Shown here one piece after another: positions 1 through 64,000 of a DNA stretch of 64,000 bases (within the stretch, counting starts at the first letter, position 1; each line of letters opens with the position of its first letter). This DNA comes from Marsupella aquatica (lineage: Eukaryota > Plantae > Marchantiophyta). The stretch covers positions 9,164,184 to 9,228,183 of the forward strand of contig OZ316895.1 of NCBI GenBank assembly GCA_973895155.1, in the 5' to 3' direction. A model generated the notes under the pieces. The model had not been told where the DNA came from, searched no databases, and saw only the letters and a program-made list of their open reading frames with translations. Made by a program: the position numbers and the translations under genes.

Positions 1-3000
1 ACATCGTTCTGATATGGGTACAGACTCCAGTGCCATGCGAATGATGGTTGACTCTCCTGCCAATCGATTTGTAGAGGATAGATGGGGTGAGTTCAAAACT
101 GACCCACGACATGTGAGACTTGGATTGGCAACAGATGGTATTAGCCCTTTTGCATTGGCAGGTAAAGCAAAACCATATTCAGTATGGCCAGTAGTTCTAA
201 CAAACTACAATATCCCTCCATGGATGGCCATGAAGAAAGGTCATCTACTACTCTCAATGATCATCCCGGGTCCTAAGCAAGTAAAAAAGATTGACATCTA
301 CTTGCAACCTTTGATTGATGAGCTTTTGCAACTTTGGAGGGGAGTGGATTGTTATGACGGACGTCGCAACACTGGAGGTTTATCTCGCGCATTCACCCTC
401 AAGGCCATTCTTATGTGGACCATGCATGATTTACCAGGTAATCACAGTAAACCTTGCAATTAATTTAACCCTATTTCATCAATCTTGCACTTAATTAAAA
501 ATTGTATTCTTTTCTCTAACCTTCTTTCATTGGCTAGTTGTCCCTTGACCAATCATAGGGTTTGGATATATCTCTGGATTGCAAACATCAGGCTATCGAG
601 CTTGCCCTTCATGTGGACCAGATTTGGAGGGAGTGGCAAGACGCAAGTCAATTACTTTGCGGAAGATAGTTTACATTGGTCATACTAAATATCTTCCAGC
701 AGACCATCCTTGGAGGAGTGACCACTTCCTGTATGACACTGATGAGGGCCAACCTGATACCCGTCCTCAACCTCAGCGAAAGGATCCAGCATATATATTG
801 GAGAGAGGTATGGCAAAGAGTTCAAGACCCAGATGATCCATTACAATTTCTCAGATGTGGGATGACCCGTTTGTCTGCATTATCACAGTTGCCATATTGG
901 TCAGAGATGCCCATTAATCACTTGTTAGATCCGATGCACATTGAGGGGAATGTGGGGAGGTCATTGATTCGTCATCTATATGGGGAGAAGAACCACAATT
1001 GGAGAGAAAGTTGTGAGGAGATGGGGATGCATGGTCTTCTTGGTTTTTGGCCATCTTTGGACCCCCCTGGAGACCCCCCTAGCATCCATCCACCTTGGGT
1101 TTTGACTAGGGCAGAGCGCACTGAGTTTCGCAGACGTATTGGGTCAATGAGGTTTCCCACAGGTTATGGCGCAAATCTCCGAAAAGCATTTGGGGGGGAT
1201 GATTCTCCAAAATGGCCATCTTACTTGAAACACATGATTATCATCGGTTACTAGAACATGTCATTCCAGTTGCGATTATTGGATTGGGTAGTGAGGAACT
1301 TCGTGATGCCCTTTGGTCATTGGGAAAGCTTTTGAGATGGGTATGTCAGAAGGAGGTACAGGAGGATGAAACTGCTGCAATGGAGATATTTGGAGTAGAG
1401 GTTATTTGTAAGTTGGAGAAGGCACTCCCTCCCTCTTTCTTTGATGGCCAGGTTCATTTTCCCATACATTTAGTGCATGAGGTTGCAATTGCAGGCCCAG
1501 TGCATTGTCGATGGATGTATTGGGTTGAGCGTTATATGGGGGTGATGAAGTCGTACGTCTCTAATCGCGCTAGGGTGGAAGGTAGCATTGCAGAGCGTCA
1601 TCTTGGAGCAGAGAGTATGTTTTATTGTACAAACATAGTTGCCACACTAGATCCTAACGCTCCTAGGGGATGGATACATGAGGCAGCGCGAGAGGCGGAC
1701 TATGAGGATGATAGACTCACTGGGGCATCAGGAGAGCGTCTCTTGAGCTCAGCGGAGCGTTTGCAGCTCACAACATTTATGTTGTATAATTCACCAGAGG
1801 TTGTAGGGGAGTGGACAACATTTTATGAGGAGGAGAAGAAAAATAGTCGGCGACCACGATTATTTCCCAAGTTTCACCCATACATGAAGTCAAAGATGCT
1901 AGAAGTGGATGCCTTGGTGGGTATTGGGGAGAGCATATCACACTTCCCAAAGGTGATTGATAAGCTTCATACCTTGATTCATGGTCCACTACTTATAGTC
2001 ACGACTCGGACAGCCATGTGGTCCAAGGGGAGACATTTTCGTGTTGAACGACTTGATGAGAAGAGGGCAGCTACACAAGATTGTGGGGTGATGGGTTGGT
2101 TCACCCAGGATTCACAGAGTAGCACATCAGACAGGAATCCCATTCGGTCCACCGTCACCCATTATGGAAAGATTGAGGAAATCCTTACCATAAAGTACCA
2201 TGCACATACTACTTTGGAGGAAGTGGTATTAAAGTGCAAATGGTTCAAGATGAATCTTGTGGGCCACAACCGGACATGTGAAGATGATGCATGCGGTTTT
2301 ACCCGGTTGAAGACAACCGCAAATAGTGTCATCAGCTCAAACTGGAGGTCCTCAGATCCCTTTGCGTTCCCCCATCACCTTGAACAATGTTTTTACCTAC
2401 CCTATCCAGATGACTCAGATTGGTCCATTGTCATGCCATACATTCCACGATCACGATCCATCGTCCAGGATAGACCTAACGTAGTTATAGTGGAAGATAC
2501 TGACATTCCCTCCACTAGTTAGATATCTAGTACATCAAAGGCGTAGCTAACCCCTACCATCTTATTTGTGGCTATTTTATTGGCATTACATATTTATCGG
2601 CATTTCATGTGTTCTCACACTCTACCATTGCATAAACTATATTGCTACAAGTATCCAGGATCAAACCATGACCACAATACAATGTCCCATTGTCAATCCC
2701 ATGGAATCTACATCGCACAGGCATCGGTACTCGGCCGGAGAACTAAACCTCTTTCTGATATTGAAAGTGACGGGACACATGCGATTCAAAACCTATCGGA
2801 CACATTTTTCCGTTCCAGAAACCATCGGACCCCTCGGCAAAAATGATGAAGGAGGGGTCCGATATGCTTACCTTCGGACAACTTCCGATACTGTAACTAT
2901 CGCACGTAGGTTCCAAAGCAATGTCTTTCCCAATATTATGTCCGTTGGTTTAAATATCGGACAATGTCCATTTGTTTTTCCAACGAGCCTCAGGTCCGAG

Positions 3001-3253
3001 TGTAACTGCATCGGAAGCTAAAGCCTTACTTTTGTCGTCTTTTTGCGATGCTATTAATTTCGGACATTGTTCGATAGTTCTGGTATGGGATAGTTTTTGC
3101 AAAGCATTTTCCATCGGTACGTTTATTTTCGATATATCATGAATCGGAAATTACGATGGTTTTAATATCAGAAGTTGTCCGATGCGTTCGGTTTCGGACG
3201 GCTAAAAGAAGCCGCGATTTGAGTATCGAAAAGAGACCAAAAATGTACTAGTG
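1..3253 (+). mobile_element. CACTA/EnSpm DNA transposon, 3' part (5' end outside window)
   Basis: TNP2-type transposase fragments, then many TCGGA/TCCGA subterminal motifs (~2725-3230) and terminus ...AAATGTACTAGTG (reverse complement CACTAGTACATTT) ending at 3253. Confidence 0.9.
14..2522 (+). pseudogene. CACTA TNP2/TnpD-like transposase (Transposase_21 + DUF4218 + DUF4216-like), frameshifted
   Basis: Motifs RLGLATDGISPF, YSVWPVVLTNYNIPPW, IDIYLQPLIDEL, LDPMHIEGNV, GPVHCRWMYWVERYM, HYGKIEEI, KCKWF. GT-AG intron 438-558 joins in frame; frame changes near ~800 and ~1230. Confidence 0.88.
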
Positions 3254-5246
3254 ATATAGTTTCTTTTTAGGGTGCTTGGCTTCACCAACATCCCGTTATG
3301 TTCAAGTTTGCCTAGCCAAGAAAAATGTGCACGCATATCGGGCTGGCATAATTTTCAATTCACAGCCGGCTCTACTTCACCAACATCCCGCGTTATTGAA
3401 GTTTGTCAGGCCAAGATAAATGTGTAACATACCCAATTCAAGATGGCCATGTAGTAACCATGCTGACCTAAGGGTTTCCTTTAAAGTTGTCCCTAACCTT
3501 GAGCCCAAATTTAACCTGACTTGTTTAGGGCCTAATATAGTATTTTGGTATTTTGGCAATCCTACAAACCCCTTACATGTGCTGAACGGTGCAAACTCAA
3601 TGGCTCATCTCAACGGATCGTGGCAGGGTGATGAGTAAACGTGACTACTCCCACTAAGTGTTGGTTTAGTGAGTGTTGTCATGAGTGAAGAGCATCGAAT
3701 GCATGTCAAATGTTGAGGTTTTGCAAGGCTTTGTAGTGTTCCAAGGGTTTTACAGTCGCAAGGGCTCTTTTCTTCCAGTGTTCACGCCCATTGTGTTTTG
3801 CCAAAACACGTCATGCTGCAAGCTACGATTGGGGTTGCAATGAAAGGTTATTTCTAAGGACATTTAACTAGGAGCTAGGGCGAAGAAGGTTGCAGTCGCT
3901 GCAACCTTAGGTGGGGAGGACCTGTGATTGTGGGTAGATCTATGACTGACATTGCCATCTGCTGCGTATCAAGCATCGCCATCACCATTTTGCTTATTTG
4001 AATAGGACTAAGTGCGGTAGAGCAAGACGGGGAGCTAGAGAGTTGCAGAGAAGCCAAGTGCCAAACACTCCGCTCACAAAAATACACTTGTCCTCACTTG
4101 TTGTCAACTCTCGCACTCGGGTTTAGGGATTTGGCGCTTTTGGAGGTGGGCTTTGGCGCTTCTCGGAGGAACCTCGCGCTTCTCGGAGATGTGGAGGAGT
4201 GAGGCTGCTATGCGCAAACATCTTTTTCTTTCAAGTGGTGCTACGGTTGCTTGGTGACGAAAGGCTATGGGATGTGTGTTGTAGCTGCTATGACCAGTGA
4301 CCTCTAGTTGGGAAGGACTTGCGAGAGCTACGGTTGGGGAGGACCTGCGGTTGGAGCTATAGTCGGCTGGAGGTGGTCGCAAGCTGGTAACAATCAGAGG
4401 GGTTAGTTTTCTACATCTTAAACCTATCGGGATTTTGTGCTTGTGGCCATGCTATCCTTTCTGCCAGTTCATGAGTTTGCTATGGAGACTTTGTATCAAT
4501 GTTCTTCTGAGGAGGCGTTGAGTTCTCTACTAGGGTTTGTCAAATTTGTTTACAGGTCCATGTATTTGCGCCATACAACTTAGACTTGTGTAAGCAACTC
4601 AAATCAGTTGCTTTAGGCCTGTAGGATTGGGGCCTGGATTTTGCAAGAGCTGCAACATTGCAGGATTCAGGTCCATATTGCAACGCACAGACGGTTGCAA
4701 GTTGATCCTCCACATTCACAAAATTCCATGTTTCAACATTGCCCTTGCTTCATCACTGATTTGTCCTTTGTGACGGGTACCCCGTCACGGGAAGTCACAC
4801 ATAACTGGTTGCAAAGGCCGATACCTTGTTAATAGTCAATGTAAATAAGCCATTTTTTAATTTTTAGTTAATTCCGTCATTATAGGTTGATGATGCCCCA
4901 GGTGACTTTATATTCTTTCTCTCATAATAGTTCTAAGATTTGCGGCGACCTAAGTGGGCAAATATTTTGGGACCTTGAAACTAGCCAGGACCAGCCCCAT
5001 AGGACTTACCGTTTTGCTTCAAGAGCTATTGTTGAGACCCCCATTGCAAAGTCAGGAGAGGGGGGGGTTTTTTTTTAAATAAATCCCTCCTCAGGAGGGC
5101 GAGTCCCATTAGTGGCCGTCCGAGAGAAAGAGGGGCTGCCTCGCGAGCCCATAGGGCTGCGTGCCCGGGCGATTAATGGGGCTCCGCGAGCTGAAGGGGC
5201 TGCCTCGCGAGCCCATAGGGCTGCGTGCCCGGGCAATTAATGAGGT

Positions 5247-5450
5247 CCCGCGAGCTGGGAGGATCACGCGAGCGGGGGGGAGTTAAAGGGCCTCCCGCGA
5301 GCTGGGAGGATCACGCGAGCGGGGGGGAGTTAAAGGGCCTCCCGCGAGCTGGGAGGATCACGCGAGCGGGGGGGAGTTAAAGGGCCTCCCGCGAGCTGGG
5401 AGGATCACGCGAGCGGGGGGGAGTTGAAGGGCCTCCCGCGAGCCGGGAGG
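5247..5450 (+). repeat. GC-rich 47-bp tandem repeat in the 5' LTR (4 full units + partial), preceded by a 64-bp-period duplication at ~5131-5245
   Basis: Unit CCCGCGAGCTGGGAGGATCACGCGAGCGGGGGGGAGTTAAAGGGCCT starts at 5247, 5294, 5341 and 5388. Confidence 0.93.
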
Positions 5451-5874
5451 AATGGCCGCGCGCCCTGCATAGGGCCGCGCGCAGGAGGACGCAAGGGTAA
5501 GGCCCGAGAAATGGGCCGGGGCGCATGGCGAAGGCGCCAGGAGTTTTTTCGGTTCTATTTTTTTTTCCTTCCTTTTTCTTTCCCTCTTCCTTTTGCACGA
5601 CCCTCTCATTGCCGAAAGCAAAAACGGGGTTCTTCTCTCTCTTGCCGGAAGCTCTCTCCAGATTCTAATTATTTTTGAAGCTCTCTCTTTCATGGTGGAT
5701 TAGTGGGGCTTGCTGGCGTCATTCTTCCAGGCATTAGTGGCGGCCGCACGGAGTAGTGACGGGAAATTGAGAGAATTTAAGTGATCGGGCTACGGGGGCT
5801 GTTTCGGGCCAGGGAATTGACATTGCCACGGGTGACGGGATTGGTGATTGAGAAATTGATTTCGGGATGCATGG

Positions 5875-7731
5875 ATGCTAGATCAACCAGAGTTTAGTGC
5901 GTCACGCATTCGGAGATACAAGGCTACTTACCGTGACTACGTGGAGACTCGGATTACACGGGAAAGGGAAGAGAGAGAAGTTATGATGAGCACGGGATTG
6001 GCAGCGGGTTCCTCACCGGTGGGTAGGAAGATTTTTCGTCAAATTTATCCCAAGACCTCCACCAAGGTGATGGAGGATTGTCGGAACATTTTCCAAGCCA
6101 CCGGGCTTACAGAATTCATGAAGGTGGAGATTACCATCCCTTCAGGGAAGAGCTGGGACATTGAGGCCGGGATGGAGTTCCGAACGGAGGGAATCTACTT
6201 TGAATGTCTCAAACGTGTAGTGCCCCATGTGGAGTTGGCTAAGCTATTGTTTCTTGAGAATCAGAAATTCTCATTCACACCTCAGAATATCAGGGGAGAA
6301 CTCACGTTGAAAATGGTGGCCACTTGGGTGACCAATCCTACCTCCACCACCGCCATCCCTCTTTCTGCTGTCAAGGATGTTGAGTATAAGGGCTTCCTGG
6401 CCAAGGTGCATCAACGGGTTCTTGGCAACGTGCAATCCGGAGTGCTGAATGAGGAGCATTTCGTGGTAGCTATGGACATCAAGAACTACCCAGCCCATGT
6501 GTACGGATGGTGGTGCTACGGATTGAAGAAGCTATTGGCCGCTGAGCCCAGGAGTGTGAAACCAGGTGGGGCTGTACATTTGATGGGGTCATTTGTATTG
6601 GCCAGGGCAGAAGGGTTGATTGGTTCTCCGGGGCATGAAGACACGGGATCATCTCTCACCACGGAGATCCGGAGTATTGCCACTACCGTTTTAGGGAAGC
6701 TCACGGAGGAATCATTGTCTGCTGGTGGGGAGGATAATAGAGAAGAAGAGAACCAGGAGGATGATTGCACATTGGAGTGGCTTGAATCACTCGTGGGAGA
6801 TCCGAAACAGCCTCTGGAATACAACATTCCGGATGTTTACTTGGCAGAGCTACGGGATTTCAGAGAGGGAGTCCACGAGGGACTCAAGCTAGTCCACGCA
6901 TTGAGGGAGTCTCTCAAGCACGCCACAGTCAAAGTAGAGACGTTAGAGCAGAGCATCCTGTCACTGAAGGAGGTGATCAAGACCAAGGAGCAGACCATTC
7001 ATGAGAAGGTCAGGCACATCAATGCAGCTCACGTAGAGATCACCAACTTGAAGGGAGCTTTGTCCACCAAGGCCAAGGAAGCAGAAGAAGTAGGAGCGTT
7101 GAGGCAAGCATTGGCCAAAGAGAAGCAAAATTCTGGAGAAGTGATGGAGTGGAGGAACCAGGTGGGAGCACTACGGAGTCAGGTGGCAGCCTTTGAGACA
7201 CGAGCGAAGAGAAGTGAGGCCCTGAGTCTAGGGAAACGGAAGAGTCCCGGCACACCTGGCTCCACACTTTCCCCGGATGTGATCTCCCAAGCTATCGAGA
7301 TGGTGGTGAAGGAGGTTAGTGGGAAGTATGGACCCTTGTTGGATGGAGCCAAGAAGAGTCAGGAGAAGAGTAAGAGCTTGGAGAAGAAGCTCCGGGAGGT
7401 ACGGAAATCGTTACGGGAGGCTCAGGTCAGTACGGGGATGCCACCCAGGTCTGTCACCCCCGGGACTCCCATGGCCACGGGGCAAGTTCTACCGTTGGAG
7501 TTGCGGTCCGGAGAAGAGGCTACCCTCTGGAAGGACACAATTGGTGAGGGGTACATCAAGGCGTGGCAGGCCTTGGCTGCTTTGAGGAAGCGCGGGAGCA
7601 GCAGCACTAAGAGTACTCCGTCGAAGAAGAAGAAAAGTACGGTGGCACTCACTCCCGTGAGTGATGAGGAGGAGGACCACTCACGGGGCACAAGTCCGGG
7701 CACCGAGAGCGAAGAAGAAGAGGAGGATTAG
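5875..7731 (+). CDS. LTR-embedded 618-aa accessory ORF (5' LTR copy): globular N-terminus, long coiled coil, basic NLS-like and acidic tail
   Basis: Uninterrupted ATG-to-TAG ORF wholly inside the LTR; heptad-rich segment ~aa 320-520; PSKKKK and EEEEED at the C-terminus; no transmembrane stretch evident. Confidence 0.8.
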   Translation: MLDQPEFSASRIRRYKATYRDYVETRITREREEREVMMSTGLAAGSSPVGRKIFRQIYPKTSTKVMEDCRNIFQATGLTEFMKVEITIPSGKSWDIEAGMEFRTEGIYFECLKRVVPHVELAKLLFLENQKFSFTPQNIRGELTLKMVATWVTNPTSTTAIPLSAVKDVEYKGFLAKVHQRVLGNVQSGVLNEEHFVVAMDIKNYPAHVYGWWCYGLKKLLAAEPRSVKPGGAVHLMGSFVLARAEGLIGSPGHEDTGSSLTTEIRSIATTVLGKLTEESLSAGGEDNREEENQEDDCTLEWLESLVGDPKQPLEYNIPDVYLAELRDFREGVHEGLKLVHALRESLKHATVKVETLEQSILSLKEVIKTKEQTIHEKVRHINAAHVEITNLKGALSTKAKEAEEVGALRQALAKEKQNSGEVMEWRNQVGALRSQVAAFETRAKRSEALSLGKRKSPGTPGSTLSPDVISQAIEMVVKEVSGKYGPLLDGAKKSQEKSKSLEKKLREVRKSLREAQVSTGMPPRSVTPGTPMATGQVLPLELRSGEEATLWKDTIGEGYIKAWQALAALRKRGSSSTKSTPSKKKKSTVALTPVSDEEEDHSRGTSPGTESEEEEED

Positions 7732-8862
7732 ATAGGCGTACGGACGTGGGTGTACGGCCTCCAGATTTCCAACATTTTAGTGGGGGGTCACTCATGGGCT
7801 TGTTGGGATGAGCTCGCGGAGCTGATTCCAACAAGAGGCGGCGCTCCTCAAACGGAGCCAGGATGAGCAAGTTATGGCCTGGAGAACTTATGTTTTTGCG
7901 GTACGGAAACGGCCATAACTCAGGCGTCTGAAGTCCGTTGAGGGAGCGACTTAGTGATTCGGAAGCAGGAAAAGAAGAGCTATCCAGGGGTGAGCTCAGG
8001 TGTGCACTTGGAAGGGCACCTAGTTTCGGCCATTTTGGGGTGCCTCTCACTTTCAGGGTTCACGTGTACTGTTGGGGCGCCGTCGAAGGCACCGTCGGCC
8101 CCCTTGTTTTGGGTTTAGGGTTTTAGCAGCATGTGTGTGCCGCATGCTCCTCTTCAGTTTAAGGATTTCTCTTAGTGCAAGGTTTTAGCGGCGCCGCTAG
8201 GGTAGCCGCCACCGTTGTGACCCTGTGAGGGGTGCTTTGGTGTGATTTTTCAGTATTTAGGGGGATAGCCCCGAAGTAGTTAGGGGGACTCAGTGTGAAG
8301 TTAGCAAGGAGGGATAGAGTGGAGCCTGAGGAGTTTGAAAGCGTGTTCAGAGTAGTGAGGGGGAGCCATACTCATTGTCCGGAGAGGCAGGAGTTGAGTA
8401 GATGGCAGGAGGCCGGGTTACTCATGCAATGTGTATCGTTTTTCCCAAGAGATATGGATCTGTACATTTGACTTGATGGGCTTTTGTTGTGTGTTCCTTC
8501 TCCCTTTTTCGCTTTCCGAATTGTGTTCTCCCGTTCTATGATTTGAAGAAACTTGCTTGGTTTGAGTCGGCCTTGTGAGTAGGGGTGGTGACAGCACTCT
8601 TTGGGTGACTCCGAGTGAAGGTGTAGTGGGGTAGTCGGCAGGACTTGATCAAAAGCTGTGGGGTGAGGGTAGTCGGTAGACTTGATCAAAACCTACATTT
8701 CCGGGAGCGGAAACCAAAATACTCATCCTGGTGTGAAAAGAATCCAAATAGCGTCCCTCCACGACCCCGTAATACGATACCAACGGTTTAAGCGAAGAAA
8801 AGTGCGGTTTGCACGTATTAACCGTTGGAGAGGCAAGTGACATAAGTGTGGTCTTTTGTTTT

Positions 8863-8880
8863 TGGCGCCGCTGCCGGGGA
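8863..8880 (+). promoter_or_regulatory. Primer-binding site complementary to tRNA-Asp 3' end (Athila-type)
   Basis: TGGCGCCGCTGCCGGGGA, one mismatch to TGGCGCCGTTGCCGGGGA; starts 20 nt after the LTR end. Confidence 0.8.
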
Positions 8881-9097
8881 ATCCTTCTTCTTGTTTGACG
8901 ACACGAAGGAGGGGAGCTACGTCTATTGGGAGTTCAAACCTATCAACCACAATGCAACTTGCGACGGTTGATACGTGAGAAGTTTGTTGGTTACTTTGTT
9001 ATTGTACGTCAACCACAACGCATCGTGCGACGGTTGATGTTTACAAATATTGCTTTCTGAGACATTGGTGTAAGTTTGGAATGCAGGTCTCAATGGG

Positions 9098-12000
9098 ATG
9101 CCGAGAGGGAGAAGGGGAGGTAGAGGAAGTCCCCAACACACACGTACCCCAAGATCAGAGCTAGAAGGGGGGCCCTCTTGGATTGGGACCAGACGACGAG
9201 TTGCTGCCGAAGAACGCTTACGGCTTGCAGAAGAGAGGAGGTTGCCACTGGTGCTGGAAGAACAAGTTGGTGTGCAACAGGAAGAGGCTCAACGTAATGA
9301 GGCCATATGCCCAGACGAAGAGCCAGACATAGATCACGAGCGAGAAGAAGGAGAGCCCTTTGTGTTGGTGCAGTCTGAGTTACAAAATCTGATCCCAGAG
9401 CTCACTGCATTGCCACAAATCATCTCACACCTATCATCGGTGCTGTTACCGGTGGCCCAACAAGCGCCATTACCACCTGTGTTGATACAGGCACCGGCTG
9501 CACCGATGGCAGCTGCACAACGTACCCGTGTTCAGTACGTACCCTTCAAGGGGAGACCAAAGGATGATCCAGACGAATGGATTGAGGAGTTTGAAGGGAT
9601 TGCCGAAGCTAATGGGGAGTCTGCACATAAGCTCACTATCATTCCTGGAATGATGAGAGGGGAGGCAGGTCCATGGTTCATTTCGTTGTTGGCCAACGTG
9701 AAAGCTGATTGGGCTCTGTTCAAGCAAGCCTTCTTGAAGGAGTTCAGATCCATAGGAGTGGAGGCCACCTCACTATTAAAGGTGGGCCAACTCAGGATGA
9801 AGAAGAAGGAGTCATTACGGAGGTTTTTGCAAAGGTTCCAAAAGCTGGTACGTCGGATCCAAGCCCGTACCGATGATGCTATGCGTCAAGCCTGGTTTGT
9901 GGCTGCCCTACCAAGCAAGATGGGGTTCTTTGTACGTCAAGCCAAGCCAACCACATTGGCTGAAGCTATTGCAGCAGCGGAGTCATACACCGCAGCTGAT
10001 GCCACAAGCAAGCGTTGCCGAAGAAAGAAGCTGAAGCCGGTTGACAGTTCCTCCAGTGAGGAGTCGAGTGGATCTGATTCAGATAGTAGTGATGAATCTG
10101 AGGATTCTGAGAGTACTACAGAGTCAGACACTACGGAGTCAGAAGCTGAAAGACGAAGGAGGAAGAAGAAGAAGTTGTCAAAGAAAGTCAAGAAGTCCTC
10201 TCACCGTGAAGTGATACTACCCACGGTGGCCGTTACACCATTGTCTACGGCAAGACGCCTGAAGGAGCAAGAGGCCAGATATGATGAGCTGACGGAGCAA
10301 ATGAAAGCGTTGAAAGTACATTTTGCCGGACTCAAACCTGAGAGGAGAAAAGTTCCGGTGGAGAGAGCCAATGTGTGGTGCACCAAGTGCATGAAGTTTG
10401 GTCATGCCCCGAAGGAGTGCCCAGCGGGAGAACCAGCCAAGGTTTTCCAAGTACGGGAGGAGGATGTTGAGGGGGCAAGCTACTCAAATCCTTCATATGC
10501 AGCGGAAGGGCCAATAGAGTACTTCATGGAGGAGCCACCAGAGGCCAACGTGTATAGTGTACAACCTCTCAACCCGGGACCACGGAGCATTCATGGAGTT
10601 TCAACAAACGCCGGAGCACCCGCATACTCCAACTATCCCAACGCTAACCCAGGGAATCGACCACCGTACCCTGGAGTGAGGAAGATCCCTATTTGTTACA
10701 ATTGTAGAGTGGCGGGCCACTACGCTAATGTGTGCCCAGAGCCCACCCGTCAAGGCAATGGAGATTTTGCCCGGCTGTGTCAACTATGCAAGGGGGAGGG
10801 TCATCTTGCACCACACTGCCCAACCTTGGAGGCGTTCAAGGCTCAACCGATTGGGGCACAAGAGAAGAAGGGGCCGCCACCTCCTCTGAAAGAAGCTAGC
10901 GTCAACTTTCTCACCACGGAAGCAGTCGACACCCCTCTAATCACTAGAAGAGAAGAAACCGTAGTGAACATTCCCAAGCAAAGGATGACCACCATAACGG
11001 AGGAGGTGGTACCGCTAGTCGTTGTAGTATCTCCAGTTGTTGAGATACCGGTGGTTGTTGTTGCAACATCTACGGAAGTTGAAGTTGCTAACCCCTCACC
11101 CCCAAGTCATGAGTGGACTCATGCTGAGAATCTACCGGAGGAAGACAGCGACGAGGAGAGAAGGCATTACTCTTGTTACCGAGTCTCCACTCGATCCGGC
11201 AAAAAGAAGGGCAAGTCCGAGCTCAAGCAGAAGTACAAGGAGGTGCATCAAGCTTCCACATCGGGTACCTCACACGAACCGGAGGTGCCACCCATGGAGG
11301 ATAGTGACTTTGATCGGGACAACCCCAAGTTGTTCTATCCGAAGGTGGGAGAAGAGGTACGTAAGCAGTTGGAGGAGCTAGAAGCACAAGCCATGCAAGC
11401 GGCCATTGACAAAGACATGGAGGAGGCAAAGGCCAGAAAGAAAGCGGAGGAGAGGGTTGTTCGTTGGAAACCGGGAGAAGAGGTCATCCCACCCATACCT
11501 CCTGCAACCGCGTACAACATTGCTCAAGACATTCTGGATTGCCCAGTCAGTGCCACAATTGGTCAACTATTACGGGATAGCTCCCTATACCGTCGCCAAG
11601 TCAAGGAGATTCTCATGAGGAGGAGACGTAGAAGAAGGTTACCCAAAGTTGGGGCTGACCCCATACAAGTCAACTGGGTCACGGAGGATTTGGGTGCCCC
11701 AGAACTCACGGTGGACATCAATGGATGTGCAATACGGTTTGTACCGGTGGACGGGGGCTCGGGAGTCAACATCATGACTGAGGAGACGGCAAACCGGTTG
11801 GGGTATACAGAGTTAGAACCACCGGCACGTGCCATGAGGTTGGCTGATGGTGCACGGGTGGTGCCGTTGGGGTGTCTCACCAAGATTCCAACAATGATTG
11901 GGGGAAAATCTTTCCCCCTCAACTATTTGGTGATGCGACCCGTTCGGCCGTACGGTTTTCCCATTTTAATTGGCAGGCCATGGTTGTATGTGGCCAAGGT

Positions 12001-15000
12001 CACAAGTGATTGGGGCAAACGGCAGTTTCGGTTTGGTATCCCCACTATCACTATTCCATGGTCAGCGGAGTCACCTCACGGGGAGACTACGACTATGGAG
12101 GAGGAATATGATTCAGAGGTCACCTCAGATGAAGACGAGGATGAAGTATACATGGTGAAACTGATTTCTCACCTCACGGAGGAAGATGTTTTTGGCCCCG
12201 GAGTTGCTACTCAAGAGCATGCAGTAGAGGAATCAGTTAGCCAAGTGCACGCTGTTCTAGAAGAGATGGAAGACGAGCGAAGCAAAATTGTGGAGGCTGA
12301 ACCTCTAGAGATTCATGATAGGGAGGCAGAGGATCACCCCGAGGAGGTGGAAATGCAAGCCCACACGATCATGTTTGATGATGAGCAAAGAGAGCAGTTT
12401 TTGAATGACATCCTGGATGATGACTTTAGAGAGGAGCTATTGTCACATTACAAAGAATCTGACGTTGAAGAAATAATGGCCCATGTGACAAAGGATCCAC
12501 CTCCATCCCGACCAGACCAGGAGGAGAGTGATGCACCGGTGTATGGAGGGATGAGGCTCGCACGGTTGGAAGAAACCTTTGATGAGGAGACACGCAACAA
12601 GTTGGACGTGATCAGGCCGGAGCAGTACACAAAGGTGGAAGTGGGTGAGGGCAAGACACTCAACATTGGTAGTAAGTTGGATGCTACGGAGCAACGCACG
12701 ATTCAGGAATTGTTGAAAGAGTACCAAGACGTATTTGCGTGGAGCCACCAAGATTTGAAAGGAGTGCCACCTGAGTTTGGTGAGCACAGCATTGACCTGA
12801 TGTCAGGAGCACGACCTGTGAGGCAACGCCAATACCGCCTCAACCCCAAATACTCACTCATGGTGAAGGAGGAGATTGACCGTTTGTTGGATGCAGGATT
12901 CATTTATCCGGTCATGCATAGTGAGTGGGTGTCACCCATCGTAATCGTGCCCAAGAAAAAGGGGCCAGACGGGAAGGTGAAAATACGGGTGTGCCAAGAT
13001 TTTCGAAAGTTGAATGATGCGACCAAGAAGGATCACTACCCGCTACCGTTCACGGATATCGTGTTGGACATGGTAGCAGGTTGGGAGATATAGAGCTTCT
13101 TGGATGGCTACTCTGGGTACAACCAAATCTGGATACGGGAGGAGGACCAACTCAAGACGGCTTTCACAACAGAGTGGGGGATTTTTGCATTCCGGAGAAT
13201 GCCTTTTGGGTTGTGCAATGCCCCTGGCATGTTCCAACGGCTCATGATGAATATATTTCATGACTTTTTACGCAGGTTCTTGGAGATCTTTATTGATGAC
13301 TTTGCTGTCTACGGCAAACGAGTCAAGCATCCGGAACACTTACGGTTGACTTTTCAGCGGTGCCGGGAGACTTGCCTGAAGCTGCATCCGGAGAAATGTT
13401 TCTTTGGAATTGAGGAGGGAATCCTATTGGGCCACAAAGTGTCTGCACGAGGGATTGAAGTTGATCGTGAGAAGGTCGCCGTGTGGGTAGCAGTCTCATT
13501 TCCCAAGAATGTGAAGGAAGTGAGAGGGTTCTTGGGGTGTGTTGGCTACTACCGACGCTTCATCAAAGACTTTGCCAAGGTAGCCATGCCACTCACTTCC
13601 ATGTTGAAAAAAGGAAGTGAGTTTGAACCTACTCCTTCCCGTCAGGCTGCTTTTGATGAATTGAAGAAACGATTGCTAGAGGCCCCCGTGCTCATTACGC
13701 CCAATTGGAATAAGGAATTCCATGTTTACGTAGACGTATCAGGATTTTGCATCGGTGCCGTTTTGAGTCAGTTAGATGATGATGGAAGAGACCATCCCAT
13801 CTACTTTGCCAGTAGGCAGTTGGCCCCGGCAGAGAAAAACTACTCACCCACCGATAGGGAGGCACTTGGTATCATCTACGCTTGTAAGAAGTATCGTCAT
13901 TATTTGTTGGGGTACAAGGTTGTGTTCCACACGGATCACAACAGCTTGAAATACATGGTCAACAAGCCAGATCTGTCCGGGAGAATTGCACGTTGGGTTT
14001 TGTTGCTACAAGAGTTCAACTATGAGGTGAGAGTAAGATCGGGGAAGAGTCATAGCAATGCAGACTTCTTCTCCCGTATTGAGGGAGCATCTGACTCCCA
14101 GGAGATTGATGATCGGTTCCCGGATGAGGAAGTGTTCAGCGTGAATACAGAGGCCACTACTTGGTATGGAGAAATTTTGGAATTTCTCCGCACGGCTAGA
14201 GTTCCCTCACGTTTGGGCCCGGAGAGAGCAGCAGTGTTTTTGCGTAAGACAGGTCCCTACTTGCTGGTGAAGGGAGTACTTCACAAGTACGGCATGGATG
14301 GCCGACTTCGTCGTTGTTTGGAGGAAGCGGAGATACGTACAGTCATGGCAGCATTACATGAGGAGGAAGCTGGTGGCCACTTTGCACGGGAGACCACCGC
14401 AAGGAAAATACTAGATGCTGGATATTGGTGGCCAACTCTCTTTCGGGATGTACACCGGTACATCCAGCGATGTGATCCGTGCCAGCGTCAAGGCAAACCA
14501 GGGCCCTCCTCACGACACCCATTGGTGCCCATACTTCCTCTTGCACCCTTTGAGAAGTGGGGGGTGGACTTCATTGGCCCTTTCACTCCCATCACACGAA
14601 GAGGGAGGAAGCGCTACATCATTCTTGCAACGGACTATGCCACCAAGTGGGTGGAGGCCCGAGCTACTGCCAAGGATGATGCCAACACCACGGCACGTTT
14701 TTTGTATGAGCAGATTTTTACACGATTTGGTCCACCATTGGAGTTGGTAAGTGACAGGGGTACTCACTTCCTCAATCATACGATTGAACGTTTGACGGAG
14801 AACTACTTGATCTCACATAGGAAGACCACTCCGTACCACCCTCGAGCCAACGGGCTCACTGAGAGAGCCAACGGGATCATGGGCAAGATCCTCAACAAAA
14901 CGGTATCCGCTCACAAGACCGATTGGGATTTGAAGTTGTTGGCTGCCACTTACGCTTACAACCTGGCTCACAAGACTACCACGGGCCACAGCCCCTATTT

Positions 15001-15496
15001 CCTTGTGTTTGGACAACACTCTCTTGTGCCGGTGGAATTTGAGGTTCCAACCATTCGAATCCTAACACGGGAAAGGGAAGGGGCAGAAGAAAGTGTCGCT
15101 TCACGGATCCAACAGTTGGAGCAACTCACGGAGACACGAGAAGAGGCTTTGACACATACGGAGCAGGAGCAAGGCAAACGCAAGTCACATTACGATTCCC
15201 GTCTCCGTCGTGTGTCCATTGAGGAGGGAGATTTGGTGCTCCTCTACGATAGCCGCTTCATGCATTTCCCCGGGAAGTTGCATACACGGTGGATGGGACC
15301 CTACGTAGTGGATGCCGTCTACTCCAACGGCTCGGTTCAACTCAAGACATTGGAGGGGCAACTACTCAACACACGGATCAATCAAGAGCGCCTAAAGAAG
15401 TACTACACGGAGGAAGAGTATGGTGCTCGCGGGGGCGCTTCGCAATTAAGAGAGGAGCTATGTGACGGGTACCCCGTCACGGGAAGTCACACATAA
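9098..15496 (+). pseudogene. gag-pol polyprotein (Gag, 3 CCHC zinc knuckles, protease, RT, RNase H, integrase) with one in-frame TAG at 13091-13093
   Basis: ORFs 9098-13093 and 13100-15496 share a frame: VAGWEI*SFLDGYSGYNQ. Knuckles CTKCMKFGHAPKEC, CYNCRVAGHYANVC, CQLCKGEGHLAPHC; PR VPVDGGSG; RT FIDDF; INT HEEEAGGH..CDPC, GVDFIGP, VSDRG, ERAN, WMGPY. Confidence 0.93.
15448..15457 (+). other. Polypurine tract
   Basis: AAGAGAGGAG 3 nt upstream of the 3' LTR, inside the end of the pol reading frame. Confidence 0.8.
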
Positions 15497-15938
15497 CTGG
15501 TTGCAAAGGCCGATACCTTGTTAATAGTCAATGTAAATAAGCCATTTTTTAATTTTTAGTTAATTCCGTCATTATAGGTTGATGATGCCCCAGGTGACTT
15601 TATATTCTTTCTCTCATAATAGTTCTAAGATTTGCGGCGACCTAAGTGGGCAAATATTTTGGGACCTTGAAACTAGCCAGGACCAGCCCCATAGGACTTA
15701 CCGTTTTGCTTCAAGAGCTATTGTTGAGACCCCCATTGCAAAGTCAGGAGAGGGGGGGGTTTTTTTTTAAATAAATCCCTCCTCAGGAGGGCGAGTCCCA
15801 TTAGTGGCCGTCCGAGAGAAAGAGGGGCTGCCTCGCGAGCCCATAGGGCTGCGTGCCCGGGCGATTAATGGGGCTCCGCGAGCTGAAGGGGCTGCCTCGC
15901 GAGCCCATAGGGCTGCGTGCCCGGGCAATTAATGAGGT

Positions 15939-16189
15939 CCCGCGAGCTGGGAGGATCACGCGAGCGGGGGGGAGTTAAAGGGCCTCCCGCGAGCTGGGAG
16001 GATCACGCGAGCGGGGGGGAGTTAAAGGGCCTCCCGCGAGCTGGGAGGATCACGCGAGCGGGGGGGAGTTAAAGGGCCTCCCGCGAGCTGGGAGGATCAC
16101 GCGAGCGGGGGGGAGTTAAAGGGCCTCCCGCGAGCTGGGAGGATCACGCGAGCGGGGGGGAGTTGAAGGGCCTCCCGCGAGCCGGGAGG
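15939..16189 (+). repeat. 47-bp tandem repeat in the 3' LTR (5 full units + partial)
   Basis: Same unit as 5247-5450; the LTR offset shifts from 10692 to 10739 across the array. Confidence 0.92.
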
Positions 16190-16613
16190 AATGGCCGCGC
16201 GCCCTGCATAGGGCCGCGCGCAGGAGGACGCAAGGGTAAGGCCCGAGAAATGGGCCGGGGCGCATGGCGAAGGCGCCAGGAGTTTTTTCGGTTCTATTTT
16301 TTTTTCCTTCCTTTTTCTTTCCCTCTTCCTTTTGCACGACCCTCTCATTGCCGAAAGCAAAAACGGGGTTCTTCTCTCTCTTGCCGGAAGCTCTCTCCAG
16401 ATTCTAATTATTTTTGAAGCTCTCTCTTTCATGGTGGATTAGTGGGGCTTGCTGGCGTCATTCTTCCAGGCATTAGTGGCGGCCGCACGGAGTAGTGACG
16501 GGAAATTGAGAGAATTTAAGTGATCGGGCTACGGGGGCTGTTTCGGGCCAGGGAATTGACATTGCCACGGGTGACGGGATTGGTGATTGAGAAATTGATT
16601 TCGGGATGCATGG

Positions 16614-18470
16614 ATGCTAGATCAACCAGAGTTTAGTGCGTCACGCATTCGGAGATACAAGGCTACTTACCGTGACTACGTGGAGACTCGGATTACACGG
16701 GAAAGGGAAGAGAGAGAAGTTATGATGAGCACGGGATTGGCAGCGGGTTCCTCACCGGTGGGTAGGAAGATTTTTCGTCGAATTTATCCCAAGACCTCCA
16801 CCAAGGTGATGGAGGATTGTCGGAACATTTTCCAAGCCACCGGGCTTACAGAATTCATGAAGGTGGAGATTACCATCCCTTCAGGGAAGAGCTGGGACAT
16901 TGAGGCCGGGATGGAGTTCCGAACGGAGGGAATCTACTTTGAATGTCTCAAACGTGTAGTGCCCCATGTGGAGTTGGCTAAGCTATTGTTTCTTGAGAAT
17001 CAGAAATTCTCATTCACACCTCGGAATATCAGGGGAGAACTCACGTTGAAAATGGTGGCCACTTGGGTGACCAATCCTACCTCCACCACCGCCATCCCTC
17101 TTTCTGCTGTCAAGGATGTTGAGTATAAGGGCTTCCTGGCCAAGGTGCATCAACGGGTTCTTGGCAACGTGCAATCCGGAGTGCTGAATGAGGAGCATTT
17201 CGTGGTAGCTATGGACATCAAGAACTACCCAGCCCATGTGTACGGATGGTGGTGCTACGGATTGAAGAAGCTATTGGCCGCTGAGCCCGGGAGTGTGAAA
17301 CCAGGTGGGGCTGTACATTTGATGGGGTCATTTGTATTGGCCAGGGCAGAAGGGTTGATTGGTTCTCCGGGGCATGAAGACACGGGATCATCTCTCACCA
17401 CGGAGATCCGGAGTATTGCCACTACCGTTTTAGGGAAGCTCACGGAGGAATCATTGTCTGCTGGTGGGGAGGATAATAGAGAAGAAGAGAACCAGGAGGA
17501 TGATTGCACATTGGAGTGGCTTGAATCACTCGTGGGAGATCCGAAACAGCCTCTGGAATACAACATTCCGGATGTTTACTTGGCAGAGCTACGGGATTTC
17601 AGAGAGGGAGTCCACGAGGGACTCAAGCTAGTCCACGCATTGAGGGAGTCTCTCAAGCACGCCACAGTCAAAGTAGAGACGTTAGAGCAGAGCATCCTGT
17701 CACTGAAGGAGGTGATCAAGACCAAGGAGCAGACCATTCATGAGAAGGTCAGGCACATCAATGCAGCTCACGTAGAGATCACCAACTTGAAGGGAGCTTT
17801 GTCCACCAAGGCCAAGGAAGCAGAAGAAGTAGGAGCGTTGAGGCAAGCATTGGCCAAAGAGAAGCAAAATTCTGGAGAAGTGATGGAGTGGAGGAACCAG
17901 GTGGGAGCACTACGGAGTCAGGTGGCAGCCTTTGAGACACGAGCGAAGAGAAGTGAGGCCCTGAGTCTAGGGAAACGGAAGAGTCCCGGCACACCTGGCT
18001 CCACACTTTCCCCGGATGTGATCTCCCAAGCTATCGAGATGGTGGTGAAGGAGGTTAGTGGGAAGTATGGACCCTTGTTGGATGGAGCCAAGAAGAGTCA
18101 GGAGAAGAGTAAGAGCTTGGAGAAGAAGCTCCGGGAGGTACGGAAATCGTTACGGGAGGCTCAGGTCAGTACGGGGATGCCACCCAGGTCTGTCACCCCC
18201 GGGACTCCCATGGCCACGGGGCAAGTTCTACCGTTGGAGTTGCGGTCCGGAGAAGAGGCTACCCTCTGGAAGGACACAATTGGTGAGGGGTACATCAAGG
18301 CGTGGCAGGCCTTGGCTGCTTTGAGGAAGCGCGGGAGCAGCAGCACTAAGAGTACTCCGTCGAAGAAGAAGAAAAGTACGGTGGCACTCACTCCCGTGAG
18401 TGATGAGGAGGAGGACCACTCACGGGGCACAAGTCCGGGCACCGAGAGCGAAGAAGAAGAGGAGGATTAG
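16614..18470 (+). CDS. LTR-embedded 618-aa accessory ORF (3' LTR copy)
   Basis: Identical to 5875-7731 except Q/R, Q/R and R/G changes. Confidence 0.8.
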   Translation: MLDQPEFSASRIRRYKATYRDYVETRITREREEREVMMSTGLAAGSSPVGRKIFRRIYPKTSTKVMEDCRNIFQATGLTEFMKVEITIPSGKSWDIEAGMEFRTEGIYFECLKRVVPHVELAKLLFLENQKFSFTPRNIRGELTLKMVATWVTNPTSTTAIPLSAVKDVEYKGFLAKVHQRVLGNVQSGVLNEEHFVVAMDIKNYPAHVYGWWCYGLKKLLAAEPGSVKPGGAVHLMGSFVLARAEGLIGSPGHEDTGSSLTTEIRSIATTVLGKLTEESLSAGGEDNREEENQEDDCTLEWLESLVGDPKQPLEYNIPDVYLAELRDFREGVHEGLKLVHALRESLKHATVKVETLEQSILSLKEVIKTKEQTIHEKVRHINAAHVEITNLKGALSTKAKEAEEVGALRQALAKEKQNSGEVMEWRNQVGALRSQVAAFETRAKRSEALSLGKRKSPGTPGSTLSPDVISQAIEMVVKEVSGKYGPLLDGAKKSQEKSKSLEKKLREVRKSLREAQVSTGMPPRSVTPGTPMATGQVLPLELRSGEEATLWKDTIGEGYIKAWQALAALRKRGSSSTKSTPSKKKKSTVALTPVSDEEEDHSRGTSPGTESEEEEED

Positions 18471-21400
18471 ATAGGCGTACGGACGTGGGTGTACGGCCTC
18501 CAGATTTCCAACATTTTAGTGGGGGGTCACTCATGGGCTTGTTGGGATGAGCTCGCGGAGCTGATTCCAACAAGAGGCGGCGCTCCTCAAACGGAGCCAG
18601 GATGAGCAAGTTATGGCCTGGAGAACTTATGTTTTTGCGGTACGGAAACGGCCATAACTCAGGCGTCTGAAGTCCGTTGAGGGAGCGACTTAGTGATTCG
18701 GAAGCAGGAAAAGAAGAGCTATCCAGGGGTGAGCTCAGGTGTGCACTTGGAAGGGCACCTAGTTTCGGCCATTTTGGGGTGCCTCTCACTTTCAGGGTTC
18801 ACGTGTACTGTTGGGGCGCCGTCGAAGGCACCGTCGGCCCCCTTGTTTTGGGTTTAGGGTTTTAGCAGCATGTGTGTGCCGCATGCTCCTCTTCAGTTTA
18901 AGGATTTCTCTTAGTGCAAGGTTTTAGCGGCGCCGCTAGGGTAGCCGCCACCGTTGTGACCCTGTGAGGGGTGCTTTGGTGTGATTTTTCAGTATTTAGG
19001 GGGATAGCCCCGAAGTAGTTAGGGGGACTCAGTGTGAAGTTAGCAAGGAGGGATAGAGTGGAGCCTGAGGAGTTTGAAAGCGTGTTCAGAGTAGTGAGGG
19101 GGAGCCATACTCATTGTCCGGAGAGGCAGGAGTTGAGTAGACGGCAGGAGGCCGGGTTACTCATGCAATGTGTATCGTTTTTCCCAAGAGATATGGATCT
19201 GTACATTTGACTTGATGGGCTTTTGTTGTGTGTTCCTTCTCCCTTTTTCGCTTTCCGAATTGTGTTCTCCCGTTCTATGATTTGAAGAAACTTGCTTGGT
19301 TTGAGTCGGCCTTGTGAGTAGGGGTGGTGACAGCACTCTTTGGGTGACTCCGAGTGAAGGTGTAGTGGGGTAGTCGGCAGGACTTGATCAAAAGCTGTGG
19401 GGTGAGGGTAGTCGGTAGACTTGATCAAAACCTACATTTCCGGGAGCGGAAACCAAAATACTCATCCTGGTGTGAAAAGAATCCAAATAGCGTCCCTCCA
19501 CGACCCCGTAATACGATACCAACGGTTTAAGCGAAGAAAAGTGTGGTTTGCACGTATTAACCGTTGGAGAGGCAAGTGACATCCTTGCCCATAAAAGTAC
19601 TTACATTCTCTGAGTTGCAGTTGGATAGGTGCTGCAACAATTGCGGTCAAGGAGGACATGTTTGCTTGTTTGTTCTTTCAAGTTTTGGTGGTTGTGGTGT
19701 TGAGCTTCTCAGGAGGGCAAGCAACTAGCCTTTTTAGGAGCTTTGAAACAGGTATGTGATCTCCAATGCCAAGGTTGCGTGGGGTATGCTTAGTTCATAC
19801 CCAATTCTTTTTCTTAAATCATTTGAGTGTGTTCGTACTTGCATGCGGTCAGAGGTTGTTTGCATGGCACTGTGAAAAATCTGCGCACAACTGCTGCTTG
19901 TCTATACTTCCCTTTTGCTGCATCAGTGCCCGCATTGCTCAACTCTGATCCCTGCTATGTTTGTTCCTCCAGTCCCTTTCTTTTAAGTTGCTCTTCGCAT
20001 TGCTGCTTCATGTGGCCACACAGCTCAGCAGTTTGTATTTGTTGTTTCTTGTCCATGTATAATTTCACATTCCTTGACATGTCTGTATTTCTGCCAGGCC
20101 CTTTTAGATTTGGAGAGGAGACAGGCAAGGTTACCATTATTCATTGTGCCTTTTTCCTCAACTGCTGAGTTGTTTGCTTTGCTATTCTTGCCAATATGTT
20201 GTTGTCAGTAATTGTAACTTCTAAGTTTGTTAATTGGTATTTGGTATTTCATTTCATTGGTAGTACTTTGTTTCTCTGTTTGTGTTGCATTGAATGATCC
20301 TGTTGATTGTTGTGTGTTCCATCATAGTTCCTGCTTTTAGATATTCATTTGTAGAACAGTTTCTGATAACACAATTTAGAGCCTTTGCTAAAATATTGTG
20401 GATAAATATGATTGTTTCCCTTAATTTTCCCTCAAAGTATGTTGCTAAGATTGACTAGCACATCCCATTACTTAGCCATCTATAAGCTCCTTACATTCTT
20501 TGTCTTTTGAGCAATGTTGTGTTGCCTGAGCTGTTGTGTTTGCTGAGCAGCTCAAAGAGTTGGGGTCAAGGAGGAGCTAAAGACAAGGACCAGTTGCCAT
20601 TGGGGATGACATGTGTCCCACATAGGATTGTAGCTTAGTCAACTACAGCCGGTTGGTCAAATCTTAAACCAAAACCATGTTTTGTGCTGCCAACTACCAC
20701 ACAAGAATCTGGTGCCATGCAATGTCACACTGAGTCTTTAGGTACTATTCAATCCTAAAGGGCTTCCAACAGGGCCAGGTCTGTGTTTTGACTTAATGTT
20801 GATTTTGAATGTGGCCTTCCGTCTGATGTTTTGCCTACACATCGTCCAAGTCTGTCAGTGTGTTGGTTGATTTTTATTGGTTGGACTGGCAATTTGCCCT
20901 TTCTTTTAGTTTAGTTTTGGGATGACGTTCTCATCCGTGCATCAATTTCTTCTTTGTGTTGTGAACTCTATGACGGATTGCTGTTGCTCACCCCTCCTCC
21001 ACATGTATGGAAATGACACCCATAGTTCATTGTGCCCTATGTTGAAGGTTATCTGAAGTAGGTTTTCATGAATGGAGTGAATGGTTCAATGAATGCATGA
21101 ACAGTGGAGGCATTGAAGACAGGTGTTTCTTGTAAGTAGAAGGGCAAGAAGGTTCCTGAGATTGGTAACCTGCTATGATTTAGTAGTTTACATTTGAAAA
21201 GTGCATGAGTTTTGTCAAGCTTAAGTTGTGAAAGGTAATCTTTTTTGTAAAAACTGGTTGGATGAACAAAATCAGAAGTGACATCATGATTGATGTATTA
21301 GGTGATTCAAAGACAAATAGTAAGAAAGATGTGCCCAGTGCCTCAATGTCCATAGCCAAGGAGGTATTAGGTAAGCTTATGCTTTAAATTCCTCTATATG

Positions 21401-21736
21401 AATGTTGTGAGACAAGTCATTGGTTAATAGATTCAACCTTAATATTGTGGTATGTTTATTGTTGTTCATTTAGGATAAGCAAAAGCAGACATGGTAAGGT
21501 GATAGACAGTGACAACTTTGTGGTTGGTGACATGTACATTTAGTACATGTGATTAGTGATTGACTTATGTTGGACAATGCACTGAATTGTAGTTGATGCA
21601 GAGTTGACAGACTCTCAACCAAGTGGGAGCAACATTGGATGCAAGTAAGATTTAGATGTTTCAATTGAAGCAAGTACAATGTTGGTAGATACTGAGATAA
21701 TGTCGTAGGAAAATCCTGCTACAAAAAATTTAAGCG

Positions 21737-21953
21737 AAAAAACTGATAACTGATATCAGCGGCTAATATCAGTTATAAGTGGCTGATAACTGATGATCCT
21801 CGCTACCCCTAAAGGACTCAGTGGATTCTAGTAACAAAATATACGACTCACAATCCTATAAAGGACTATAGTCCCGCCCAGTCGTTTGCAAGTCCTAAAT
21901 GGTGTTGAATAGTTGTTTAATAGGGTCTAAATACAACCCGGTTTCTACTAGTG
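21737..21953 (+). mobile_element. 3' terminus of a second CACTA element (partner end not found)
   Basis: ...CCGGTTTCTACTAGTG ending 21953 (reverse complement CACTAGTAGAAACCGG) with CTGATA/TATCAG subterminal repeats at ~21740-21795. Confidence 0.6.
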
Positions 21954-24691
21954 GGAGCATATAATTTAGCATAAGTTTTCTCAATTTAAGGTTTGTTTAT
22001 ACTTTCACTATGAGGTTTCTACTTAGTTTCACTAGATCTTAACTTTTGCAAGCTAGAACAAATATTTCAAATTTAGAATCTAACTTAATTACTTTCTTGA
22101 CTTTTCAATAAAACAGAGTTCTTCACACAACTATATATTGTTAACCATTCTCATTGCTTTTATTTTAATGACTCAAAATCATGCAAACTCCATTTTTATT
22201 CAATTCCCATTTATCACAATCAAATAATCTTTTTCAACTCTAAGAAGAACAAATTATTCAAAAGTATTTCATTTCAAGCATTTATTTTATCTTTAAACCA
22301 TTATGTTTTAAATACTCTTTATATATGTAAAACCTCGTTGGGTCTTGGGATTACAACAATTCACTAAGTATCTCTTCTGTTGGCCCTTCATCAATTGGGT
22401 CTCAAACTCGGTCCAGGTCAGGTCGTCAAGTTTTCTTGTTCAGTTCTGGTTTGATCCATTATTGTCCCTTTAATCTCCTCCCTTCTCCCCTAAGATTTTC
22501 TCTACAAAAACTTCTTACATCTCACCACTCCTTTACAAAAAAAGGTCTCAATAATTGGGTTCCACTCATCAAAATTAACCAATTATGATTCTGGCACACT
22601 TCCCTATTTGGGTTCCTAAAAACCAAGGTGAATCAGGAAACAAAAATCCACATTTCTTATTGTAAGCTCTTAATCATCTCCATGGTTGCAACCAATTCTA
22701 ATCATCTATGGTCTCCCCAAGACACTTCATACACAACCTCATCCTTTGCTGTGTCTCTTTCTCTTGTTCTCTTGTTCTATTCTTCTTTTCTCTTCTCTAG
22801 CTTCCTCCTCTGGTCCATTTCATGTCTTCAATTCTAAGTCCAAGTTAAAAAAAAAAGAACTTCCTTTTTATCATAGAATGATGGATAGAATGAATGACCA
22901 AGTAGTTGGGAGTTCCGCTGGTAGTTATATATATAGGTAAACGTGATGTATTATAGTCCTGGTTAGGATAATCTAACTAGGGACAAGTTCTAGACATAGG
23001 GGTTATAACACTCCCCCTTGGCTATATAGTGAAAGCTATGTAGGCAACTAACTCTATATGTCTAGTTTTGATACATCATGTTTATAAGAGATATATGACA
23101 TATGTACAAGTGAGGAGGACTACCTCGTTAAAACCTTTAACAACTCTTTTATAAAAAAAAACTCTATCAAGGTAGTAGAGAACAAAAATCTGGTTCCAGG
23201 AAAAAGTAGTACCGCCTATCAGGAAAACATAACCTATTTGAGATTTAGCAGTGTTGGTATCTGAAAAATAACTAGCATCCGTATATCCTACTAGTTCATG
23301 AGGTTCGTTAAATGGAAAGAATAATTTGGTGTCAATGTGACCATAGAGATAGCGAAAAACAAGCTTAAGTCCATTCCAATGTCTGGAAGTGGGTTTAGCG
23401 CTATGTCTTGCAAGTAGGTTAATAGCAAAAGAGATATCTGGTCTAGTCTAATTTGCTAAGTAAATTAGTGCACCTATATAGTGGAAAGGTATGGGGTTTC
23501 ATGTTCTAAAGCCAGTTCATCCGTATTTCCAAAAAATGTTGGTATCGTTCTATATTGAGCGTACTACCATTGGAGATGTAAGGGGATGAGCAAGCTGCAT
23601 GTTAAATTGCTTTAGGATTTTCTCAGTATATGTGGTTTGGTGCAATAAAATGTCAGTAGACAATATCTATCTTGAGTTGTAGACCAATACAAAATTTAGT
23701 GGTTCCAAGGTCTTTCATCTCAAATATAGTTTTGAGTGTTGCTATGGTGTCCTTGGTAATTATTGGAGTACCAAAAATGTTTAATCATCAATGTAAATGG
23801 CGACAATGATGAATTTGTCATCAACATGTTTAATGAATAAGCATGGTGCCAATGCATCATGGGAGAAGCCCATGGCTACCATTTCATCAATGAATTGTTG
23901 ATACCATACTCTACTACTTTGTTTTAGACCATATATGGCCTTCAACATGCGGATAGCTAGTCTGCGGCGAGTATGTCATACGGTAGACATAGTGGTGTCG
24001 TTAGGTGTATGTGTAGATGACACATTAGAATGAGATGAATCTGAGATAAGTTTGTGTAAATATGGTATATGGAGTTTTTCTCCTTGAGCTAAAGCACTGC
24101 GTCGTGCTTCTAATTATGGTGGAATGCGCATGTAGATGCACATATCAAGTGTCCCATAGAGGTATGATATGGCGACATCCATTTGCCTCATTTTCAGCTT
24201 GTGAAAAATGGCAAAGCAAATTAAGTAACAAAAAGTAATGCCGTCCATTACTGGTGAGTAAGTCTCATTGTAGTGGATGCCAAGTTGTTGTGTAAACCCT
24301 TTCCCTACTAAACGAGCCTTGTATCGGACTACTTGGCCTTTGTCATTTTGTTTCCGAACAAAGGTCCATTTGTATACTATTGGTTTTCTATCTGGTGGAG
24401 TTAACTCTGGCACTTGGCCAAAGGTATTGCGGCTAATAAGAGAGTCGAGTTTTGCATTAATAGCAGTTTGCCACTTGGCCCAATCATGCCTATTTTGGCA
24501 TTAAAGAATGGAAATTGGCTCTGGAGTATCGTTGGTAACATTAGTAGCTACCATTAACGCAAAACATTCATCCGGTAGGATGATTTGTTGATTCCACATT
24601 TCGTCTATGTGGTTATACTGTATGGAGATTTCCTCATTAGTATTGCTAAGAGGATCTGTAGTTGGAGTAGGTGAAGATAACTAGCATCTAC

Positions 24692-24990
24692 GAGTATGGC
24701 ACGCGTGATAGTAAACATAAAATAGGTTTTTTGGTACCAACATAAAATTTCCTATTACCAGAAAAAAGTTACTATTACTAGAAAAAATGACAATGTAAAA
24801 ATATTTCATAAAAAGTCATATTTTCCAAAAAAAATTAATTACAACATTTTTTGCTAGCTTTGGGCGCTAGCAAAAAAAACAAAAAATTCCCCCCAACAAA
24901 TAAAATTCAAAAAAATTACCACTCAATTTTGTGTTACCTATTTCTATTTCCTGTTATTGTTTGCTATTTCTTGTCGTTTTTAAATACCCC
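24692..24990 (+). mobile_element. Non-autonomous derivative (MITE) 1 of the Mutator-like family at 44166
   Basis: Ends GAGTATGGC... and ...TTGTCGTTTTTAAATACCCC; 8-bp TSD GCATCTAC/ACTTCTAC; central TAGCTTTGGGCGCTA. Confidence 0.75.
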
Positions 24991-27436
24991 ACTTCTACGT
25001 GATTGTTTATCCTTAGCGTCAGGTGGGCGTCCTCATTTTTGTCAAGGTGATTGGGTTATTGTTGGTCCAACTTTTATATTTATGCGAGCTGGAGCATTAG
25101 CTACAAGAATATGGGAACGTGTGACCTTTGTCGCGTCGATCAATGAATTTGGTAGCTCTTCTTTCTCCCCATGATTTGTTCTAATGTCCTAAAATGGTGA
25201 ATTTTTTTCCATTCTGTTGGAGGAAATGGATGTCAGGTTGATGTAATGTAGGAAAGATATTTTCATCAAAATGATAATAAAAAAACCTTGCTTGAAAGAT
25301 GTCGCTTGTTGTAGGCTCTAAATAGCAAATGATTGACGATGAGTCAAATCCAATATATATGCCTAGCTGCCGTTGTGGTCCCATCTTTGTTTGTTTGGGC
25401 AGGGTTATGGGTACCATAACCTGGCATCCAAACGAGCAAAGATGGGATAAGTCTAGTGGTTTGCCAATACTCATTTGGTATGGGCTAAAAGTGTTGAACG
25501 CAAATGGGCAATATTGGATAAGGGTGCTAGCATGCAATATCGCATGCCCCCAAGCAGATACTGGAAGTTGCGACTGCATTAGCAGAGGTCTCTAAGGATA
25601 GACTAAGTGTTTTGTCCTGCTATCTATGATGCATGTACTTGGGTGGTCTAAAGATGGTAACAAAGAGGCTTGCGTTACTAAGTGGGTTTTAGGGTTCATA
25701 GTTTGGTCTACGAGGTCTTGGAAAATATTTGGCAATTGTAAGAATGTTCCACATGTTTCCCTTGAACCAATTTGGTTTTGCTTCCCTTTGCGGGAATTTT
25801 GATAAAGATCCCTAAGGTATATTTAGGGATTCTACAACTATTGGAGGGGTGGTTATTCATGTCACACTTAGCGCATGATTGTCTAGATGAGGGTACCATA
25901 TTGGCCGTGGTTTGGATGGTCATTGCATTGGAATCGGGGCTGGGACTTTTGTCCACCATTGCCTCTAGGGAATCTACCCCAGAATCTTGGTTGGTTTTAA
26001 CATTGGAATGGTCTTCTATATCCTTGTTGATGTCTATGGTTGGAAAAACTCCCCTTTATGGGGTTAACGTTATTTGCGACGCCTTGGTGGAATGTTGATA
26101 CTTGATCAACAACGTTTGCATGGGTTTCTTGTGATTGGTTTGGGATAGCTAAAGTGTCAAGTGGGCACTTTCTAGAGATTTGTAACAATAGTTCTTTCTA
26201 TTTTTCAACAACTAATATGTCGGATATCAGTTCTAAGTATTGGGCAAATTTCATGTTGCAATATTGTGTGGCCAAGATGAGGTTGGAAGATGTGACGCCG
26301 CTAGCACGGTGGTTAATGAGTGATCCGGTCTAATCCATGCTTAGCACGCGCACTAAGGACATAGTAGTCCATAATAATTAGCATAACAACACTAAAATAG
26401 GTTGTAACCACGACTAGGACATCATTAGTCAATAAGGAGCATTTACGCTTGGGCTGGCGGCGGAGCACCATTTGTACCCCGGGATATGAGCATGTAGGGA
26501 TGCATCCTTGGATTTGTATAATAAATCAAGGCGGGGCGGCTCGCTGACACGCTCTGACCCGGACCTGCGGAGTGGCCGGTACTTTGCAAGTGTGAAAGGA
26601 TCGACCTATCAAAAGGAGGAAGGGACCATTCGGCCGACGAGCCCTCAGGGTATAAAAGGCGGGCCATTCTCTTGTGAAGGATCACCACTTCACTCTTCGC
26701 GCCAACTTTGATCCTAGCTTACTCGATTGCTCCTCAATCATCCACCGCCGTATGTCTATCACGATTATGTTTAGTTCTGCCCTTCGGTTTTGGCTTCAAT
26801 TTCTATCCATCGGAAATCACTTGGCAAAGTCACTAGCCGAGGTCAACCCGCGCCGGTACAAAACCAAAAGGCAGTACAAACAACTTATCTGTTTAGCCGG
26901 GCGCTCTCACTATAACAGAGATTTCAACCTCCCGTTCCAGAGCGATCTTTGTCTTGCCAACGAGATCTCCAAGTACTTCTTTGATGGCCCAAAGTATGTC
27001 GGTTTCCAAGAAGCACTCCTTTGGCTTTCGGATAAGGTCTTCACTCTCTCGGGCACGATCAACTTACAACGGCACCACTTCAATCATATCCCCGTCAAAG
27101 TCCAGGCTTCCATCAACTATCAATTTGGTACCGCAACTACGGGTGAGACATCTATCCTAACCTCACTCGGCTTCCCCTTGGACTTGCTGATTCATATGGC
27201 GCCTCTTCCAACTACAACTGGTGCCAACTCATCGGTGCCCGCGCCAACACCACCTTGGCCTCAGCCAAGCCGATCTCCACCACCGGTCTCACCACCCCTC
27301 CGGGTGCAAACCATGGTAAACGCGGTGACATCAGTTCTTGAAGACGAGGAGGCTCACCCTCCCCTAAACCAGCGACCGCGAGGTGCAAATCAGCATAGCA
27401 TGCGTTGGGCAACCCAGCGCCACTCACACAAGCCGG

Positions 27437-29690
27437 ATGGATAACACGGTGACAATAGCAGCCCCACCACCAGTGTTAACGGTGGTAGCGCTGCCGCAGC
27501 CTGATAGAGAGGATGGGGAGATGTCCCCCTCTTCGAGTCACCCTGAGAACCAGTCTTGGGGTAGGAAGAGAAAGAAACCTTCAGCCGTATCCAGGCTGCC
27601 CTTGGCCACAGTTGCGGTGGCCAAGCTGACCATGCATCGCATGGGGGAGAATGTCCACAAGAACATCCTCCACCCCAAGCATGCATGCTACCTGAAGACC
27701 CAAGGGTTTGACCACCTCGCCTCTCTCCCTTGGAATGGAAGCAGGTACTACGGGATGGACATGACAAAGTTCAATGAAGCCTGCCAACAAACCCGAGCGC
27801 ACGGGAGAGTGACGTCTCTCAATGAGGCACGTCTTAAAATGATCTTTGGCCTACCCGAAGGAATAAATCAGGTAGAATCATGGGCTCCCCAGGGCAAGGG
27901 AGCCAAGTATCAGTCCTCTAGCTTCCCGGCCAAGGGAGCAGTGGACAACGGATTCTTGATGAGGACATGCCTCATCCCGGAGGTAGCAGAAAGACTGGAG
28001 TTCCAGCAGTACGCCCTCCACATGATGGAACCGAGGGGCGAAATATCCGTCGCCCAGGTCCTCCAAGTTGAGAACTACCGGCCTAGGAAGTGAGCATCCT
28101 TCTTTGTCAAGAAGCTCCACGAGGAGATGGAGCGGAGAAGGAAGACTTTGTACCTTGGCGGGAAGGCATACTTTGCTAGCCACATCAAAATCATCATTGA
28201 GTGGTATGCCCATTTTGACCGTCAAAGCCTCCCTCGTATCAACGAGCCCGAGCTGACCCCATCAGAGTGGATATTTGCGGCCAAAGAGAGGCAACCTCAG
28301 CTCGAGGCCCAAAGTCTGGCGATCGTGAGACCTGCTACCCCGGCCCCGCAATCAGCCGCTGCCGCCCCTCTGAATGTACTAGACGATGCAATCATCGCGA
28401 TTGAAGCCGGGCTGGCAGAGGCCGGACCCGCGCCCGAGACTGCAGTCGTAGAGGACATCCCGCCAACCTCCATGACTGGTCAAGAGAACTGCCCACCCCT
28501 AGCAAACCCAGCCCTCTCTCTCGCCATACTTCAAGGGCTAGACATCACCACTCCAACTCCCGCGCGAGCTGAGGTCTGTCCTTGCCCAAACCCGAGGGGC
28601 ATAATCTAGAAAGCCCAGAACTCTTTGCACCGGGCACGCTTTTTGAATGGGTTGCTAGGAGACTTCTCTCAACAAATTGCATGGGATACCGGGGAGTACA
28701 TGGCACGGAAGGTGGCCTACTTCTTCAACCAGCAGTTGGTTGCAGCTGTGCGGGCAGGATATGCGCAAGCCAAGGCTACATAGAGAATAGAGCGGTATCG
28801 GATTGAGTCTGCCCACCTGAAATACGAAGTTGCAGCCCAAGAGACCAAACTCCAACTACTGCGGGGGTATTTACAAACGACAAGAAACAGGAAACAGTAA
28901 CAGGAAATAGTTACTGGTAACAGGAAAGTGGGTGGTAATTTTTTTGGATTTTTTTTGGAAATTTTTTTTTGGGGGGAAATTATTATTTTTTTGTTTTGGT
29001 TTGTCATCATTATATTGCTAGCGCCCGGAGCTAACAATAGCAGCGCTTGGCGCTTGGAAAAAAACCCATGATTTTAATTATTTTGAAAAATAAGACTTTA
29101 AATGGTACATTTTTAGATCGTGTTTTTTACTGGTAACAGTAAAATTTTCCTGGTAACAGAAAACTTTTTGCTGGTACCAGTAATCCTGTTTTCCTGTTTC
29201 CTGTCTCGGTGGTGATGCCCCTATGGCAGCCTCAGGTAGCGGCCACTGAAGATTAGGTGGCCAAAGCTAGGGCCCGGGCATCCTGGCAGAGCAGACCGGA
29301 GTTGGGAAGGATGCCGAGATTGCATGGCTCCGAACCCAGATTGACGGTTTGAAGGGACAAGCCGTCATCTGGCAAAAGAATGTGGAGGAGGTCAACGCTC
29401 GGGCCCAACTGGACACAGCCAAGATAGACGTCCTAAAGACGGAAGTGGCACGGCTTCAAGGAGAAGCCTTGAAGCAAGCCCAGTTGGTGGACAAGCTGAC
29501 CAGCGACGTCCAACAACTGGAAGAGGCGTGTCAAGAAGCCACAAAAGAGACAAACGCGGCAAAGCGAGAGGAGGAATCTCTGCTGGACCAGGTCCAGCTC
29601 CTCAAGCAGGACGCCGACCGGCTCAGAAGGCAGCGGGATGGCCGCTCCAAGTCCAACTGTGGCAAATTTAGCAAGCGTGCCAGACATTAG
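27437..29690 (+). pseudogene. Decayed long ORF in the solo LTR, with C-terminal coiled coil
   Basis: ORFs 27383-28093 and 28127-28609 are in one frame separated by TGA (likely from TGG); the frame continues through TAG stops to the MITE and on to coiled-coil ORF 29349-29690. Confidence 0.65.
28864..29220 (-). mobile_element. MITE 2 of the Mutator-like family
   Basis: GGGGTATTTACAAACGACAAGAAACAGG...CCTGTCTCGGTGGTGATGCCC; degenerate 8-bp TSD CTACTGCG/CTATGGCA; palindromes at 29019 and 29041. Confidence 0.85.
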
Positions 29691-31115
29691 CGGCGGGATA
29701 GGTGTAGGATAGAGTTAGGAATGGGATAGTCAGGCGATAAGAACAAGCGCCGAAACTAGTTAGTGGCGCTGTCCTATCCAACCAACCTTCATAGTTAGGA
29801 TCTTAGAATAAGACACCCCATTTTACGGCCTCATAGTTAGTAGAGTTTAGAATCTGGGATAGCTTAGATTCGAGCACGAGGTTGGTCCGGACCTCGACTC
29901 TTAGTATTTAGTGCACCCCTCGGTAGAGGCAGGGGGGATGGTGGTTGCAAGCCTAGGTTGGATACCCGTATCATTGGATCCGGATCGGAGGCGGTCTTTA
30001 CAAAGGCTTAGAAGCCCTTAAGCCGGGGTCAATCCAGCTATTGACTTAAGGTACGTTCCTACGGCGGAACACAAACTATACCCATAATATTTCCATAGGT
30101 AGAAATAGGTGCACTTAGCGCTAGATTACGGGAATAAGGTTCAGTGTGCACATCCCTCCTTTCCCGAACCCTCAAAACTAATGAAGATTATGCCCGTCTA
30201 AGCCAAAATCCGTGCAAGGACGAAGCTTATGGCGTGAGAGAAGAGTGGAAAGTAGATAGTGTCTTTTCTAAGAGATCACTACCGGTTACGAGTGCGCCAC
30301 ATAGGGTAAGGGTTGAGGTTATCCTAAAGAGTTCATTATTGTATGAGGCTACGCCAATAAAGTCTAACTTGCACTCAAAGGTTAAGCCATTCCTGGTGTG
30401 CTCTTGGTAATGCCACCAATTTTTGGTGGTCGAAGCGGGTTAGAAGCGCTTGCCATAGGCCACAAGGTGAGTTTAAGTACAGGTATTGCATTTGCAAAAG
30501 TGCGTGCAAGTGTCGGTGCATAAACACTAAAGCCTGAGCTTCTGCCACTGGGTTGAGGGTTTGGGGGTTTAAGGGTATTAGGGTTTCTATGGCGGGGAGT
30601 AGTGACTTAGCAAATAAGTTGGCTTTTAGGTCTAGCAACCAGGCTAGGTAGTTGCTACGATCTAGTTCAAGGGCTCAGAATTGTAATTTCTTCAGGTTTG
30701 CCATTTCTAACTTTAGGATTTAAGTTACGTTAAGCAGAACTTAGGTAATTATAGTAGATATACTCAAATGATGAAACACATTTTTGTCGCATGCGTATGA
30801 GTGTAGGTTTGAGTGTGGAATGCAAATTTATGCTTGTAAGTATGTTTTGCAAAAAGTTAGGGTTTGCACTTAGGGTTGATATTTGCTTTGTTTCTCTATG
30901 AGTGCATATTCCTCTTTGTATTTTGGATGCACTTTTCTTAGGTTTGCACTTAAAGAGATTTCACTTAGGATGAATAAGTGGATATTTTCCTTTGTAAGTG
31001 AAGTTTTCTTTGATAGGAGTTGCACTTAAGCAGGGCTTGCACTTACCGCTTTATGTCCGTGTTTTCTTGACATTTTTGCAATGTTGTTGCGGGATTTTGG
31101 TGTGTTAGCTGAGAT

Positions 31116-31449
31116 GGGTATAGCGACGGAGACAGGAAACAGGTAAACAGGAAATTCGTTTCATGTTTTTAATATGCTGTTACCAGCAAAAAATTACTAT
31201 AACTAGGAAAATTGACAATTTGAAAATGTCTCATACAAAATGATTTTTTAATTTTAATTTAACAATGCAACATTTTTGGCTAGCTTTGGGCACTACTATT
31301 ACCAGTGTTGGGCGCTAGCAAAAACAAAGTGGTCGACCGAAAAAAAACAACTTTTTTTTCTCAAAAAAATATTTCCACCCTCATTTTCCTGTTACCAGTT
31401 TTTGTTATTAACTCATGTTTCCAGTTTTGTTGTCTTTTGTAAACAACTC
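31116..31449 (+). mobile_element. MITE 3 of the Mutator-like family
   Basis: GGGTATAGCGACGGAGACAGGAAACAGG...TGTAAACAACTC; TSD GCTGAGAT/GTTGAGAT; degenerate palindromes at 31281 and 31303. Confidence 0.82.
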
Positions 31450-34400
31450 GTTGAGATCTGCTGCGGGGTGCATGGAGTCATTTTGAGTCTTAATTGCTTT
31501 CTCATGGTTTTGATTGGTATGTTGTCTCGCAAGCAAACACAACATCGATCTCCACACTGTCCTCACAGCTTTTGACCGTGCAATCAATAACAATTCAATT
31601 CTTGGACAAATTCAACTCTTTTCATTTGGTCTTCTGGTCAGTGTGCTTTTCATGCTCCACATCAATGCCTCCATAGCTTCCCCTCACTCTGTGTGCTCAT
31701 GTTCTTCCCCGATCAACGTTAAATTCTTTCCATTCTTGTCCAAACACGCATTCCAATACATTGGGTCTTGAGCACATTGTCTTTTTTTCTTTATCCTCTC
31801 TTCATCGTGGTCTGCTATTCGCTATATCAATCTTCTTCATGATGCTGTCATTTCCAATCCTACAATGTCCTTCCTTTTTCTTTCACTTTGTTTTTGGTTT
31901 CATTCACCTTACATTAAGTTGGTGAAATCAATCTAGCAGGATAGTATCAAATGCCCTGACTCTCTAAAATCTCATGCTATCTCTTTGAATATTGTTATGA
32001 AGGCTATTGAGAATGGACATCCGATCCTTTTGGCTTGCGGAGGTCTCCACCGTGTACTGCAATTTCATCATGAAAAATTCATCAAGCAAAAAGGACAACA
32101 TTGAATTGTAATGTCTTGGCTGAAATTGGGTTATGTTGTGCATCGAGCACAACAACATCGGATCTTCCTTGCCTCATAGAGATGTCATAATTTGACCAGT
32201 GCAATCTGAAATGGCCCCATCTTACTAAGATCACCCTCGATTACAACAGGATTTGGTTGGTAGTAAATTTATCAAGCATTACAACGTTGGATCTCGTTTA
32301 AAAAAAAACTGTGTTTGTTTCATGATGTGACATCATCACTTGTCCCTTATGAAATGTAAGTATGTTTCTCCATGGGGTGGGGCTAGAGGCCCTATCACTA
32401 AGTTGAATCCCTAAAAAACATTCAAGTGCTCAACCTTTGAGAGTTGTGCTGATAACGTGTCATAGAATGATGGATAGAATGAATGACCAAACAGTTGGGA
32501 GTTATATATATCTAGGTAAACGTAATGTGCTATAGTCTTGGTTAGGATAAACTAACTAGGGTCAAGTTCTAGACATAGGGGTTATAAAACACTTTCAACT
32601 CTTTCACCTCTCATTCTTTATTTATCGCCTCTTTCAACAACACTCGACTTTTGAGCCCTTTTCTAATCACCACTCCTAAAGTCCCTATCATCTTTTGCTC
32701 TTTCAGGTCTCAATTGTCTCACTCCATACTTCATATTCCTCAACCACAATAGCTTTCACGTGAACGTTCGGTCTAAGTAACCACACCAAATTTGGGTCAT
32801 CAAGCTTCATTGCCTTCCGTGTTCAACTCCTAAAAACATTAACAAGCAAAGATCTATTTTCAAGTTTCATCATTCCCTGATCATTGTTATTCCGATTCCT
32901 CTTACAAGTTCTCACACCATAACAAGCAGCAATGATTTTGAGTTCATCTACAATTTCCTTTCTTTCTTAAACACCATCAAAAGCCCTTCTATATTTTCCT
33001 TGAAACTTGGCAGTTTGTCATTTCGTAGAGCTTTAGTTGCCTTCATGAAGTTGCTTGTTTTCTTTAGTCTTTATTCATCAATCTTAATCTCTTGTGAATC
33101 TCCGCATTGATACACCAAAGTTCTCATTCTCTGGCTCTTCACTTTTGCAAAATTCTTCTTTTTCCAATAAAACTCAATTCTCCATATTCATGCACAATTT
33201 CAGATTAGAGCATGATCTAAATGAATTAGTCCCAGTTCAGCATTGCTCCTACTTTGAACTCTCGTTTATGTTAGCAACACTTCCATTCCCTCCACAAAAT
33301 TCTCCAAGCATTCATTTCTTTTAGCTCTCACAAAGGCATTCTTTTCAAGTAAGCCAAAGCTTTTGTTTATTTAGGCAAATTGAATTCCCGATTGATCTCT
33401 TGCTGATCGCACTTCATATCTTCCTCACTCTGAACTGAGCACCACATTTTCCCATAACCTGTAATTCCTTCATTATGACCTACTCTCTTCTGCTTGCCTT
33501 GCACCTCTAAACACGTTCTTCCCTTGGATCTCCTCTCAATGAAACAATGACTCTCCCCTTTCTTGGAACTCCTGATCCTCTTTCCTACTCTCGCTAGAAC
33601 TCTCAACTGCCTCCTCCCCTTTTTTGGTCCTTTGCCTCTTTGATCGTCATTGCTCAATCTCAGCTCTGCAATCTCCCGGGAAATCTTCATTGCTCAATCT
33701 TTTTTTGCCCCTAAGCACACCACTTTCTCTCGGATCTCCTTCCACGGTGTCACCACAATGAACTCCCAATTCTCAATTCCCTATCAAACCTTTTCTTCAA
33801 TCCCCAAGGATTCTCCAACATTTTTCTTTTCCTTCTGTTTGAATTCCCTCTCCATTACCATCGCCCTTCGTTGTTGTAATTCAATTCCCATCCTTTGCCT
33901 CCTATCCTCTTTCTTCTAAATAACCACCACAACGACTTTCCCTGGAACTCCACAAAAAAACTATTCACACTCAATAATGATGCATGCAACAACTCAATGC
34001 CCTTATGAATTTGAATGTTTGCAGGACACCATGTGTTGCTCCCACATAATCCCATCTTAAAACCCGTTTAGCCTTAGCTAATCTAATCCGGTGGTAACCC
34101 CATCCTTACCACCATCCACTTGTTTGCGTTTCTTAGTTTCTTCATATCATGAGTTTTTATATACTACTACAAAAATTCCAACGGATCTTGGAAAGATGAT
34201 CTGCAAAGAGATATGTTACCATAGAAGAAAAAATTGTGGACTGACAAGATGATTTATCTTTGGGGAATTCAATTCATGAGCTTACTCATCTTTGACGGTC
34301 TACTCAAATCACTCACGGCATTGTATCACAAAGATATGATTTTGGTAATTTTACAAATGCTAGTGACATAGTGCATATCTTCTTTCATGGCTCAACTTGA

Positions 34401-34559
34401 TGAACATTATACTCTTTGACAAGCTTTGAACATAGTGGCAAGTTAGTTGATATTACTTAATGACAAGTATTACTTAAAGCGAGACATGGGTTTTTGTCCA
34501 TCTTCCTCAAGATCGTATTGTTGTTTCCTCAAATAGATTCTTGAAGCAAAAGTACAACT

Positions 34560-35450
34560 TCTTTGACAACATTGTTGCACAATTTGAACCTTGTCTAGTA
34601 GCCCAAGGGTTTTCTCTAATTGAAGGTCTTGATTATTCAAAAGCCTTCAGTTACATAGTGGTTTACATGAGATCTCTTTGCTCAATCATAATTGCCTCTT
34701 TGATTTTCTTGTCCATCAAATGGATGTGAAAATTGTTTTTCTATATGCAAGTCTAGTTGACAATGTCTACATGAAACAACCAAAAGGTTTTTGTGAATCC
34801 AAAACATCATATGGCCCTTAAATAATGTGCGTGAATATATTTGGTTCCAATCCAGGTTCAATACATGTATACTCTTAGTTGGCTTTAATCCATGCCCTAC
34901 TACTGCTATTATTTATTTATGAAATATCAGCATAATGAAGTCCTTTGTCATGCTAGTGTTCAATTGTCATCTCCAATAGCCTATCCTTCTTGAACTTCAT
35001 CAACCAAAACCTTGCTCCACAATTTGAAATGACCAGTTGATAATGGTGAACTTCAACATTGCCAAGTTACCAAAGACGGACATGCTACGATAATACAACT
35101 CTCTCAATCAAAAAACATTGATACTTTAGAACATGATTTCCAAATGCTAGAGTTTAAAACTGGCATTGATACACCCTCATAAGTTGGCACATGTCTATAA
35201 TGATTTTAGAATAACAAAGGCAAATGAAGGTTATTCCTTATGGTACTATTTTAATTTTATACGTTGTCACACGTACAAAGACCAAACATTTTCATTGTAA
35301 TAGCTCATACTACTCAATATATGTCCAACCTTGGTCCTTTACATTGGTCAACAACTAAGGGTGTTTTACGCTACTTGAAGAAAATCAAACTTATTGGTCT
35401 CACTAGCCATGTCCAATCTAAATGATGGATGGACTTTGATTAGGCATGTG
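34560..35450 (+). pseudogene. Highly decayed Ty1/copia RT fragment
   Basis: LVAQGFSLIEGLDYSKAFS, HQMDVKIVF, YMKQPKGF and HWSTTKGVLRYLK-like segments in shifting frames. Confidence 0.6.
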
Positions 35451-36889
35451 ATTCCCCATGTGATTCAAATTCTAAATTATTTGATTACTAGATTGCATGA
35501 GGTTGAGAATTGATGTATTCAAATATATTGTTGAAGATGTGAGCAATTTAAAAATTAATATTATATTTGGAGTTCTTGAAGAGAAATCTCAATATCAGGA
35601 AATAAATTTAGGGTTTAGGGTATACAACACTACTTGCTGGTCAAATCCAAGAATTGTAGAGTCCCACAAAAACTTAGAGGTCAAACTTTTGTGTTATCAC
35701 CAAGATACCAATGGATGGTATTTTGAACGTCAAAAACGTGACAGAGGCAACAACAACATAATTATAATTTACAATGAATTATAAATCATTACACTCCTAA
35801 GATTTTAAGGATGGCGGATCAAACCAGGGCAATAACTATTGGAGCACTCAATAAGTTCATACAAACCATAAGATTTTCAAATTAGATTACGTAATCTTAC
35901 AACCAAATATCCATTCATCCTTTCCAATTATCCTAGCACATCTTTGGTTATACATGGCAAAAGTTAAGGTGTAGATCAATTTAATTTCTTTTGGGACCCC
36001 AAGAGTAATTCTCAATTGGGAGAATGAGCCTCATGTACCAGAGACTAATGAGAAAGGGGATTACATGTTTGATTCAATCCTCCTTTTTCACATGATGAAG
36101 AGACACTTACAAAATAAAGGCAACCAAAATTATAATTAAAATAAAAGGTGAAATTTCTTGATATTTTTTTACTTTGAGGACCCTCCTCTGAAAGACCATT
36201 ATGCAAGAGAACCATTGGAATTAAAAGTCTCACAATTTCCTCGAATTCCGGAAATATAACCGTCATCTAGAATCCAACCAAGATAAAATTTTGGATTGAC
36301 AATTATTGTAGATTTGTCCAAAATTTCAATCAACCAAATAAAAAGCTTTTCAGACTCAAAAAGTTCATAAAAGGTGTATGCAAATAGCAATAGAGGTAAG
36401 GATGATGTTGGTACATATTGAAGAACAATTGATGTTTAATTGAAAGTTATACTAACTTTGTTCATGGGGTTGACAAAAGGGATTGTGAACCCAAAGGCAT
36501 GATAGAAGATCAATATTGAAATGGTTAATTTTTGAAACACAAGTAAGCATATTGAAGAAGAATTGAGAACTTAAGTAGCATATATCATTGTTGCATGAAA
36601 CAATGTTGAGATGTTTTTGCATGAAGTCATGAACATTTGAAAAACAATCATCCATACTTTGGACAACACCGGATTGATTTGTTAGAGAGTTGGATATCAA
36701 TCAAGTAGAGACAATACGTACAGACTTAAGTCTCCCATGTCCTTAGTCATGATAAAAGAAGCTTAAGATCAATTGAAAAACTTACTAAATCAAGATTTAT
36801 ATATTTTTCTTCTACTAAGTAGTTAGTATATATATTTGATTGTCACTATGCCCAAGGAAACCAGAACCAAATGACAAGATAAAGATTTA

Positions 36890-37200
36890 GATTAATCAAG
36901 ATTACAAGAACCTTAATATGGTGACCCAAAATTGACATGGTGTTGACATACAATTGAAATTCATGAATTTTTGAATTTCCTTGCATGACAAATACTTTGG
37001 TTATAATCAATTTTAGTTCAAGAACAAGATAGGGACAATACTACTTTTGCCATTGATTGGGGTAATTATGCTTTCAATGTCATGCTCTTTGGACTTTGTA
37101 AAGTACTTGAAACATTTTTCAAGACAACGATAATCATTTTCCAAGAATATTTGCTTAAATTCCATGAAAAATTCATTGATGATTTAATTAATTGATGATA
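36890..37200 (+). pseudogene. Highly decayed Ty3/gypsy RT fragment
   Basis: DYKNLN, GYNQF and TTFAIDWGNYAFNVMLFGLC-like segments. Confidence 0.55.
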
Positions 37201-38364
37201 TGGAGAGCCAATTGCAGAAAACACTCTCCACCTTCCACTCATCAAACCCTATTCTTGCAATCCAATACTGCAATATAAAGTTTGTGCAATATGTGGAATG
37301 GCAAAAAGGAGCATTGGAGTGAAAATGGTACATTTAAAAACTTTTTTACTTTAGTTGAAGCTTCCACAAGTCAATTGGTTACCCCTTAATTCATTTTAAG
37401 CCTCAAAGAAATGTTTTTGAGAAAGTTGAGAAGAGTGAGTTTTTGATGGAACAATCACTCAGAAAGCTCTCTGAAAGAAATCGCTTTGAAAGCTACATAA
37501 TTGGTTTAGACTTTCGACAAGAACTTTGACGAATGATTGTGCATCGGCCCAATGTTGGTTTGAGGAGACTTTTAGGCTTTGTGGAAAGGTATTTCCAAGG
37601 GCTATAGGGAGAATTTTAGTTTGGACCCAAGGGACATACTTCAAAATATCTCAAATTGATTCTCTGAGATATTCTGGCACTTGTTTCTTAAACCATTTTA
37701 CATCTGTTTTACACCTCTTGAGCTTTTCCAATAGTTAGTTAGAGTAGGATATAGAGAGACATAGTTTAGTACACCCTTAGGAATTAGATTTAGAGAGTCT
37801 TAGTTTCATCTCACGTTTTAGGACTTTAAGTTTAGATAAGAAAAGTTTGTAGATTTTAAAACCTTTTGGCATCTCAAGCCTTTGAGAGAGCCTACAATTG
37901 GACTCCTAAGACCATTTTTGGTTGTTCTTTTCCTTGGAATGTTAATCTTTGACCAGTTTTGGGTCTTTCTCTCATGCCAGTTTTGGGCTTAGGAGGGAAG
38001 ATTAAACCAAGAGAAATTGTACCACACTTTTGCATTGGATGAATGTCATAATAATCATGATTTTGTAAGAGAAAACTTTGAGATCTAGGGAAAAGAGAAT
38101 TGTAGTGAGTTAATCAACGTAAAACCGATCTCTGTTGAGTATATATGGAAGTCGATAATAAATGAAAATTAGATTACCTATTGATAAGAAGTAAACACTT
38201 ATAGATTTATTGATCTATTGAAATCTATTGAAATGTCTTTGTAGAATTGTATATACAAGAAAACAATGAAGAAATTATTTTGCGATTTCAAAGCACATAA
38301 ACACCTGCATAATTTGTTTCACTTATTTCTTACGGGACCGAACCTTGGTATTTAAAGACAAATT

Positions 38365-40927
38365 ACACACATTTGGGTTGTTTCCACTTACCGCACAATA
38401 TTCCAAATTTATTTCCCACCTCTTGGTCGCTGAAAAGTAGCAGAAACTTTTATTGCAAATTTCTAAAAAGCGTCGACCAGGCACTTGACCACGTCCACAA
38501 CAACCACCAGAAACCCATACAAACAATGTTAACGAACTTTCAACTTCTTGTCAAAAAGTTAACAACACTAAGGAAAAAGGACGAGAATAACATGAAAATT
38601 CCCCAATAGGGGGAGTTTTTCTAACTACAAACCTAAACAAGGCTATAAGAGACCATTCCAAGGACAAAACCAACAATAGAGTCAACCAAATCAAACACAA
38701 GATAGTCAACCATACACTAGACAATTATCTGCAAAATGCAGAATGAGTAATCATTCAGATACTAATAATTGTAGAATCCTTAAATATCCTAGGGATCTTT
38801 ATACCAAAGGTTCCTCTAAGAAAAAACATTATGGAATGATCCAAGCTAGGAAAACCCCCATGGAACTTTTATGGAATCTTATGATCTATTCCACAATCTT
38901 GCTGATCAACCAGCAAACCTTGAGACGCACAAGTTAGTCACTCAGAAGTCACTCACATTACCAACTTTAGAACATAGTGCGAGTATTATTTACAGTGACA
39001 CTACACACTCTATACTTAGAGAAAAGATGCTTTTTCAAAACATCACTCTTTCTCATACATCTATAATGACCATCCATGGTCATAGTCAAATAAAAGAAGA
39101 ATATGGACCAGTCTCCTTGAGATTACCTCAAGGCACCAAAATCTATATAGTTTTTGATATATATGCCCTTAAGGACTAGACAATATACAACATCTGAGTT
39201 ACATTATTGAGGTCTTCCTCCAAAGACAAACTTCAATCAACATAGAAGAGAGAAATTAGAATGAATTCATACGGATTTTTTTGAAGGGATTGTTGTTGGA
39301 GAAGCTTCCTAAAACAAGGAGAGCAGTTAGAAATCTTTGAGGATTGAACAAACATCTTACCTCCAAAGACGATGAAACCATCATCCAGACCAATTGAGGA
39401 CCTGTCCACAAAGAATAAGAAAGACAAAGGAGCAATTGAACACGAAAGAAAAAATAAAAATCAATTGGGATTGAATGAACTCGAGCAGATTGAAACTATG
39501 ACTTCGGACTTCGCGCATCACACAATAGATCTGAACAACCACATCCAAACTTTGAAACAAGGCAGCAAAAATGTCGGGCAAACATTGACCTAAAACAACA
39601 ATTGCAAACCCTCTTTAAAATCACTTGTGTTCATCCATTGTCACCTACATACATTTTTACAAATACAACACCTACGCCTTACCTCCCCATGAGAGCTTTG
39701 GCAAGCTATCTAAACACGTTTCAACCATCAAAAGTTGATGGCACTTCTGAAAGCACGTCAAAAGTGGCTTAACCACCACGTACAAGACTTCACGTCAATG
39801 TCATCTATAACAATGAGTTAGTTAGAATAACTTCAACTCTTATTTTGAAGTGCGGAGAGCCAATTACTGATGTTGATCTCTTGAAAACACCCTCTCCATA
39901 TTCCACTCATTAAACATCATACTTGCAACCCAATATTGCAACATGAAATTTGTGCAATACTCTGAATTAATTTCCCATCTCTTGGTTGTTGAAAAACAAC
40001 AAGAACTCATATTGCAAAATTCTAAAAAGCGCCTACCAAAAACTTTACCTATCCCACAACAACCATTAGAAACCCATACAAACACTATTAATGAACATCT
40101 TGTCAAGGCATTAACGACCCTAAAGGACAAGGAAATTCCCACAATAGAAGGAGTTTATTTAACAATAGACCTAGACAAGGTCATAGGAGACCATTCCAAG
40201 AATGAAACCAACGACGGTTTTGTGAAAGATTTGGCATGATAGGTTGGTCAAACTATGCTAAGAAAGATTATACAACATTCTCAAGGGATACCACCCAATA
40301 TTTGTCATATTCCCACGCATTCACCATGCCCATCATGCTCTAGAGGCCAACTAATAAAAAAGTCTTTCATATCCAAATCAACAATACAAATATCTTGAGT
40401 TCATTCTTTTATTTCATACAAGTTGATATCTATGGACCGTTTAACCCACCCAATGGACAATTTAGATATTTTATGGTATTTAATAGATGAATCAATCAAG
40501 TGGTTGAATGTTACCTTACTCTCCATGAAACTTAGCTATACAATGCATGTATATTAGCCCGAATGTTGTGCATTAAAGCCCAATTTCTTGAGCACCCTAT
40601 CAAGACTCTGCATATAGATAATGGAGGGTTTACATCGTGATAGCAAACAACAAAACAATTCTTGTTATGAGGAAAAAAATTCCTATTACAAGCAAAATCC
40701 AAAATCCAAAATCCAAAAATGTGCTATTAAAAATGATATTTTCCAAAATATTTTAAAATATGATGTTTTTTTGCTAGCGCCAGGTGCTACTATTACTAGC
40801 TCCGGGCGCTACCCAAAAATATTGACAAAACAAAAAATATAATTTTGCTGTTACCAATAACTTTTATTGTTTTGCTGTTTGTTGTCGCGATGCTTATACC
40901 CTAGATAATGCAAGTAAATTCACTTCT
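38365..40927 (+). pseudogene. Two decayed plus-strand Bianca-like copia gag/PR/INT fragments
   Basis: SIIYSDTTHSILREK (PR), MKFVQYSELISHLLVVEKQQELILQNSKKR (gag), DIYGPFNPPNGQFRYFM and KTLHIDN (INT), homologous to copia A/B. Confidence 0.7.
40623..40901 (-). mobile_element. MITE 4 of the Mutator-like family
   Basis: GGAGGGTTTAC...GCTTATACCC; perfect 8-bp TSD TAGATAAT; palindromes at 40775 and 40797. Confidence 0.8.
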
Positions 40928-42647
40928 TGTTAACATACTAGTTAAGTCCTAACCTAACCATGACTAGGAGCATATATTGTACCCCTACCATTACATATGT
41001 AACACCACGTACAGGGAGAAGTTATTGGTAGCTGGAGTTTTCATACAACTTGTTATCATCACGCTACCAGCTTTGAGCAAGGCTATGGAAGATTGATCCT
41101 GGAAATTGGAAGCACTACCTCATAAAGAGATACGAGAAGCCAAAGATCAGATTAATCTCTGAGATTGAAGGAGAAGGAGAAAGATGAATCTGAATTGCGG
41201 CATCTCATAAAGACCAAAGGAAGTCCAAGCGATCAACCATAGGACTCAGGACGGAAGAAAAGGAACCCAATTAAAGCAATCCCAAGGCAAATCACTATGG
41301 GAGAATTAAATTTAAGAAAGAAAAAAAGATCAAGAGAATGAGGATCTAACATTCGTTCTTAGTCCAGCGCAAAGAAGAGAAAGAAGAGCAATTGCTCTCA
41401 CAAAATTTCACTTAGAAGAAATTAGAAATCCAAAGCATAACCAGATTTAGCGAGGCGCAACAGAAAGAAGAACAAACATGGCAGCCAGAACCCGATGCAC
41501 ATATTAAAAGCAATTCACAAGGAACGTGGACCACAATAAGGAAATAGAAACGACGACTTGATAGGAAGACTATTTAAAGAAGAAATAAAAGAGAAATCCA
41601 AACAAAAATAGAAGTGATAAATCAATTATGTATTGTTGAGGACTCGATCCCTGGAGGATTAAGAAGACTCACCACAAAGAGAAATCAACAACATGAAGAG
41701 GGGTAGCAGAAAGAGCAAAGAACAATAGTAACATAAAAAAGGATCGATCGATAGCCAGCAAATGTTGATCTCGTAGAAGGCTAAATAGAAAGAGAGGAAG
41801 AAATCAGAAACAACAAAGATGAAATAGTCAGGCAGCCAGACAAAATGATTAGAGATCACAAAAATTAATCTTGCAAAAGGACCAAAAGAGACACAACGGC
41901 GCACTAAGACTTGGGAGAGAAGGCTTAAGTTGTGAGAGATTATATATTTGAGATTAATTTGTTGCTGTAGCAGAGATCATTGAGCAACTTGAACCCAAAA
42001 TCTCACAACATTGAATCAAAAAACGTCGAGGAAATGACGAGAAACTATCACTAAGTGCACAACTCTCCTTAAGTGCAAAATCTGTCAAAGCAATTTTGAC
42101 TACAAAGAAAAAGTCGCACTTAACCAAAAACACATATTTAAGTTCAAACCTCTGTAAGTGCACAACCTATCAAAGAAATTTCCAGATACAAAGAGAAAAG
42201 TGCACTTAACTAGGAAAACTTCACATAACTGAATTCTATCCAAAACTACAACCTGCAACAAAGACAGGTTTGTAGGAATGTAAATGCCAATAACCGTGTA
42301 TAGAGTCTTGAATGGTGTGTACATATAATTGTGCCGGGTGACCAATTGGTCCGGTCAACGGGTAAAGTCGGGTAGAGTCTAACACTCCCCCTTGGATATA
42401 TAGTGACTACTATGTAGACAACATAGACTATATCTATCATATCATGTTCATAGGAAATACATGGTATGAGTACAAGCAAGGTAGACTGCCTCGTTAAAAA
42501 ACCTTTATCAACTCTAGCTATGTAAAAACTCTACCAGTGTAGCAGAGAAAAAGTATGAGTGCTAAAGGAAAAAGAGTGCAGCCTAACAGTCCTCATCATA
42601 ATAAATGTCAATACTATATGAAGTTAGATGCTATAGTAAATCTAGCT

Positions 42648-44165
42648 TCAAGATCTGTCTTGAGAGTAAGTCGTCAGTAGTATCAATCGTGGTATAGCAG
42701 CAGCCTCCACAGTCATCATGCGTTGCACGCTCCGTAGTCCAATCGCCTGGCGGTGTCGGTGATGAACGGCTGGCGAAAGTGATTTGGTGAAGAGATCCGC
42801 ACAGTTGTCTGCACTTGAAATCTGCAAAATGTTGATCTCTGTTCCATGTAACTCATGGGTGTAGAAAAACTTCAGAGCTATGTGCTTCACTCGATCGTCT
42901 TTGATGAATCCTTTCGTGATCTGCTGTATACATGTTGCGTTATCCTCAAAGATGTTAGTAGGCTTCGTTAGTGTTGGAAGGCCGCATTTGGTGTTGATGT
43001 GATTTATAAAAGATTGTAACCAAACGGCTTCACGACTAGCATCATGTAGAGCTAAAATCTCTGAGTGGTTCGATGAGGTTGCTGTTAGGGTTTGTTTCAC
43101 GCCTTTCCAGGAAAAAGCGGTACCCCCTATAGTAAAAGCATATCCGGTTTGGGATTTGGCGGTGTCAGTGTCGGAAAGATATCCGACATCCGCATATCCT
43201 GTGAGTTCATGGTTTGCACCAAATGGGTAAAATAACCCGGTATCAATGGTGCCATGCAGGTACCTAAATATGTGCTTAACTCCATTCCAGTGTTTGGCTG
43301 TGGGACTGGCACTGTGCCTAGCTAGTAGGTTAACTGCAAATGCAATGTCTGGTCGGGTCTGATTTGCTAAATACATTAATGCTCATATCGCAGAAGGATA
43401 CGGAGTTTCTGGTCCTAATATTGGTTCATGTTCTTCGCGCTTGCGAAAAATGTCAGTATTGTTTTCTAATGAACGTACCACCATTGGTGATGTCAATGAG
43501 TGTGCTAGGTTCATATTGAACTATTTTAGGATCTTTTCAGTTTGTGTTGTTTGATGGAGCATCATGCCAGTAGGTAAGATCTCCAATTGTAAGCCTAAGC
43601 AAAAGTTTGTATGTCCAAGGTCTTTCATCTCAAATGTTGATTTAAGATGAATAATAGTATCTTCTGTAATGTGGGGTGTCCCAAATATGTTTAAGTCATC
43701 GACATAAATAGAAACGATGACATATTCGTCATCCACATGTTTAATAAATAAACATTGGGTAATTGCATCATGGGAAAAACCCATGGCAATCATTTCATCA
43801 GTGAATCTTTGATACCATACTCTGCCACTTTGTTTCAGGCCATATAATGCCTTCAACACGCGGATAGCTAGTCCACGGCGAGTATTCCGTACGGTTGACA
43901 CAGGGGTGTCATTGTGATGAGTTATATGTGTAGATGACACATGAGGTGTAACTTGAGATAATTGTTTTATAATCTTATGTAAATATGGAATATGCAATGT
44001 AGCGCCTTGAGCTAAAGCTCGGCGATGTTGCTCCAACTCGGGAGGTGATCGCATGTATAGACAAGTGTCTAAAGTTCCATATAGGTATGCGGTCGCAACA
44101 TCTAGTTGTCGCATCTGAAGTTTATGGAAAATGGCAAATCCGACAAGGTATCGGAATGTTGTGTT
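42648..44165 (-). pseudogene. Copia B RT/RNase H portion
   Basis: MRQLDVATAYLYG, KALYGLKQSGRVW, SIYVDDLN, TRPDIAFAVNLL, GYADVGY, FEDNATC, ADLFTKSL. Confidence 0.92.
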
Positions 44166-44884
44166 GGGTATAGCAGTGGAGACAGGAAACAGGAAACAAT
44201 TTTCCTGTTACCAGGTAATTTCTCCTGGTAACAGGAAATTGTTATTGTAAAGGTGTACTATTTGGCAAATTTTTTCAAAAATTCACGTAAGGAACAACCA
44301 CATACTTAAGCTAAAAATATTCCTACTGGCATAAGACACGACGTCAGATATAAGGGAAAAGTGTGGTCACAGTTGCTCGGAGAGGTTCCAATCTATTGTC
44401 ACTTGCTCAGATTATAGATAAAAACGGGTTGTCATTTAATTCACTGCTGTTTATATACAACAACATTTCTAAACAGTCCACTTTTAAATGCTTCATTTAG
44501 TTCATATACTTCATTAGTGTGGTTAAAAAAAGGCTAACCATAATACCCATGGAGGAATGGAGTAAGCTCAGGCGGGACCCACCACAAATCCAGTTGTGGA
44601 TTGAATTATGTTATCAGAAACATAGGGGTCTGTCAGGCAGAGTGTGAAACTAGCGCCAGGCGCTAACAAAGGATTAAGTACGTAGAATAATGGGACGATA
44701 ATAAAAGCTTATGGAACCATCCAATGGCACTAACCACAAAAAACAAAATTTTATAAATAAGTTATTGACCAGCGCCCGACGCTAACCAAAACCACATAAA
44801 AACTAAAGTAATATCCGTTGACTAAAGACAAAACAACATAGTATCCGTTATGGAATACGACAGTTAAGGATAAATCGAGTCCCT

Positions 44885-47800
44885 CTATAAACCATTTGCG
44901 TTGTGCCTCTCCAACACAAGTCTGACTTCTCCAACTGTCAAAATCGGCTGGCTACACAAGGTAGACTTCTCTACATGAAACTTGAAGACATTTATGAACA
45001 CCCAGTACAAATGTTTACAGGGCATATACGGCTTGCCGCGGGAATGACGACGGAAGAAATCCTCACAGGAACAAGTAGGGAAGATGCACATTTGGACAAA
45101 GTAAGTGTTTGGCGATCGAAGGTTCTCGTGAGTCCGTATTCTGAATTGTTTCCCATAAGCAATTCCACTAATCACATCCCACTCTCCATCTAGAGTCATA
45201 GCTTCTTTTCGAGCCGACTCCATTCGTTTACTATGAGCCACAGTTAGATTAGAGCGAGGTCTAGAGTTCCTCCCATTCCTGCTACGAAGGCGCACGTTGG
45301 GCTCCGCAAAATTGATTTTCTCTGGAAATGTGTTAACATTGATTCTCAAGTCAAATGCAAATGGTGCAGTTCGAGTTTGAGAGGGCGCAGCTGTTTGGAC
45401 CATAGAGACTCCCTGCGCTTGAAGGTACTCTATCTCGCCAGGCGAAAGTTTTGTTCCTTTCACAACTGGCAGGATGTCCGGCACAGGAGGAAGGCGTTCA
45501 ACACCACGACGCGGGCGGCTCTTGTAGCATGTGCTGTTTGGGCAGAACCATATCATTTCGGCAATGGGAGTTCCTCTAAAAATGCGATGTCCGCTGACAA
45601 CAATGCCAACAACATCGGCAGCAGAATGGAACCCTATTTCCTTGACACGATTTTGACACTCATCTCTGTCAGAATTTCCATGCAAGGTCCCATTACACTG
45701 TGGCCCTGCCCCATATTTGGCCGTCCGTCTCAAATGCCAGCTTCCTCTTGGAACGTCCATTTCCAATGGAGCTGATTCTGTCGGCAAATGTTGAACCACA
45801 GTGGGGGCACTGCGTGGTTGTTGAGATGATGTTGTTTCCCTCGTGGCTTCAAGGGTGTTCGCAAGGGAATCGCTTTCACTTGTTGAAGTGTCACTCCCGC
45901 AGAGGTCTACTACAGGATCTACTACATTGGCGGGAATGGAAGTGAACTCAGTCTTGTTGAGATTCTTCCGTTTGAATCCTCAAGTATTTGGGGTAGTGAT
46001 GAGAATGGTGTCATGCCGATGGGAGTCTTGTGGCGAGACAATCCCAGTTGCAAGTCCCTTCCTCTTAACCAATTTGGTGATAATATCTCCATTCAGAGGA
46101 GAATTCCTACCCAGATCAAAATCGGCAGAGTTGGAAAGAATCATGTTAGTGGCTTCTTCGAATAACTTGGTGAACCTGCTTGCCGAACGGAATGCCAATT
46201 CCCAGATAGTTGGCCCCTTCCCTCTATTGAGTCCTTTCCGATATGCACTGTAACCTGCAACTTGAGATATAGCCCAATTTTGATCAACTTCGCATGCTTC
46301 AAAGAGGCCCACCATTTTTTTGGTTGCCCATGCTTTCATTGAAGCGTGCCTTGACTCAGAACCTGTACAGTTTGGAATGAGGGCACCTTCTTCTGCGCTT
46401 TTGCTCTGCAATGAAGTGGATCCAGACCAACTTTAGTCAATTTGTTTAAGCAGCGCCAGGCGCTAGCAATGTATATAATATACATTAATGTAATGTTGGT
46501 ATTATCAAGTGTTCATAAGTCATGAATGTGGCAAAGTTCTCTGTACAGTTTAAAGCAGCGCCAGGCGCTAGCATTGTGTATGATGTAATAATATAATGTT
46601 GGCATCTGTACAGTTAAAAGCGGCGCCAGGTGCTAGTAAAAAACATGGCAAAGTGACTATTGTAAGCATTGATAAAACTTACCACGCGAATGAAATTCCC
46701 CCACTGACGCCATCGAACGACCCACCATGATATCCAACTCTGCAACATCATCAATTTTCCTGGAACACAGTTGCCTGCTTGCCACCATAACACAATCTCC
46801 CTAGAAACTCGGTACGCAGCAACGAATGATGGAGCATTTTGCAATTTCTCCCACAGTCTTAGATGTTCAGGTTGCCTACCCTCGAGTACTCCCTTTGTGG
46901 AATGTCGATGGAAAGACTGGTAAAAGTGGAATGCATCGGAATGTTCACGTTCAGGGTCTGGGTGACCCCCAAAAAACACATTACGAACGGCAATCCATCC
47001 AGACTGAGCATTGTCGGCCATAAAACCTTGAATGGTAACCTCATGTAACCCATTTTCCTTACAAACCTCTATCATAATTCTCCATGCCTTCTCAAAGGAC
47101 TCTGTGTCTTCAGCTTTTAGTTCGCATGTGAATATTGTACAAAGAGCTTGAAAGTTGTGATCGTAAACGTGTGCGCTAAAAGTAAACCAGTCGGTTGTCA
47201 CTCGCTTCATGACATCAAAACTCACCCAAGCCCCTTCCAGTCTTCCGCCAGGTTGCATCTGACGTAAAAGATCTACACCAGATCCATGACCCTTGACTGA
47301 CATTTTGAATATGTGGGGACGATCTACTAAACAACCCTGACCCGGAAGAAGATACCTTTGGAGAAAAGAAATATTATTTGACCTTTGCATTCGAGCTAGG
47401 AAATCTAACTCACCACGACCAGCCTGGTCCATTCGAACGCTACGACAAAGGGACGCAAATTTCTGAGGAGTAGATAGAACCATGAGAGACTTCCAAATTT
47501 CGGTTTCTTCAATATCTACGATGTCGTCAACGTTCTCGCAAAGAGCTTTCACAAGCGAACCAGTCGCCGAATTCAAAATCCCAGCCGGTTTCGCAAGAGG
47601 ATTGGCTTCGTGATTTCTTTTTATTAAGTCCTCGGCCATCTTTTCAGCACTCCTGGAGAAAACTTTTCTACTCGGATGATTATGTTCACCTATATGTACC
47701 ACGAGCCGAGACATGTGACTATAGGTTTCTGTATCAAGTAGGACCTGTGGATACATATAGAACAAGCGAGCAGGGCAAGAGTCCACACAAAAAGGAATCT

Positions 47801-48704
47801 TTTCACAGTAGTGACATACTATACCACCCTCTTCAATGAGCGAACCCACCACATGCTGGCCACTAAGCTTAGGGGTACCAGCCCACGCTTTAGAATTGCA
47901 TCTCTTCTTTCGCAAAAAATATTCACAAGACTTGTTCCTGCACTCGACGAACCCAGTACAACTGACTTTACCAAACTCCCAGTGTTTTTTTGGTTGCACG
48001 TTTGCGGTCGTCGGAAAAATCCTGGTCCAAATGTAACAATCTTTGGCACGGTCCATGTCACGAAGTCTAGATCCTTTGGACTGCATTCCCACAATGGGAG
48101 GCAATTCAAATACAATATTTCCGTTGTACTTGTTTGGCAAACAAGGAACTTGATCGTGTCGAAAGTCCCCTACCGAGATAAATCTTGACAATTCACTATG
48201 GCCTGTGGCCTTGAGTAAGGCGTCCATTGCACTCCGCCGGTAAACCTTCTGGACATCTCCAGAAGTGGCCACCGGTTCACTCTTAAGGCAACTAGAGCTT
48301 GGAGCTTTGTGCTTCTCAGGAGGATTGGGCGCAACTTCCTCATCTTCACTCTCAGATATTTCAACAACCTGGGGCGGAATGTCCTGAACAACCGATTGAA
48401 GAGGGGTAGGTCTGACATGAAGCGTGTAACAAAGTCCTACATTCATGTGCCAGAAACATATTCCGTCATCCACATCAAATGCCGCAGCTGGTTCATGTCC
48501 TCCACCCGATGACTCCTCAGGAACAATCGACAGAATGTCATTGATTCTCGAATCGAATCTCCCGCACAGATAGTTCTCGCTTACTTGCCTGTAAGTATCA
48601 AAAACCTGCACGGGAACTTTGACGACTTCCCGGGTACAAGCACGTGTAATAACAATTGAGCGCGACATTGTAGATGAAAGAAGTTTAGGCGAGAAGTAAT
48701 TCAT
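44885..48704 (-). pseudogene. MULE-type DDE transposase with GCM/WRKY-like zinc domain and C-terminal SWIM finger; 2 exons, one nonsense codon
   Basis: Exons 48704-46683 and 46405-44885 (GTAAGT...TTGCAG intron, phase 0); TGA at 45980-45982 (likely from CGA). Motifs KVSCTGFVEC..CHYC..C..HIGEHNHP; VSFDVMKR; FMADNAQSGWIAVRNVF; SDAFH; GSESRHASMK; CSCEDF..PCKH. Confidence 0.85.
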
Positions 48705-49594
48705 GGAATAGCCCAATCCCAACCGTATTCCTTGTGCTTATAACACCCCTTCAAGGACCACCGGCCGTTGAAAGAGACGTTTCAATACGACATAGAACAC
48801 GCACAACTTTGCGTCTGTTGAAATCATAAATGATACATTTGTCGTTTTTGCCCGTCAAGTGCGGGTGTCAGGAATATTTATTACATGAATACGACTAGAT
48901 AGTAGTCTATACAAGTGCTTCCATTTCATTAGCGCCGGGCGCTACCTAAAAGCCATTGGAATAACAATGACATAATTTGAAAAGTATTCTGACTAGCGCC
49001 TGGCGCTAGCATAATTACACACAAAATATTGATGCAAATACAGTAAATTTTCACTAGCGCCAGGCGCTAGTATTGATACAATAAACTTAATCTCATAATA
49101 TTAAGTAAAGTTTGGTTACTACAGGTGAAACAGGTACATTTAGGAGTTTGTTGACAATATCTATTTCTTAAAAAGAACATAAATCAAATTATTCAAATGG
49201 CTAGCGCCGGGCGCTAGCATTTGTTCACCAATAAGTTCTTCAATTTGGTAGTCTCTTATTCGTTAGCGCCCGGCGCTGGCATTGCATGTTTGTCTGCAAG
49301 GTGCTGAGACAACAATAACTTTTAACGGTAACTAATATTCAACATGATTATCACGCAAACATTTTAGCGTGGTTCACATTAATACTTATCGCAATTTCTA
49401 AGTTGTCGCTTTCCGTCACTGATAAATTAAATTGAATCTTGTCGTTTGTAATGAGTAACGTCTCTCCAACCGATTACAAAGAGGGGAATAGCGCTCATTG
49501 ATCGGATATAATACGGACGCAACTGTTAATATGGTACGGAGAACTGGTAATTAGTCGTGAGGATTCCGTTCGTACACCTTTCATCGTAAAGACG

Positions 49595-52500
49595 ATGGAT
49601 GCAATCCCCTCCTTGTCGAGGGGGTATAGTGTGGTTGGGGATCAGGATCGTGGGTATTGCGAGTCTTCTGAGTCTTCATTCTCTGGTTTAGTGTATACGC
49701 GTCGAGTAACGAGGTCCACCGCATCGCTTGTTCCAATCTCAAGTATTTCGTTTGCCAAACCAGCGAGAGAGAAGATGGAGAATCTTGACACATTTGCGAT
49801 TCAAGATGTTTCATTTTCCGAGACGGATCTTATTTCGAAACATGTCATGTCGTTTGGGAAGGATTTCAGAGGGTTTGACAAAGAGCCTCCACGAATTCCA
49901 CTATGTCGATTGGTGCATATGGAGGTTGTCCGAACTCTACAAAAAGACAGTTCTTCCATCGACAAGCTAAAAGACTCTTTCTGTAGCATGGGATACAATT
50001 CTTTGATTGGAATGAGGTTTTACGTTCAGCCTACCAATGCTGAGGGAGCGCTTCTCACCTGTACTCAAGAAATTTGTGAGAGTTGGGATCCAATATGGAC
50101 ATCTGAGAACGAGAAATTTGAGGAAGAATGTGCTGCCGACCCAGATTTTCTAGTTTTGAAGGACAGAATGTTCTCAGTTTTTGACGAGAACCATAGGCTT
50201 TACTCGTGGACTCTTGTCACTCAAGAGAGTCCCAAAAACCCAAAGTACTACCCACGTGTGCTTTGTACTGTTTTCAATGGCGACAAGGGTTTGCTGATAG
50301 AAATCGAAGCGGCTATGCACACCGTTAACCAGTAAGATACCCTTTTGTGCAAAACTCCGTGAGTCATTATGAATTGTTCATTCTTTCTAGCATAACTTTC
50401 CGAGGCCATGTTTTGCGAGCGCCCGGCGCTGCTTATATGTTCTCATTTCGTTCTTTTATTTCAGGCTAGGACAAGCAGTTGTGGAACCCTCCTGGATCCT
50501 AGATGCCGATCGAATTAAGCGGATCTTGATGCACGACCTGGAGTACTATAATAAGCTCATCGACCCTGCAAATTACAAGAAGTTTGAGCAGATCAGGGTG
50601 AAGACGCGAAAAGGATCCTGGTACACAAAGAAGATGCCTCAGGAGGCTCTTTTGTACATTCTATGTCAGGATAAGATTAAGTCGTATTCGAACCAGTTCA
50701 AGATTGACATGGAGTCCGCTGCGGCCCTCGGTACCCCTTGGTCGGTCGAGGAGGTTTCCAAAAGGCATGCCGTTATGATGAAGGAAGCAACCAAGGAATG
50801 GGCAGTTAAGACCTCGAAAATCACTCCTTTGTTGAGTCCAGAGTTTGAGGACTTTCTATCTACGTGCGTAGAGATGTATGCTGTCACGGAGAGGAATAAG
50901 CGAGAGAAGAAGCCAGATACCGTGTTGTGTACCATGGACCGGGCCAGGCTTTTTACAGCTGTTTTGGCTCTTGACGCCAAGCTACAAAGTACTTTGCTTG
51001 TAGCACATTGCAATCCGGAGCTCCGGAGACAATTCTTCCATCCGAATAGCATCAATGATGATCCAGTCAAACAGTGGTGTCACACTTGGATTACATGGAA
51101 TAATGTAGAAGGGATTGCGGTGGGGATGTTGCAATGTGCTCTACGAGAGGTCCAACAAACCATTCCCGTGAATCGCTTACAAGATTGGGCATGTGAATCA
51201 TTCGAATCTCTCATTGAAATAGTTACGAATGATTTTAGGAAATATGGTGACTCTGTCAAGGGTAAGTTTTTAATACAATGTGGCCCTCGAAGTATCCTGA
51301 CAAAGAGGATTACTCTTTGAAGAACCAGAAGCGAGCAAAACGGTATCTCTACCGTTTTTACATCCACATGGAGGCTACCAATCCTGATTACTTCTGGGCG
51401 TATCCCGCCGCCTTCCTCAAGTGGACTGTCTTACCGGAGAGTAATTCTTTAGTTGAATTGTATTCTATGTATCCTACTGAGGGAATTTTCCCAGCAAGAC
51501 CTTTGAGTGAATGGGAGAGAACCCATTGTCCATGGTACCTGGATACAAATAGAGGGGACTCGCCCTTTGATCATAGAGAAAAGGATGCTTTCCATAAGCT
51601 ATCTAAGTCCCAGATCCCAGTCAACGTTGTTTCTAACATGAAGCAGGGGCTTTCGGATGATGTGGATAAATCCACAACAGAATTGCAAACAATATGCAAG
51701 ACAACAATTGTTCATGTTGACCGAAGCAGGAAGCCTCGCGCCAAAGCAAAAGCAGATACTACGGCCCCAAGTGAATCAACAAGATTTGGGAAAAACCGTA
51801 AGTATAATTTGTTTCCTTTGGTTAGCGCCCGGCGCTGCTATGGCAGTCAATATCTGTCACATTGTTAGCGCTCGGCGCTGCTATGGGAGTCCAAATCTGT
51901 TACATTGTTAGTGCCAGGCGCTGTTATGAGAGTCAACGTTTTAGAAACTGAATTGTATTTATTACTCGGAAAGATGTATATTTAAGGCCAAGTCTTATGA
52001 TAGTTTGGCCAGCGCTGGGCGTCAGCATTGTCGTTGTCTCTTTATTGACGGATATCACGTTGACATCCATTTGAACAGGAAGAAAGTCGGACGCCGTGGT
52101 GAGCGGAGATACAAAGATAGATGCCATCCCAGAGGCTTCAGAAGCCAATACCGGAGCACCATCCGATCCAATTACTCCCACCGACAAAGGGAAGGCGATC
52201 GCGCCGGTGGATGCTACCAGTACAAGGAAGAAGAGAAAAAGGACCATTGAAGGTGGATCTTCTTCTCGAGAAAGTGCTGCTGCTGTAGGTCTTCAACGCG
52301 AAGTCGGGGACTTCAAGAGTAGACTTTCAAGGCATTGCCTTGTTGAATCTAGCATCTCAAAATTCTACGACTCAACATTTAACAAAGGGGAGAAGCCTGA
52401 CTGGGTGAATGGTGTAGAGAAGTGGGGAAAGGATCTCATGAAGTCTGGCTTTCGAGAGAAGGGCATTGTGCGTGGTGGAAAGGAGAGATCGTTTGGGGTC

Positions 52501-53438
52501 CACGCGGGTTTCATCTACCTTCCAACACGACTTAAACCATCTCTGCTAGACAGAAAAGTTCCTAAATGGAATGTCCCTGACCACACTTTGTCCACATCTT
52601 TCTTTCGTGGAATGGACCCATTTTTATCTGATGACGGAATGCTGGCCATTTTACATAATGGGGAATACGATCCGATGTCTCAGGTTATATCGGCTTATCA
52701 AGATTCAAAGAAGTTTCATTGCATCTCGTCACACAATGTTGTCATGTCAGTTCCAATGTACGTGCCGAAGACTGATCGACAGGTAAATTTCTCATCGTGA
52801 CATCTGGTTTGCCGTTAAAAAATTGTCTACAAATGCATCCATTGACATACCTTGCTTGGGTTATATTACAGATCTTCACGCTGAGGCTGGACGTCTTCTC
52901 CCGAGTGTCTGAAAAAGGGAAGGTGCCAAAATACTCGAGGTTTAGACCTCTGTCTGCCACCGAAGATCCCTCAATAACAAATTTAATTGGACTTCCCTCT
53001 CTCAAAGTTGATCCAACACCTGAGATGGAATTTGCTGGAAATGCCCGATTGTCTGTTGGATTCATGCAATCTGTGATTGAGCTCATCACTCATCCTAGGG
53101 ATATTTTCATGGATTGGACAGTGGGGTCGGACAGCTCTTTTGTAGTTGGAGACTATTCTGGGAGGTTTGTAATTGGAGTGGAGAATAGGAAAGATTTCGT
53201 TGAGACTGGTTCCAAGGTGTTCTTAGATCTACTTTCTCCAAAGGAGGTCGAAACTTTGCCACCCCCAATTCAGCCACCCGAAAAGAAAAAGTGGGACAAG
53301 CTCCGTTCTGTACTCAATTTTGACTCTGACAATGAGTCAAGTGGTGGTACAGCAGACGAAGATGAGGATGGCACACCTGAGGGGAAGGGTCAGGAACAAT
53401 CCGCTAGCCAGAGTGACAGCGATGACTCTTCCGAGTAA
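49595..53438 (+). pseudogene. ParB/Srx-like domain + beta-class N6A/N4C DNA-methyltransferase-like fold protein, ~1110 aa, 4 exons, 1-bp frameshift
   Basis: Exons 49595-50331, 50465-51797, 52079-52782, 52872-53438 with frame-preserving GT-AG introns; one T missing in the run at ~51267-51271. RIPLCRL..VRTL..FCSMGY..FSVFDENHRL (ParB-like); GFIYLPTRL..PKWN..FLSDDGMLAILH and ELITHPRDIFMDWTVGSDSS..SGRFVIGVE (MTase-like). Confidence 0.72.
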
Positions 53439-53481
53439 TGTTCTGAAACTCGTAAGCTTACTTCTCCTTTCCAGTTCCTTC

Positions 53482-53835
53482 ATGCCTTTGTGATATCCAT
53501 TCATACAATCGGTTGACGAACTTCTGTTCTCACCCAGGTCCAAATGGAATACGAGAAGACGCTTCAAACTCAGAAGAAAGGTAGCTCGTTTTGAAATTGT
53601 CACTCCGGAGAAACCATTTGTGTTACCCTCTTACGCTGAGAATGCTGCAAGAATGGAAGACAATCAGAGGACTCTTTGTTGGGAAAACAAAGGTCTCCGG
53701 CTACGAAGAGGAGTTGATAGAAAATTTGTCCGAAATCCTTATGTAGACGACGTTTGTAGGAGCAAGTATGTAGATGACGAGGCGGTCTCTACCGAGAGGT
53801 CACAGAGCTCCGAATCGGAATCGTCCGATTCTTAA
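53482..53835 (+). pseudogene. Possible small accessory ORF (~117 codons, one early TGA) in the Mutator-like element
   Basis: ATG at 53482 is in frame with 53620-53835; basic N-terminus, NPYVDD/KYVDDEA repeat, Ser/acidic tail; followed by palindromes. Confidence 0.35.
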
Positions 53836-54251
53836 AGAGTTTTTTCGGCTTACATTTTACCAGCGCCGGGCGCTGTTATCTTAATCCATTTATTTATCAT
53901 ATTAGATATGATTTGTTTACATTACATTGATAATAAAATGGATTAAATTCCTCATTTCCCTTACTAGCACCGGGCGCTCCCCAAACGTCTATTTTTCTAC
54001 TTGCAAATTTTGAATCCTCCGTCCGTTCCTTGGCCCCGCATATTTTGTCGCTACCGGAACAGTCGTCTCTTTCTCAACGGTCCTTTTTGCGTTGAACCTT
54101 TCTGTGATACGTTTTTTCTGATCTCCGAACCTAAACTCTCCATTGGGTCACTCTTGCAAGTTATTTCAAACACAACCTCTCTCGAAGTCGAGTCATTTCA
54201 ACACCACCGGTCTTGTCATTACCCTCGATTGCGTTTATCAGTGCCCACCAG

Positions 54252-54722
54252 ATGGAGAAGAAGGAGATCATGTCTTTGGAGGAGATGCTTGCCTTCTTTG
54301 CTCCTTCCAGAGTTCGACCAGACGAGAGTCACTTTAGCTCCTTCGAGTCCATTCATGGTGACACATCCAGCGAGACCTCGACCTTCCGGAATCATTTTTC
54401 TCTTCCTTATGATGAGGCAATTAGTCTTGGGGAGAGGAACTTACCTTGGATTAACGACCGGGACACTCCGCTCGCAGTGGTTGATCATTTTTTGTTTCAT
54501 TCTCTCGTTCCTGCTGATGGTATTCAGCCTATTGAGCTACGAGTACAAGAGCGACTGGGACGTGTTGACTTCCTAGATACAAATGTTCCAGACCCCGGGA
54601 ATCAGAGTCCGGAGTTTTGGCGCCCCTCGTCTTCTTATGTGCGTCTCAAGGGTCTAGGTTTCAAGCAAAACCACAGACATGCTAGGGCGGGCATCGACGA
54701 CGACTGCCAATCGCAGAGCTAA
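54252..54722 (+). CDS. Possible small accessory ORF (156 aa) of unknown function in the Mutator-like element
   Basis: MEKKEIMSLEEMLAFF... open frame lying between palindrome clusters at 53861/53965 and 54789. Confidence 0.35.
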   Translation: MEKKEIMSLEEMLAFFAPSRVRPDESHFSSFESIHGDTSSETSTFRNHFSLPYDEAISLGERNLPWINDRDTPLAVVDHFLFHSLVPADGIQPIELRVQERLGRVDFLDTNVPDPGNQSPEFWRPSSSYVRLKGLGFKQNHRHARAGIDDDCQSQS

Positions 54723-55736
54723 AGTTAATCACGACGGAGATGGTTTTAGTGACACAAGCTTCAGTGGCCATAGGCTTTCCATTTAAGCTAGCGCCGAGCG
54801 CTGCTTTTGTTCGTCTTGGACCGTGGGATTTCTTCTATGGGTGATTCTAAGTTCATGTATTTCCGGCTCCATCTTTGGCCCATTTTGGATCAGCGGCCCT
54901 GTTATGTGCGGCTCAGGCTGAGATAAAGCACATACGGGCCAGGGCAGGCTACATTTAAGATAGCTAGATTTTAGCTAGCGCCGAGCGCTACTTATGTTCA
55001 TGTTATGCCGTGGGTTGATTTGAAGATGATCTGCGGATGGTGTAATACCGGTTATATGTTTTGACCAATTTTGGAATTAAGGAATGCACTTTTGGATCGG
55101 CTCTCTTGTTCTTTCATGGTCATTCATTGATTCCTAGATTTGAGCTAGCGCCGAGCGCTGCCTATGGTCATTGTGTTCTGTGTTTAGACGTCGAGTTCTT
55201 GAGGTCTGACATTTAATGTAGCGCCCATCGCTGAAAATATTCAACGTCTGCCATTGCCTCTCTTTGTTGGAAATGCTTCAAATTGAGTTTCCTATGTTCA
55301 CTTCTCGATTGATGTGACGGACAATCTCTTCCAGCATACTAGCGCTGGGCGCTGCTAATATCCGCATGTTTTGGCAACGCCTTTTTCTAATGGTCGTTAA
55401 GTTTATTGTTCTCTTCTCGATTGACGTTACGTAGAATCTCCATCTTAGTCGTTATTTTATGAATACCTAAATTTTTGCCCTTCCCTGCCGGCATACTATC
55501 GTTGTGCAATGGCCATCACCAGTTTTTGGCAACACCTTTATTCTAATGGCCCCTACTTTCCTTGACAATTGGATGGTGGTATTGAAAACGACTGAACATG
55601 GGGTTTATTGATGGTGTTTTTTTAACGTCTTGACCAAATAATGGAGCTCAATCCCATGTTCTTTTTTCCATTTCTCCTGGTAACAGTAACTGTTTGCTGT
55701 TACTGTTTCCTGGTTCCTGTCGTTTGTAAATACCCC

Positions 55737-58700
55737 GTTGTGCTATCCATAACCGATGAGTAAGTTTCATCATAACAAATTCCCTGTTGTTGGGTAAATC
55801 CTTTCCCTACCAGACGTGCTTTGTAGCGTACAACCTGGCCTTTATCATTTCTTTTGCGGACGAAGGTCCACTTGTAGCCAATGAGGTATATGTCTTGCGG
55901 TGTTGGCTCAACTGGGCCAAAAGTGTGTCTGCTTAGTAGGGAATCTAATTCTCCGTTGATAGCTTTTTGCCATTCAAGCCAATCTGGTCTATTTTGGCAT
56001 TCTAAGATGGAGAGTGGTTCAGGTGTATCATCATTGATATGGGTTGTCACCATTAATGCAAAAGTATCATCTATTGAAGTAGTATTTCTATCCCACATAG
56101 CACCTGTGTGTGCGTAGTGGATAGAGATCTCTTCATGAGTTGTAGAGTCAGTATGATCGACATCAGGTGAAGGAGGGATAGATGAACCACGCCTTCTTGG
56201 TTGTTTATCTTTTGATCCCAAGGATCTGCCACGTTTGGCACGAGGCTGGGGTGTACTTGCTGGCTCACTTGATAATTCGATGCGAGCGGATGCTCTCGCA
56301 GCTGGAATATGTGAGCGGGTAACTTGTGATGTATCGACAAAAGCGTCGGGAAGTTCTTCCACAATCTTGTGGAGTTGCAAAATTGGCTGAACTTCTTTCT
56401 CCCCCTGATTGGTTCTAAGGTCTTGCCAAAATGGCGAATGTCTTTCCCACTCCAAAGGTGGTTGTGGGTGTTCAGGGGTTATTAATGATGGATAAACATG
56501 TTCATCAAAATGGCAATCTAGAAATCTGGATTTAAAAATGTCACCCGTTGTAGGCTCCATATATCTGATGATGGACGGTGAGTCGAATCCGATATATATC
56601 TCCAACTGTCGTTGGGGTCCCATCTTGGTTTGTTTGGGTGGAGTAATGGGGACCATTACTTGACATCCAAATGAACAAAGATGGGATAGTTCGGGTTTGA
56701 TAATGTTAGCAATTTGGTATGGGCTATAGGTATTAAAAGCTGATGGGTGGTATTGAATTAATGCATTAGCCTATAATATGGCATGTCCCCATGCTGATAC
56801 GAGGAGTTTCGACTACATTAGTAGCGGGCGTGCAATTAGCTGAAGGTGTTTAATGACAGCTTCAGCTAGTCCATTTTGGAAATGCACATGGGGTACAGGA
56901 TATTGTACGTCAATGCCAAGTGATGTACAAAAGTCGTCAAATATTTTAGATGTGAATTCTCTTGCATTGTCCACCCTTGGCCTCATTCACAATTGGAGGA
57001 CCCAAAAGGAACGTCACACTCAAAAATGACCATAGTTTATTATGCTTTAGGACATCATTTGTAAGGTGTAATGAGATGATATGCAAAATTTGATGTGCTA
57101 TACTTAATAAACATCCTGTAGGTTGGTAACATTAATTAAACTATCTAGTATTTGAGACTTTGAAGCTTTCCTTATATGTCCTTCAAAGATCGATAAAAGG
57201 ACTTGTCACGCAACGAGTCACATCATTTCAGGACTCGAAAGGACTCTAAAACTTGCATTTTAGACAATGAAATTTTACCAAGGCATGCATACTAATAGAA
57301 TAATCTTATATTTTAAAACTCAAATATTGACACACACTAAACCTTTATGTACAGGACAAAAATAATCAATAATTTTGGCTTATTTAGGGCCATCAATAAT
57401 AGGATCCCTTAAAAAAGTTAAAAACTTGATTTATCTACATGGTGAGGTAGGTTACACCATGTAAAATAGTCTTGTGAAAAAATTAGACTTAAATGTCTTG
57501 AGATAAAATCATGATGAAGCTTTTTGCATGTTACGAAAGTCATTTTTCACTAAAAAAACATGTTTTTGAGTCCTGAAAGTGGTTCCTGTGAGGTACACCC
57601 AATTGTAAATGAGGCCCCTTAGTGTCTTAATGGGGTGATCTGGGAATTGTGCCTTCACGCACAATATTTGCGCCAGGATGCGAGGCATAACCATGTTCCT
57701 CGTTGAAAGTAGGGTCACATTTGACCATTTAGTTGATGCGTCGATTAATACCATAAAGTAGCGGAAAGGTCCGCTCGGTGGGTTAATTGGCCCGCAAACG
57801 TCCGCATGTATGATTTCCAAGAATTTTGGTATCTTGGTTGGCAATTTTGATACCGTGGGCCTTGTTATTAATTTGCCGCGTGAGCATGCAGTGCATGGGG
57901 TGCTAGCTAGAATGTGGCGTATATTGGTTGGAATGCCTCTTGAATTCTTAATGATTTTTCTTAGCATGGATTGGCCGGGGTGGCCGAGGCATGCATGCCA
58001 AAGCGCGGGCAATTCGCTTGGTTGTGCATTGTTATGCAAACATTCAATTTGAGTTACATAAAACCCGCATGGGTACGAGAAAAGTGTTTCTTTAATGATT
58101 TTCCCCGTAGGGGTATTTTCAACCAAGTGGATTATTTCCTGGTCTCTTGTATCGCTTGTCTGGACGTGGAGTCCATTTGCTCGTATATCTCTAAAATTGA
58201 GGAGATTACGGGTTGCATTCAGGGCGAAGATAGCAGATTCTATGTGGATTTCTGTACCCTACGGGAGTCTAATAGAAGCTGGGCCGAAGGCCTCTTCTAT
58301 TTGGCTAGGACCATTGATAGTGGTCAGTGATCTACGTGAGGGTGTTATCTTGTAGAAAATGTGTCTATCCCGGAGGATAGTATGCGTAGTCGCACTATCT
58401 ATAATGCATGTGCTAGGGCTATTTAAGTCTGGGGTTGTGGATCTGCCCGCCACTAAATGTGCCTCGGGTTGCACAGGTGTATCTGGAAAGTCTTGAAATA
58501 GGTCGTTGGACTCCATAAACGACCCGTGGGTCTCACGGGGTGGTGCCCTAGAGGTTTGTCCATCCTTGAGGGACTATTGATATAGGTCTCTAAGGTGTTG
58601 CTGGATTCTGCAGTTTCTTGCTAGGTGGTTATCATGCCGCATTCATGGCATTTTGGGCGTTCCCGTTGTTATCGGGATTGTGACCAATCATTTCTTCGAT

Positions 58701-59470
58701 TGTTGTTATATGTTCTCCCACCGCCGCGTCCGCCAAGGGGCCGTCGGAAATTAAGTTGTGGGCGTTGGTTAAAGGTTGCCATTCCTGGTGCGCTTCATAC
58801 CCTACCTTGATGTGGAGGGTTCAGCGTTTTCTATATTATGGGTTTCACTCGGTGGTCCTGGGGTTAGTGTACCCGCAGGGCATTTTCTAGAGTTAACTAA
58901 AAGAAGCTCTTGGTTTTGTTCTGTTACTAGGAGGTGGGCGATGAGCTCTGAGTATTGCCCGAACTTCATGTTCCGGTACTGAGTTGATAGTAACATGTTA
59001 GAAGAGTGAAACGTGGACAAGGTCTTTTCTAGCAAGTCCTTGTCGGCGACTGGCTCGCCACAGAGTGTAAGGGTTGAAGTGATTCTGAATAGCTCACTAT
59101 TGTAGGTTGAAATGGATGTAAAATCCTGGACCCGTAGGTTTAGCCATTCTTGCCTGGCTCTAGATAGTTCGACCAATTTTTGATGGTCGAATCGGGTCTG
59201 AAGCGTTGTCCATAGTTCGTGAGGGGTTGAGAGATGCATGTATTGTCTTTGCAAGAACCTATGGATATGGCGTCTAAGAAATACTAGGGCCTTGGATTCA
59301 TTGGCTTTGGTTAACGGGTCTGGTTGGGGTTCGCCAGCTAGTATGGGTTGAGCGATCCCTATAGCGGGGAGTAAGGTTAAGGAGGTCAGGTTCTCGTTCA
59401 TGGACCACTCAACGTAATTGTTACCATCGATTTCTAAAGCTGGGAAAGTCAATTTCTCCAGGTTGGCCAT
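55737..59470 (-). pseudogene. Copia B gag-protease-integrase-RT N-terminal portion
   Basis: MANLEKLTFPALEIDGNNYVEW (Bianca-type gag), CIIDSATTHTIL (PR), LWHACLGHPG..CTAC, HADVCGP (INT), GYKWTFVRK..RYKARLVGKGF (RT). Confidence 0.92.
56979..57616. mobile_element. TIR non-autonomous element (PIF/Harbinger-like MITE), 638 bp
   Basis: TIRs GGCCTCATTCACAATTGG / CCAATTGTAAATGAGGCC; CCTT (or CTT) duplicated at the copia integrase KTLR/VDN site; AT-rich non-coding interior. Confidence 0.8.
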
Positions 59471-62359
59471 CGGGGTGGTGGCTATGTTCCTTTTAATGGT
59501 GATTGGGGCTTATGTTCTAGTAAGTATAGTAAAAATCGACAAAGCACATTTATGCGGCATGTAAAGTGGGACTGCGTGCAGAGAGCATGCAAATCTGGAA
59601 TTCAATTTTAGGGTTTGCACTTAGGATTTAGGTTTTCCTTGTTATTTGGTTAATTGCAAAGTTTCCTTTGTATTTGCTCTTTCCTTTGTTGAATTGTGCA
59701 GTAATGGAGTTTTGCAGTTTGTGCAATTATGGGTGATTATATACTCGTGCCCTGGTTAAGTGCACATGCAGCTTTGTAAAGTTAAGTTTTCTTGTTACGG
59801 TGTGCAGTTATGGAGGTTTTGTGGTTATTTGCATTTAGATGGTTAATTGCATAATTTTCTTTGTATGCAGAAATTTCTTTGATGGATTGTGCAGTTAGAG
59901 AGGGTTTTGGACTTAGCCACGTTTTCGCTGTTTTGTTGCATTTTTTTCGGTTTTTCTTCTTGGGGAGGTGCTCCGCGCGCGCCTCACGGCTTCACCTTCG
60001 CTTCGTGTCGAATTGGATCCCCCCAATCCACATCCTGCTTTTCTCGTCAACGGTGTTGTGCTCAGGCATGAATTCTTATCTCAATCATTCTCGAAAGTAA
60101 GTTGTGACAGCATCAACAGTTTTTGACTTCAGATTTAGATTTCTACTCGCTCTTTCTTCTCATTTCACAATGTCTTCTTCCCTCTGACTTGATCATTTTC
60201 CCTCTTTTCGATTCCACTCATTTATGCTGTCGATCGCGCTGTGTGACAGGGGGTTCAATTTCCTCTTCTCCTGATCAATTGCTGAATGTTCTCATTTTTG
60301 TATGCTTTCATTTTCCTTCGCTTCCTATATTCAATTTTCTTTTCGTTTCTCTCTTCGGCTTCACTGTAGGATCAATCTGTGCGATTCCATTTCGCCTTGA
60401 GGTGTTTTCTTCCTTAATTGTACCCTCGGATCAATCTCTTTGATCTTTTTATGTAGTTTCTTCTGCTTTCTAGTCGCTCTTTCTTTCAATCAGTGAATTG
60501 ACTTATTGCTGCCATTCTTCTTTGAATAAGTCCGAATCCCTTGCTGCTTTGTATGGCCTTTTGATTTCCTTTTCTTTGAATTTTCTTCTCTCTCCTTTGA
60601 AATCTGCCTACAATTATCGTGTAATTTTGATTTGATATTTCAGCCCTTCGGTCCTTATCATTCCTCGCCCGATTCTATGTGAGAGCTATCCACGTTTGAT
60701 TCAATTCTTCAACATTCAATTCAATCCTGGCCTTCTCCTAAAAAAAAAAATTGCTAGTGAAGAGCTTCGTGCTGATAATGTGTAGGAATGTAAATGCCAA
60801 TAACCGTGTATAGAGTCTTGAATGGTGTGTACATATAGTTGTGTCGGGTGACCGACTGGTTTGGTCAACGGGTAAAGTCGGGTAGAGTCTAACAAGATTT
60901 CATTTACAAATGAAACCTTGCACTTAACAAGGGTCTGCACTAAAAGTCATTTTAGAAAACATAAAATTCACTCTCATTTACAAATACCTAAACCTAAACA
61001 ACAACCTAAACCTAAACCTAGCTAGCCACATTTAGGGTTAACAAGAAGGAACCTTCCTTGAAATTTTGTTTTTCATTTATTAATGAAGCCACGAAAGACC
61101 CCATGGCAGGGGGACACCGCAAACAACACCAAAAGAACTAGAAGTAGTCGTGCCCCACATAAAGGACAGCCAGTGAAGCAAACCGTGTTTGCCAAAAATC
61201 GGCGACCAGTGCCAGCAACAAGCCGAGCATGCCATGCGCGACCAGAATTCAGGGGCCAATATCTAGCAAGGCGAACTACCAACTAAACTAAGCTCTCATA
61301 TGCCTGGGCCAGCAGCCAGAAACCAGGGGCCAATACTGAGCACGGCAGACTAATAGCTATAAAGTTATCACATATGTCCACGCTGACAGTCATGAGCCAA
61401 GGCATCAATAGACTACATCCATGAGGTCCAAAGATGGCCTCAGCCAGACGTGATCCACACCTGACGGCTATTCAGTCACACAACTCGCTCTTGATTAATA
61501 AGTTCTTTGACATGCATCATTCTGGTGCGACGCCTGCCCAATGGCAAGCTCACCTTAGATCTTAATAAATGAAAGCTTAAAAACCAAAAACGAAAAAGAC
61601 AAAAATCACACATTTTGATTTCTAGAAAGCGTACATAACTCACAACCATCATTAAACGAGACGCACAAAACTTGTCACCAGCATTAAACAAAATCATTTT
61701 ATCTTCTTGAATACATTATTACATACACTAGACAAAAACCTACCACCAGGCCTAACCCTAACTCTAAACCCCAGACCCCGCTCTAGACCTAACCCTAACC
61801 CTAGAACCATGGCATCAATAGAAAAACTAAACTTTCTCCCCTTAACCATTGAGGGGGAGAATTACCTATCATTGTCCCTAGATGGAAAGCAAATCTCATA
61901 TCCAAAGACATCCACGATACAATCACCAGTGACCAAGGGACCACAATACAGTAGAAAGCGAAAGCCTTAGTGTTCACATAACATCATTTAGTAGAACCCC
62001 TAAAACTTCAATACTTAAACAAAGAGAACCCTAAAAGCCTTTGGAAACAATTAAAGGATAGGTTTGACCATACCAAGACTATCCACCTCCCCAGAGCCCG
62101 ACATGATTGGGTCAACCTTAGAGTTCAGGACCACACCTCTATAGCAAACTACAACAACAAACTCTTTAGGATGATGTCATAGTTGGCCCTGTGCGGCCAG
62201 CTTGTAAATGATGAAGAGCAAATAGAGAAGACACTCTACGTTTCACTTCAATAACATGATATTGTCATCACAGTACAGGAACATGAAGTTCACCAAGTAC
62301 TCTGAACTCATAGTCCACATGTTACTCGCTGAGAGACATCAAGAGTTGCTATTGAAGAA

Positions 62360-64000
62360 ATTGATACCAATAATCAATTGTTAACCATTTTTCTTCATCA
62401 CCAACTCAAAAAACAACTTCAATATTTATTCATGTACCAAGCTACTATGTGAGGATTTCTCACCAAATTCCAAATTTGAGCTTTGCTTGATTCTATCTCA
62501 TCTTGTGCATATTTTATGGGCATAAAGCGTTGTAAATTAGGCATCGATGGTCTACATCACAAACTATAAAAAGGATATGTAGACATCCCACCTCTGGGTC
62601 TTGCACCATTGCAAGTAGATCAGATTGCATGCATGTTTGACCAATACGGTCGTGTTCCTCAAATATGTTTCCCATGATGTACTATGTCCCATGGCATAGC
62701 TACTTCATTGCTTTCAAATTGTCTTATCAAATCTTCCATTGTGATTGATCTGTACTTCATTTTGATGATAATGCTTAGCATAGAACGCTTCATCAGTTTT
62801 TGTTTGTCATCTAAATATAGAATTGGCAGCAAACCATCAAAATCAAGTTAGGATGTTGTGCAAAATGAGGATCTTGTAATCATATGAGATGCTTGAAATA
62901 CTCATGGGCATTCACATTATGTGTCCATTGAGATTTTAGATCACACTTGCCATTTGGAAATAGTGTAGGGAAACTATCATGAATCTCTAAATTCATTTAA
63001 TCATTGTAATCTCAATATTGACATAAATAAGGACTCACTTTGTTGGTCTTGCCGGAATCTTGTCAGTGTACAGTCTTCCTCCGTGATTCTTGAACCAAGA
63101 TTGGGAACCATGCAATCTCTTACAAGCAAAGCTGGTTGCAATGCACAATCATTCAATATTTCACTATCATTGTCATCCATAGCATTGATGATTACTTCAG
63201 TCTCCATGAGTAGCAGGAGTGGATGGTATGACACGACATTTTGGTGGTGGTCGCTTGGCCAATGATACTTCCATTTCTTGATTTTTTATTGATAGAGGTT
63301 TATCTATCGGTGTATGTCTCTTGGGGGAATCCCAATTTGCAATATCAAAGATTGCCTTGTGGTTGTGTCTGCAAGCATAAGCCAGCCTTGCAGTAGTGCA
63401 GTTGTTTCAAAGTCACCACATTCCTATAAAGTGTCTTTACTTCTGGTCCGTCTGGCTCTTCAAATCTCTTTGAGGTTGCATCAAAGGTTCTAGGGATGTA
63501 TGCGGCTATTTGTTTGTGACACGGTCAATGTTGCATTCGTTAACCCATAGCACTATGTGTGCATATATGTAGCCATCCTCTTCCCTGCAACTTGTACCTC
63601 ATGACGTAGCGCAACACCTTGCCAAGTATCGTGTGCTTCAACAAAATATAATCTTTGAAGAAATGTTGGACTTGTTTGTGGAATAGGCGCATTCAACGGG
63701 ACAATCTTTCCAAGAGAATGATAGATTTATCTTCCTTGCAATATTTTCCAGATTGACAATCTCAAGCCAGCAGATATCGCTGAGTTTGTCGCAAGTGAGA
63801 GTCAAGAAAAAATGCGACAAACCCCATTTTCTCACCATGCACTTAAGGTTGTCAAGGTGCTTTCTGTGCCATGTCGGGTTTCCGGGAACGGTTTGGGTGA
63901 TTGTTTTTTTAATCAATGATTTGTAGATCCTATTCGATGAAATGTGAGAATTTTTGTTTGATCGGCAAGACTTATTCCTTCTTGATCACAATCATCTTGC
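62360..64000 (-). pseudogene. Helitron Rep(/helicase) remnant
   Basis: GNPTWHRKHLDNLKCMVRKWGLSHFFLTLTC (Rep motif 1) and RYKLQGRGWLHMHIVLW (HUH motif 2, ~63548-63600); VVSYHPLLLL further on; many stops. Confidence 0.78.

Follow-up and report, generated by a model that had tools for sequence, protein, structure and literature searches.

Long terminal repeats (LTRs) of plant retrotransposons are customarily regarded as non-coding. Coding sequence in U3 that is copied into both LTRs, as proposed for the element described here, is displayed by MMTV (sag), HIV (nef) and foamy virus (bet), all of which are animal retroviruses; nef and bet overlap U3 only partly. The 3' sense open reading frame (ORF) of Athila elements is frequently called env-like in the literature. 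Extra ORFs are placed in the internal region in the available parts of two reviews (PMC7264820, PMC6317226), and a sunflower Athila 3' ORF is described, in an excerpt of PMC11728184, as Transposase_32-like with a predicted NLS. Titles and abstract openings, covering few subscription papers, contained no report of a plant LTR-resident ORF; unremarked cases are possible in Steinbauerova et al. 2011 and in the per-element table of REXdb. The primer binding site (PBS) is separated from the LTR by 5 nt in Diaspora (PMC1142308) and by ~10 nt in FIDEL (PMC2844528), as given in excerpts of these papers.

Boundaries and classification of the element

The window (64,000 nucleotides of the liverwort Marsupella aquatica) contained an element at 4769..19581, flanked on both sides by a perfect target site duplication (TSD) of five bp, TCCTT. 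This is a young, Athila-like Ty3/Gypsy retrotransposon. The 5-bp TSD is found in 95 % of Athila elements (REXdb; PMC6317226, in part). Further Athila-like traits are a tRNA-Asp PBS set off from the LTR, the absence of chromodomain and aRH (Pfam displayed only RT, RH, INT-H2C2 and rve), a single gag-pol frame, a size within the Athila range and a large sense-strand extra ORF downstream of pol, which in Athila corresponds to PF03078 or PF20167. Two groups of non-chromoviruses, Phygy (moss) and Selgy (lycophyte), whose polyprotein likewise fills nearly all of the internal region, were rejected: the consulted part of PMC6317226 gives 4-bp NCGN TSDs, tRNA-Trp and 7.7-10 kb for the former, 4-bp TSDs, tRNA-Ala and 4.4-6.7 kb for the latter, and an eORF for neither. 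The features of the element were as follows.

4764..4768, + strand: left TSD, TCCTT, read from the flanks
4769..8842, + strand: 5' LTR, 4074 nt, with TGTGAC...GTGACA ends
4769..5874, + strand: LTR part before the ORF, with GC-rich tandem repeats (64-nt x2, 47-nt x4.4) and a pyrimidine-rich tract
5875..7731, + strand: accessory ORF, 618 aa, 5' LTR copy
6025..6624, + strand: conserved N-terminal domain, residues ~51-250, a weak lead to ATHILA-ORF1/Transposase_32
6892..7209, + strand: predicted coiled coil, residues ~340-445 (sub-threshold Pfam matches; helix in the model)
7600..7728, + strand: basic (KKKK) and acidic tail, a predicted nuclear signal
7732..8842, + strand: remainder of the LTR downstream of the ORF, 1111 nt, similar in length to the complete LTR of locus L002
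8863..8880, + strand: PBS, tRNA-Asp type, starting 20 nt past the LTR end
9098..15496, + strand: gag-PR-RT-RH-INT in a single frame, with an in-frame stop, ending in the 3' LTR
15425..15460, + strand: polypurine tract (PPT) and its conserved upstream box, within the pol coding sequence, resembling the downstream box of L002 and the boxes of L004-L008
15461..19581, + strand: 3' LTR, 4121 nt, with TGTGAC...GTGACA ends
16614..18470, + strand: accessory ORF, 618 aa, 3' LTR copy
19582..19586, + strand: right TSD, TCCTT, read from the flanks

As the first-pass annotation had proposed, TSD, PBS and PPT set the limits of the LTRs, all three being placed at the repeat edges, and the 1857-bp ORF is fully contained and open in both LTRs. 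Its claim that pol crosses the PPT and ends 36 nt into the 3' LTR was equally borne out (stop codon at 15494-15496). Between pol and PPT the window element displayed no extra ORF; the accessory ORF sits in both LTRs instead. The PBS shared 17 of 18 letters with that of FIDEL (PMC2844528, in part), the comparison being with the FIDEL PBS and not with the host's own tRNA, and was identical in the related loci L002, L004 and L005.

An in-frame TAG at 13091-13093, within RT, makes the window copy defective in cis; it had escaped the first-pass annotation. A letter other than that of the window accounted for 885 of 997 units of depth at this stop in sequencing run X1, 18.7 of 18.7 in X2, 3575 of 6441 in X3 and 3 of 1880 in X7, where depth came mostly from unrelated RT. 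As it made up the majority in three of the four runs, the stop is not fixed in the family. Read-through of gag-pol was rejected, the stop being inside RT, in a context not led by C, and at a position where most aligned copies differ.

The two LTRs differed by five substitutions and one 47-nt indel corresponding to one tandem unit. All five substitutions were CpG transitions, and three of them fell in the ORF, each changing an amino acid in the 5' LTR copy; at these three positions the aligned run contigs agreed with the 3' LTR, not with the 5' LTR. Relaxed selection was rejected as a reading of the three differences, which are post-insertion decay and uninformative on selection.

An artefact or a one-off (two elements in tandem, a sequence duplicated in assembly, or an ORF carried as a passenger by a single copy) would agree with the fact that a second full-length copy was not seen. 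It is largely refuted and highly improbable, given the signals that mark the edges of the repeats, LTR differences limited to CpG decay and one repeat unit, the presence of 70-92 % of the words in six runs from four studies, conserved homologues and a layout shared with sister-clade loci.

The ratio of LTR to internal contig depth was 2.24 in X1 (2 vs 5 contigs), 2.22 in X3 (4 vs 3) and 1.3 in X2 (2 vs 6), X7 being too thin; the ratios consider near-identical top contigs only, with the diverged X1 record 8 and X3 record 23 left out, and contig depth is no copy number. A value of ~2.2 in two of three informative runs is a hint that two ORF copies per element are found family-wide. Aligned reads did not cover the initial ~880 nt of the LTR. 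Bins of the LTR part after the ORF were about twice as deep as ORF bins in X3, so some relatives may share the 3' part of the LTR without the accessory ORF. Among the 12 indels listed, of 85 in the aligned contigs, one lay in the ORF and was in frame. The proposal that this placement helps the gene survive in solo LTRs found little support: with 2.2 against an expected 2.0, few solo LTRs are possible among near-identical copies, and none was directly seen.

The accessory protein

The longest stop-free frame of the LTR comprised 623 codons; when the bases of the LTR were shuffled 1000 times, the longest frame averaged 154 codons and never exceeded 304. The best 19-residue Kyte-Doolittle mean was 1.09, hence the protein is devoid of a transmembrane segment. 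In this physical sense the earlier description as not env-like held, but the position of the gene is most likely the one occupied in Athila by the 3' sense ORF. Pfam returned only sub-threshold coiled-coil matches, over residues ~310-490. Two AlphaFold models were both of low confidence (pLDDT 42 and 49), and helix 320-364 was the best-supported C-terminal part of one of them. Foldseek displayed no match in the PDB at E<=0.001, a blank that carries no meaning for a low-confidence query model; PDB sequence searches with both ORF profiles (window and relatives) gave 0 matches at E<=10. From the KKKK patch and the acidic tail, the protein is predicted to be nuclear.

A protein search among 1.84 billion representatives yielded 13 matches, with fragments that were 42-62 % identical and four Calypogeia proteins at 27-32 %; two further homologues came from an additional search. 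Those of the liverwort Calypogeia fissa shared motifs at identities as low as 22-32 %. A word-index search with the single window protein gave 0 matches among 7995 candidates, and of 36 pattern matches in a metagenome scan with the ORF none was confirmed. The element had been credited with an accessory nuclear protein duplicated at each insertion. The Calypogeia fissa homologues attest a conserved gene and the LTR to internal depth ratio agrees with its presence twice per element, while the nuclear part is a prediction only.

Related loci and the origin of the layout

Of 299 confirmed related loci 80 were kept, eight of which displayed a full-length pol match at 55-60 % identity. Seven of these eight carried a single ORF family downstream of pol. 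The 1-kb piece L009 and loci L010-L080 (mostly <45 % identity) were covered by an ORF-profile scan only, complemented by inspection of the pol ends in L011, L012, L020, L034 and L036.

In five loci (L004-L008, 55-60 % pol identity) the LTR began directly after pol, and the conserved ORF followed 500-770 nt inside it. The TG.. end behind the pol PPT of L004 and L005 corresponded, in inverted orientation, to the ..CA end that precedes the PBS; L006, L007 and L008 shared their PPT box (37-42 of 42 letters), and L007 had no second PPT box within 1.1 kb downstream of its ORF. These layouts were pieced together from contigs, as no relative was a complete copy with both LTRs and a TSD, and the five loci likely carry the ORF inside the LTR. 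Residence of the ORF in the LTR is very probable for the family as a whole.

L002 was different. Its ORF, of the same family as in L004-L008, is internal, with a PPT-like box on either side and an LTR of ~1 kb, so that it resembles Athila in having the extra ORF between pol and PPT. Relatives with a short LTR and an internal ORF had been named by the first-pass annotation as evidence that would refute its reading. One distant relative of this kind was thus found; it indicates how the layout arose, without overturning it in the window's own family.

In a pol tree of 27 sequences the window and L004-L008 formed one clade (SH-aLRT 93.2 / UFBoot 91, the latter moderate), with L002 outside. The window belonged to a 100/100 clade whose named members were liverwort proteins, on a long branch from angiosperm Athila-like pol; the closest named pol proteins were likewise from liverworts. 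The tree drew on 10 of the 80 loci and 23 of 120 pol matches, 7 of 34 rows having been removed as near-duplicates within clades, and was built without REXdb references and without Tat, Phygy or Selgy rows. A viral-contig scan with pol gave 24 matches, of which none was confirmed.

The reading that we prefer, with a probability of about 0.55, is that U3 came to include an accessory gene of the Athila 3' type when the PPT/LTR junction shifted upstream, from behind the gene to the end of pol. Taken on its own, the derivation of the accessory ORF from an internal 3' gene by such a shift is reasonably probable. Its direction was read from one informative outgroup (L002) and the published Athila structure. 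The window PPT box was closer to the downstream box of L002 than to its upstream box, so a simple switch to an upstream PPT would be insufficient and recombination between boxes would be needed. A relic PPT box downstream of the window ORF was searched for and rejected, the best match (20 of 42 letters) being at background level. With L002 internal, L004-L008 likely in the LTR and the window in the LTR, two layouts among close relatives show how an LTR may lengthen by kilobases and engulf a gene.

The window gene may instead be unrelated to that of its relatives, having been captured independently, or having replaced another gene at this site, in a lineage whose long LTRs accept cargo. Every direct sequence or profile comparison was negative: tblastn and hmmsearch of the window protein against the relatives' ORF family and Athila ORF examples were blank, hhalign between the window, the L002-L008 family and two Athila/Transposase_32-type examples gave probabilities <1 %, not exceeding the level of shuffled columns, and the window ORF matched neither PF03078 nor PF20167 in Pfam. 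The profile check against ATHILA-ORF1 and Transposase_32 that had been recommended thus came out at shuffle level. REXdb eORFs, moreover, form hundreds of unrelated groups (PMC6317226, in part). On the other side, the two proteins are alike in position, strand, size (618 vs ~605-740 aa) and arrangement (N-domain, acidic linker, coiled coil, low-complexity tail), the profiles used were shallow (Neff 2-3), and Atlas directs both proteins to one clan. The N-domain of L007 scored 0.90 to Transposase_32, that of the window 0.78 to ATHILA and 0.76 to Transposase_32, window scores that stay below 0.9 and count as a lead only; both N-domains listed one unnamed cluster of 279 aa and 72 members. The relatives' ORFs retained 37-57 % amino-acid identity despite near-saturated synonymous sites (pS 0.66-0.83), with a dN/dS of 0.26-0.34 in the three of six pairs for which it was computable. 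With a dN of 0.38-0.60 against 0.09-0.13 for pol, the accessory gene evolves about four times faster, and loss of homology signal is to be expected. Independent capture is accordingly rather unlikely, and homology of the window protein to that of its relatives or to ATHILA-ORF1/Transposase_32 is only a lead.

The ORF probably lies in U3 rather than in R. The LTR part at 4769..5874 is its putative promoter; the relatives displayed TATA-like boxes 180-310 nt upstream of their ORF, and the close upstream region of the window ORF was without a clear TATA box. After the ORF, TGTA words (8432, 8461) together with a T-rich stretch (~8450-8570) form a candidate poly(A) region. Location of the ORF in an R of ~3 kb, where a promoter before the ORF would produce a short ORF mRNA, read-through the genomic RNA and splicing past the ORF the gag-pol mRNA, agrees with the clear TATA and pyrimidine tract ahead of the ORF in L004, L005, L006 and L008. 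Poly(A)-like signals were also seen by eye soon after the L007 ORF and, in L005, at least 1.3 kb before the LTR end; L004 and L005 conserved, ~95 nt upstream of the LTR end, a stretch of pyrimidines that terminates in CAG, and TGCAG/GT was noticed by eye just ahead of the window gag ATG (9082-9088), where it fails the pyrimidine filter. For such an arrangement, transcription would have to pass through a 5' poly(A) site that lies kilobases downstream of its start. It is improbable in view of a post-ORF part of the size of a whole conventional LTR (L002, ~1 kb) that carries a TATA-like word (TATTTA) at 8254; L005 displayed TATAAAA ~120 nt before the LTR end, which was absent in L004.

Under the preferred upstream shift of the junction, the ~1.1 kb after the ORF would be the old U3-R-U5, still starting and ending the genomic RNA, and the ORF would have retained its own upstream promoter. 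Each LTR, solo LTRs included, would then form a full transcription unit of its own, and two copies of the accessory gene would be gained with every insertion.

Possible role and comparison with known systems

With its globular N-domain, acidic linker, coiled coil and basic/acidic tail, the protein is predicted to be nuclear and oligomeric. Modelled on VANC and plant mobile domain (PMD) proteins, which are reported to act in this way on other sequences, it would associate with DNA or chromatin of its own element and sustain transcription against host silencing; an anti-silencing or trans-activating job is put forward tentatively. A protein of shared origin could also handle element RNA (export, packaging) or tether integration, which we consider somewhat unlikely, as the sole family leads are those to ATHILA-ORF1/Transposase_32, a group related to PMD. 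Coiled-coil accessory proteins do act in RNA export in other LTR elements, as described for Cer1 CERV in part of PMC10309623. An extension to the entire bryophyte Athila-like branch, in which PPT/att relocation would have moved the gene into U3 and made each LTR a cassette for a sequence-specific anti-silencer licensing the family in trans (a counterpart of VANC in a layout like MMTV sag), is improbable as a whole. If the cassette reading were true, each LTR would on its own serve as the gene of a helper protein of predicted job.

The role of the Athila accessory ORF becomes testable here, since the ORF is intact, belongs to a young family and can be separated from gag-pol as a compact unit. 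Such LTRs would be mistaken for host genes by annotation pipelines, or their ends overlooked.

Unlike Athila, the window element carries its ORF behind the PPT and within the LTR, hence twice per element, and its pol overlaps both PPT and LTR. The PBS gap is 20 nt, the ORF is without a Pfam match, and pol is only ~42-50 % identical to that of angiosperm elements. LTRs above 3 kb and a fast-evolving sense ORF are shared with Retrosat2/FRetro3 (ORF0) and Ogre (ORF1), but the excerpts of PMC3485330 and PMC1142308 describe these ORFs upstream of gag-pol (in Ogre, in the LTR-gag interval) and once per element; Retrosat2 is, moreover, a chromovirus. Like the window protein, VANC and PMD proteins are accessory proteins linked to TEs that combine a globular domain with a coiled coil (PMC13547354; 10.1101/2024.09.27.615353; both in part). 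Unlike them, the window protein displayed no sequence or fold match (Pfam, PDB sequence, Foldseek, the models being of low confidence), and VANC belongs to DNA transposons. According to parts of the same sources, PMD and VANC are structurally linked to each other, and in PMC13547354 an Athila domain and VANC are both modelled as coiled-coil pentamers, VANC being structurally homologous to MAIN.

An open reading frame within each LTR

The Athila-like element of the window was composed of the following features.

4769-19581: whole element, flanked at both ends by the target-site duplication (TSD) TCCTT
4769-8842: 5' LTR of 4074 nt, starting with TGTGAC and ending with GTGACA
5875-7731: accessory ORF of 618 codons, entirely within the 5' LTR
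8863-8880: primer-binding site (PBS), tRNA-Asp-type, 20 nt beyond the 5' LTR end
9098-15496: gag-PR-RT-RH-INT in a single frame, crossing the polypurine tract (PPT) and terminating 36 nt inside the 3' LTR
15461-19581: 3' LTR of 4121 nt, with the same TGTGAC start and GTGACA end
16614-18470: accessory ORF of 618 codons, entirely within the 3' LTR

The LTR edges that the first-pass annotation had drawn from TSD, PBS and PPT were confirmed, as was its description of an ORF open in, and wholly included in, both LTRs. Its account of pol was correct for extent and end (through the PPT and 36 nt into the 3' LTR) but omitted an in-frame stop in the RT of the window copy (13091-13093). The two LTRs differed by five substitutions (0.12 %), every one a CpG transition, and one of them had an additional 47-nt unit in a tandem array; the insertion is therefore very young. 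In the 5' LTR, 1106 nt precede the ORF and 1111 nt follow it, and its 623 open codons compare with a maximum of 304 among 1000 shuffled LTRs. The LTR-resident ORF is a real feature, likely to be family-wide and common to a bryophyte branch of Athila-like elements. Retroviral genes overlapping LTRs include sag, nef and bet. In plant Gypsy elements extra ORFs are frequent, usually between pol and the 3' LTR (PMC7264820; PMC6317226), and long LTRs are described for Retrosat2 (>3.2 kb; PMC3485330), Diaspora (2.5 kb) and Ogre (>5 kb; both PMC1142308). Literature searches on LTR-resident ORFs brought up no plant case of an LTR holding a complete gene; subscription papers and supplements may contain such cases.

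The PBS was identical to the tRNA-Asp-type site of FIDEL at 17 of 18 letters (PMC2844528). The LTR-PBS gap (8843-8862) was 20 nt, against 5-11 nt in the metagenome loci L002, L004 and L005; the cDNA end would bear a long overhang needing removal at integration. A short inverted repeat (GTGACGGG..CCCCGTCAC) occupied the very start of the LTR (4770-4788), on the end used at integration (att). Remains of a CACTA-type transposase (DUF4218, DUF4216; 733-2522) were found 2 kb upstream of the element. Further away, ORFs of 200-700 aa were clustered on the two strands of 44885-53438; four of them, when scanned, gave no Pfam match at E<=0.01, and Cys/His-rich parts suggest a DNA transposon.

The window stretch was present, whole or in part, in ten sequencing runs from eight studies (none recorded as RNA), six of them at 70-92 % of its words. 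Contigs of four runs (X1, X2, X3, X7) were aligned over 5650-15740. Most depth in X1, X2 and X3 displayed another letter at the RT stop, so that this break is a property of the window copy or of a sub-lineage. LTR/internal depth ratios of near-identical top contigs were 2.24 (X1), 2.22 (X3) and 1.3 (X2), X7 being too thin; as contig depth is not copy number, they hold as a hint. A ratio near 2 is expected for two ORF copies per element and 1 for an internal ORF, and values just above 2 suggest that young copies include few solo LTRs. In X3, post-ORF LTR bins (7672-9019) reached 19-33 thousand against 11-15 thousand for ORF bins, about twice as much, which speaks against a uniform family; this excess possibly represents a related family with the same LTR end but without the ORF. 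In this run, many indels were seen at 8657-8666.

The accessory protein and its counterparts in relatives

The 618-aa protein was organized as follows.

Residues ~51-250: conserved domain of the N-terminal part, followed by an acidic linker
Residues ~298-345: second motif
Residues ~340-445: predicted coiled coil
C-terminal to the coiled coil: further conserved block, then a basic/acidic tail

The predicted coiled coil and the lack of any transmembrane segment agreed with what had been noted from the sequence. Pfam gave no match above cut-off. A full scan of 1.84 billion representatives yielded 13 homologues (organism names checked for ten): nine fragments at 42-62 % identity and four Calypogeia fissa proteins at 27-32 %, to which a profile search added two from the same species. 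ESM Atlas neighbours of the N-domain were an unnamed plant cluster (0.79), ATHILA ORF1 (0.78) and Transposase_32 (0.76), all below the 0.9 line. Two structure models were of low quality (pLDDT 42 and 49), and fold and PDB searches were blank.

The best named pol matches came from the liverworts Calypogeia at 70-74 % (partial), Riccia at 45-58 % and Marchantia at 46 %, and from angiosperm elements, mostly at 42-50 %; a liverwort is therefore the likely host. Among 80 of 299 confirmed loci retained from a metagenome scan with a pol alignment, eight (L001-L008) displayed a full-length match at 55-60 %. In a maximum-likelihood tree (27 sequences, 768 columns, LG+G4) the window clade, including Calypogeia and P0040, received 100/100 and was united with L004-L008 at 93.2/91 (FastTree 0.96), L001-L003 falling outside.

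Downstream of pol, seven of these eight relatives had a sense-strand ORF belonging to a single family; the L001 contig stops 325 nt past pol. The five long ORFs shared 27-48 % mutual identity. The relatives' ORFs kept 37-57 % amino-acid identity, with synonymous sites close to saturation, and evolved about four times faster than pol, a rough figure as local alignment favours conserved parts. The L007 N-domain reached 0.90 with Transposase_32 in the Atlas (23 of 30 matches in that set).

Two layouts were encountered. The pol stop of L004 and L005 has a PPT box no more than ~90 nt away, and directly behind this box stands TGTGGGAGC, an inverted match of the LTR end preceding their PBS; their LTR thus begins directly after pol, and the ORF starts ~510-660 nt inside it. 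This box was common to L006, L007 and L008; L007 extended 3568 nt beyond it, spanning a 630-aa ORF and another 1.1 kb, with no second box. The circular contig L002 displayed pol and then a PPT-like box (no TG directly behind); its ORF spans 4222-6447 and is followed by a second box, by TGTGAT at 6574, by a ~1-kb LTR and by the PBS at 7576. L003 grouped with L002 on a contig too short to show its layout. L011, Athila-like with 41 % pol identity, had a long ORF (8073-9770), internal or LTR-resident, beginning shortly past a PPT-like run at 7722.

Polyproteins were split by in-frame stops in L002 (814-822, TAG CAA TCA, which fits the CARYYA read-through context) and, after gag, in L004 (1910-1915) and L005 (3142-3147; TGA then C in both). 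REXdb gives the gag-stop-pol form for 12 % of Athila. L002 also contained a dispersed AGCGCT-rich repeat of 8-nt period in gag-PR (621-700), accessory ORF (5052-5131) and LTR (6732-6803), which a sequence-specific factor might use as its target motif.

The window protein was not linked to the L002-L008 family by tblastn, HMMs or hhalign, nor was either linked to two Athila-type examples. As the two are alike in slot, strand, size, layout and Atlas neighbourhood, a common origin is likely. In the window, GC-rich plus-strand ORF pieces (26752-28609), lying between 86-nt repeats (22926-23011, 32505-32590) and adjoining apparent minus-strand Copia remains, resembled this family by eye, without a match from Pfam or its HMM.

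Proposed origin, function and classification

In L002 and published Athila elements, which represent the conventional layout, the accessory gene lies between pol and PPT. Were plus-strand priming and the att end set at the pol-proximal box, the whole part downstream of it would become U3 and be copied into both LTRs. The post-ORF kilobase of the window is about the size of the entire LTR of L002, which fits such a junction shift. Since the window box is nearer to the downstream than to the upstream box of L002, recombination between two boxes would be needed beyond a mere change of use, a step that we infer.

TATA-like boxes and pyrimidine tracts lie 180-310 nt upstream of the ORF in relatives; the pre-ORF part of the window LTR carries a pyrimidine tract along with GC-rich tandem repeats. 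The ORF would therefore be driven by its own promoter. With the poly(A)-like region after it (~8430-8570), each LTR would form a complete gene. The main rival to this U3 position places the ORF in R.

The protein may act in the nucleus as an oligomer, binding DNA or chromatin of the element and counteracting silencing, a possibility to which we give about one chance in three. This reading draws on the family leads, a predicted NLS in a sunflower Athila ORF (PMC11728184), the modelling of the Athila domain and VANC as coiled-coil pentamers, and VANC-MAIN homology (both PMC13547354; 10.1101/2024.09.27.615353). A role in RNA export or integration tethering appears about equally probable.

Athila and Phygy were both reported from a liverwort genome (PMC12885004). 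Phygy and Selgy were ruled out by TSD, PBS, size and ORF, which agree with Athila (PMC6317226, supplementary file 3). The window element is not classed as a standard Athila because its ORF position differs and the tree gives no firm placement within Athila; its LTR-resident gene would nevertheless work like an Athila 3' accessory gene.

Follow-up and report, generated by a model that had tools for sequence, protein, structure and literature searches.

What reads a short palindrome that occurs 22 times in one transposon of the liverwort Marsupella aquatica, each time outside its exons? In the 64,000-nucleotide stretch of DNA that was analyzed (the window), an 11,571-bp element (44166..55736, with ends GGGTATAG... 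and ...AAATACCCC) carries a transposase gene and a divergent cargo gene, both of which are broken in this copy. The element is bordered by an 8-bp target-site duplication on the forward strand (GTTGTGTT at 44158..44165 and GTTGTGCT at 55737..55744, 7 of 8 bases identical), a length that is also found at two related MITEs (B and C, below) and that falls within the 8-11 bp range of Mutator-like elements (MULEs) (PMC6446971). It inserted into a Copia-type reverse-transcriptase region, with RVT_2 on both sides, and joints that skip the element, representing the empty site, were present in 3 of 4 public sequencing runs. The long terminal inverted repeats that are a MULE feature were not found in the element, the terminal repeats being short and imperfect matches; non-TIR MULEs exist (PMC6446971). 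Near the left end, a repeat motif distinct from the palindrome (TGTTACCAG/CTGGTAACA, 44199..44241) recurs at 55677 and at the MITE ends and is a candidate transposase site. This separate short terminal repeat could serve the transposase.

The transposase is encoded on the reverse strand. Its exon 1 (46683..48668) specifies a putative DNA-binding domain rich in Cys and His, together with a pair of conserved Asp residues (in FDVM and MADNA), and exon 2 (44885..46405), which contains an in-frame stop at 45980-45982, specifies a probable catalytic Glu (SESRH) and a C-terminal SWIM finger. Both Asp residues are conserved in all five aligned sequences that reach them, the Glu is a candidate, and the Cys/His pattern of the N terminus is conserved among aligned relatives. 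The SWIM match to Pfam is weak (E=0.025, or E=4.6 with the whole ORF), no MULE family in Pfam matched the transposase, and a PDB sequence search with a transposase profile returned nothing meaningful. MULE transposases with an N-terminal WRKY-GCM1 zinc finger are known (PMC1702500), and the first-pass annotation had given this transposase a GCM domain, a label that found no confirmation in Pfam or in PDB sequences. Zisupton, hAT, and CACTA elements were also weighed, in view of the 8-bp duplication and the SWIM finger; the order of the transposase motifs suits Mutator best, though no profile search confirmed this. Inspection of the transposase motifs points to a Mutator-like DNA transposon at 44166-55736. 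A pattern scan of viral contigs, insensitive and with no bearing on origin, found no relatives of the transposase.

The 22 copies of the palindrome AGCGCCNGGCGCT, 11 of them perfect, lie at 44652-55353. In the 64-kb window there are 11 exact matches, all within 44652-53874 (shuffle mean 0.00), and at ≤2 mismatches there are 27, 21 of which are in the element (shuffle mean 0.78, maximum 4). The count of 22 adds to these 21 a 3-mismatch site at 52011 and leaves out a further 3-mismatch match at 48294, inside a transposase exon; counted in this way, none of the 22 touches an exon or ORF. Non-coding DNA makes up 3,784 of 11,570 bp, and the chance that all 22 sites would be non-coding, if they are treated as independent, is 0.327^22 = 2e-11. 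The approximate number and non-coding placement reported on the first pass are borne out by these data, and the distribution was reproduced exactly: two copies in the left arm (44652..44783, at 44652 and 44771), three in the transposase intron (46452..46634, at 46452, 46557, and 46622), five, all perfect, in the promoter region between the divergent genes (48931..49277), one in cargo intron 1 (50418..50430), four in cargo intron 2 (51824..52023, at 51824, 51867, 51910, and 52011), two between the small ORFs (53862..53978), and five, imperfect, in the right arm (54790..55353). The copies occupy seven separate non-coding regions, and the outermost begin ~380-490 bp inside the element ends.

The sites are 13-17 bp long, with an extended consensus of approximately (C)TAGCGCCNGGCGCT(A/G), a free central base (A in 6, C in 6, G in 9, and T in 1), and AT-rich flanks (GC 0.32). 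At 55% ungapped identity these flanks fall into 19 groups, and BLAST merges a few more to leave ~16 independent contexts, so the palindromes are not one tandem array. Only 15 of 264 core positions are changed, 12 of the 15 mismatches being C>T or G>A. The motif had also been said to pack CG, GCGC, and CCNGG sites; GCGC is enriched (density 4.25 in 44-56 kb versus 1.57 and 1.25 elsewhere), but CCNGG is not (3.33 per kb in 44-56 kb versus 3.34 to the left).

Outside the element, six matches at ≤2 mismatches were found, four in two MITEs and the other two, at 42742 and 44001 with 2 mismatches each, at chance level, in agreement with the earlier statement that the surroundings lack the motif except in related MITEs. 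Two central copies 22 bp apart are present in each of MITE A (28864..29220, reverse strand), MITE B (31116..31449, forward strand, with an 8-bp duplication), where they are decayed, and MITE C (40623..40901, reverse strand, with the perfect 8-bp duplication TAGATAAT), and MITE D (24692..24990, forward strand) has one decayed central copy. All four related MITEs have kept the palindrome in 1-2 central copies each, and their other internal sequence has diverged.

The cargo gene is read on the forward strand. Exon 1 (49451..50331), which has an early stop at 49499-49501, encodes a domain (~49823-50331) that is, from its predicted model (pLDDT 94.9), a ParB/sulfiredoxin fold. In a VIA structure comparison, all seven rows with Z≥5 were sulfiredoxin, ParB-type, or related proteins, the best having a middling Z of 6.6 (rmsd 3.6, 89 aligned). 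The best rows of a Foldseek search with the model were KorB and ParB, none at E≤0.001, and in the ESM Atlas the first match was DUF3723 at 0.96, with a ParB_N cluster at 0.93. A full HMMER search with the ParB exon recovered 187 relatives; a word-index search of the exon against longer proteins gave no match, and a PDB sequence search with the full-length Riccia homologue returned nothing meaningful. Insensitive pattern scans, which have no bearing on origin, found no cargo relatives in viral contigs and no ParB pattern in prokaryotic genomes.

In 47 sequences, DGNHR is nearly invariant and stands where bacterial ParB has its arginine patch GERRxRA (as defined in PMC7333895), which was not found. 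The window cargo reads DENHR at this position, where its relatives have DGNHR; other copies differ from the window copy at 50187, in exon 1. Exon 2 (50465..51797), with a frameshift near 51266 in the window copy, encodes an all-helical middle domain without a fold match, and its model (exon 2 up to residue 266, pTM 0.52) gave generic helical matches, with no HTH or known DNA-binding fold recognized. With neither an HTH (in the modelled part) nor the GERRxRA motif found, membership of the ParB/parS family is not supported; the likeness drawn on the first pass holds for the N-terminal fold. Like bacterial ParB/parS and KorB (PMC7333895), the element pairs a ParB/sulfiredoxin N-terminal fold with many dyad-symmetric cis sites of similar length, here the 22 predicted sites. 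Unlike these systems, its family has DGNHR for GERRxRA, and it has no recognized HTH, no ParA gene, a long helical middle, and a fused methyltransferase-like domain. No ATPase family (ParA-like) was present among the 10 element ORFs scanned with Pfam, and two small forward-strand ORFs had no family: one (53494..53835) is weakly like the C terminus of the Riccia homologue (E=0.013) and is possibly the last cargo exon, and the other (54135..54722) is of unknown nature. Rfam gave just two weak matches, far below threshold, which were discarded as chance.

Of 32 related loci, 12 had a palindrome cluster of their own, different from that in the window, within the 2.5 kb preceding the ParB exon, versus 0 of 28 distal windows (Fisher 1.6e-4, a value that overstates the evidence as the loci are interrelated); the other 20 upstream regions have no cluster at the threshold. 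Element ends were not found in 14 long related loci, and some of the distal control windows may lie inside elements. The palindrome scan demanded 3 of 7 G/C positions per arm, since AT repeats swamped looser scans. In 80 loci totalling 711,804 bp, the window motif had 0 matches at ≤2 mismatches. Each family's palindrome is essentially private, and motif classes follow ParB clades. At least eight different palindromes are visible among the families. Several of the relatives' palindromes sit in longer tandem units, and most lack CCNGG. Upstream, in divergent orientation, 6 of the 80 loci carry a related transposase. L006, L014, and L035 have same-strand ORFs of no assigned identity upstream of ParB.

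We consider it on balance probable that the palindromes mark the element for recognition by its own ParB-fold cargo protein, with an effect resembling that of VANC. A cargo dimer would bind the two-fold site through a DNA-binding part yet to be located, and the many sites would give a high local occupancy along the element. This occupancy could offset the silencing that host cytosine methylation imposes on the two divergent promoters and could keep the ends free for transposition, much as VANC acts for VANDAL elements, and protein and site would diverge together to give each family a private address. The earlier assignment of the palindromes to the cargo is consistent with the ParB/sulfiredoxin fold and with the family-specific clusters at ParB-bearing loci, and is retained here as one of candidate sites. 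Counting against it are the lack of a recognized DNA-binding fold in the middle domain, the DGNHR signature, the 20 upstream regions with no cluster, the 3 of 20 control windows elsewhere in the 64-kb window that did pass the threshold, and the tandem units that hold several of the relatives' palindromes.

The layout also matches that of VANC target motifs, as had been noted. According to PMC5735166 and PMC10398659, VANC motifs of Arabidopsis VANDAL elements accumulate in non-coding DNA, often via tandem repeats, and differ between families (PMC5735166); the window element is likewise Mutator-like by its motifs and combines an accessory gene with a short motif that is peculiar to its family and placed in non-coding DNA. 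The VANC motifs described there are 8-9 bp long and non-palindromic (YAGTATTAY, AGTTGTCC), whereas the window motif is palindromic, and the cargo joins a ParB fold to a methyltransferase-like domain. Demethylation is shown for VANC and would be a prediction for the cargo. No VANC family in Pfam matched the cargo exons.

The main rival, which we regard as unlikely, is that the palindromes are bound by the zinc-finger domain of the transposase for autoregulation, local demethylation, and end pairing, the cargo being a passenger or acting through the transposase. All four MITEs, which have no genes, keep the motif, and this fits a transposase site equally well. Transposase and cargo are co-inherited, so clade-specific motifs fit either protein, and the related transposase found divergently upstream in 6 of 80 loci shares the clade pattern. 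In addition, Mutator transposases are described as binding cognate elements and non-autonomous copies and causing hypomethylation (10.64898/2026.08.24.746577 and, for MURA, PMC10398659). However, the binding peaks of the AtMu1 transposase lie at TIRs (10.64898/2026.08.24.746577), whereas the palindromes fill introns and the promoter region well inside the ends, and the termini already hold a different short repeat. L006, L014, and L035 have clear palindromes with no match to the window transposase, though their contigs are short, and red-algal ParB genes with inverted repeats occur under an unrelated transposase (10.1101/2025.02.11.637652).

It is improbable, in our judgment, that neither element protein reads the palindromes and that they instead attract a transcription or chromatin factor of the host, or act as unmethylated CG-rich promoter elements. 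The perfection of five of five promoter copies and the placing of a CG-rich motif in AT-rich flanks are in line with such a role, but a conserved host factor is hard to reconcile with a different palindrome in each family, and such a role would leave unexplained the arm copies and those in MITEs, which lack genes.

The back end of the cargo bears on whether the palindromes are methylation targets. Exon 3 (52079..52782, forward strand) contains the start of a methyltransferase-like domain, with YLPTR at the motif IV position, and exon 4 (52872..53438, forward strand) contains the motif I region of an N6/N4 DNA methyltransferase and an acidic tail. Pfam N6_N4_Mtase matched exon 4 at E=0.0013, below its cut-off, all Pfam scores for the domain falling below the curated cut-off; DpnA structures matched the domain at E=0.007, and motif IV precedes motif I, a beta-class feature. 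Beta-class N4C/N6A methyltransferases have a catalytic motif of the general form (D/N/S)PP(Y/F/W). This PP-aromatic motif is present in 0 of 14 motif-IV sequences (12 homologous proteins, L005, and the window; two further proteins gave no match to the search pattern), the variants being D[LM]P[TS]G, DVPFG, DFPIG, and DIPEN, with YLPTR in the window. The domain is likely, from its sequence, an atypical or non-catalytic base-binding module and not a CCNGG methylase.

That the cargo methylates the internal CCNGG (to N4-methylcytosine or N6-methyladenine), its ParB domain serving purely as an activator, is rated very improbable. The order of the motifs would suit such an enzyme, as would the Asp and Pro kept at motif IV in Riccia, Adiantum, and L005. 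PMC13229309 describes a phage ParB N-domain that can activate a DNA-modifying enzyme although no DNA-binding domain is obvious and CTP is apparently not needed; this precedent also counts against the self-recognition reading. Liverworts use a 4mC enzyme: Marchantia DN4MT1 (TSPPY; 10.1101/2021.02.12.428880) is a host gene whose product methylates genic CG. It resembles the cargo as a prokaryote-type amino-methyltransferase fold in a seed-free plant lineage; unlike it, the window family has no PP-aromatic motif and is transposon cargo. The CCNGG/N4C-methylase target idea of the first pass is not supported, given the non-canonical motif IV in 14 of 14 sequences, the lack of CCNGG enrichment, the free central base, and relatives' palindromes that mostly lack CCNGG.

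Least probable of all is a functionless motif that multiplied in non-coding DNA through slippage and local duplication and survived as the element is young, since the copies found within duplicated units, the decay by C>T change, and the 3 of 20 control windows elsewhere in the 64-kb window that pass the cluster threshold are outweighed by ~16-19 unrelated flank contexts in seven regions, the few changed core positions, retention in MITEs with an otherwise diverged interior, and the recurrence of this arrangement in other clades under different sequences.

Self-recognition by a ParB-fold cargo protein had been put forward on the first pass for a eukaryotic transposon, and the idea is already in print for algal transposons. 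The following comparisons are by description. PAG3 of red-algal Plavaka (EnSpm/CACTA) transposons is an accessory gene encoding ParB with adjacent inverted-repeat arrays (Petroll et al., 10.1101/2025.02.11.637652); as in the window, a transposon accessory protein combines an N-terminal ParB-like and a DNA-modifying domain, inverted repeats lie beside the gene, and self-binding is proposed. The partner domain in PAG3 is a 2OG oxygenase, whereas in the window cargo ParB is fused to a methyltransferase-like domain; Plavaka also has an EnSpm transposase, a methylase encoded separately by PAG2, and repeats described as tandem arrays adjoining PAG3. Unlike Plavaka, the window element is Mutator-like by its motifs, has land-plant relatives, and has a palindrome dispersed through every non-coding region. 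Sola1-1_Ec32 of Ectocarpus encodes an accessory protein of ~1,100 aa that unites a ParB-like with an N4/N6 methyltransferase domain and has been suggested to bind its own element and modify it (PMC12477816); like the window cargo, its gene lies on the strand opposite the transposase. It differs in having a Sola transposase, a length of 21.5 kb, and a brown-algal host, and a target motif goes unmentioned in the passage on it. The window element shares with these algal elements a ParB-like plus DNA-modifying domain in a DNA transposon, with inverted repeats in cis. A different ParB-HTH methylase occurs in chlorophytes and chytrids, according to Iyer et al. 2016 (PMC4738411). Literature searches found no description of the land-plant element or its palindrome, though Iyer et al. 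2011 or the Bostrychia preprint's supplementary material may cover it. The red-algal ParB genes beside inverted repeats and the Ectocarpus fusion of ParB to a methyltransferase are already published; the window element is a variant of this theme in land plants.

A bolder and, in our view, rather unlikely elaboration is that the cargo acts as a nucleotide-gated ParB clamp in the nucleus of seed-free land plants, which would load at private palindromes and slide along the element while the repurposed methyltransferase fold protects cytosines or resets them, under a diversifying code that links protein and site.

To our knowledge, demonstrations of transposon self-recognition and protection from host methylation are limited to a few systems in Arabidopsis and maize. 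Algal ParB accessory proteins were proposed to act in self-protection without a defined site, and the window element gives a sharply defined one and extends the ParB module to apparently Mutator-like elements with liverwort and fern relatives. The existence of several natural protein-palindrome pairs of different sequence makes the self-recognition idea testable by cross-binding. If it is true, a bacterial partition fold would have been reused as a sequence-specific chromatin regulator in plants.

Scanning the window for the interrupted palindrome AGCGCCNGGCGCT identified 11 exact copies, all at 44652-53874 (0 in shuffled sequence). When up to two mismatches were allowed, 27 sites were found in the window, 21 of them inside the element, and one 3-mismatch site at 52011 gives the element total of 22. 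This analysis reproduces the count of ~22 copies in seven groups listed by the first-pass annotation, and it also bears out the claim that they are confined to non-coding DNA, as 0 of the 22 overlap an exon or ORF, although only about one-third of the element is non-coding. The copies have AT-rich flanks and occupy ~16-19 unrelated sequence contexts. Their cores differ from the consensus at 15 of 264 positions, and 12 of these substitutions are C>T or G>A, the pattern expected of methylcytosine decay. These data demonstrate that the palindrome set is a real, sharply defined feature.

The element that carries this set (44166-55736) is flanked by 8-bp duplications, GTTGTGTT and GTTGTGCT, and interrupts a Copia-type reverse-transcriptase region. 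A second copy of this region, elsewhere in the window, gives an alignment that spans the insertion point. In three of four public runs, contigs were found that skip the element at the same ends, as expected of an empty site; in all four runs, 30 of 30 bins were covered. Thousands of contigs match at 80-100% identity, which indicates that there are many diverged copies. The copy in the window is defective, with a stop in the transposase gene and a stop plus a frameshift in the cargo gene. At 0.76, the CG observed/expected ratio of the element exceeds that of the older Copia-type copy (0.45) and lies within the range of the flanks (0.66-0.81); it fits a young insertion and an under-methylated one alike.

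The termini of the element consist of short imperfect repeats together with a separate motif, TGTTACCAG/CTGGTAACA, that is repeated with 20-bp spacing at 44199-44241 and 55671-55702 and at the ends of related MITEs. This motif, concentrated at termini, is a candidate transposase site. Four such MITEs (24692-24990, 28864-29220, 31116-31449, and 40623-40901; ~280-360 bp) have ends in common with the element within 64 kb, and each contains one or two central palindromes, paired copies being spaced by 22 bp. The MITE at 24692-24990 lies inside the second Copia-type copy, and the site homologous to the main insertion is within a few hundred bases of it. Elsewhere in the window, four ATCGGAC-type inverted repeats clustered within ~300 bp (2873-3182) are possibly another MITE. 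The direct repeats of an element at 4766-16331 are identical to each other, lie 10,692 bp apart, and include tandem units of 47 and 64 bp as well as a GGCTCGCGAGCC palindrome; this element resembles a very young LTR retroelement.

The minus-strand transposase has five relatives (46-70% identity) and contains a conserved Cys/His region, two conserved Asp residues, a candidate Glu, and a weak SWIM match. Profile searches of this protein confirmed neither MULE nor GCM; we call it Mutator-like from its motif order and the 8-bp duplication (PMC1702500, PMC6446971). A related transposase is found divergently upstream in 6 of 80 ParB-bearing loci from a metagenome scan, which argues that the two-gene divergent layout is old.

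Exon 1 of the cargo gene, which encodes the ParB-type domain, has 187 relatives at E≤0.001; of ten looked up, the liverwort Riccia sorocarpa accounts for seven and the fern Adiantum nelumboides for two, the tenth being without a name. These relatives make a seed-free plant the likely host of the window. The fold of this front domain is predicted with high confidence, and KorB, ParB, PadC, and sulfiredoxin rank as its closest structural matches, with middling scores. Its signature is DGNHR, whereas chromosomal ParB has GERRxRA at this place (PMC7333895), and neither a known fold nor an HTH was recognized in the all-helical middle domain. On the criteria examined, these features do not place the protein in the ParB/parS family to which it had been likened. 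At its back end the protein is similar to N6/N4 methyltransferases, with scores below the Pfam cut-off and with motif IV preceding motif I; a PP-aromatic motif IV was seen in 0 of 14 sequences read, the window copy having YLPTR. The proposed link to N4C methylation of CCNGG fails because this catalytic motif is non-canonical, CCNGG density in the element region is not above that of the DNA to its left, and most palindromes of relatives lack CCNGG. The UniRef label "Trimethylguanosine synthase" on four Riccia cargo proteins (P0157, P0159, P0160, and P0164) is probably a misnaming of the methyltransferase-like domain. Downstream of the cargo stop, an ORF at 53494-53835, preceded by a GT-AG intron-like stretch, resembles the C terminus of Riccia P0025 (E=0.013) and may be an alternative last cargo exon. 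A 195-codon ORF at 54135-54722, with no assignable family and a sole match to DUF5030 (E=0.003), is a possible third accessory gene.

Of 153 confirmed loci in the metagenome scan, 80 were kept, and these collapse to 48 clusters; removing ten under 2.5 kb, adding L063, and removing seven with <1.7 kb upstream left 32 loci for analysis. A GC-containing palindrome cluster was present within 2.5 kb upstream of the ParB exon in 12 of 32 loci versus 0 of 28 distal windows from the same loci (Fisher 1.6e-4, an optimistic value given the relatedness of the loci and the decay of many of them), and 3 of 20 control windows elsewhere in the 64-kb window passed the same test. The 20 negative upstream regions may reflect decay or true absence. 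The window motif itself had 0 matches in 711,804 bp of related loci, which carry palindromes of their own: TTCGGCGCCGAA in L014, GGTGGCCGTTAACGGCCACC in L035, GAGGTGCCG-n4-CGGCACCTC in L006 (also downstream of the ParB exon), CCCAAGCT-n2-AGCTTGGG in L022 and L059, GGAGCTT-n2-AAGCTCC in L069 and L077, and others, several inside longer tandem units.

A cross-table of seven motifs against 12 sequences departed little from the diagonal, with off-diagonal counts of at most 3. On the ParB tree, each of three motif classes, with four loci apiece, makes up one side of a branch, with 5 of the 12 class labels assigned after a neighbor's motif was tested. Some neighboring loci (L063, L013, and L015) lack the motif, and co-inheritance alone would give the same pattern on the tree. 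At L063:1870-2058, <200 bp separates the transposase remnant from the ParB remnant and no palindrome is present; the promoter region was apparently lost through an internal deletion. Upstream of the palindrome cluster, at L006:1-1550, L014:527-1346, and L035:113-352, lie ORFs on the same strand that have acidic tails and are unrelated to the window transposase; in these loci the ParB cargo may be paired with another transposase or accessory gene.

We consider it somewhat better than an even chance that the palindromes are recognition sites for the cargo protein, which would bind them as a dimer, and that dense occupancy would keep the element active and mobile in a VANC-like manner, possibly with nucleotide use and an effect on methylation. 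In VANDAL elements, the VANC motifs likewise vary from family to family and build up in non-coding DNA (PMC5735166). The main rival, that the transposase reads the palindromes, draws on their retention in MITEs and on the binding and demethylation of cognate copies by Mutator transposases (10.64898/2026.08.24.746577, PMC10398659). We regard it as unlikely, and favor the cargo protein as the reader because of the two-fold symmetry of the sites, their spread through introns and promoter, and the separate terminal motif, and because a published ParB gene with inverted repeats occurs under an unrelated transposase (Bostrychia preprint). A ParB fold is no proof of a clamp, since a phage ParB activates a DNA-modifying enzyme and has no obvious DNA-binding domain (PMC13229309).

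Among known systems, PAG3 of the Bostrychia preprint combines ParB with a 2OG oxygenase next to inverted-repeat arrays, for which self-binding was proposed, and in Ectocarpus a published ParB-methyltransferase of 1,104 aa is encoded on the other strand from a Sola transposase. Our literature searches found no published description of the land-plant element. Most plausibly, the system works like VANC-type self-recognition built from a ParB fold. This kind of system has already been proposed for algal transposons; what is added here is a land-plant lineage and family-specific palindromes, a set that makes the self-recognition proposal directly testable.

Follow-up and report, generated by a model that had tools for sequence, protein, structure and literature searches.

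The accessory protein of Sola1-1_Ec32, a transposon of the brown alga Ectocarpus, was reported in 2025 to consist of a ParB-like domain and an N4/N6 DNA-methyltransferase, and the accessible passages of that report propose that it binds its own element and predict that it is an active writer of 4mC or 6mA (PMC12477816). Plavaka elements of the red alga Bostrychia encode a PF01555 methylase (PAG2) and a ParB-like protein (PAG3) and contain inverted-repeat arrays which are proposed to be ParB targets, and according to the same source, as far as its text was accessible, homologs of the PAG genes are carried by Mutator elements of Chondrus (10.1101/2025.02.11.637652). For VANC, the accessory protein of the Arabidopsis VANDAL elements, the accessible text reports both DNA binding and demethylation as proven (PMC5735166). 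The ParB-methyltransferase architecture of a transposon gene is already described in the available passages on Ectocarpus (PMC12477816). No land-plant report of such transposon genes was found in the literature that was searched, which left out most subscription papers. Green-algal cases are reportedly covered by Iyer et al. in 2011.

The gene considered here is located in a window of 64,000 nucleotides, the whole stretch of liverwort DNA (Marsupella aquatica) that was analysed, and is part of a Mutator-like element of 11,570 bp (44166-55735) that is inserted in a Copia. The element and its transposase comprise the following features:

44157..44165, left target-site duplication, 9 bp with two mismatches against the right copy, placed by empty-site joints and loose contig ends
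44166..44250, plus strand, left end of the element, where the short terminal inverted repeat reads GGGTAT and the subterminal repeats are likewise short
44885..46405, minus strand, transposase exon 2, with the third catalytic acid (GSESRH) and a C-terminal SWIM-like zinc finger
46406..46682, minus strand, transposase intron, with two palindromes and a third with two mismatches at 46622
46683..48668, minus strand, transposase exon 1, with a Cys-rich N-terminal region, the Asp candidates VSFD and FMAD, and DAFH
48669..49594, intergenic region between the divergent starts, with five palindromes
55670..55735, minus strand, right end of the element
55736..55744, right target-site duplication, placed by empty-site joints in public contigs

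Empty-site joints are found in the public contigs of three out of four runs, and the target-site duplication can be read either as 9 bp with two mismatches or as 8 bp with one. The terminal inverted repeat measures just 6 bp, the subterminal repeats are weakly alike and long terminal inverted repeats were not found at the element ends, which fits the non-TIR type of MULE, a type that is devoid of long terminal inverted repeats. The hallmark of MULEs is a DDE transposase with a C/DxxH motif and a SWIM finger. The VSFD, FMAD, GSESRH and DAFH motifs and the SWIM-like finger are presumably the Mutator-type motifs of this transposase; they were read by eye apart from a SWIM match at E=4.6 in Pfam, and a Pfam search of the transposase gave no MULE match. 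The assignment of the host to the Mutator-like elements is supported, and the duplication of about 9 bp agrees with it. The two genes are indeed divergent, as the transposase starts at 48668 on the minus strand and the accessory gene runs on the plus strand from 49595. The copy in the window is dead because the accessory gene contains a frameshift and the transposase an in-frame stop at codon 804, in exon 2.

The splicing of the accessory gene is inferred from the sequence and gives the following model:

49595..50331, plus strand, exon 1, with a candidate ParB/Srx-like domain at about 49895-50331
50465..51797, plus strand, exon 2, a central region without an assigned fold, lacking 1 bp near 51266
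51798..52078, plus strand, intron 2, in which a 43-bp tandem unit accounts for three palindromes
52079..52782, plus strand, exon 3, a linker followed by the first half of the methyltransferase fold, with YLPT (52516-52527) in the place of DPPY
52872..53434, plus strand, exon 4, the SAM-binding half of the methyltransferase fold and an acidic tail, with motif I at 53112-53132 and motif II at 53172-53183; left unspliced, the exon continues to a stop at 53438
53538..53835, plus strand, likely fifth exon of 99 codons behind an in-frame GT-AG intron, with synonymous variants in other copies

Introns 1 to 3 are predicted GT-AG introns of 133, 281 and 89 nt, and the four-exon model amounts to 1113 aa once one missing base near 51266 is restored. 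The original prediction of four in-frame exons with one frameshift and about 1110 aa stands as regards the joins and the frameshift but probably not the end of the gene: the stop at 53436-53438 is likely to be part of a fourth intron (53435-53537), and the five-exon model comprises 1211 aa. The motifs from which the domains had been recognised are all in place (IPLCRL at 49895, FDENHRL at 50180, GFIYLPTRL at 52507 and ELITHPRD...IGVE at 53079-53183). Many divergent homologs end at one and the same splice position. A full-length homolog joining the N-terminal and methyltransferase parts was not found among 5827 candidates of 794-2265 aa, which is weak evidence, and the fusion therefore rests on the splice model of the window.

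The window was compared with public contigs of four runs, with 40 of about 1110 variant rows listed. A T is inserted after position 51266 in all four runs (51-100% of depth), and the 1-bp deletion of exon 2 is private to the window copy. It had been suggested that DENHR, HPRD and GSD each arose by a single G>A change. This is correct for DENHR, as A>G at 50187 holds 96-100% of depth in the three covering runs of the four, and for GSD, as A>G at 53131 holds all depth in all four runs, while for HPRD the PGD form comes solely from a single loose contig end and from homologous proteins. Other copies have DGNHR and GSG, and the frameshift, DENHR and GSD represent decay of the window copy. Among the listed coding variants 8 of 26 are synonymous, against 22% expected, but these 26 are mostly private to the window copy and provide no test of selection. 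All 30 bins of the element are represented in the public contigs of each of the four runs, which stem from three organisms, and homologs of the protein fall into 35 clusters at 25-66% identity, which implies long retention. The element family is multi-copy and present in three organisms, and the accessory gene belongs to its regular content. A one-off capture is contradicted by this family-wide presence and by the lesions of the window copy, which are mostly missing elsewhere. Two metagenome scans returned 47 and 303 pattern matches, none of which is a confirmed relative.

The C-terminal part of the protein is, as judged from structural comparison, a beta-class amino-methyltransferase fold of the permuted Rossmann type. 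Exon 4 matches Pfam N6_N4_Mtase with E=0.00096 and 19.6 bits, below the curated cut-off of 26.7 bits, and DpnA in the PDB with E=0.0066, and the homologs P0002 and P0004 exceed the cut-off of the same Pfam family (PF01555). Residues 1-260 of homolog P0020 reach an Atlas TM of 0.66-0.70 with N6_N4_Mtase in 10 of 10 rows and make up a whole methyltransferase fold, and its second structural match is a cluster of phage ParB-N and methyltransferase fusions. The hhalign comparison with phage methyltransferases gives a probability of 97% in global mode and aligns YLPT to DIPY; the phage proteins were picked by tblastn, so it is not independent for the C-terminal half. The Atlas and hhalign results agree with the proposed beta-class order in which the catalytic strand precedes the SAM-binding motif. 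The exon 4 model, built from a 5-row alignment, has a pLDDT of 46, and a profile of exon-3 homologs found no methyltransferase in the PDB by sequence.

Amino-methyltransferases require a [DNSH]PP[YFW] motif, according to the accessible part of PMC4738411, and changing positions 1 and 4 of the motif abolishes the activity of N4CMT, according to that of PMC8885841. In the register taken from the hhalign alignment to phage methyltransferases, an aromatic residue occupies position 4 in none of 35 aligned family rows, while position 1 is never D or N and is filled variously by Y, A, F, C, S (two rows) and R. The sequence found in place of the motif is conserved in turn, with P in 34 and T in 25 of the 35 rows. 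Each of the six homologs covering motif I (DWxxGxG) has it unbroken, and all seven that cover motif II have its acid. Since the catalytic motif is replaced in 35 of 35 rows and the SAM motifs are kept, the protein is likely a pseudo-methyltransferase. The suspicion of a catalytically dead enzyme is in this way extended from the window copy to the family, and a loss of DPPY/SPPY confined to the window copy is ruled out. The D/SxPY motif, whose return in other copies had been put forward as a check, is restored in no relative, and a DNA-marking role is for this reason not supported.

The assignment of the N-terminal domain to the ParB/Srx fold is unproven. A GxxR-type nucleotide-binding motif is a hallmark of ParB/Srx proteins, and DGNHR is present in P0001 and most other copies. 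In language-model (Atlas) features exon 1 scores 0.96 against a cluster in which 31% of members carry DUF3723 and 0.93 against one in which 11% carry ParB_N; this feature match and the DGNHR motif are all that the ParB call rests on. No literature linking DUF3723 to ParB was found, and the 'PARB' of PMC7776561 is the name of a fungal clade. The domain has no ParB match in Pfam, PHROGs, NCBIfam or a PDB sequence search, and with hhalign it scores 11.4 against phage ParB-N where shuffles average 10.5 (2-sequence query). A low-confidence model from two rows (pLDDT 38) retrieves nothing meaningful with Foldseek or with VIA-align (best Z 5.0), and tblastn returns no match among plasmids and just primase matches at E 6-10 among phages. 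In the central region no sequence-specific DNA-binding domain was found with Pfam, PHROGs or NCBIfam.

The non-coding parts of the element contain a palindrome, AGCGCCNGGCGCT, of 13-15 bp that is GC-rich and has the core CCNGG. Its 19 sites with at most one mismatch span 44652..55353 and start at:

44652, 44771, 46452, 46557, 48931, 48995, 49056, 49203, 49265, 50418
51824, 51867, 51910, 53862, 53966, 54790, 54977, 55147, 55341

This array, which is new and was not mentioned in the original prediction, is a candidate target for an anti-silencing protein. The whole window holds 23 matches against 0.03 expected, which rules out chance, and none of the 19 lies in coding sequence although this makes up 66% of the element. 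The sites occupy introns, subterminal DNA and the stretch between the two genes, and some are arranged in tandem with unit lengths from 43 to 187 bp; 13 of the 19 are in the promoter region, in introns or just downstream of the accessory gene, and those nearest to the element ends are about 490 and 380 bp away. All four gene-less MITE-like relatives in the window keep one or two palindromes (at most three mismatches of the 15-mer), no more than about 200 bp from their ends. In all eight one-mismatch palindromes of the element the change is C>T or G>A, which suggests that the palindromes were probably methylated at some time. Outside the palindromes the CpG observed/expected ratio of the non-coding parts of the element is 0.83, only slightly above the 0.69-0.75 of the Copia on either side.

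We tentatively propose as the best reading, at somewhat less than an even chance, that the accessory protein binds the palindromes of its element and keeps the element active in the manner of VANC. The protein, in which a probable ParB-type domain at the N-terminus would be joined to an amino-methyltransferase fold that is likely non-catalytic, would bind AGCGCCNGGCGCT as a dimer, occupy the divergent promoter, the introns and the subterminal regions, and shield these from CG and CHG methylation or erase it, as VANC does for VANDAL elements. The element would thereby remain mobile and continue to be transcribed in the face of cytosine methylation by the host, and the protein may act in trans on MITE-like derivatives with palindromes. 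The number of palindromes, their confinement to non-coding DNA in the manner of VANC motifs, their persistence in the MITE-like relatives, the Bostrychia arrays, the replaced catalytic motif in an otherwise whole fold and the long retention of the family speak for this. The probable past methylation of the palindromes, the slight CpG difference, the ParB comparisons described above and the failure to find a full-length homolog count against it. A more specific version, which we regard as distinctly unlikely, is a bacterial-type parS/ParB-like nuclear system of a land-plant transposon family, in which a nucleotide-gated clamp would load at the palindromes and spread over the element while its SAM-binding methyltransferase fold, no longer a writer, serves as a base reader or shield.

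The palindromes kept in gene-less MITEs fit a role in transposition as well as in transcription. It is conceivable, if rather unlikely, that the palindrome-bound protein is a transpososome helper which loads the transposase and also bridges the element or compacts it, leaving methylation unaffected. CACTA TnpA and the DNA-binding partner of Harbinger are precedents, ParB proteins can bridge DNA and spread along it, and both the terminal inverted repeat of merely 6 bp and the position of the MITE palindromes (within about 200 bp of the ends in 4/4) would suit such a helper; the sites of the full element are however internal, about 490 and 380 bp from its ends, with 13/19 in the promoter, introns or just downstream of the gene, and the ends have short repeats of their own. 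Sharing one element is the sole link between the accessory protein and the motif, and a sequence-specific DNA-binding domain was not identified in the central region, so that the transposase or a host factor might bind the palindromes and the accessory protein target insertion sites or act as a decoy for the silencing machinery. This is unlikely, given that ParB-type genes and inverted-repeat arrays co-occur in an unrelated red-algal transposon superfamily, as the accessible text has it, and that sites in the introns of both genes would be odd for transposase binding.

The protein could also still be an enzyme which binds SAM and uses a non-canonical xLPT(G) motif to methylate a palindrome base, RNA or protein. 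Motif I (6/6) and the motif II acid (7/7) are kept, the replaced motif is conserved (P 34/35, T 25/35) and the core CCNGG resembles bacterial methyltransferase targets, CCSGG being an N4C target according to the accessible part of PMC8885841; against this, amino-methyltransferases need [DNSH]PP[YFW] (PMC4738411, as accessible), the aromatic is found in 0/35 rows and position 1 varies among Y/A/F/C/S/R as a structural position would, which makes us regard such activity as quite unlikely. That the gene is a one-off captured, decaying and functionless fragment, as the frameshift and damaged motifs of the window copy might suggest, is highly improbable in view of the full coverage of the element (30/30 bins) in 4/4 runs from three organisms, the absence of the lesions from most other copies and the 35 divergent homolog clusters. 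If the VANC-like reading is true, the protein would be a motif-specific anti-silencer, programmable by evolution, and as such a tool for epigenome work. With a defined candidate target and a tractable liverwort, the question of function is directly testable by binding and methylation assays.

Compared with the known systems, the locus extends the architecture, with a candidate ParB part, to a Mutator-like family of a liverwort, supplies a sharply defined candidate target and indicates that the methyltransferase of this Mutator-like branch is probably not a 4mC/6mA writer. Set beside Sola1-1_Ec32 by description, and within the accessible text on the latter, both are proteins of about 1100 aa with an N4/N6-type methyltransferase domain, are encoded opposite the transposase of a large DNA transposon and are proposed to bind the element that encodes them; the Ectocarpus element however belongs to the Sola superfamily, its protein is predicted to be an active writer whereas the catalytic motif is replaced family-wide here, and the available passages name no target motif, for which the palindrome is a candidate here. 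In Bostrychia, according to the accessible text, PAG2 and PAG3 are separate and fused to SET and 2OG-oxygenase domains and tandem arrays lie beside PAG3, whereas the liverwort element has one predicted gene and palindromes that are spread over its non-coding parts and kept in MITEs. The phage ParB-N and N6_N4_Mtase fusions (AcaML1 Gp24, Gp25) have the same domain order and a beta-class methyltransferase, with the ParB part a candidate here; they are however only about 430-510 aa long with an intact SPPY or DPPY, and their ParB-N profile does not score above shuffles against exon 1. Marchantia DN4MT1 and bdelloid N4CMT likewise have a beta-class amino-methyltransferase fold in a eukaryote, but the accessible sources describe host-encoded 4mC writers in which SPPY is intact, and the present protein lacks SPPY and is transposon-borne (10.1101/2021.02.12.428880; PMC8885841). 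With VANDAL elements, as described in the accessible text, the locus shares the Mutator-like type, the extra gene and a short motif piled up in intronic, intergenic and terminal non-coding DNA, often in tandem; the VANDAL motif is 8-9 bp long and asymmetric as opposed to a GC-rich palindrome of 13-15 bp, and binding and demethylation are proven there and predicted here (PMC5735166). The liverwort protein differs from VANC in its prokaryotic methyltransferase fold, and no VANC-type family is among its Pfam matches. Should the parS/ParB-like version be true, VANC would be joined by a second sequence-specific anti-silencing system of independent origin, for which both protein and motif are in hand.

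An 11,570-bp insertion at 44166-55735 splits the reverse-transcriptase frame of a Copia element, and this frame is restored when the insertion is taken out.

42271-44165 and 55736-60894, minus strand: Copia host element, in two parts because the insertion lies within its reverse transcriptase

At 42271 and 60781 the Copia host has direct repeats of 114 bp that are 95% alike and probably belong to its LTRs. The insertion itself terminates in a 6-bp inverted repeat and is flanked by a target duplication of 9 bp with two mismatches, or of 8 bp with one. Its empty site occurs in public contigs as joints from 44140 or 44157 to 55737 (3/4 runs) and is also evident from loose contig ends at 44163 that continue into the right flank. 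The transposase is encoded on the minus strand by two exons with 1168 codons and one in-frame stop at codon 804; other copies have six extra bases, in frame, at 46168-46180. Its motifs, read by eye, are presumably DDE-type, DxxH and SWIM-like. Since Pfam gave no MULE match and SWIM only at E=4.6, the element is called 'Mutator-like' from these motifs and the length of its target duplication. A 156-codon plus-strand ORF (54253-54722) downstream of the accessory gene is possibly a third gene of the element, its best Pfam match being an unconvincing DUF5030 (E=0.003), and 53950/53984-54249 is skipped in some other copies. The window also holds a Gypsy-type retroelement (4766-18798, ORFs 9074-15496) between near-identical direct repeats that lie 10.7 kb apart. 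Each repeat has a 623-aa ORF (5860-7731 and 16599-18470) and tandem units of 47 and 64 bp; they appear to be very long, young, LTR-like, protein-encoding repeats. Two overlapping plus-strand ORFs at 670-2522 resemble, by eye, a CACTA/EnSpm-type transposase fragment.

The four exons of the divergent accessory gene join as originally predicted into 1113 aa, with one base missing near 51266 and with putative splicing. Two observations support the intron between exons 3 and 4: many exon-3 homologs predicted from unspliced DNA share one end point, and the Calypogeia proteins P0014 and P0020 read straight through the junction. A fifth exon is likely at 53538-53835, which the GT at 53435 and AG at 53537 would join in frame. 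Both listed variants in this frame are synonymous, in a 30-base loose contig end at 53717 four codons differ from the window synonymously and two conservatively (by eye), and the final residue of exon-4 homologs is Glu in 4/4, as expected if a GA|GTAA donor is read through. This likely exon ends in an acidic motif, YVDD(EA), twice repeated (53716-53800, plus strand) and conserved in another copy, perhaps a short site for protein binding.

Contigs of 4/4 runs (three organism labels, three studies) span every one of the element's 30 bins; their depth gives no copy number. Among the 40 variant rows listed, of about 1110, most other copies are free of the lesions seen in the window copy. The G>A damage proposed for DENHR and GSD is borne out: other copies read DGNHR at 96-100% of depth in the three covering runs and GSG in 4/4 runs, and the base missing at the frameshift is present in 4/4 runs (51-100% of depth). 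With exon 3 as query, phmmer returned 35 clusters that are 25-66% identical. For exon 1, the closest homolog shares 45% of the first 80 residues and 68-85% of the domain. Five of 30 homologs looked up carry an organism name, in each case Calypogeia fissa, which makes a liverwort host likely; these five paralogs lie on different contigs, as members of a multi-copy family would. No full-length homolog with both N-terminal and methyltransferase (MTase) parts was present among 5827 candidates, a weak negative. One-off capture of the accessory gene is rejected on the coverage in all runs, the mostly private lesions and the 35 exon-3 clusters.

Models and profiles agree with the predicted amino-MTase fold in the C-terminal part. 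Exon 4 matches PF01555 and DpnA, and residues 1-260 of the P0020 Atlas model (pLDDT 0.50) match N6_N4_Mtase clusters with TM 0.66-0.70 in 10/10 rows. Global alignment of profiles against seven phage MTases, picked by match to the C-terminal half only, puts YLPT on DIPY; the local alignment stops short of the motif. The family pattern DLIFMALPTG reads directly onto the canonical DLxFxDPPY (PMC4738411). Of 36 alignment rows, 35 reach the motif; its first position reads Y (11), A (11), F (7), C (3), S (2) or R (1), and its fourth reads T in 25, N in 5 and an aromatic residue in none. D/SxPY is thus not restored in other family members, and the suspicion of a catalytically dead fold is strengthened by this family-wide replacement. 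In bdelloid N4CMT, changing SPPY to APPA abolished activity (PMC8885841). The SAM-binding motifs are whole in every homolog spanning them (6/6 and 7/7), and the MTase part would be a SAM-binding pseudo-enzyme.

The N-terminus is a candidate ParB/Srx domain. DGNHR is the family state, and in Atlas features the exon-1 domain has two close clusters, one (0.96) in which 31% of members carry DUF3723 and one (0.93) in which 11% carry ParB_N, but sequence searches of Pfam, PHROGs, NCBIfam and PDB gave no ParB match. A two-sequence hhalign query scored 11.4 against eight phage ParB-N rows (shuffle mean 10.5), and the predicted fold is too poor for use. Because of the algal precedent, the domain is judged fairly probably ParB-type. 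In the Acidithiobacillus phage AcaML1 (L007:334-3149), two ParB_N + N6_N4_Mtase genes stand side by side; SPPY is present in one and DPPY in the other.

A candidate target is the palindrome AGCGCCNGGCGCT, which occurs 23 times in the window at <=1 mismatch against 0.03 expected (none of 100 shuffles gave >1). Nineteen lie inside the element, all of them outside the 66% taken as coding, although tandem-duplicated copies are not independent: two left, two in the transposase intron, five between the divergent starts, one in intron 1, three in intron 2, two downstream and four right. The remaining four fall in two of four MITE-like relatives; all four relatives hold 1-2 copies at <=3 mismatches of a 15-mer.

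24704-24988, 28866-29220, 31116-31443 and 40633-40887: MITE-like relatives, ~350 bp each, 67-73% alike; 28866-29220 has both termini in common with the element

The 8 imperfect palindromes of the element all deviate through C>T or G>A changes, as decay of methylcytosine would give. The Copia flanks (0.69-0.75) are only slightly more depleted of CpG than the non-coding DNA of the element (0.83).

It is tentatively proposed that the accessory protein binds the palindromes and keeps the element expressed and mobile against host methylation, the directly established basis being the element ends, the genes, the fold, the lost catalytic motif and the non-coding palindromes. The protein would dimerise on the palindromes and occupy introns, subterminal DNA and the promoter common to both genes; host CG/CHG methylation would be kept off palindrome-bearing DNA, or removed through host factors, and the element would stay expressed and mobile. 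A transpososome helper is unlikely, and unrelated roles for protein and motif slightly more so. A non-canonical active enzyme with altered chemistry is likewise unlikely, and a dead capture is very improbable.

The preferred reading, binding of the element's own palindromes, has parallels. The palindromes are laid out as VANC target motifs are (PMC5735166). An Ectocarpus Sola element encodes, opposite its transposase, a 1104-aa ParB-like + N4/N6-MTase protein, put forward as a novel class of accessory proteins that bind their own element (PMC12477816), and in Bostrychia the Plavaka elements have two genes, PF01555-SET and ParB-2OG, next to arrays of inverted repeats (10.1101/2025.02.11.637652). 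The ParB-fused eukaryotic MTases of PMC4738411 are ParB-HTH fusions of a different MTase group, and Marchantia DN4MT1 retains TSPPY (10.1101/2021.02.12.428880). Literature searches found no land-plant case of a ParB-MTase transposon gene. The finding is real, family-wide and biologically suggestive, with an architecture already published for algae; what is new is a Mutator-like host that is probably from a liverwort, a catalytic motif lost throughout the family, and a defined sequence as candidate target.
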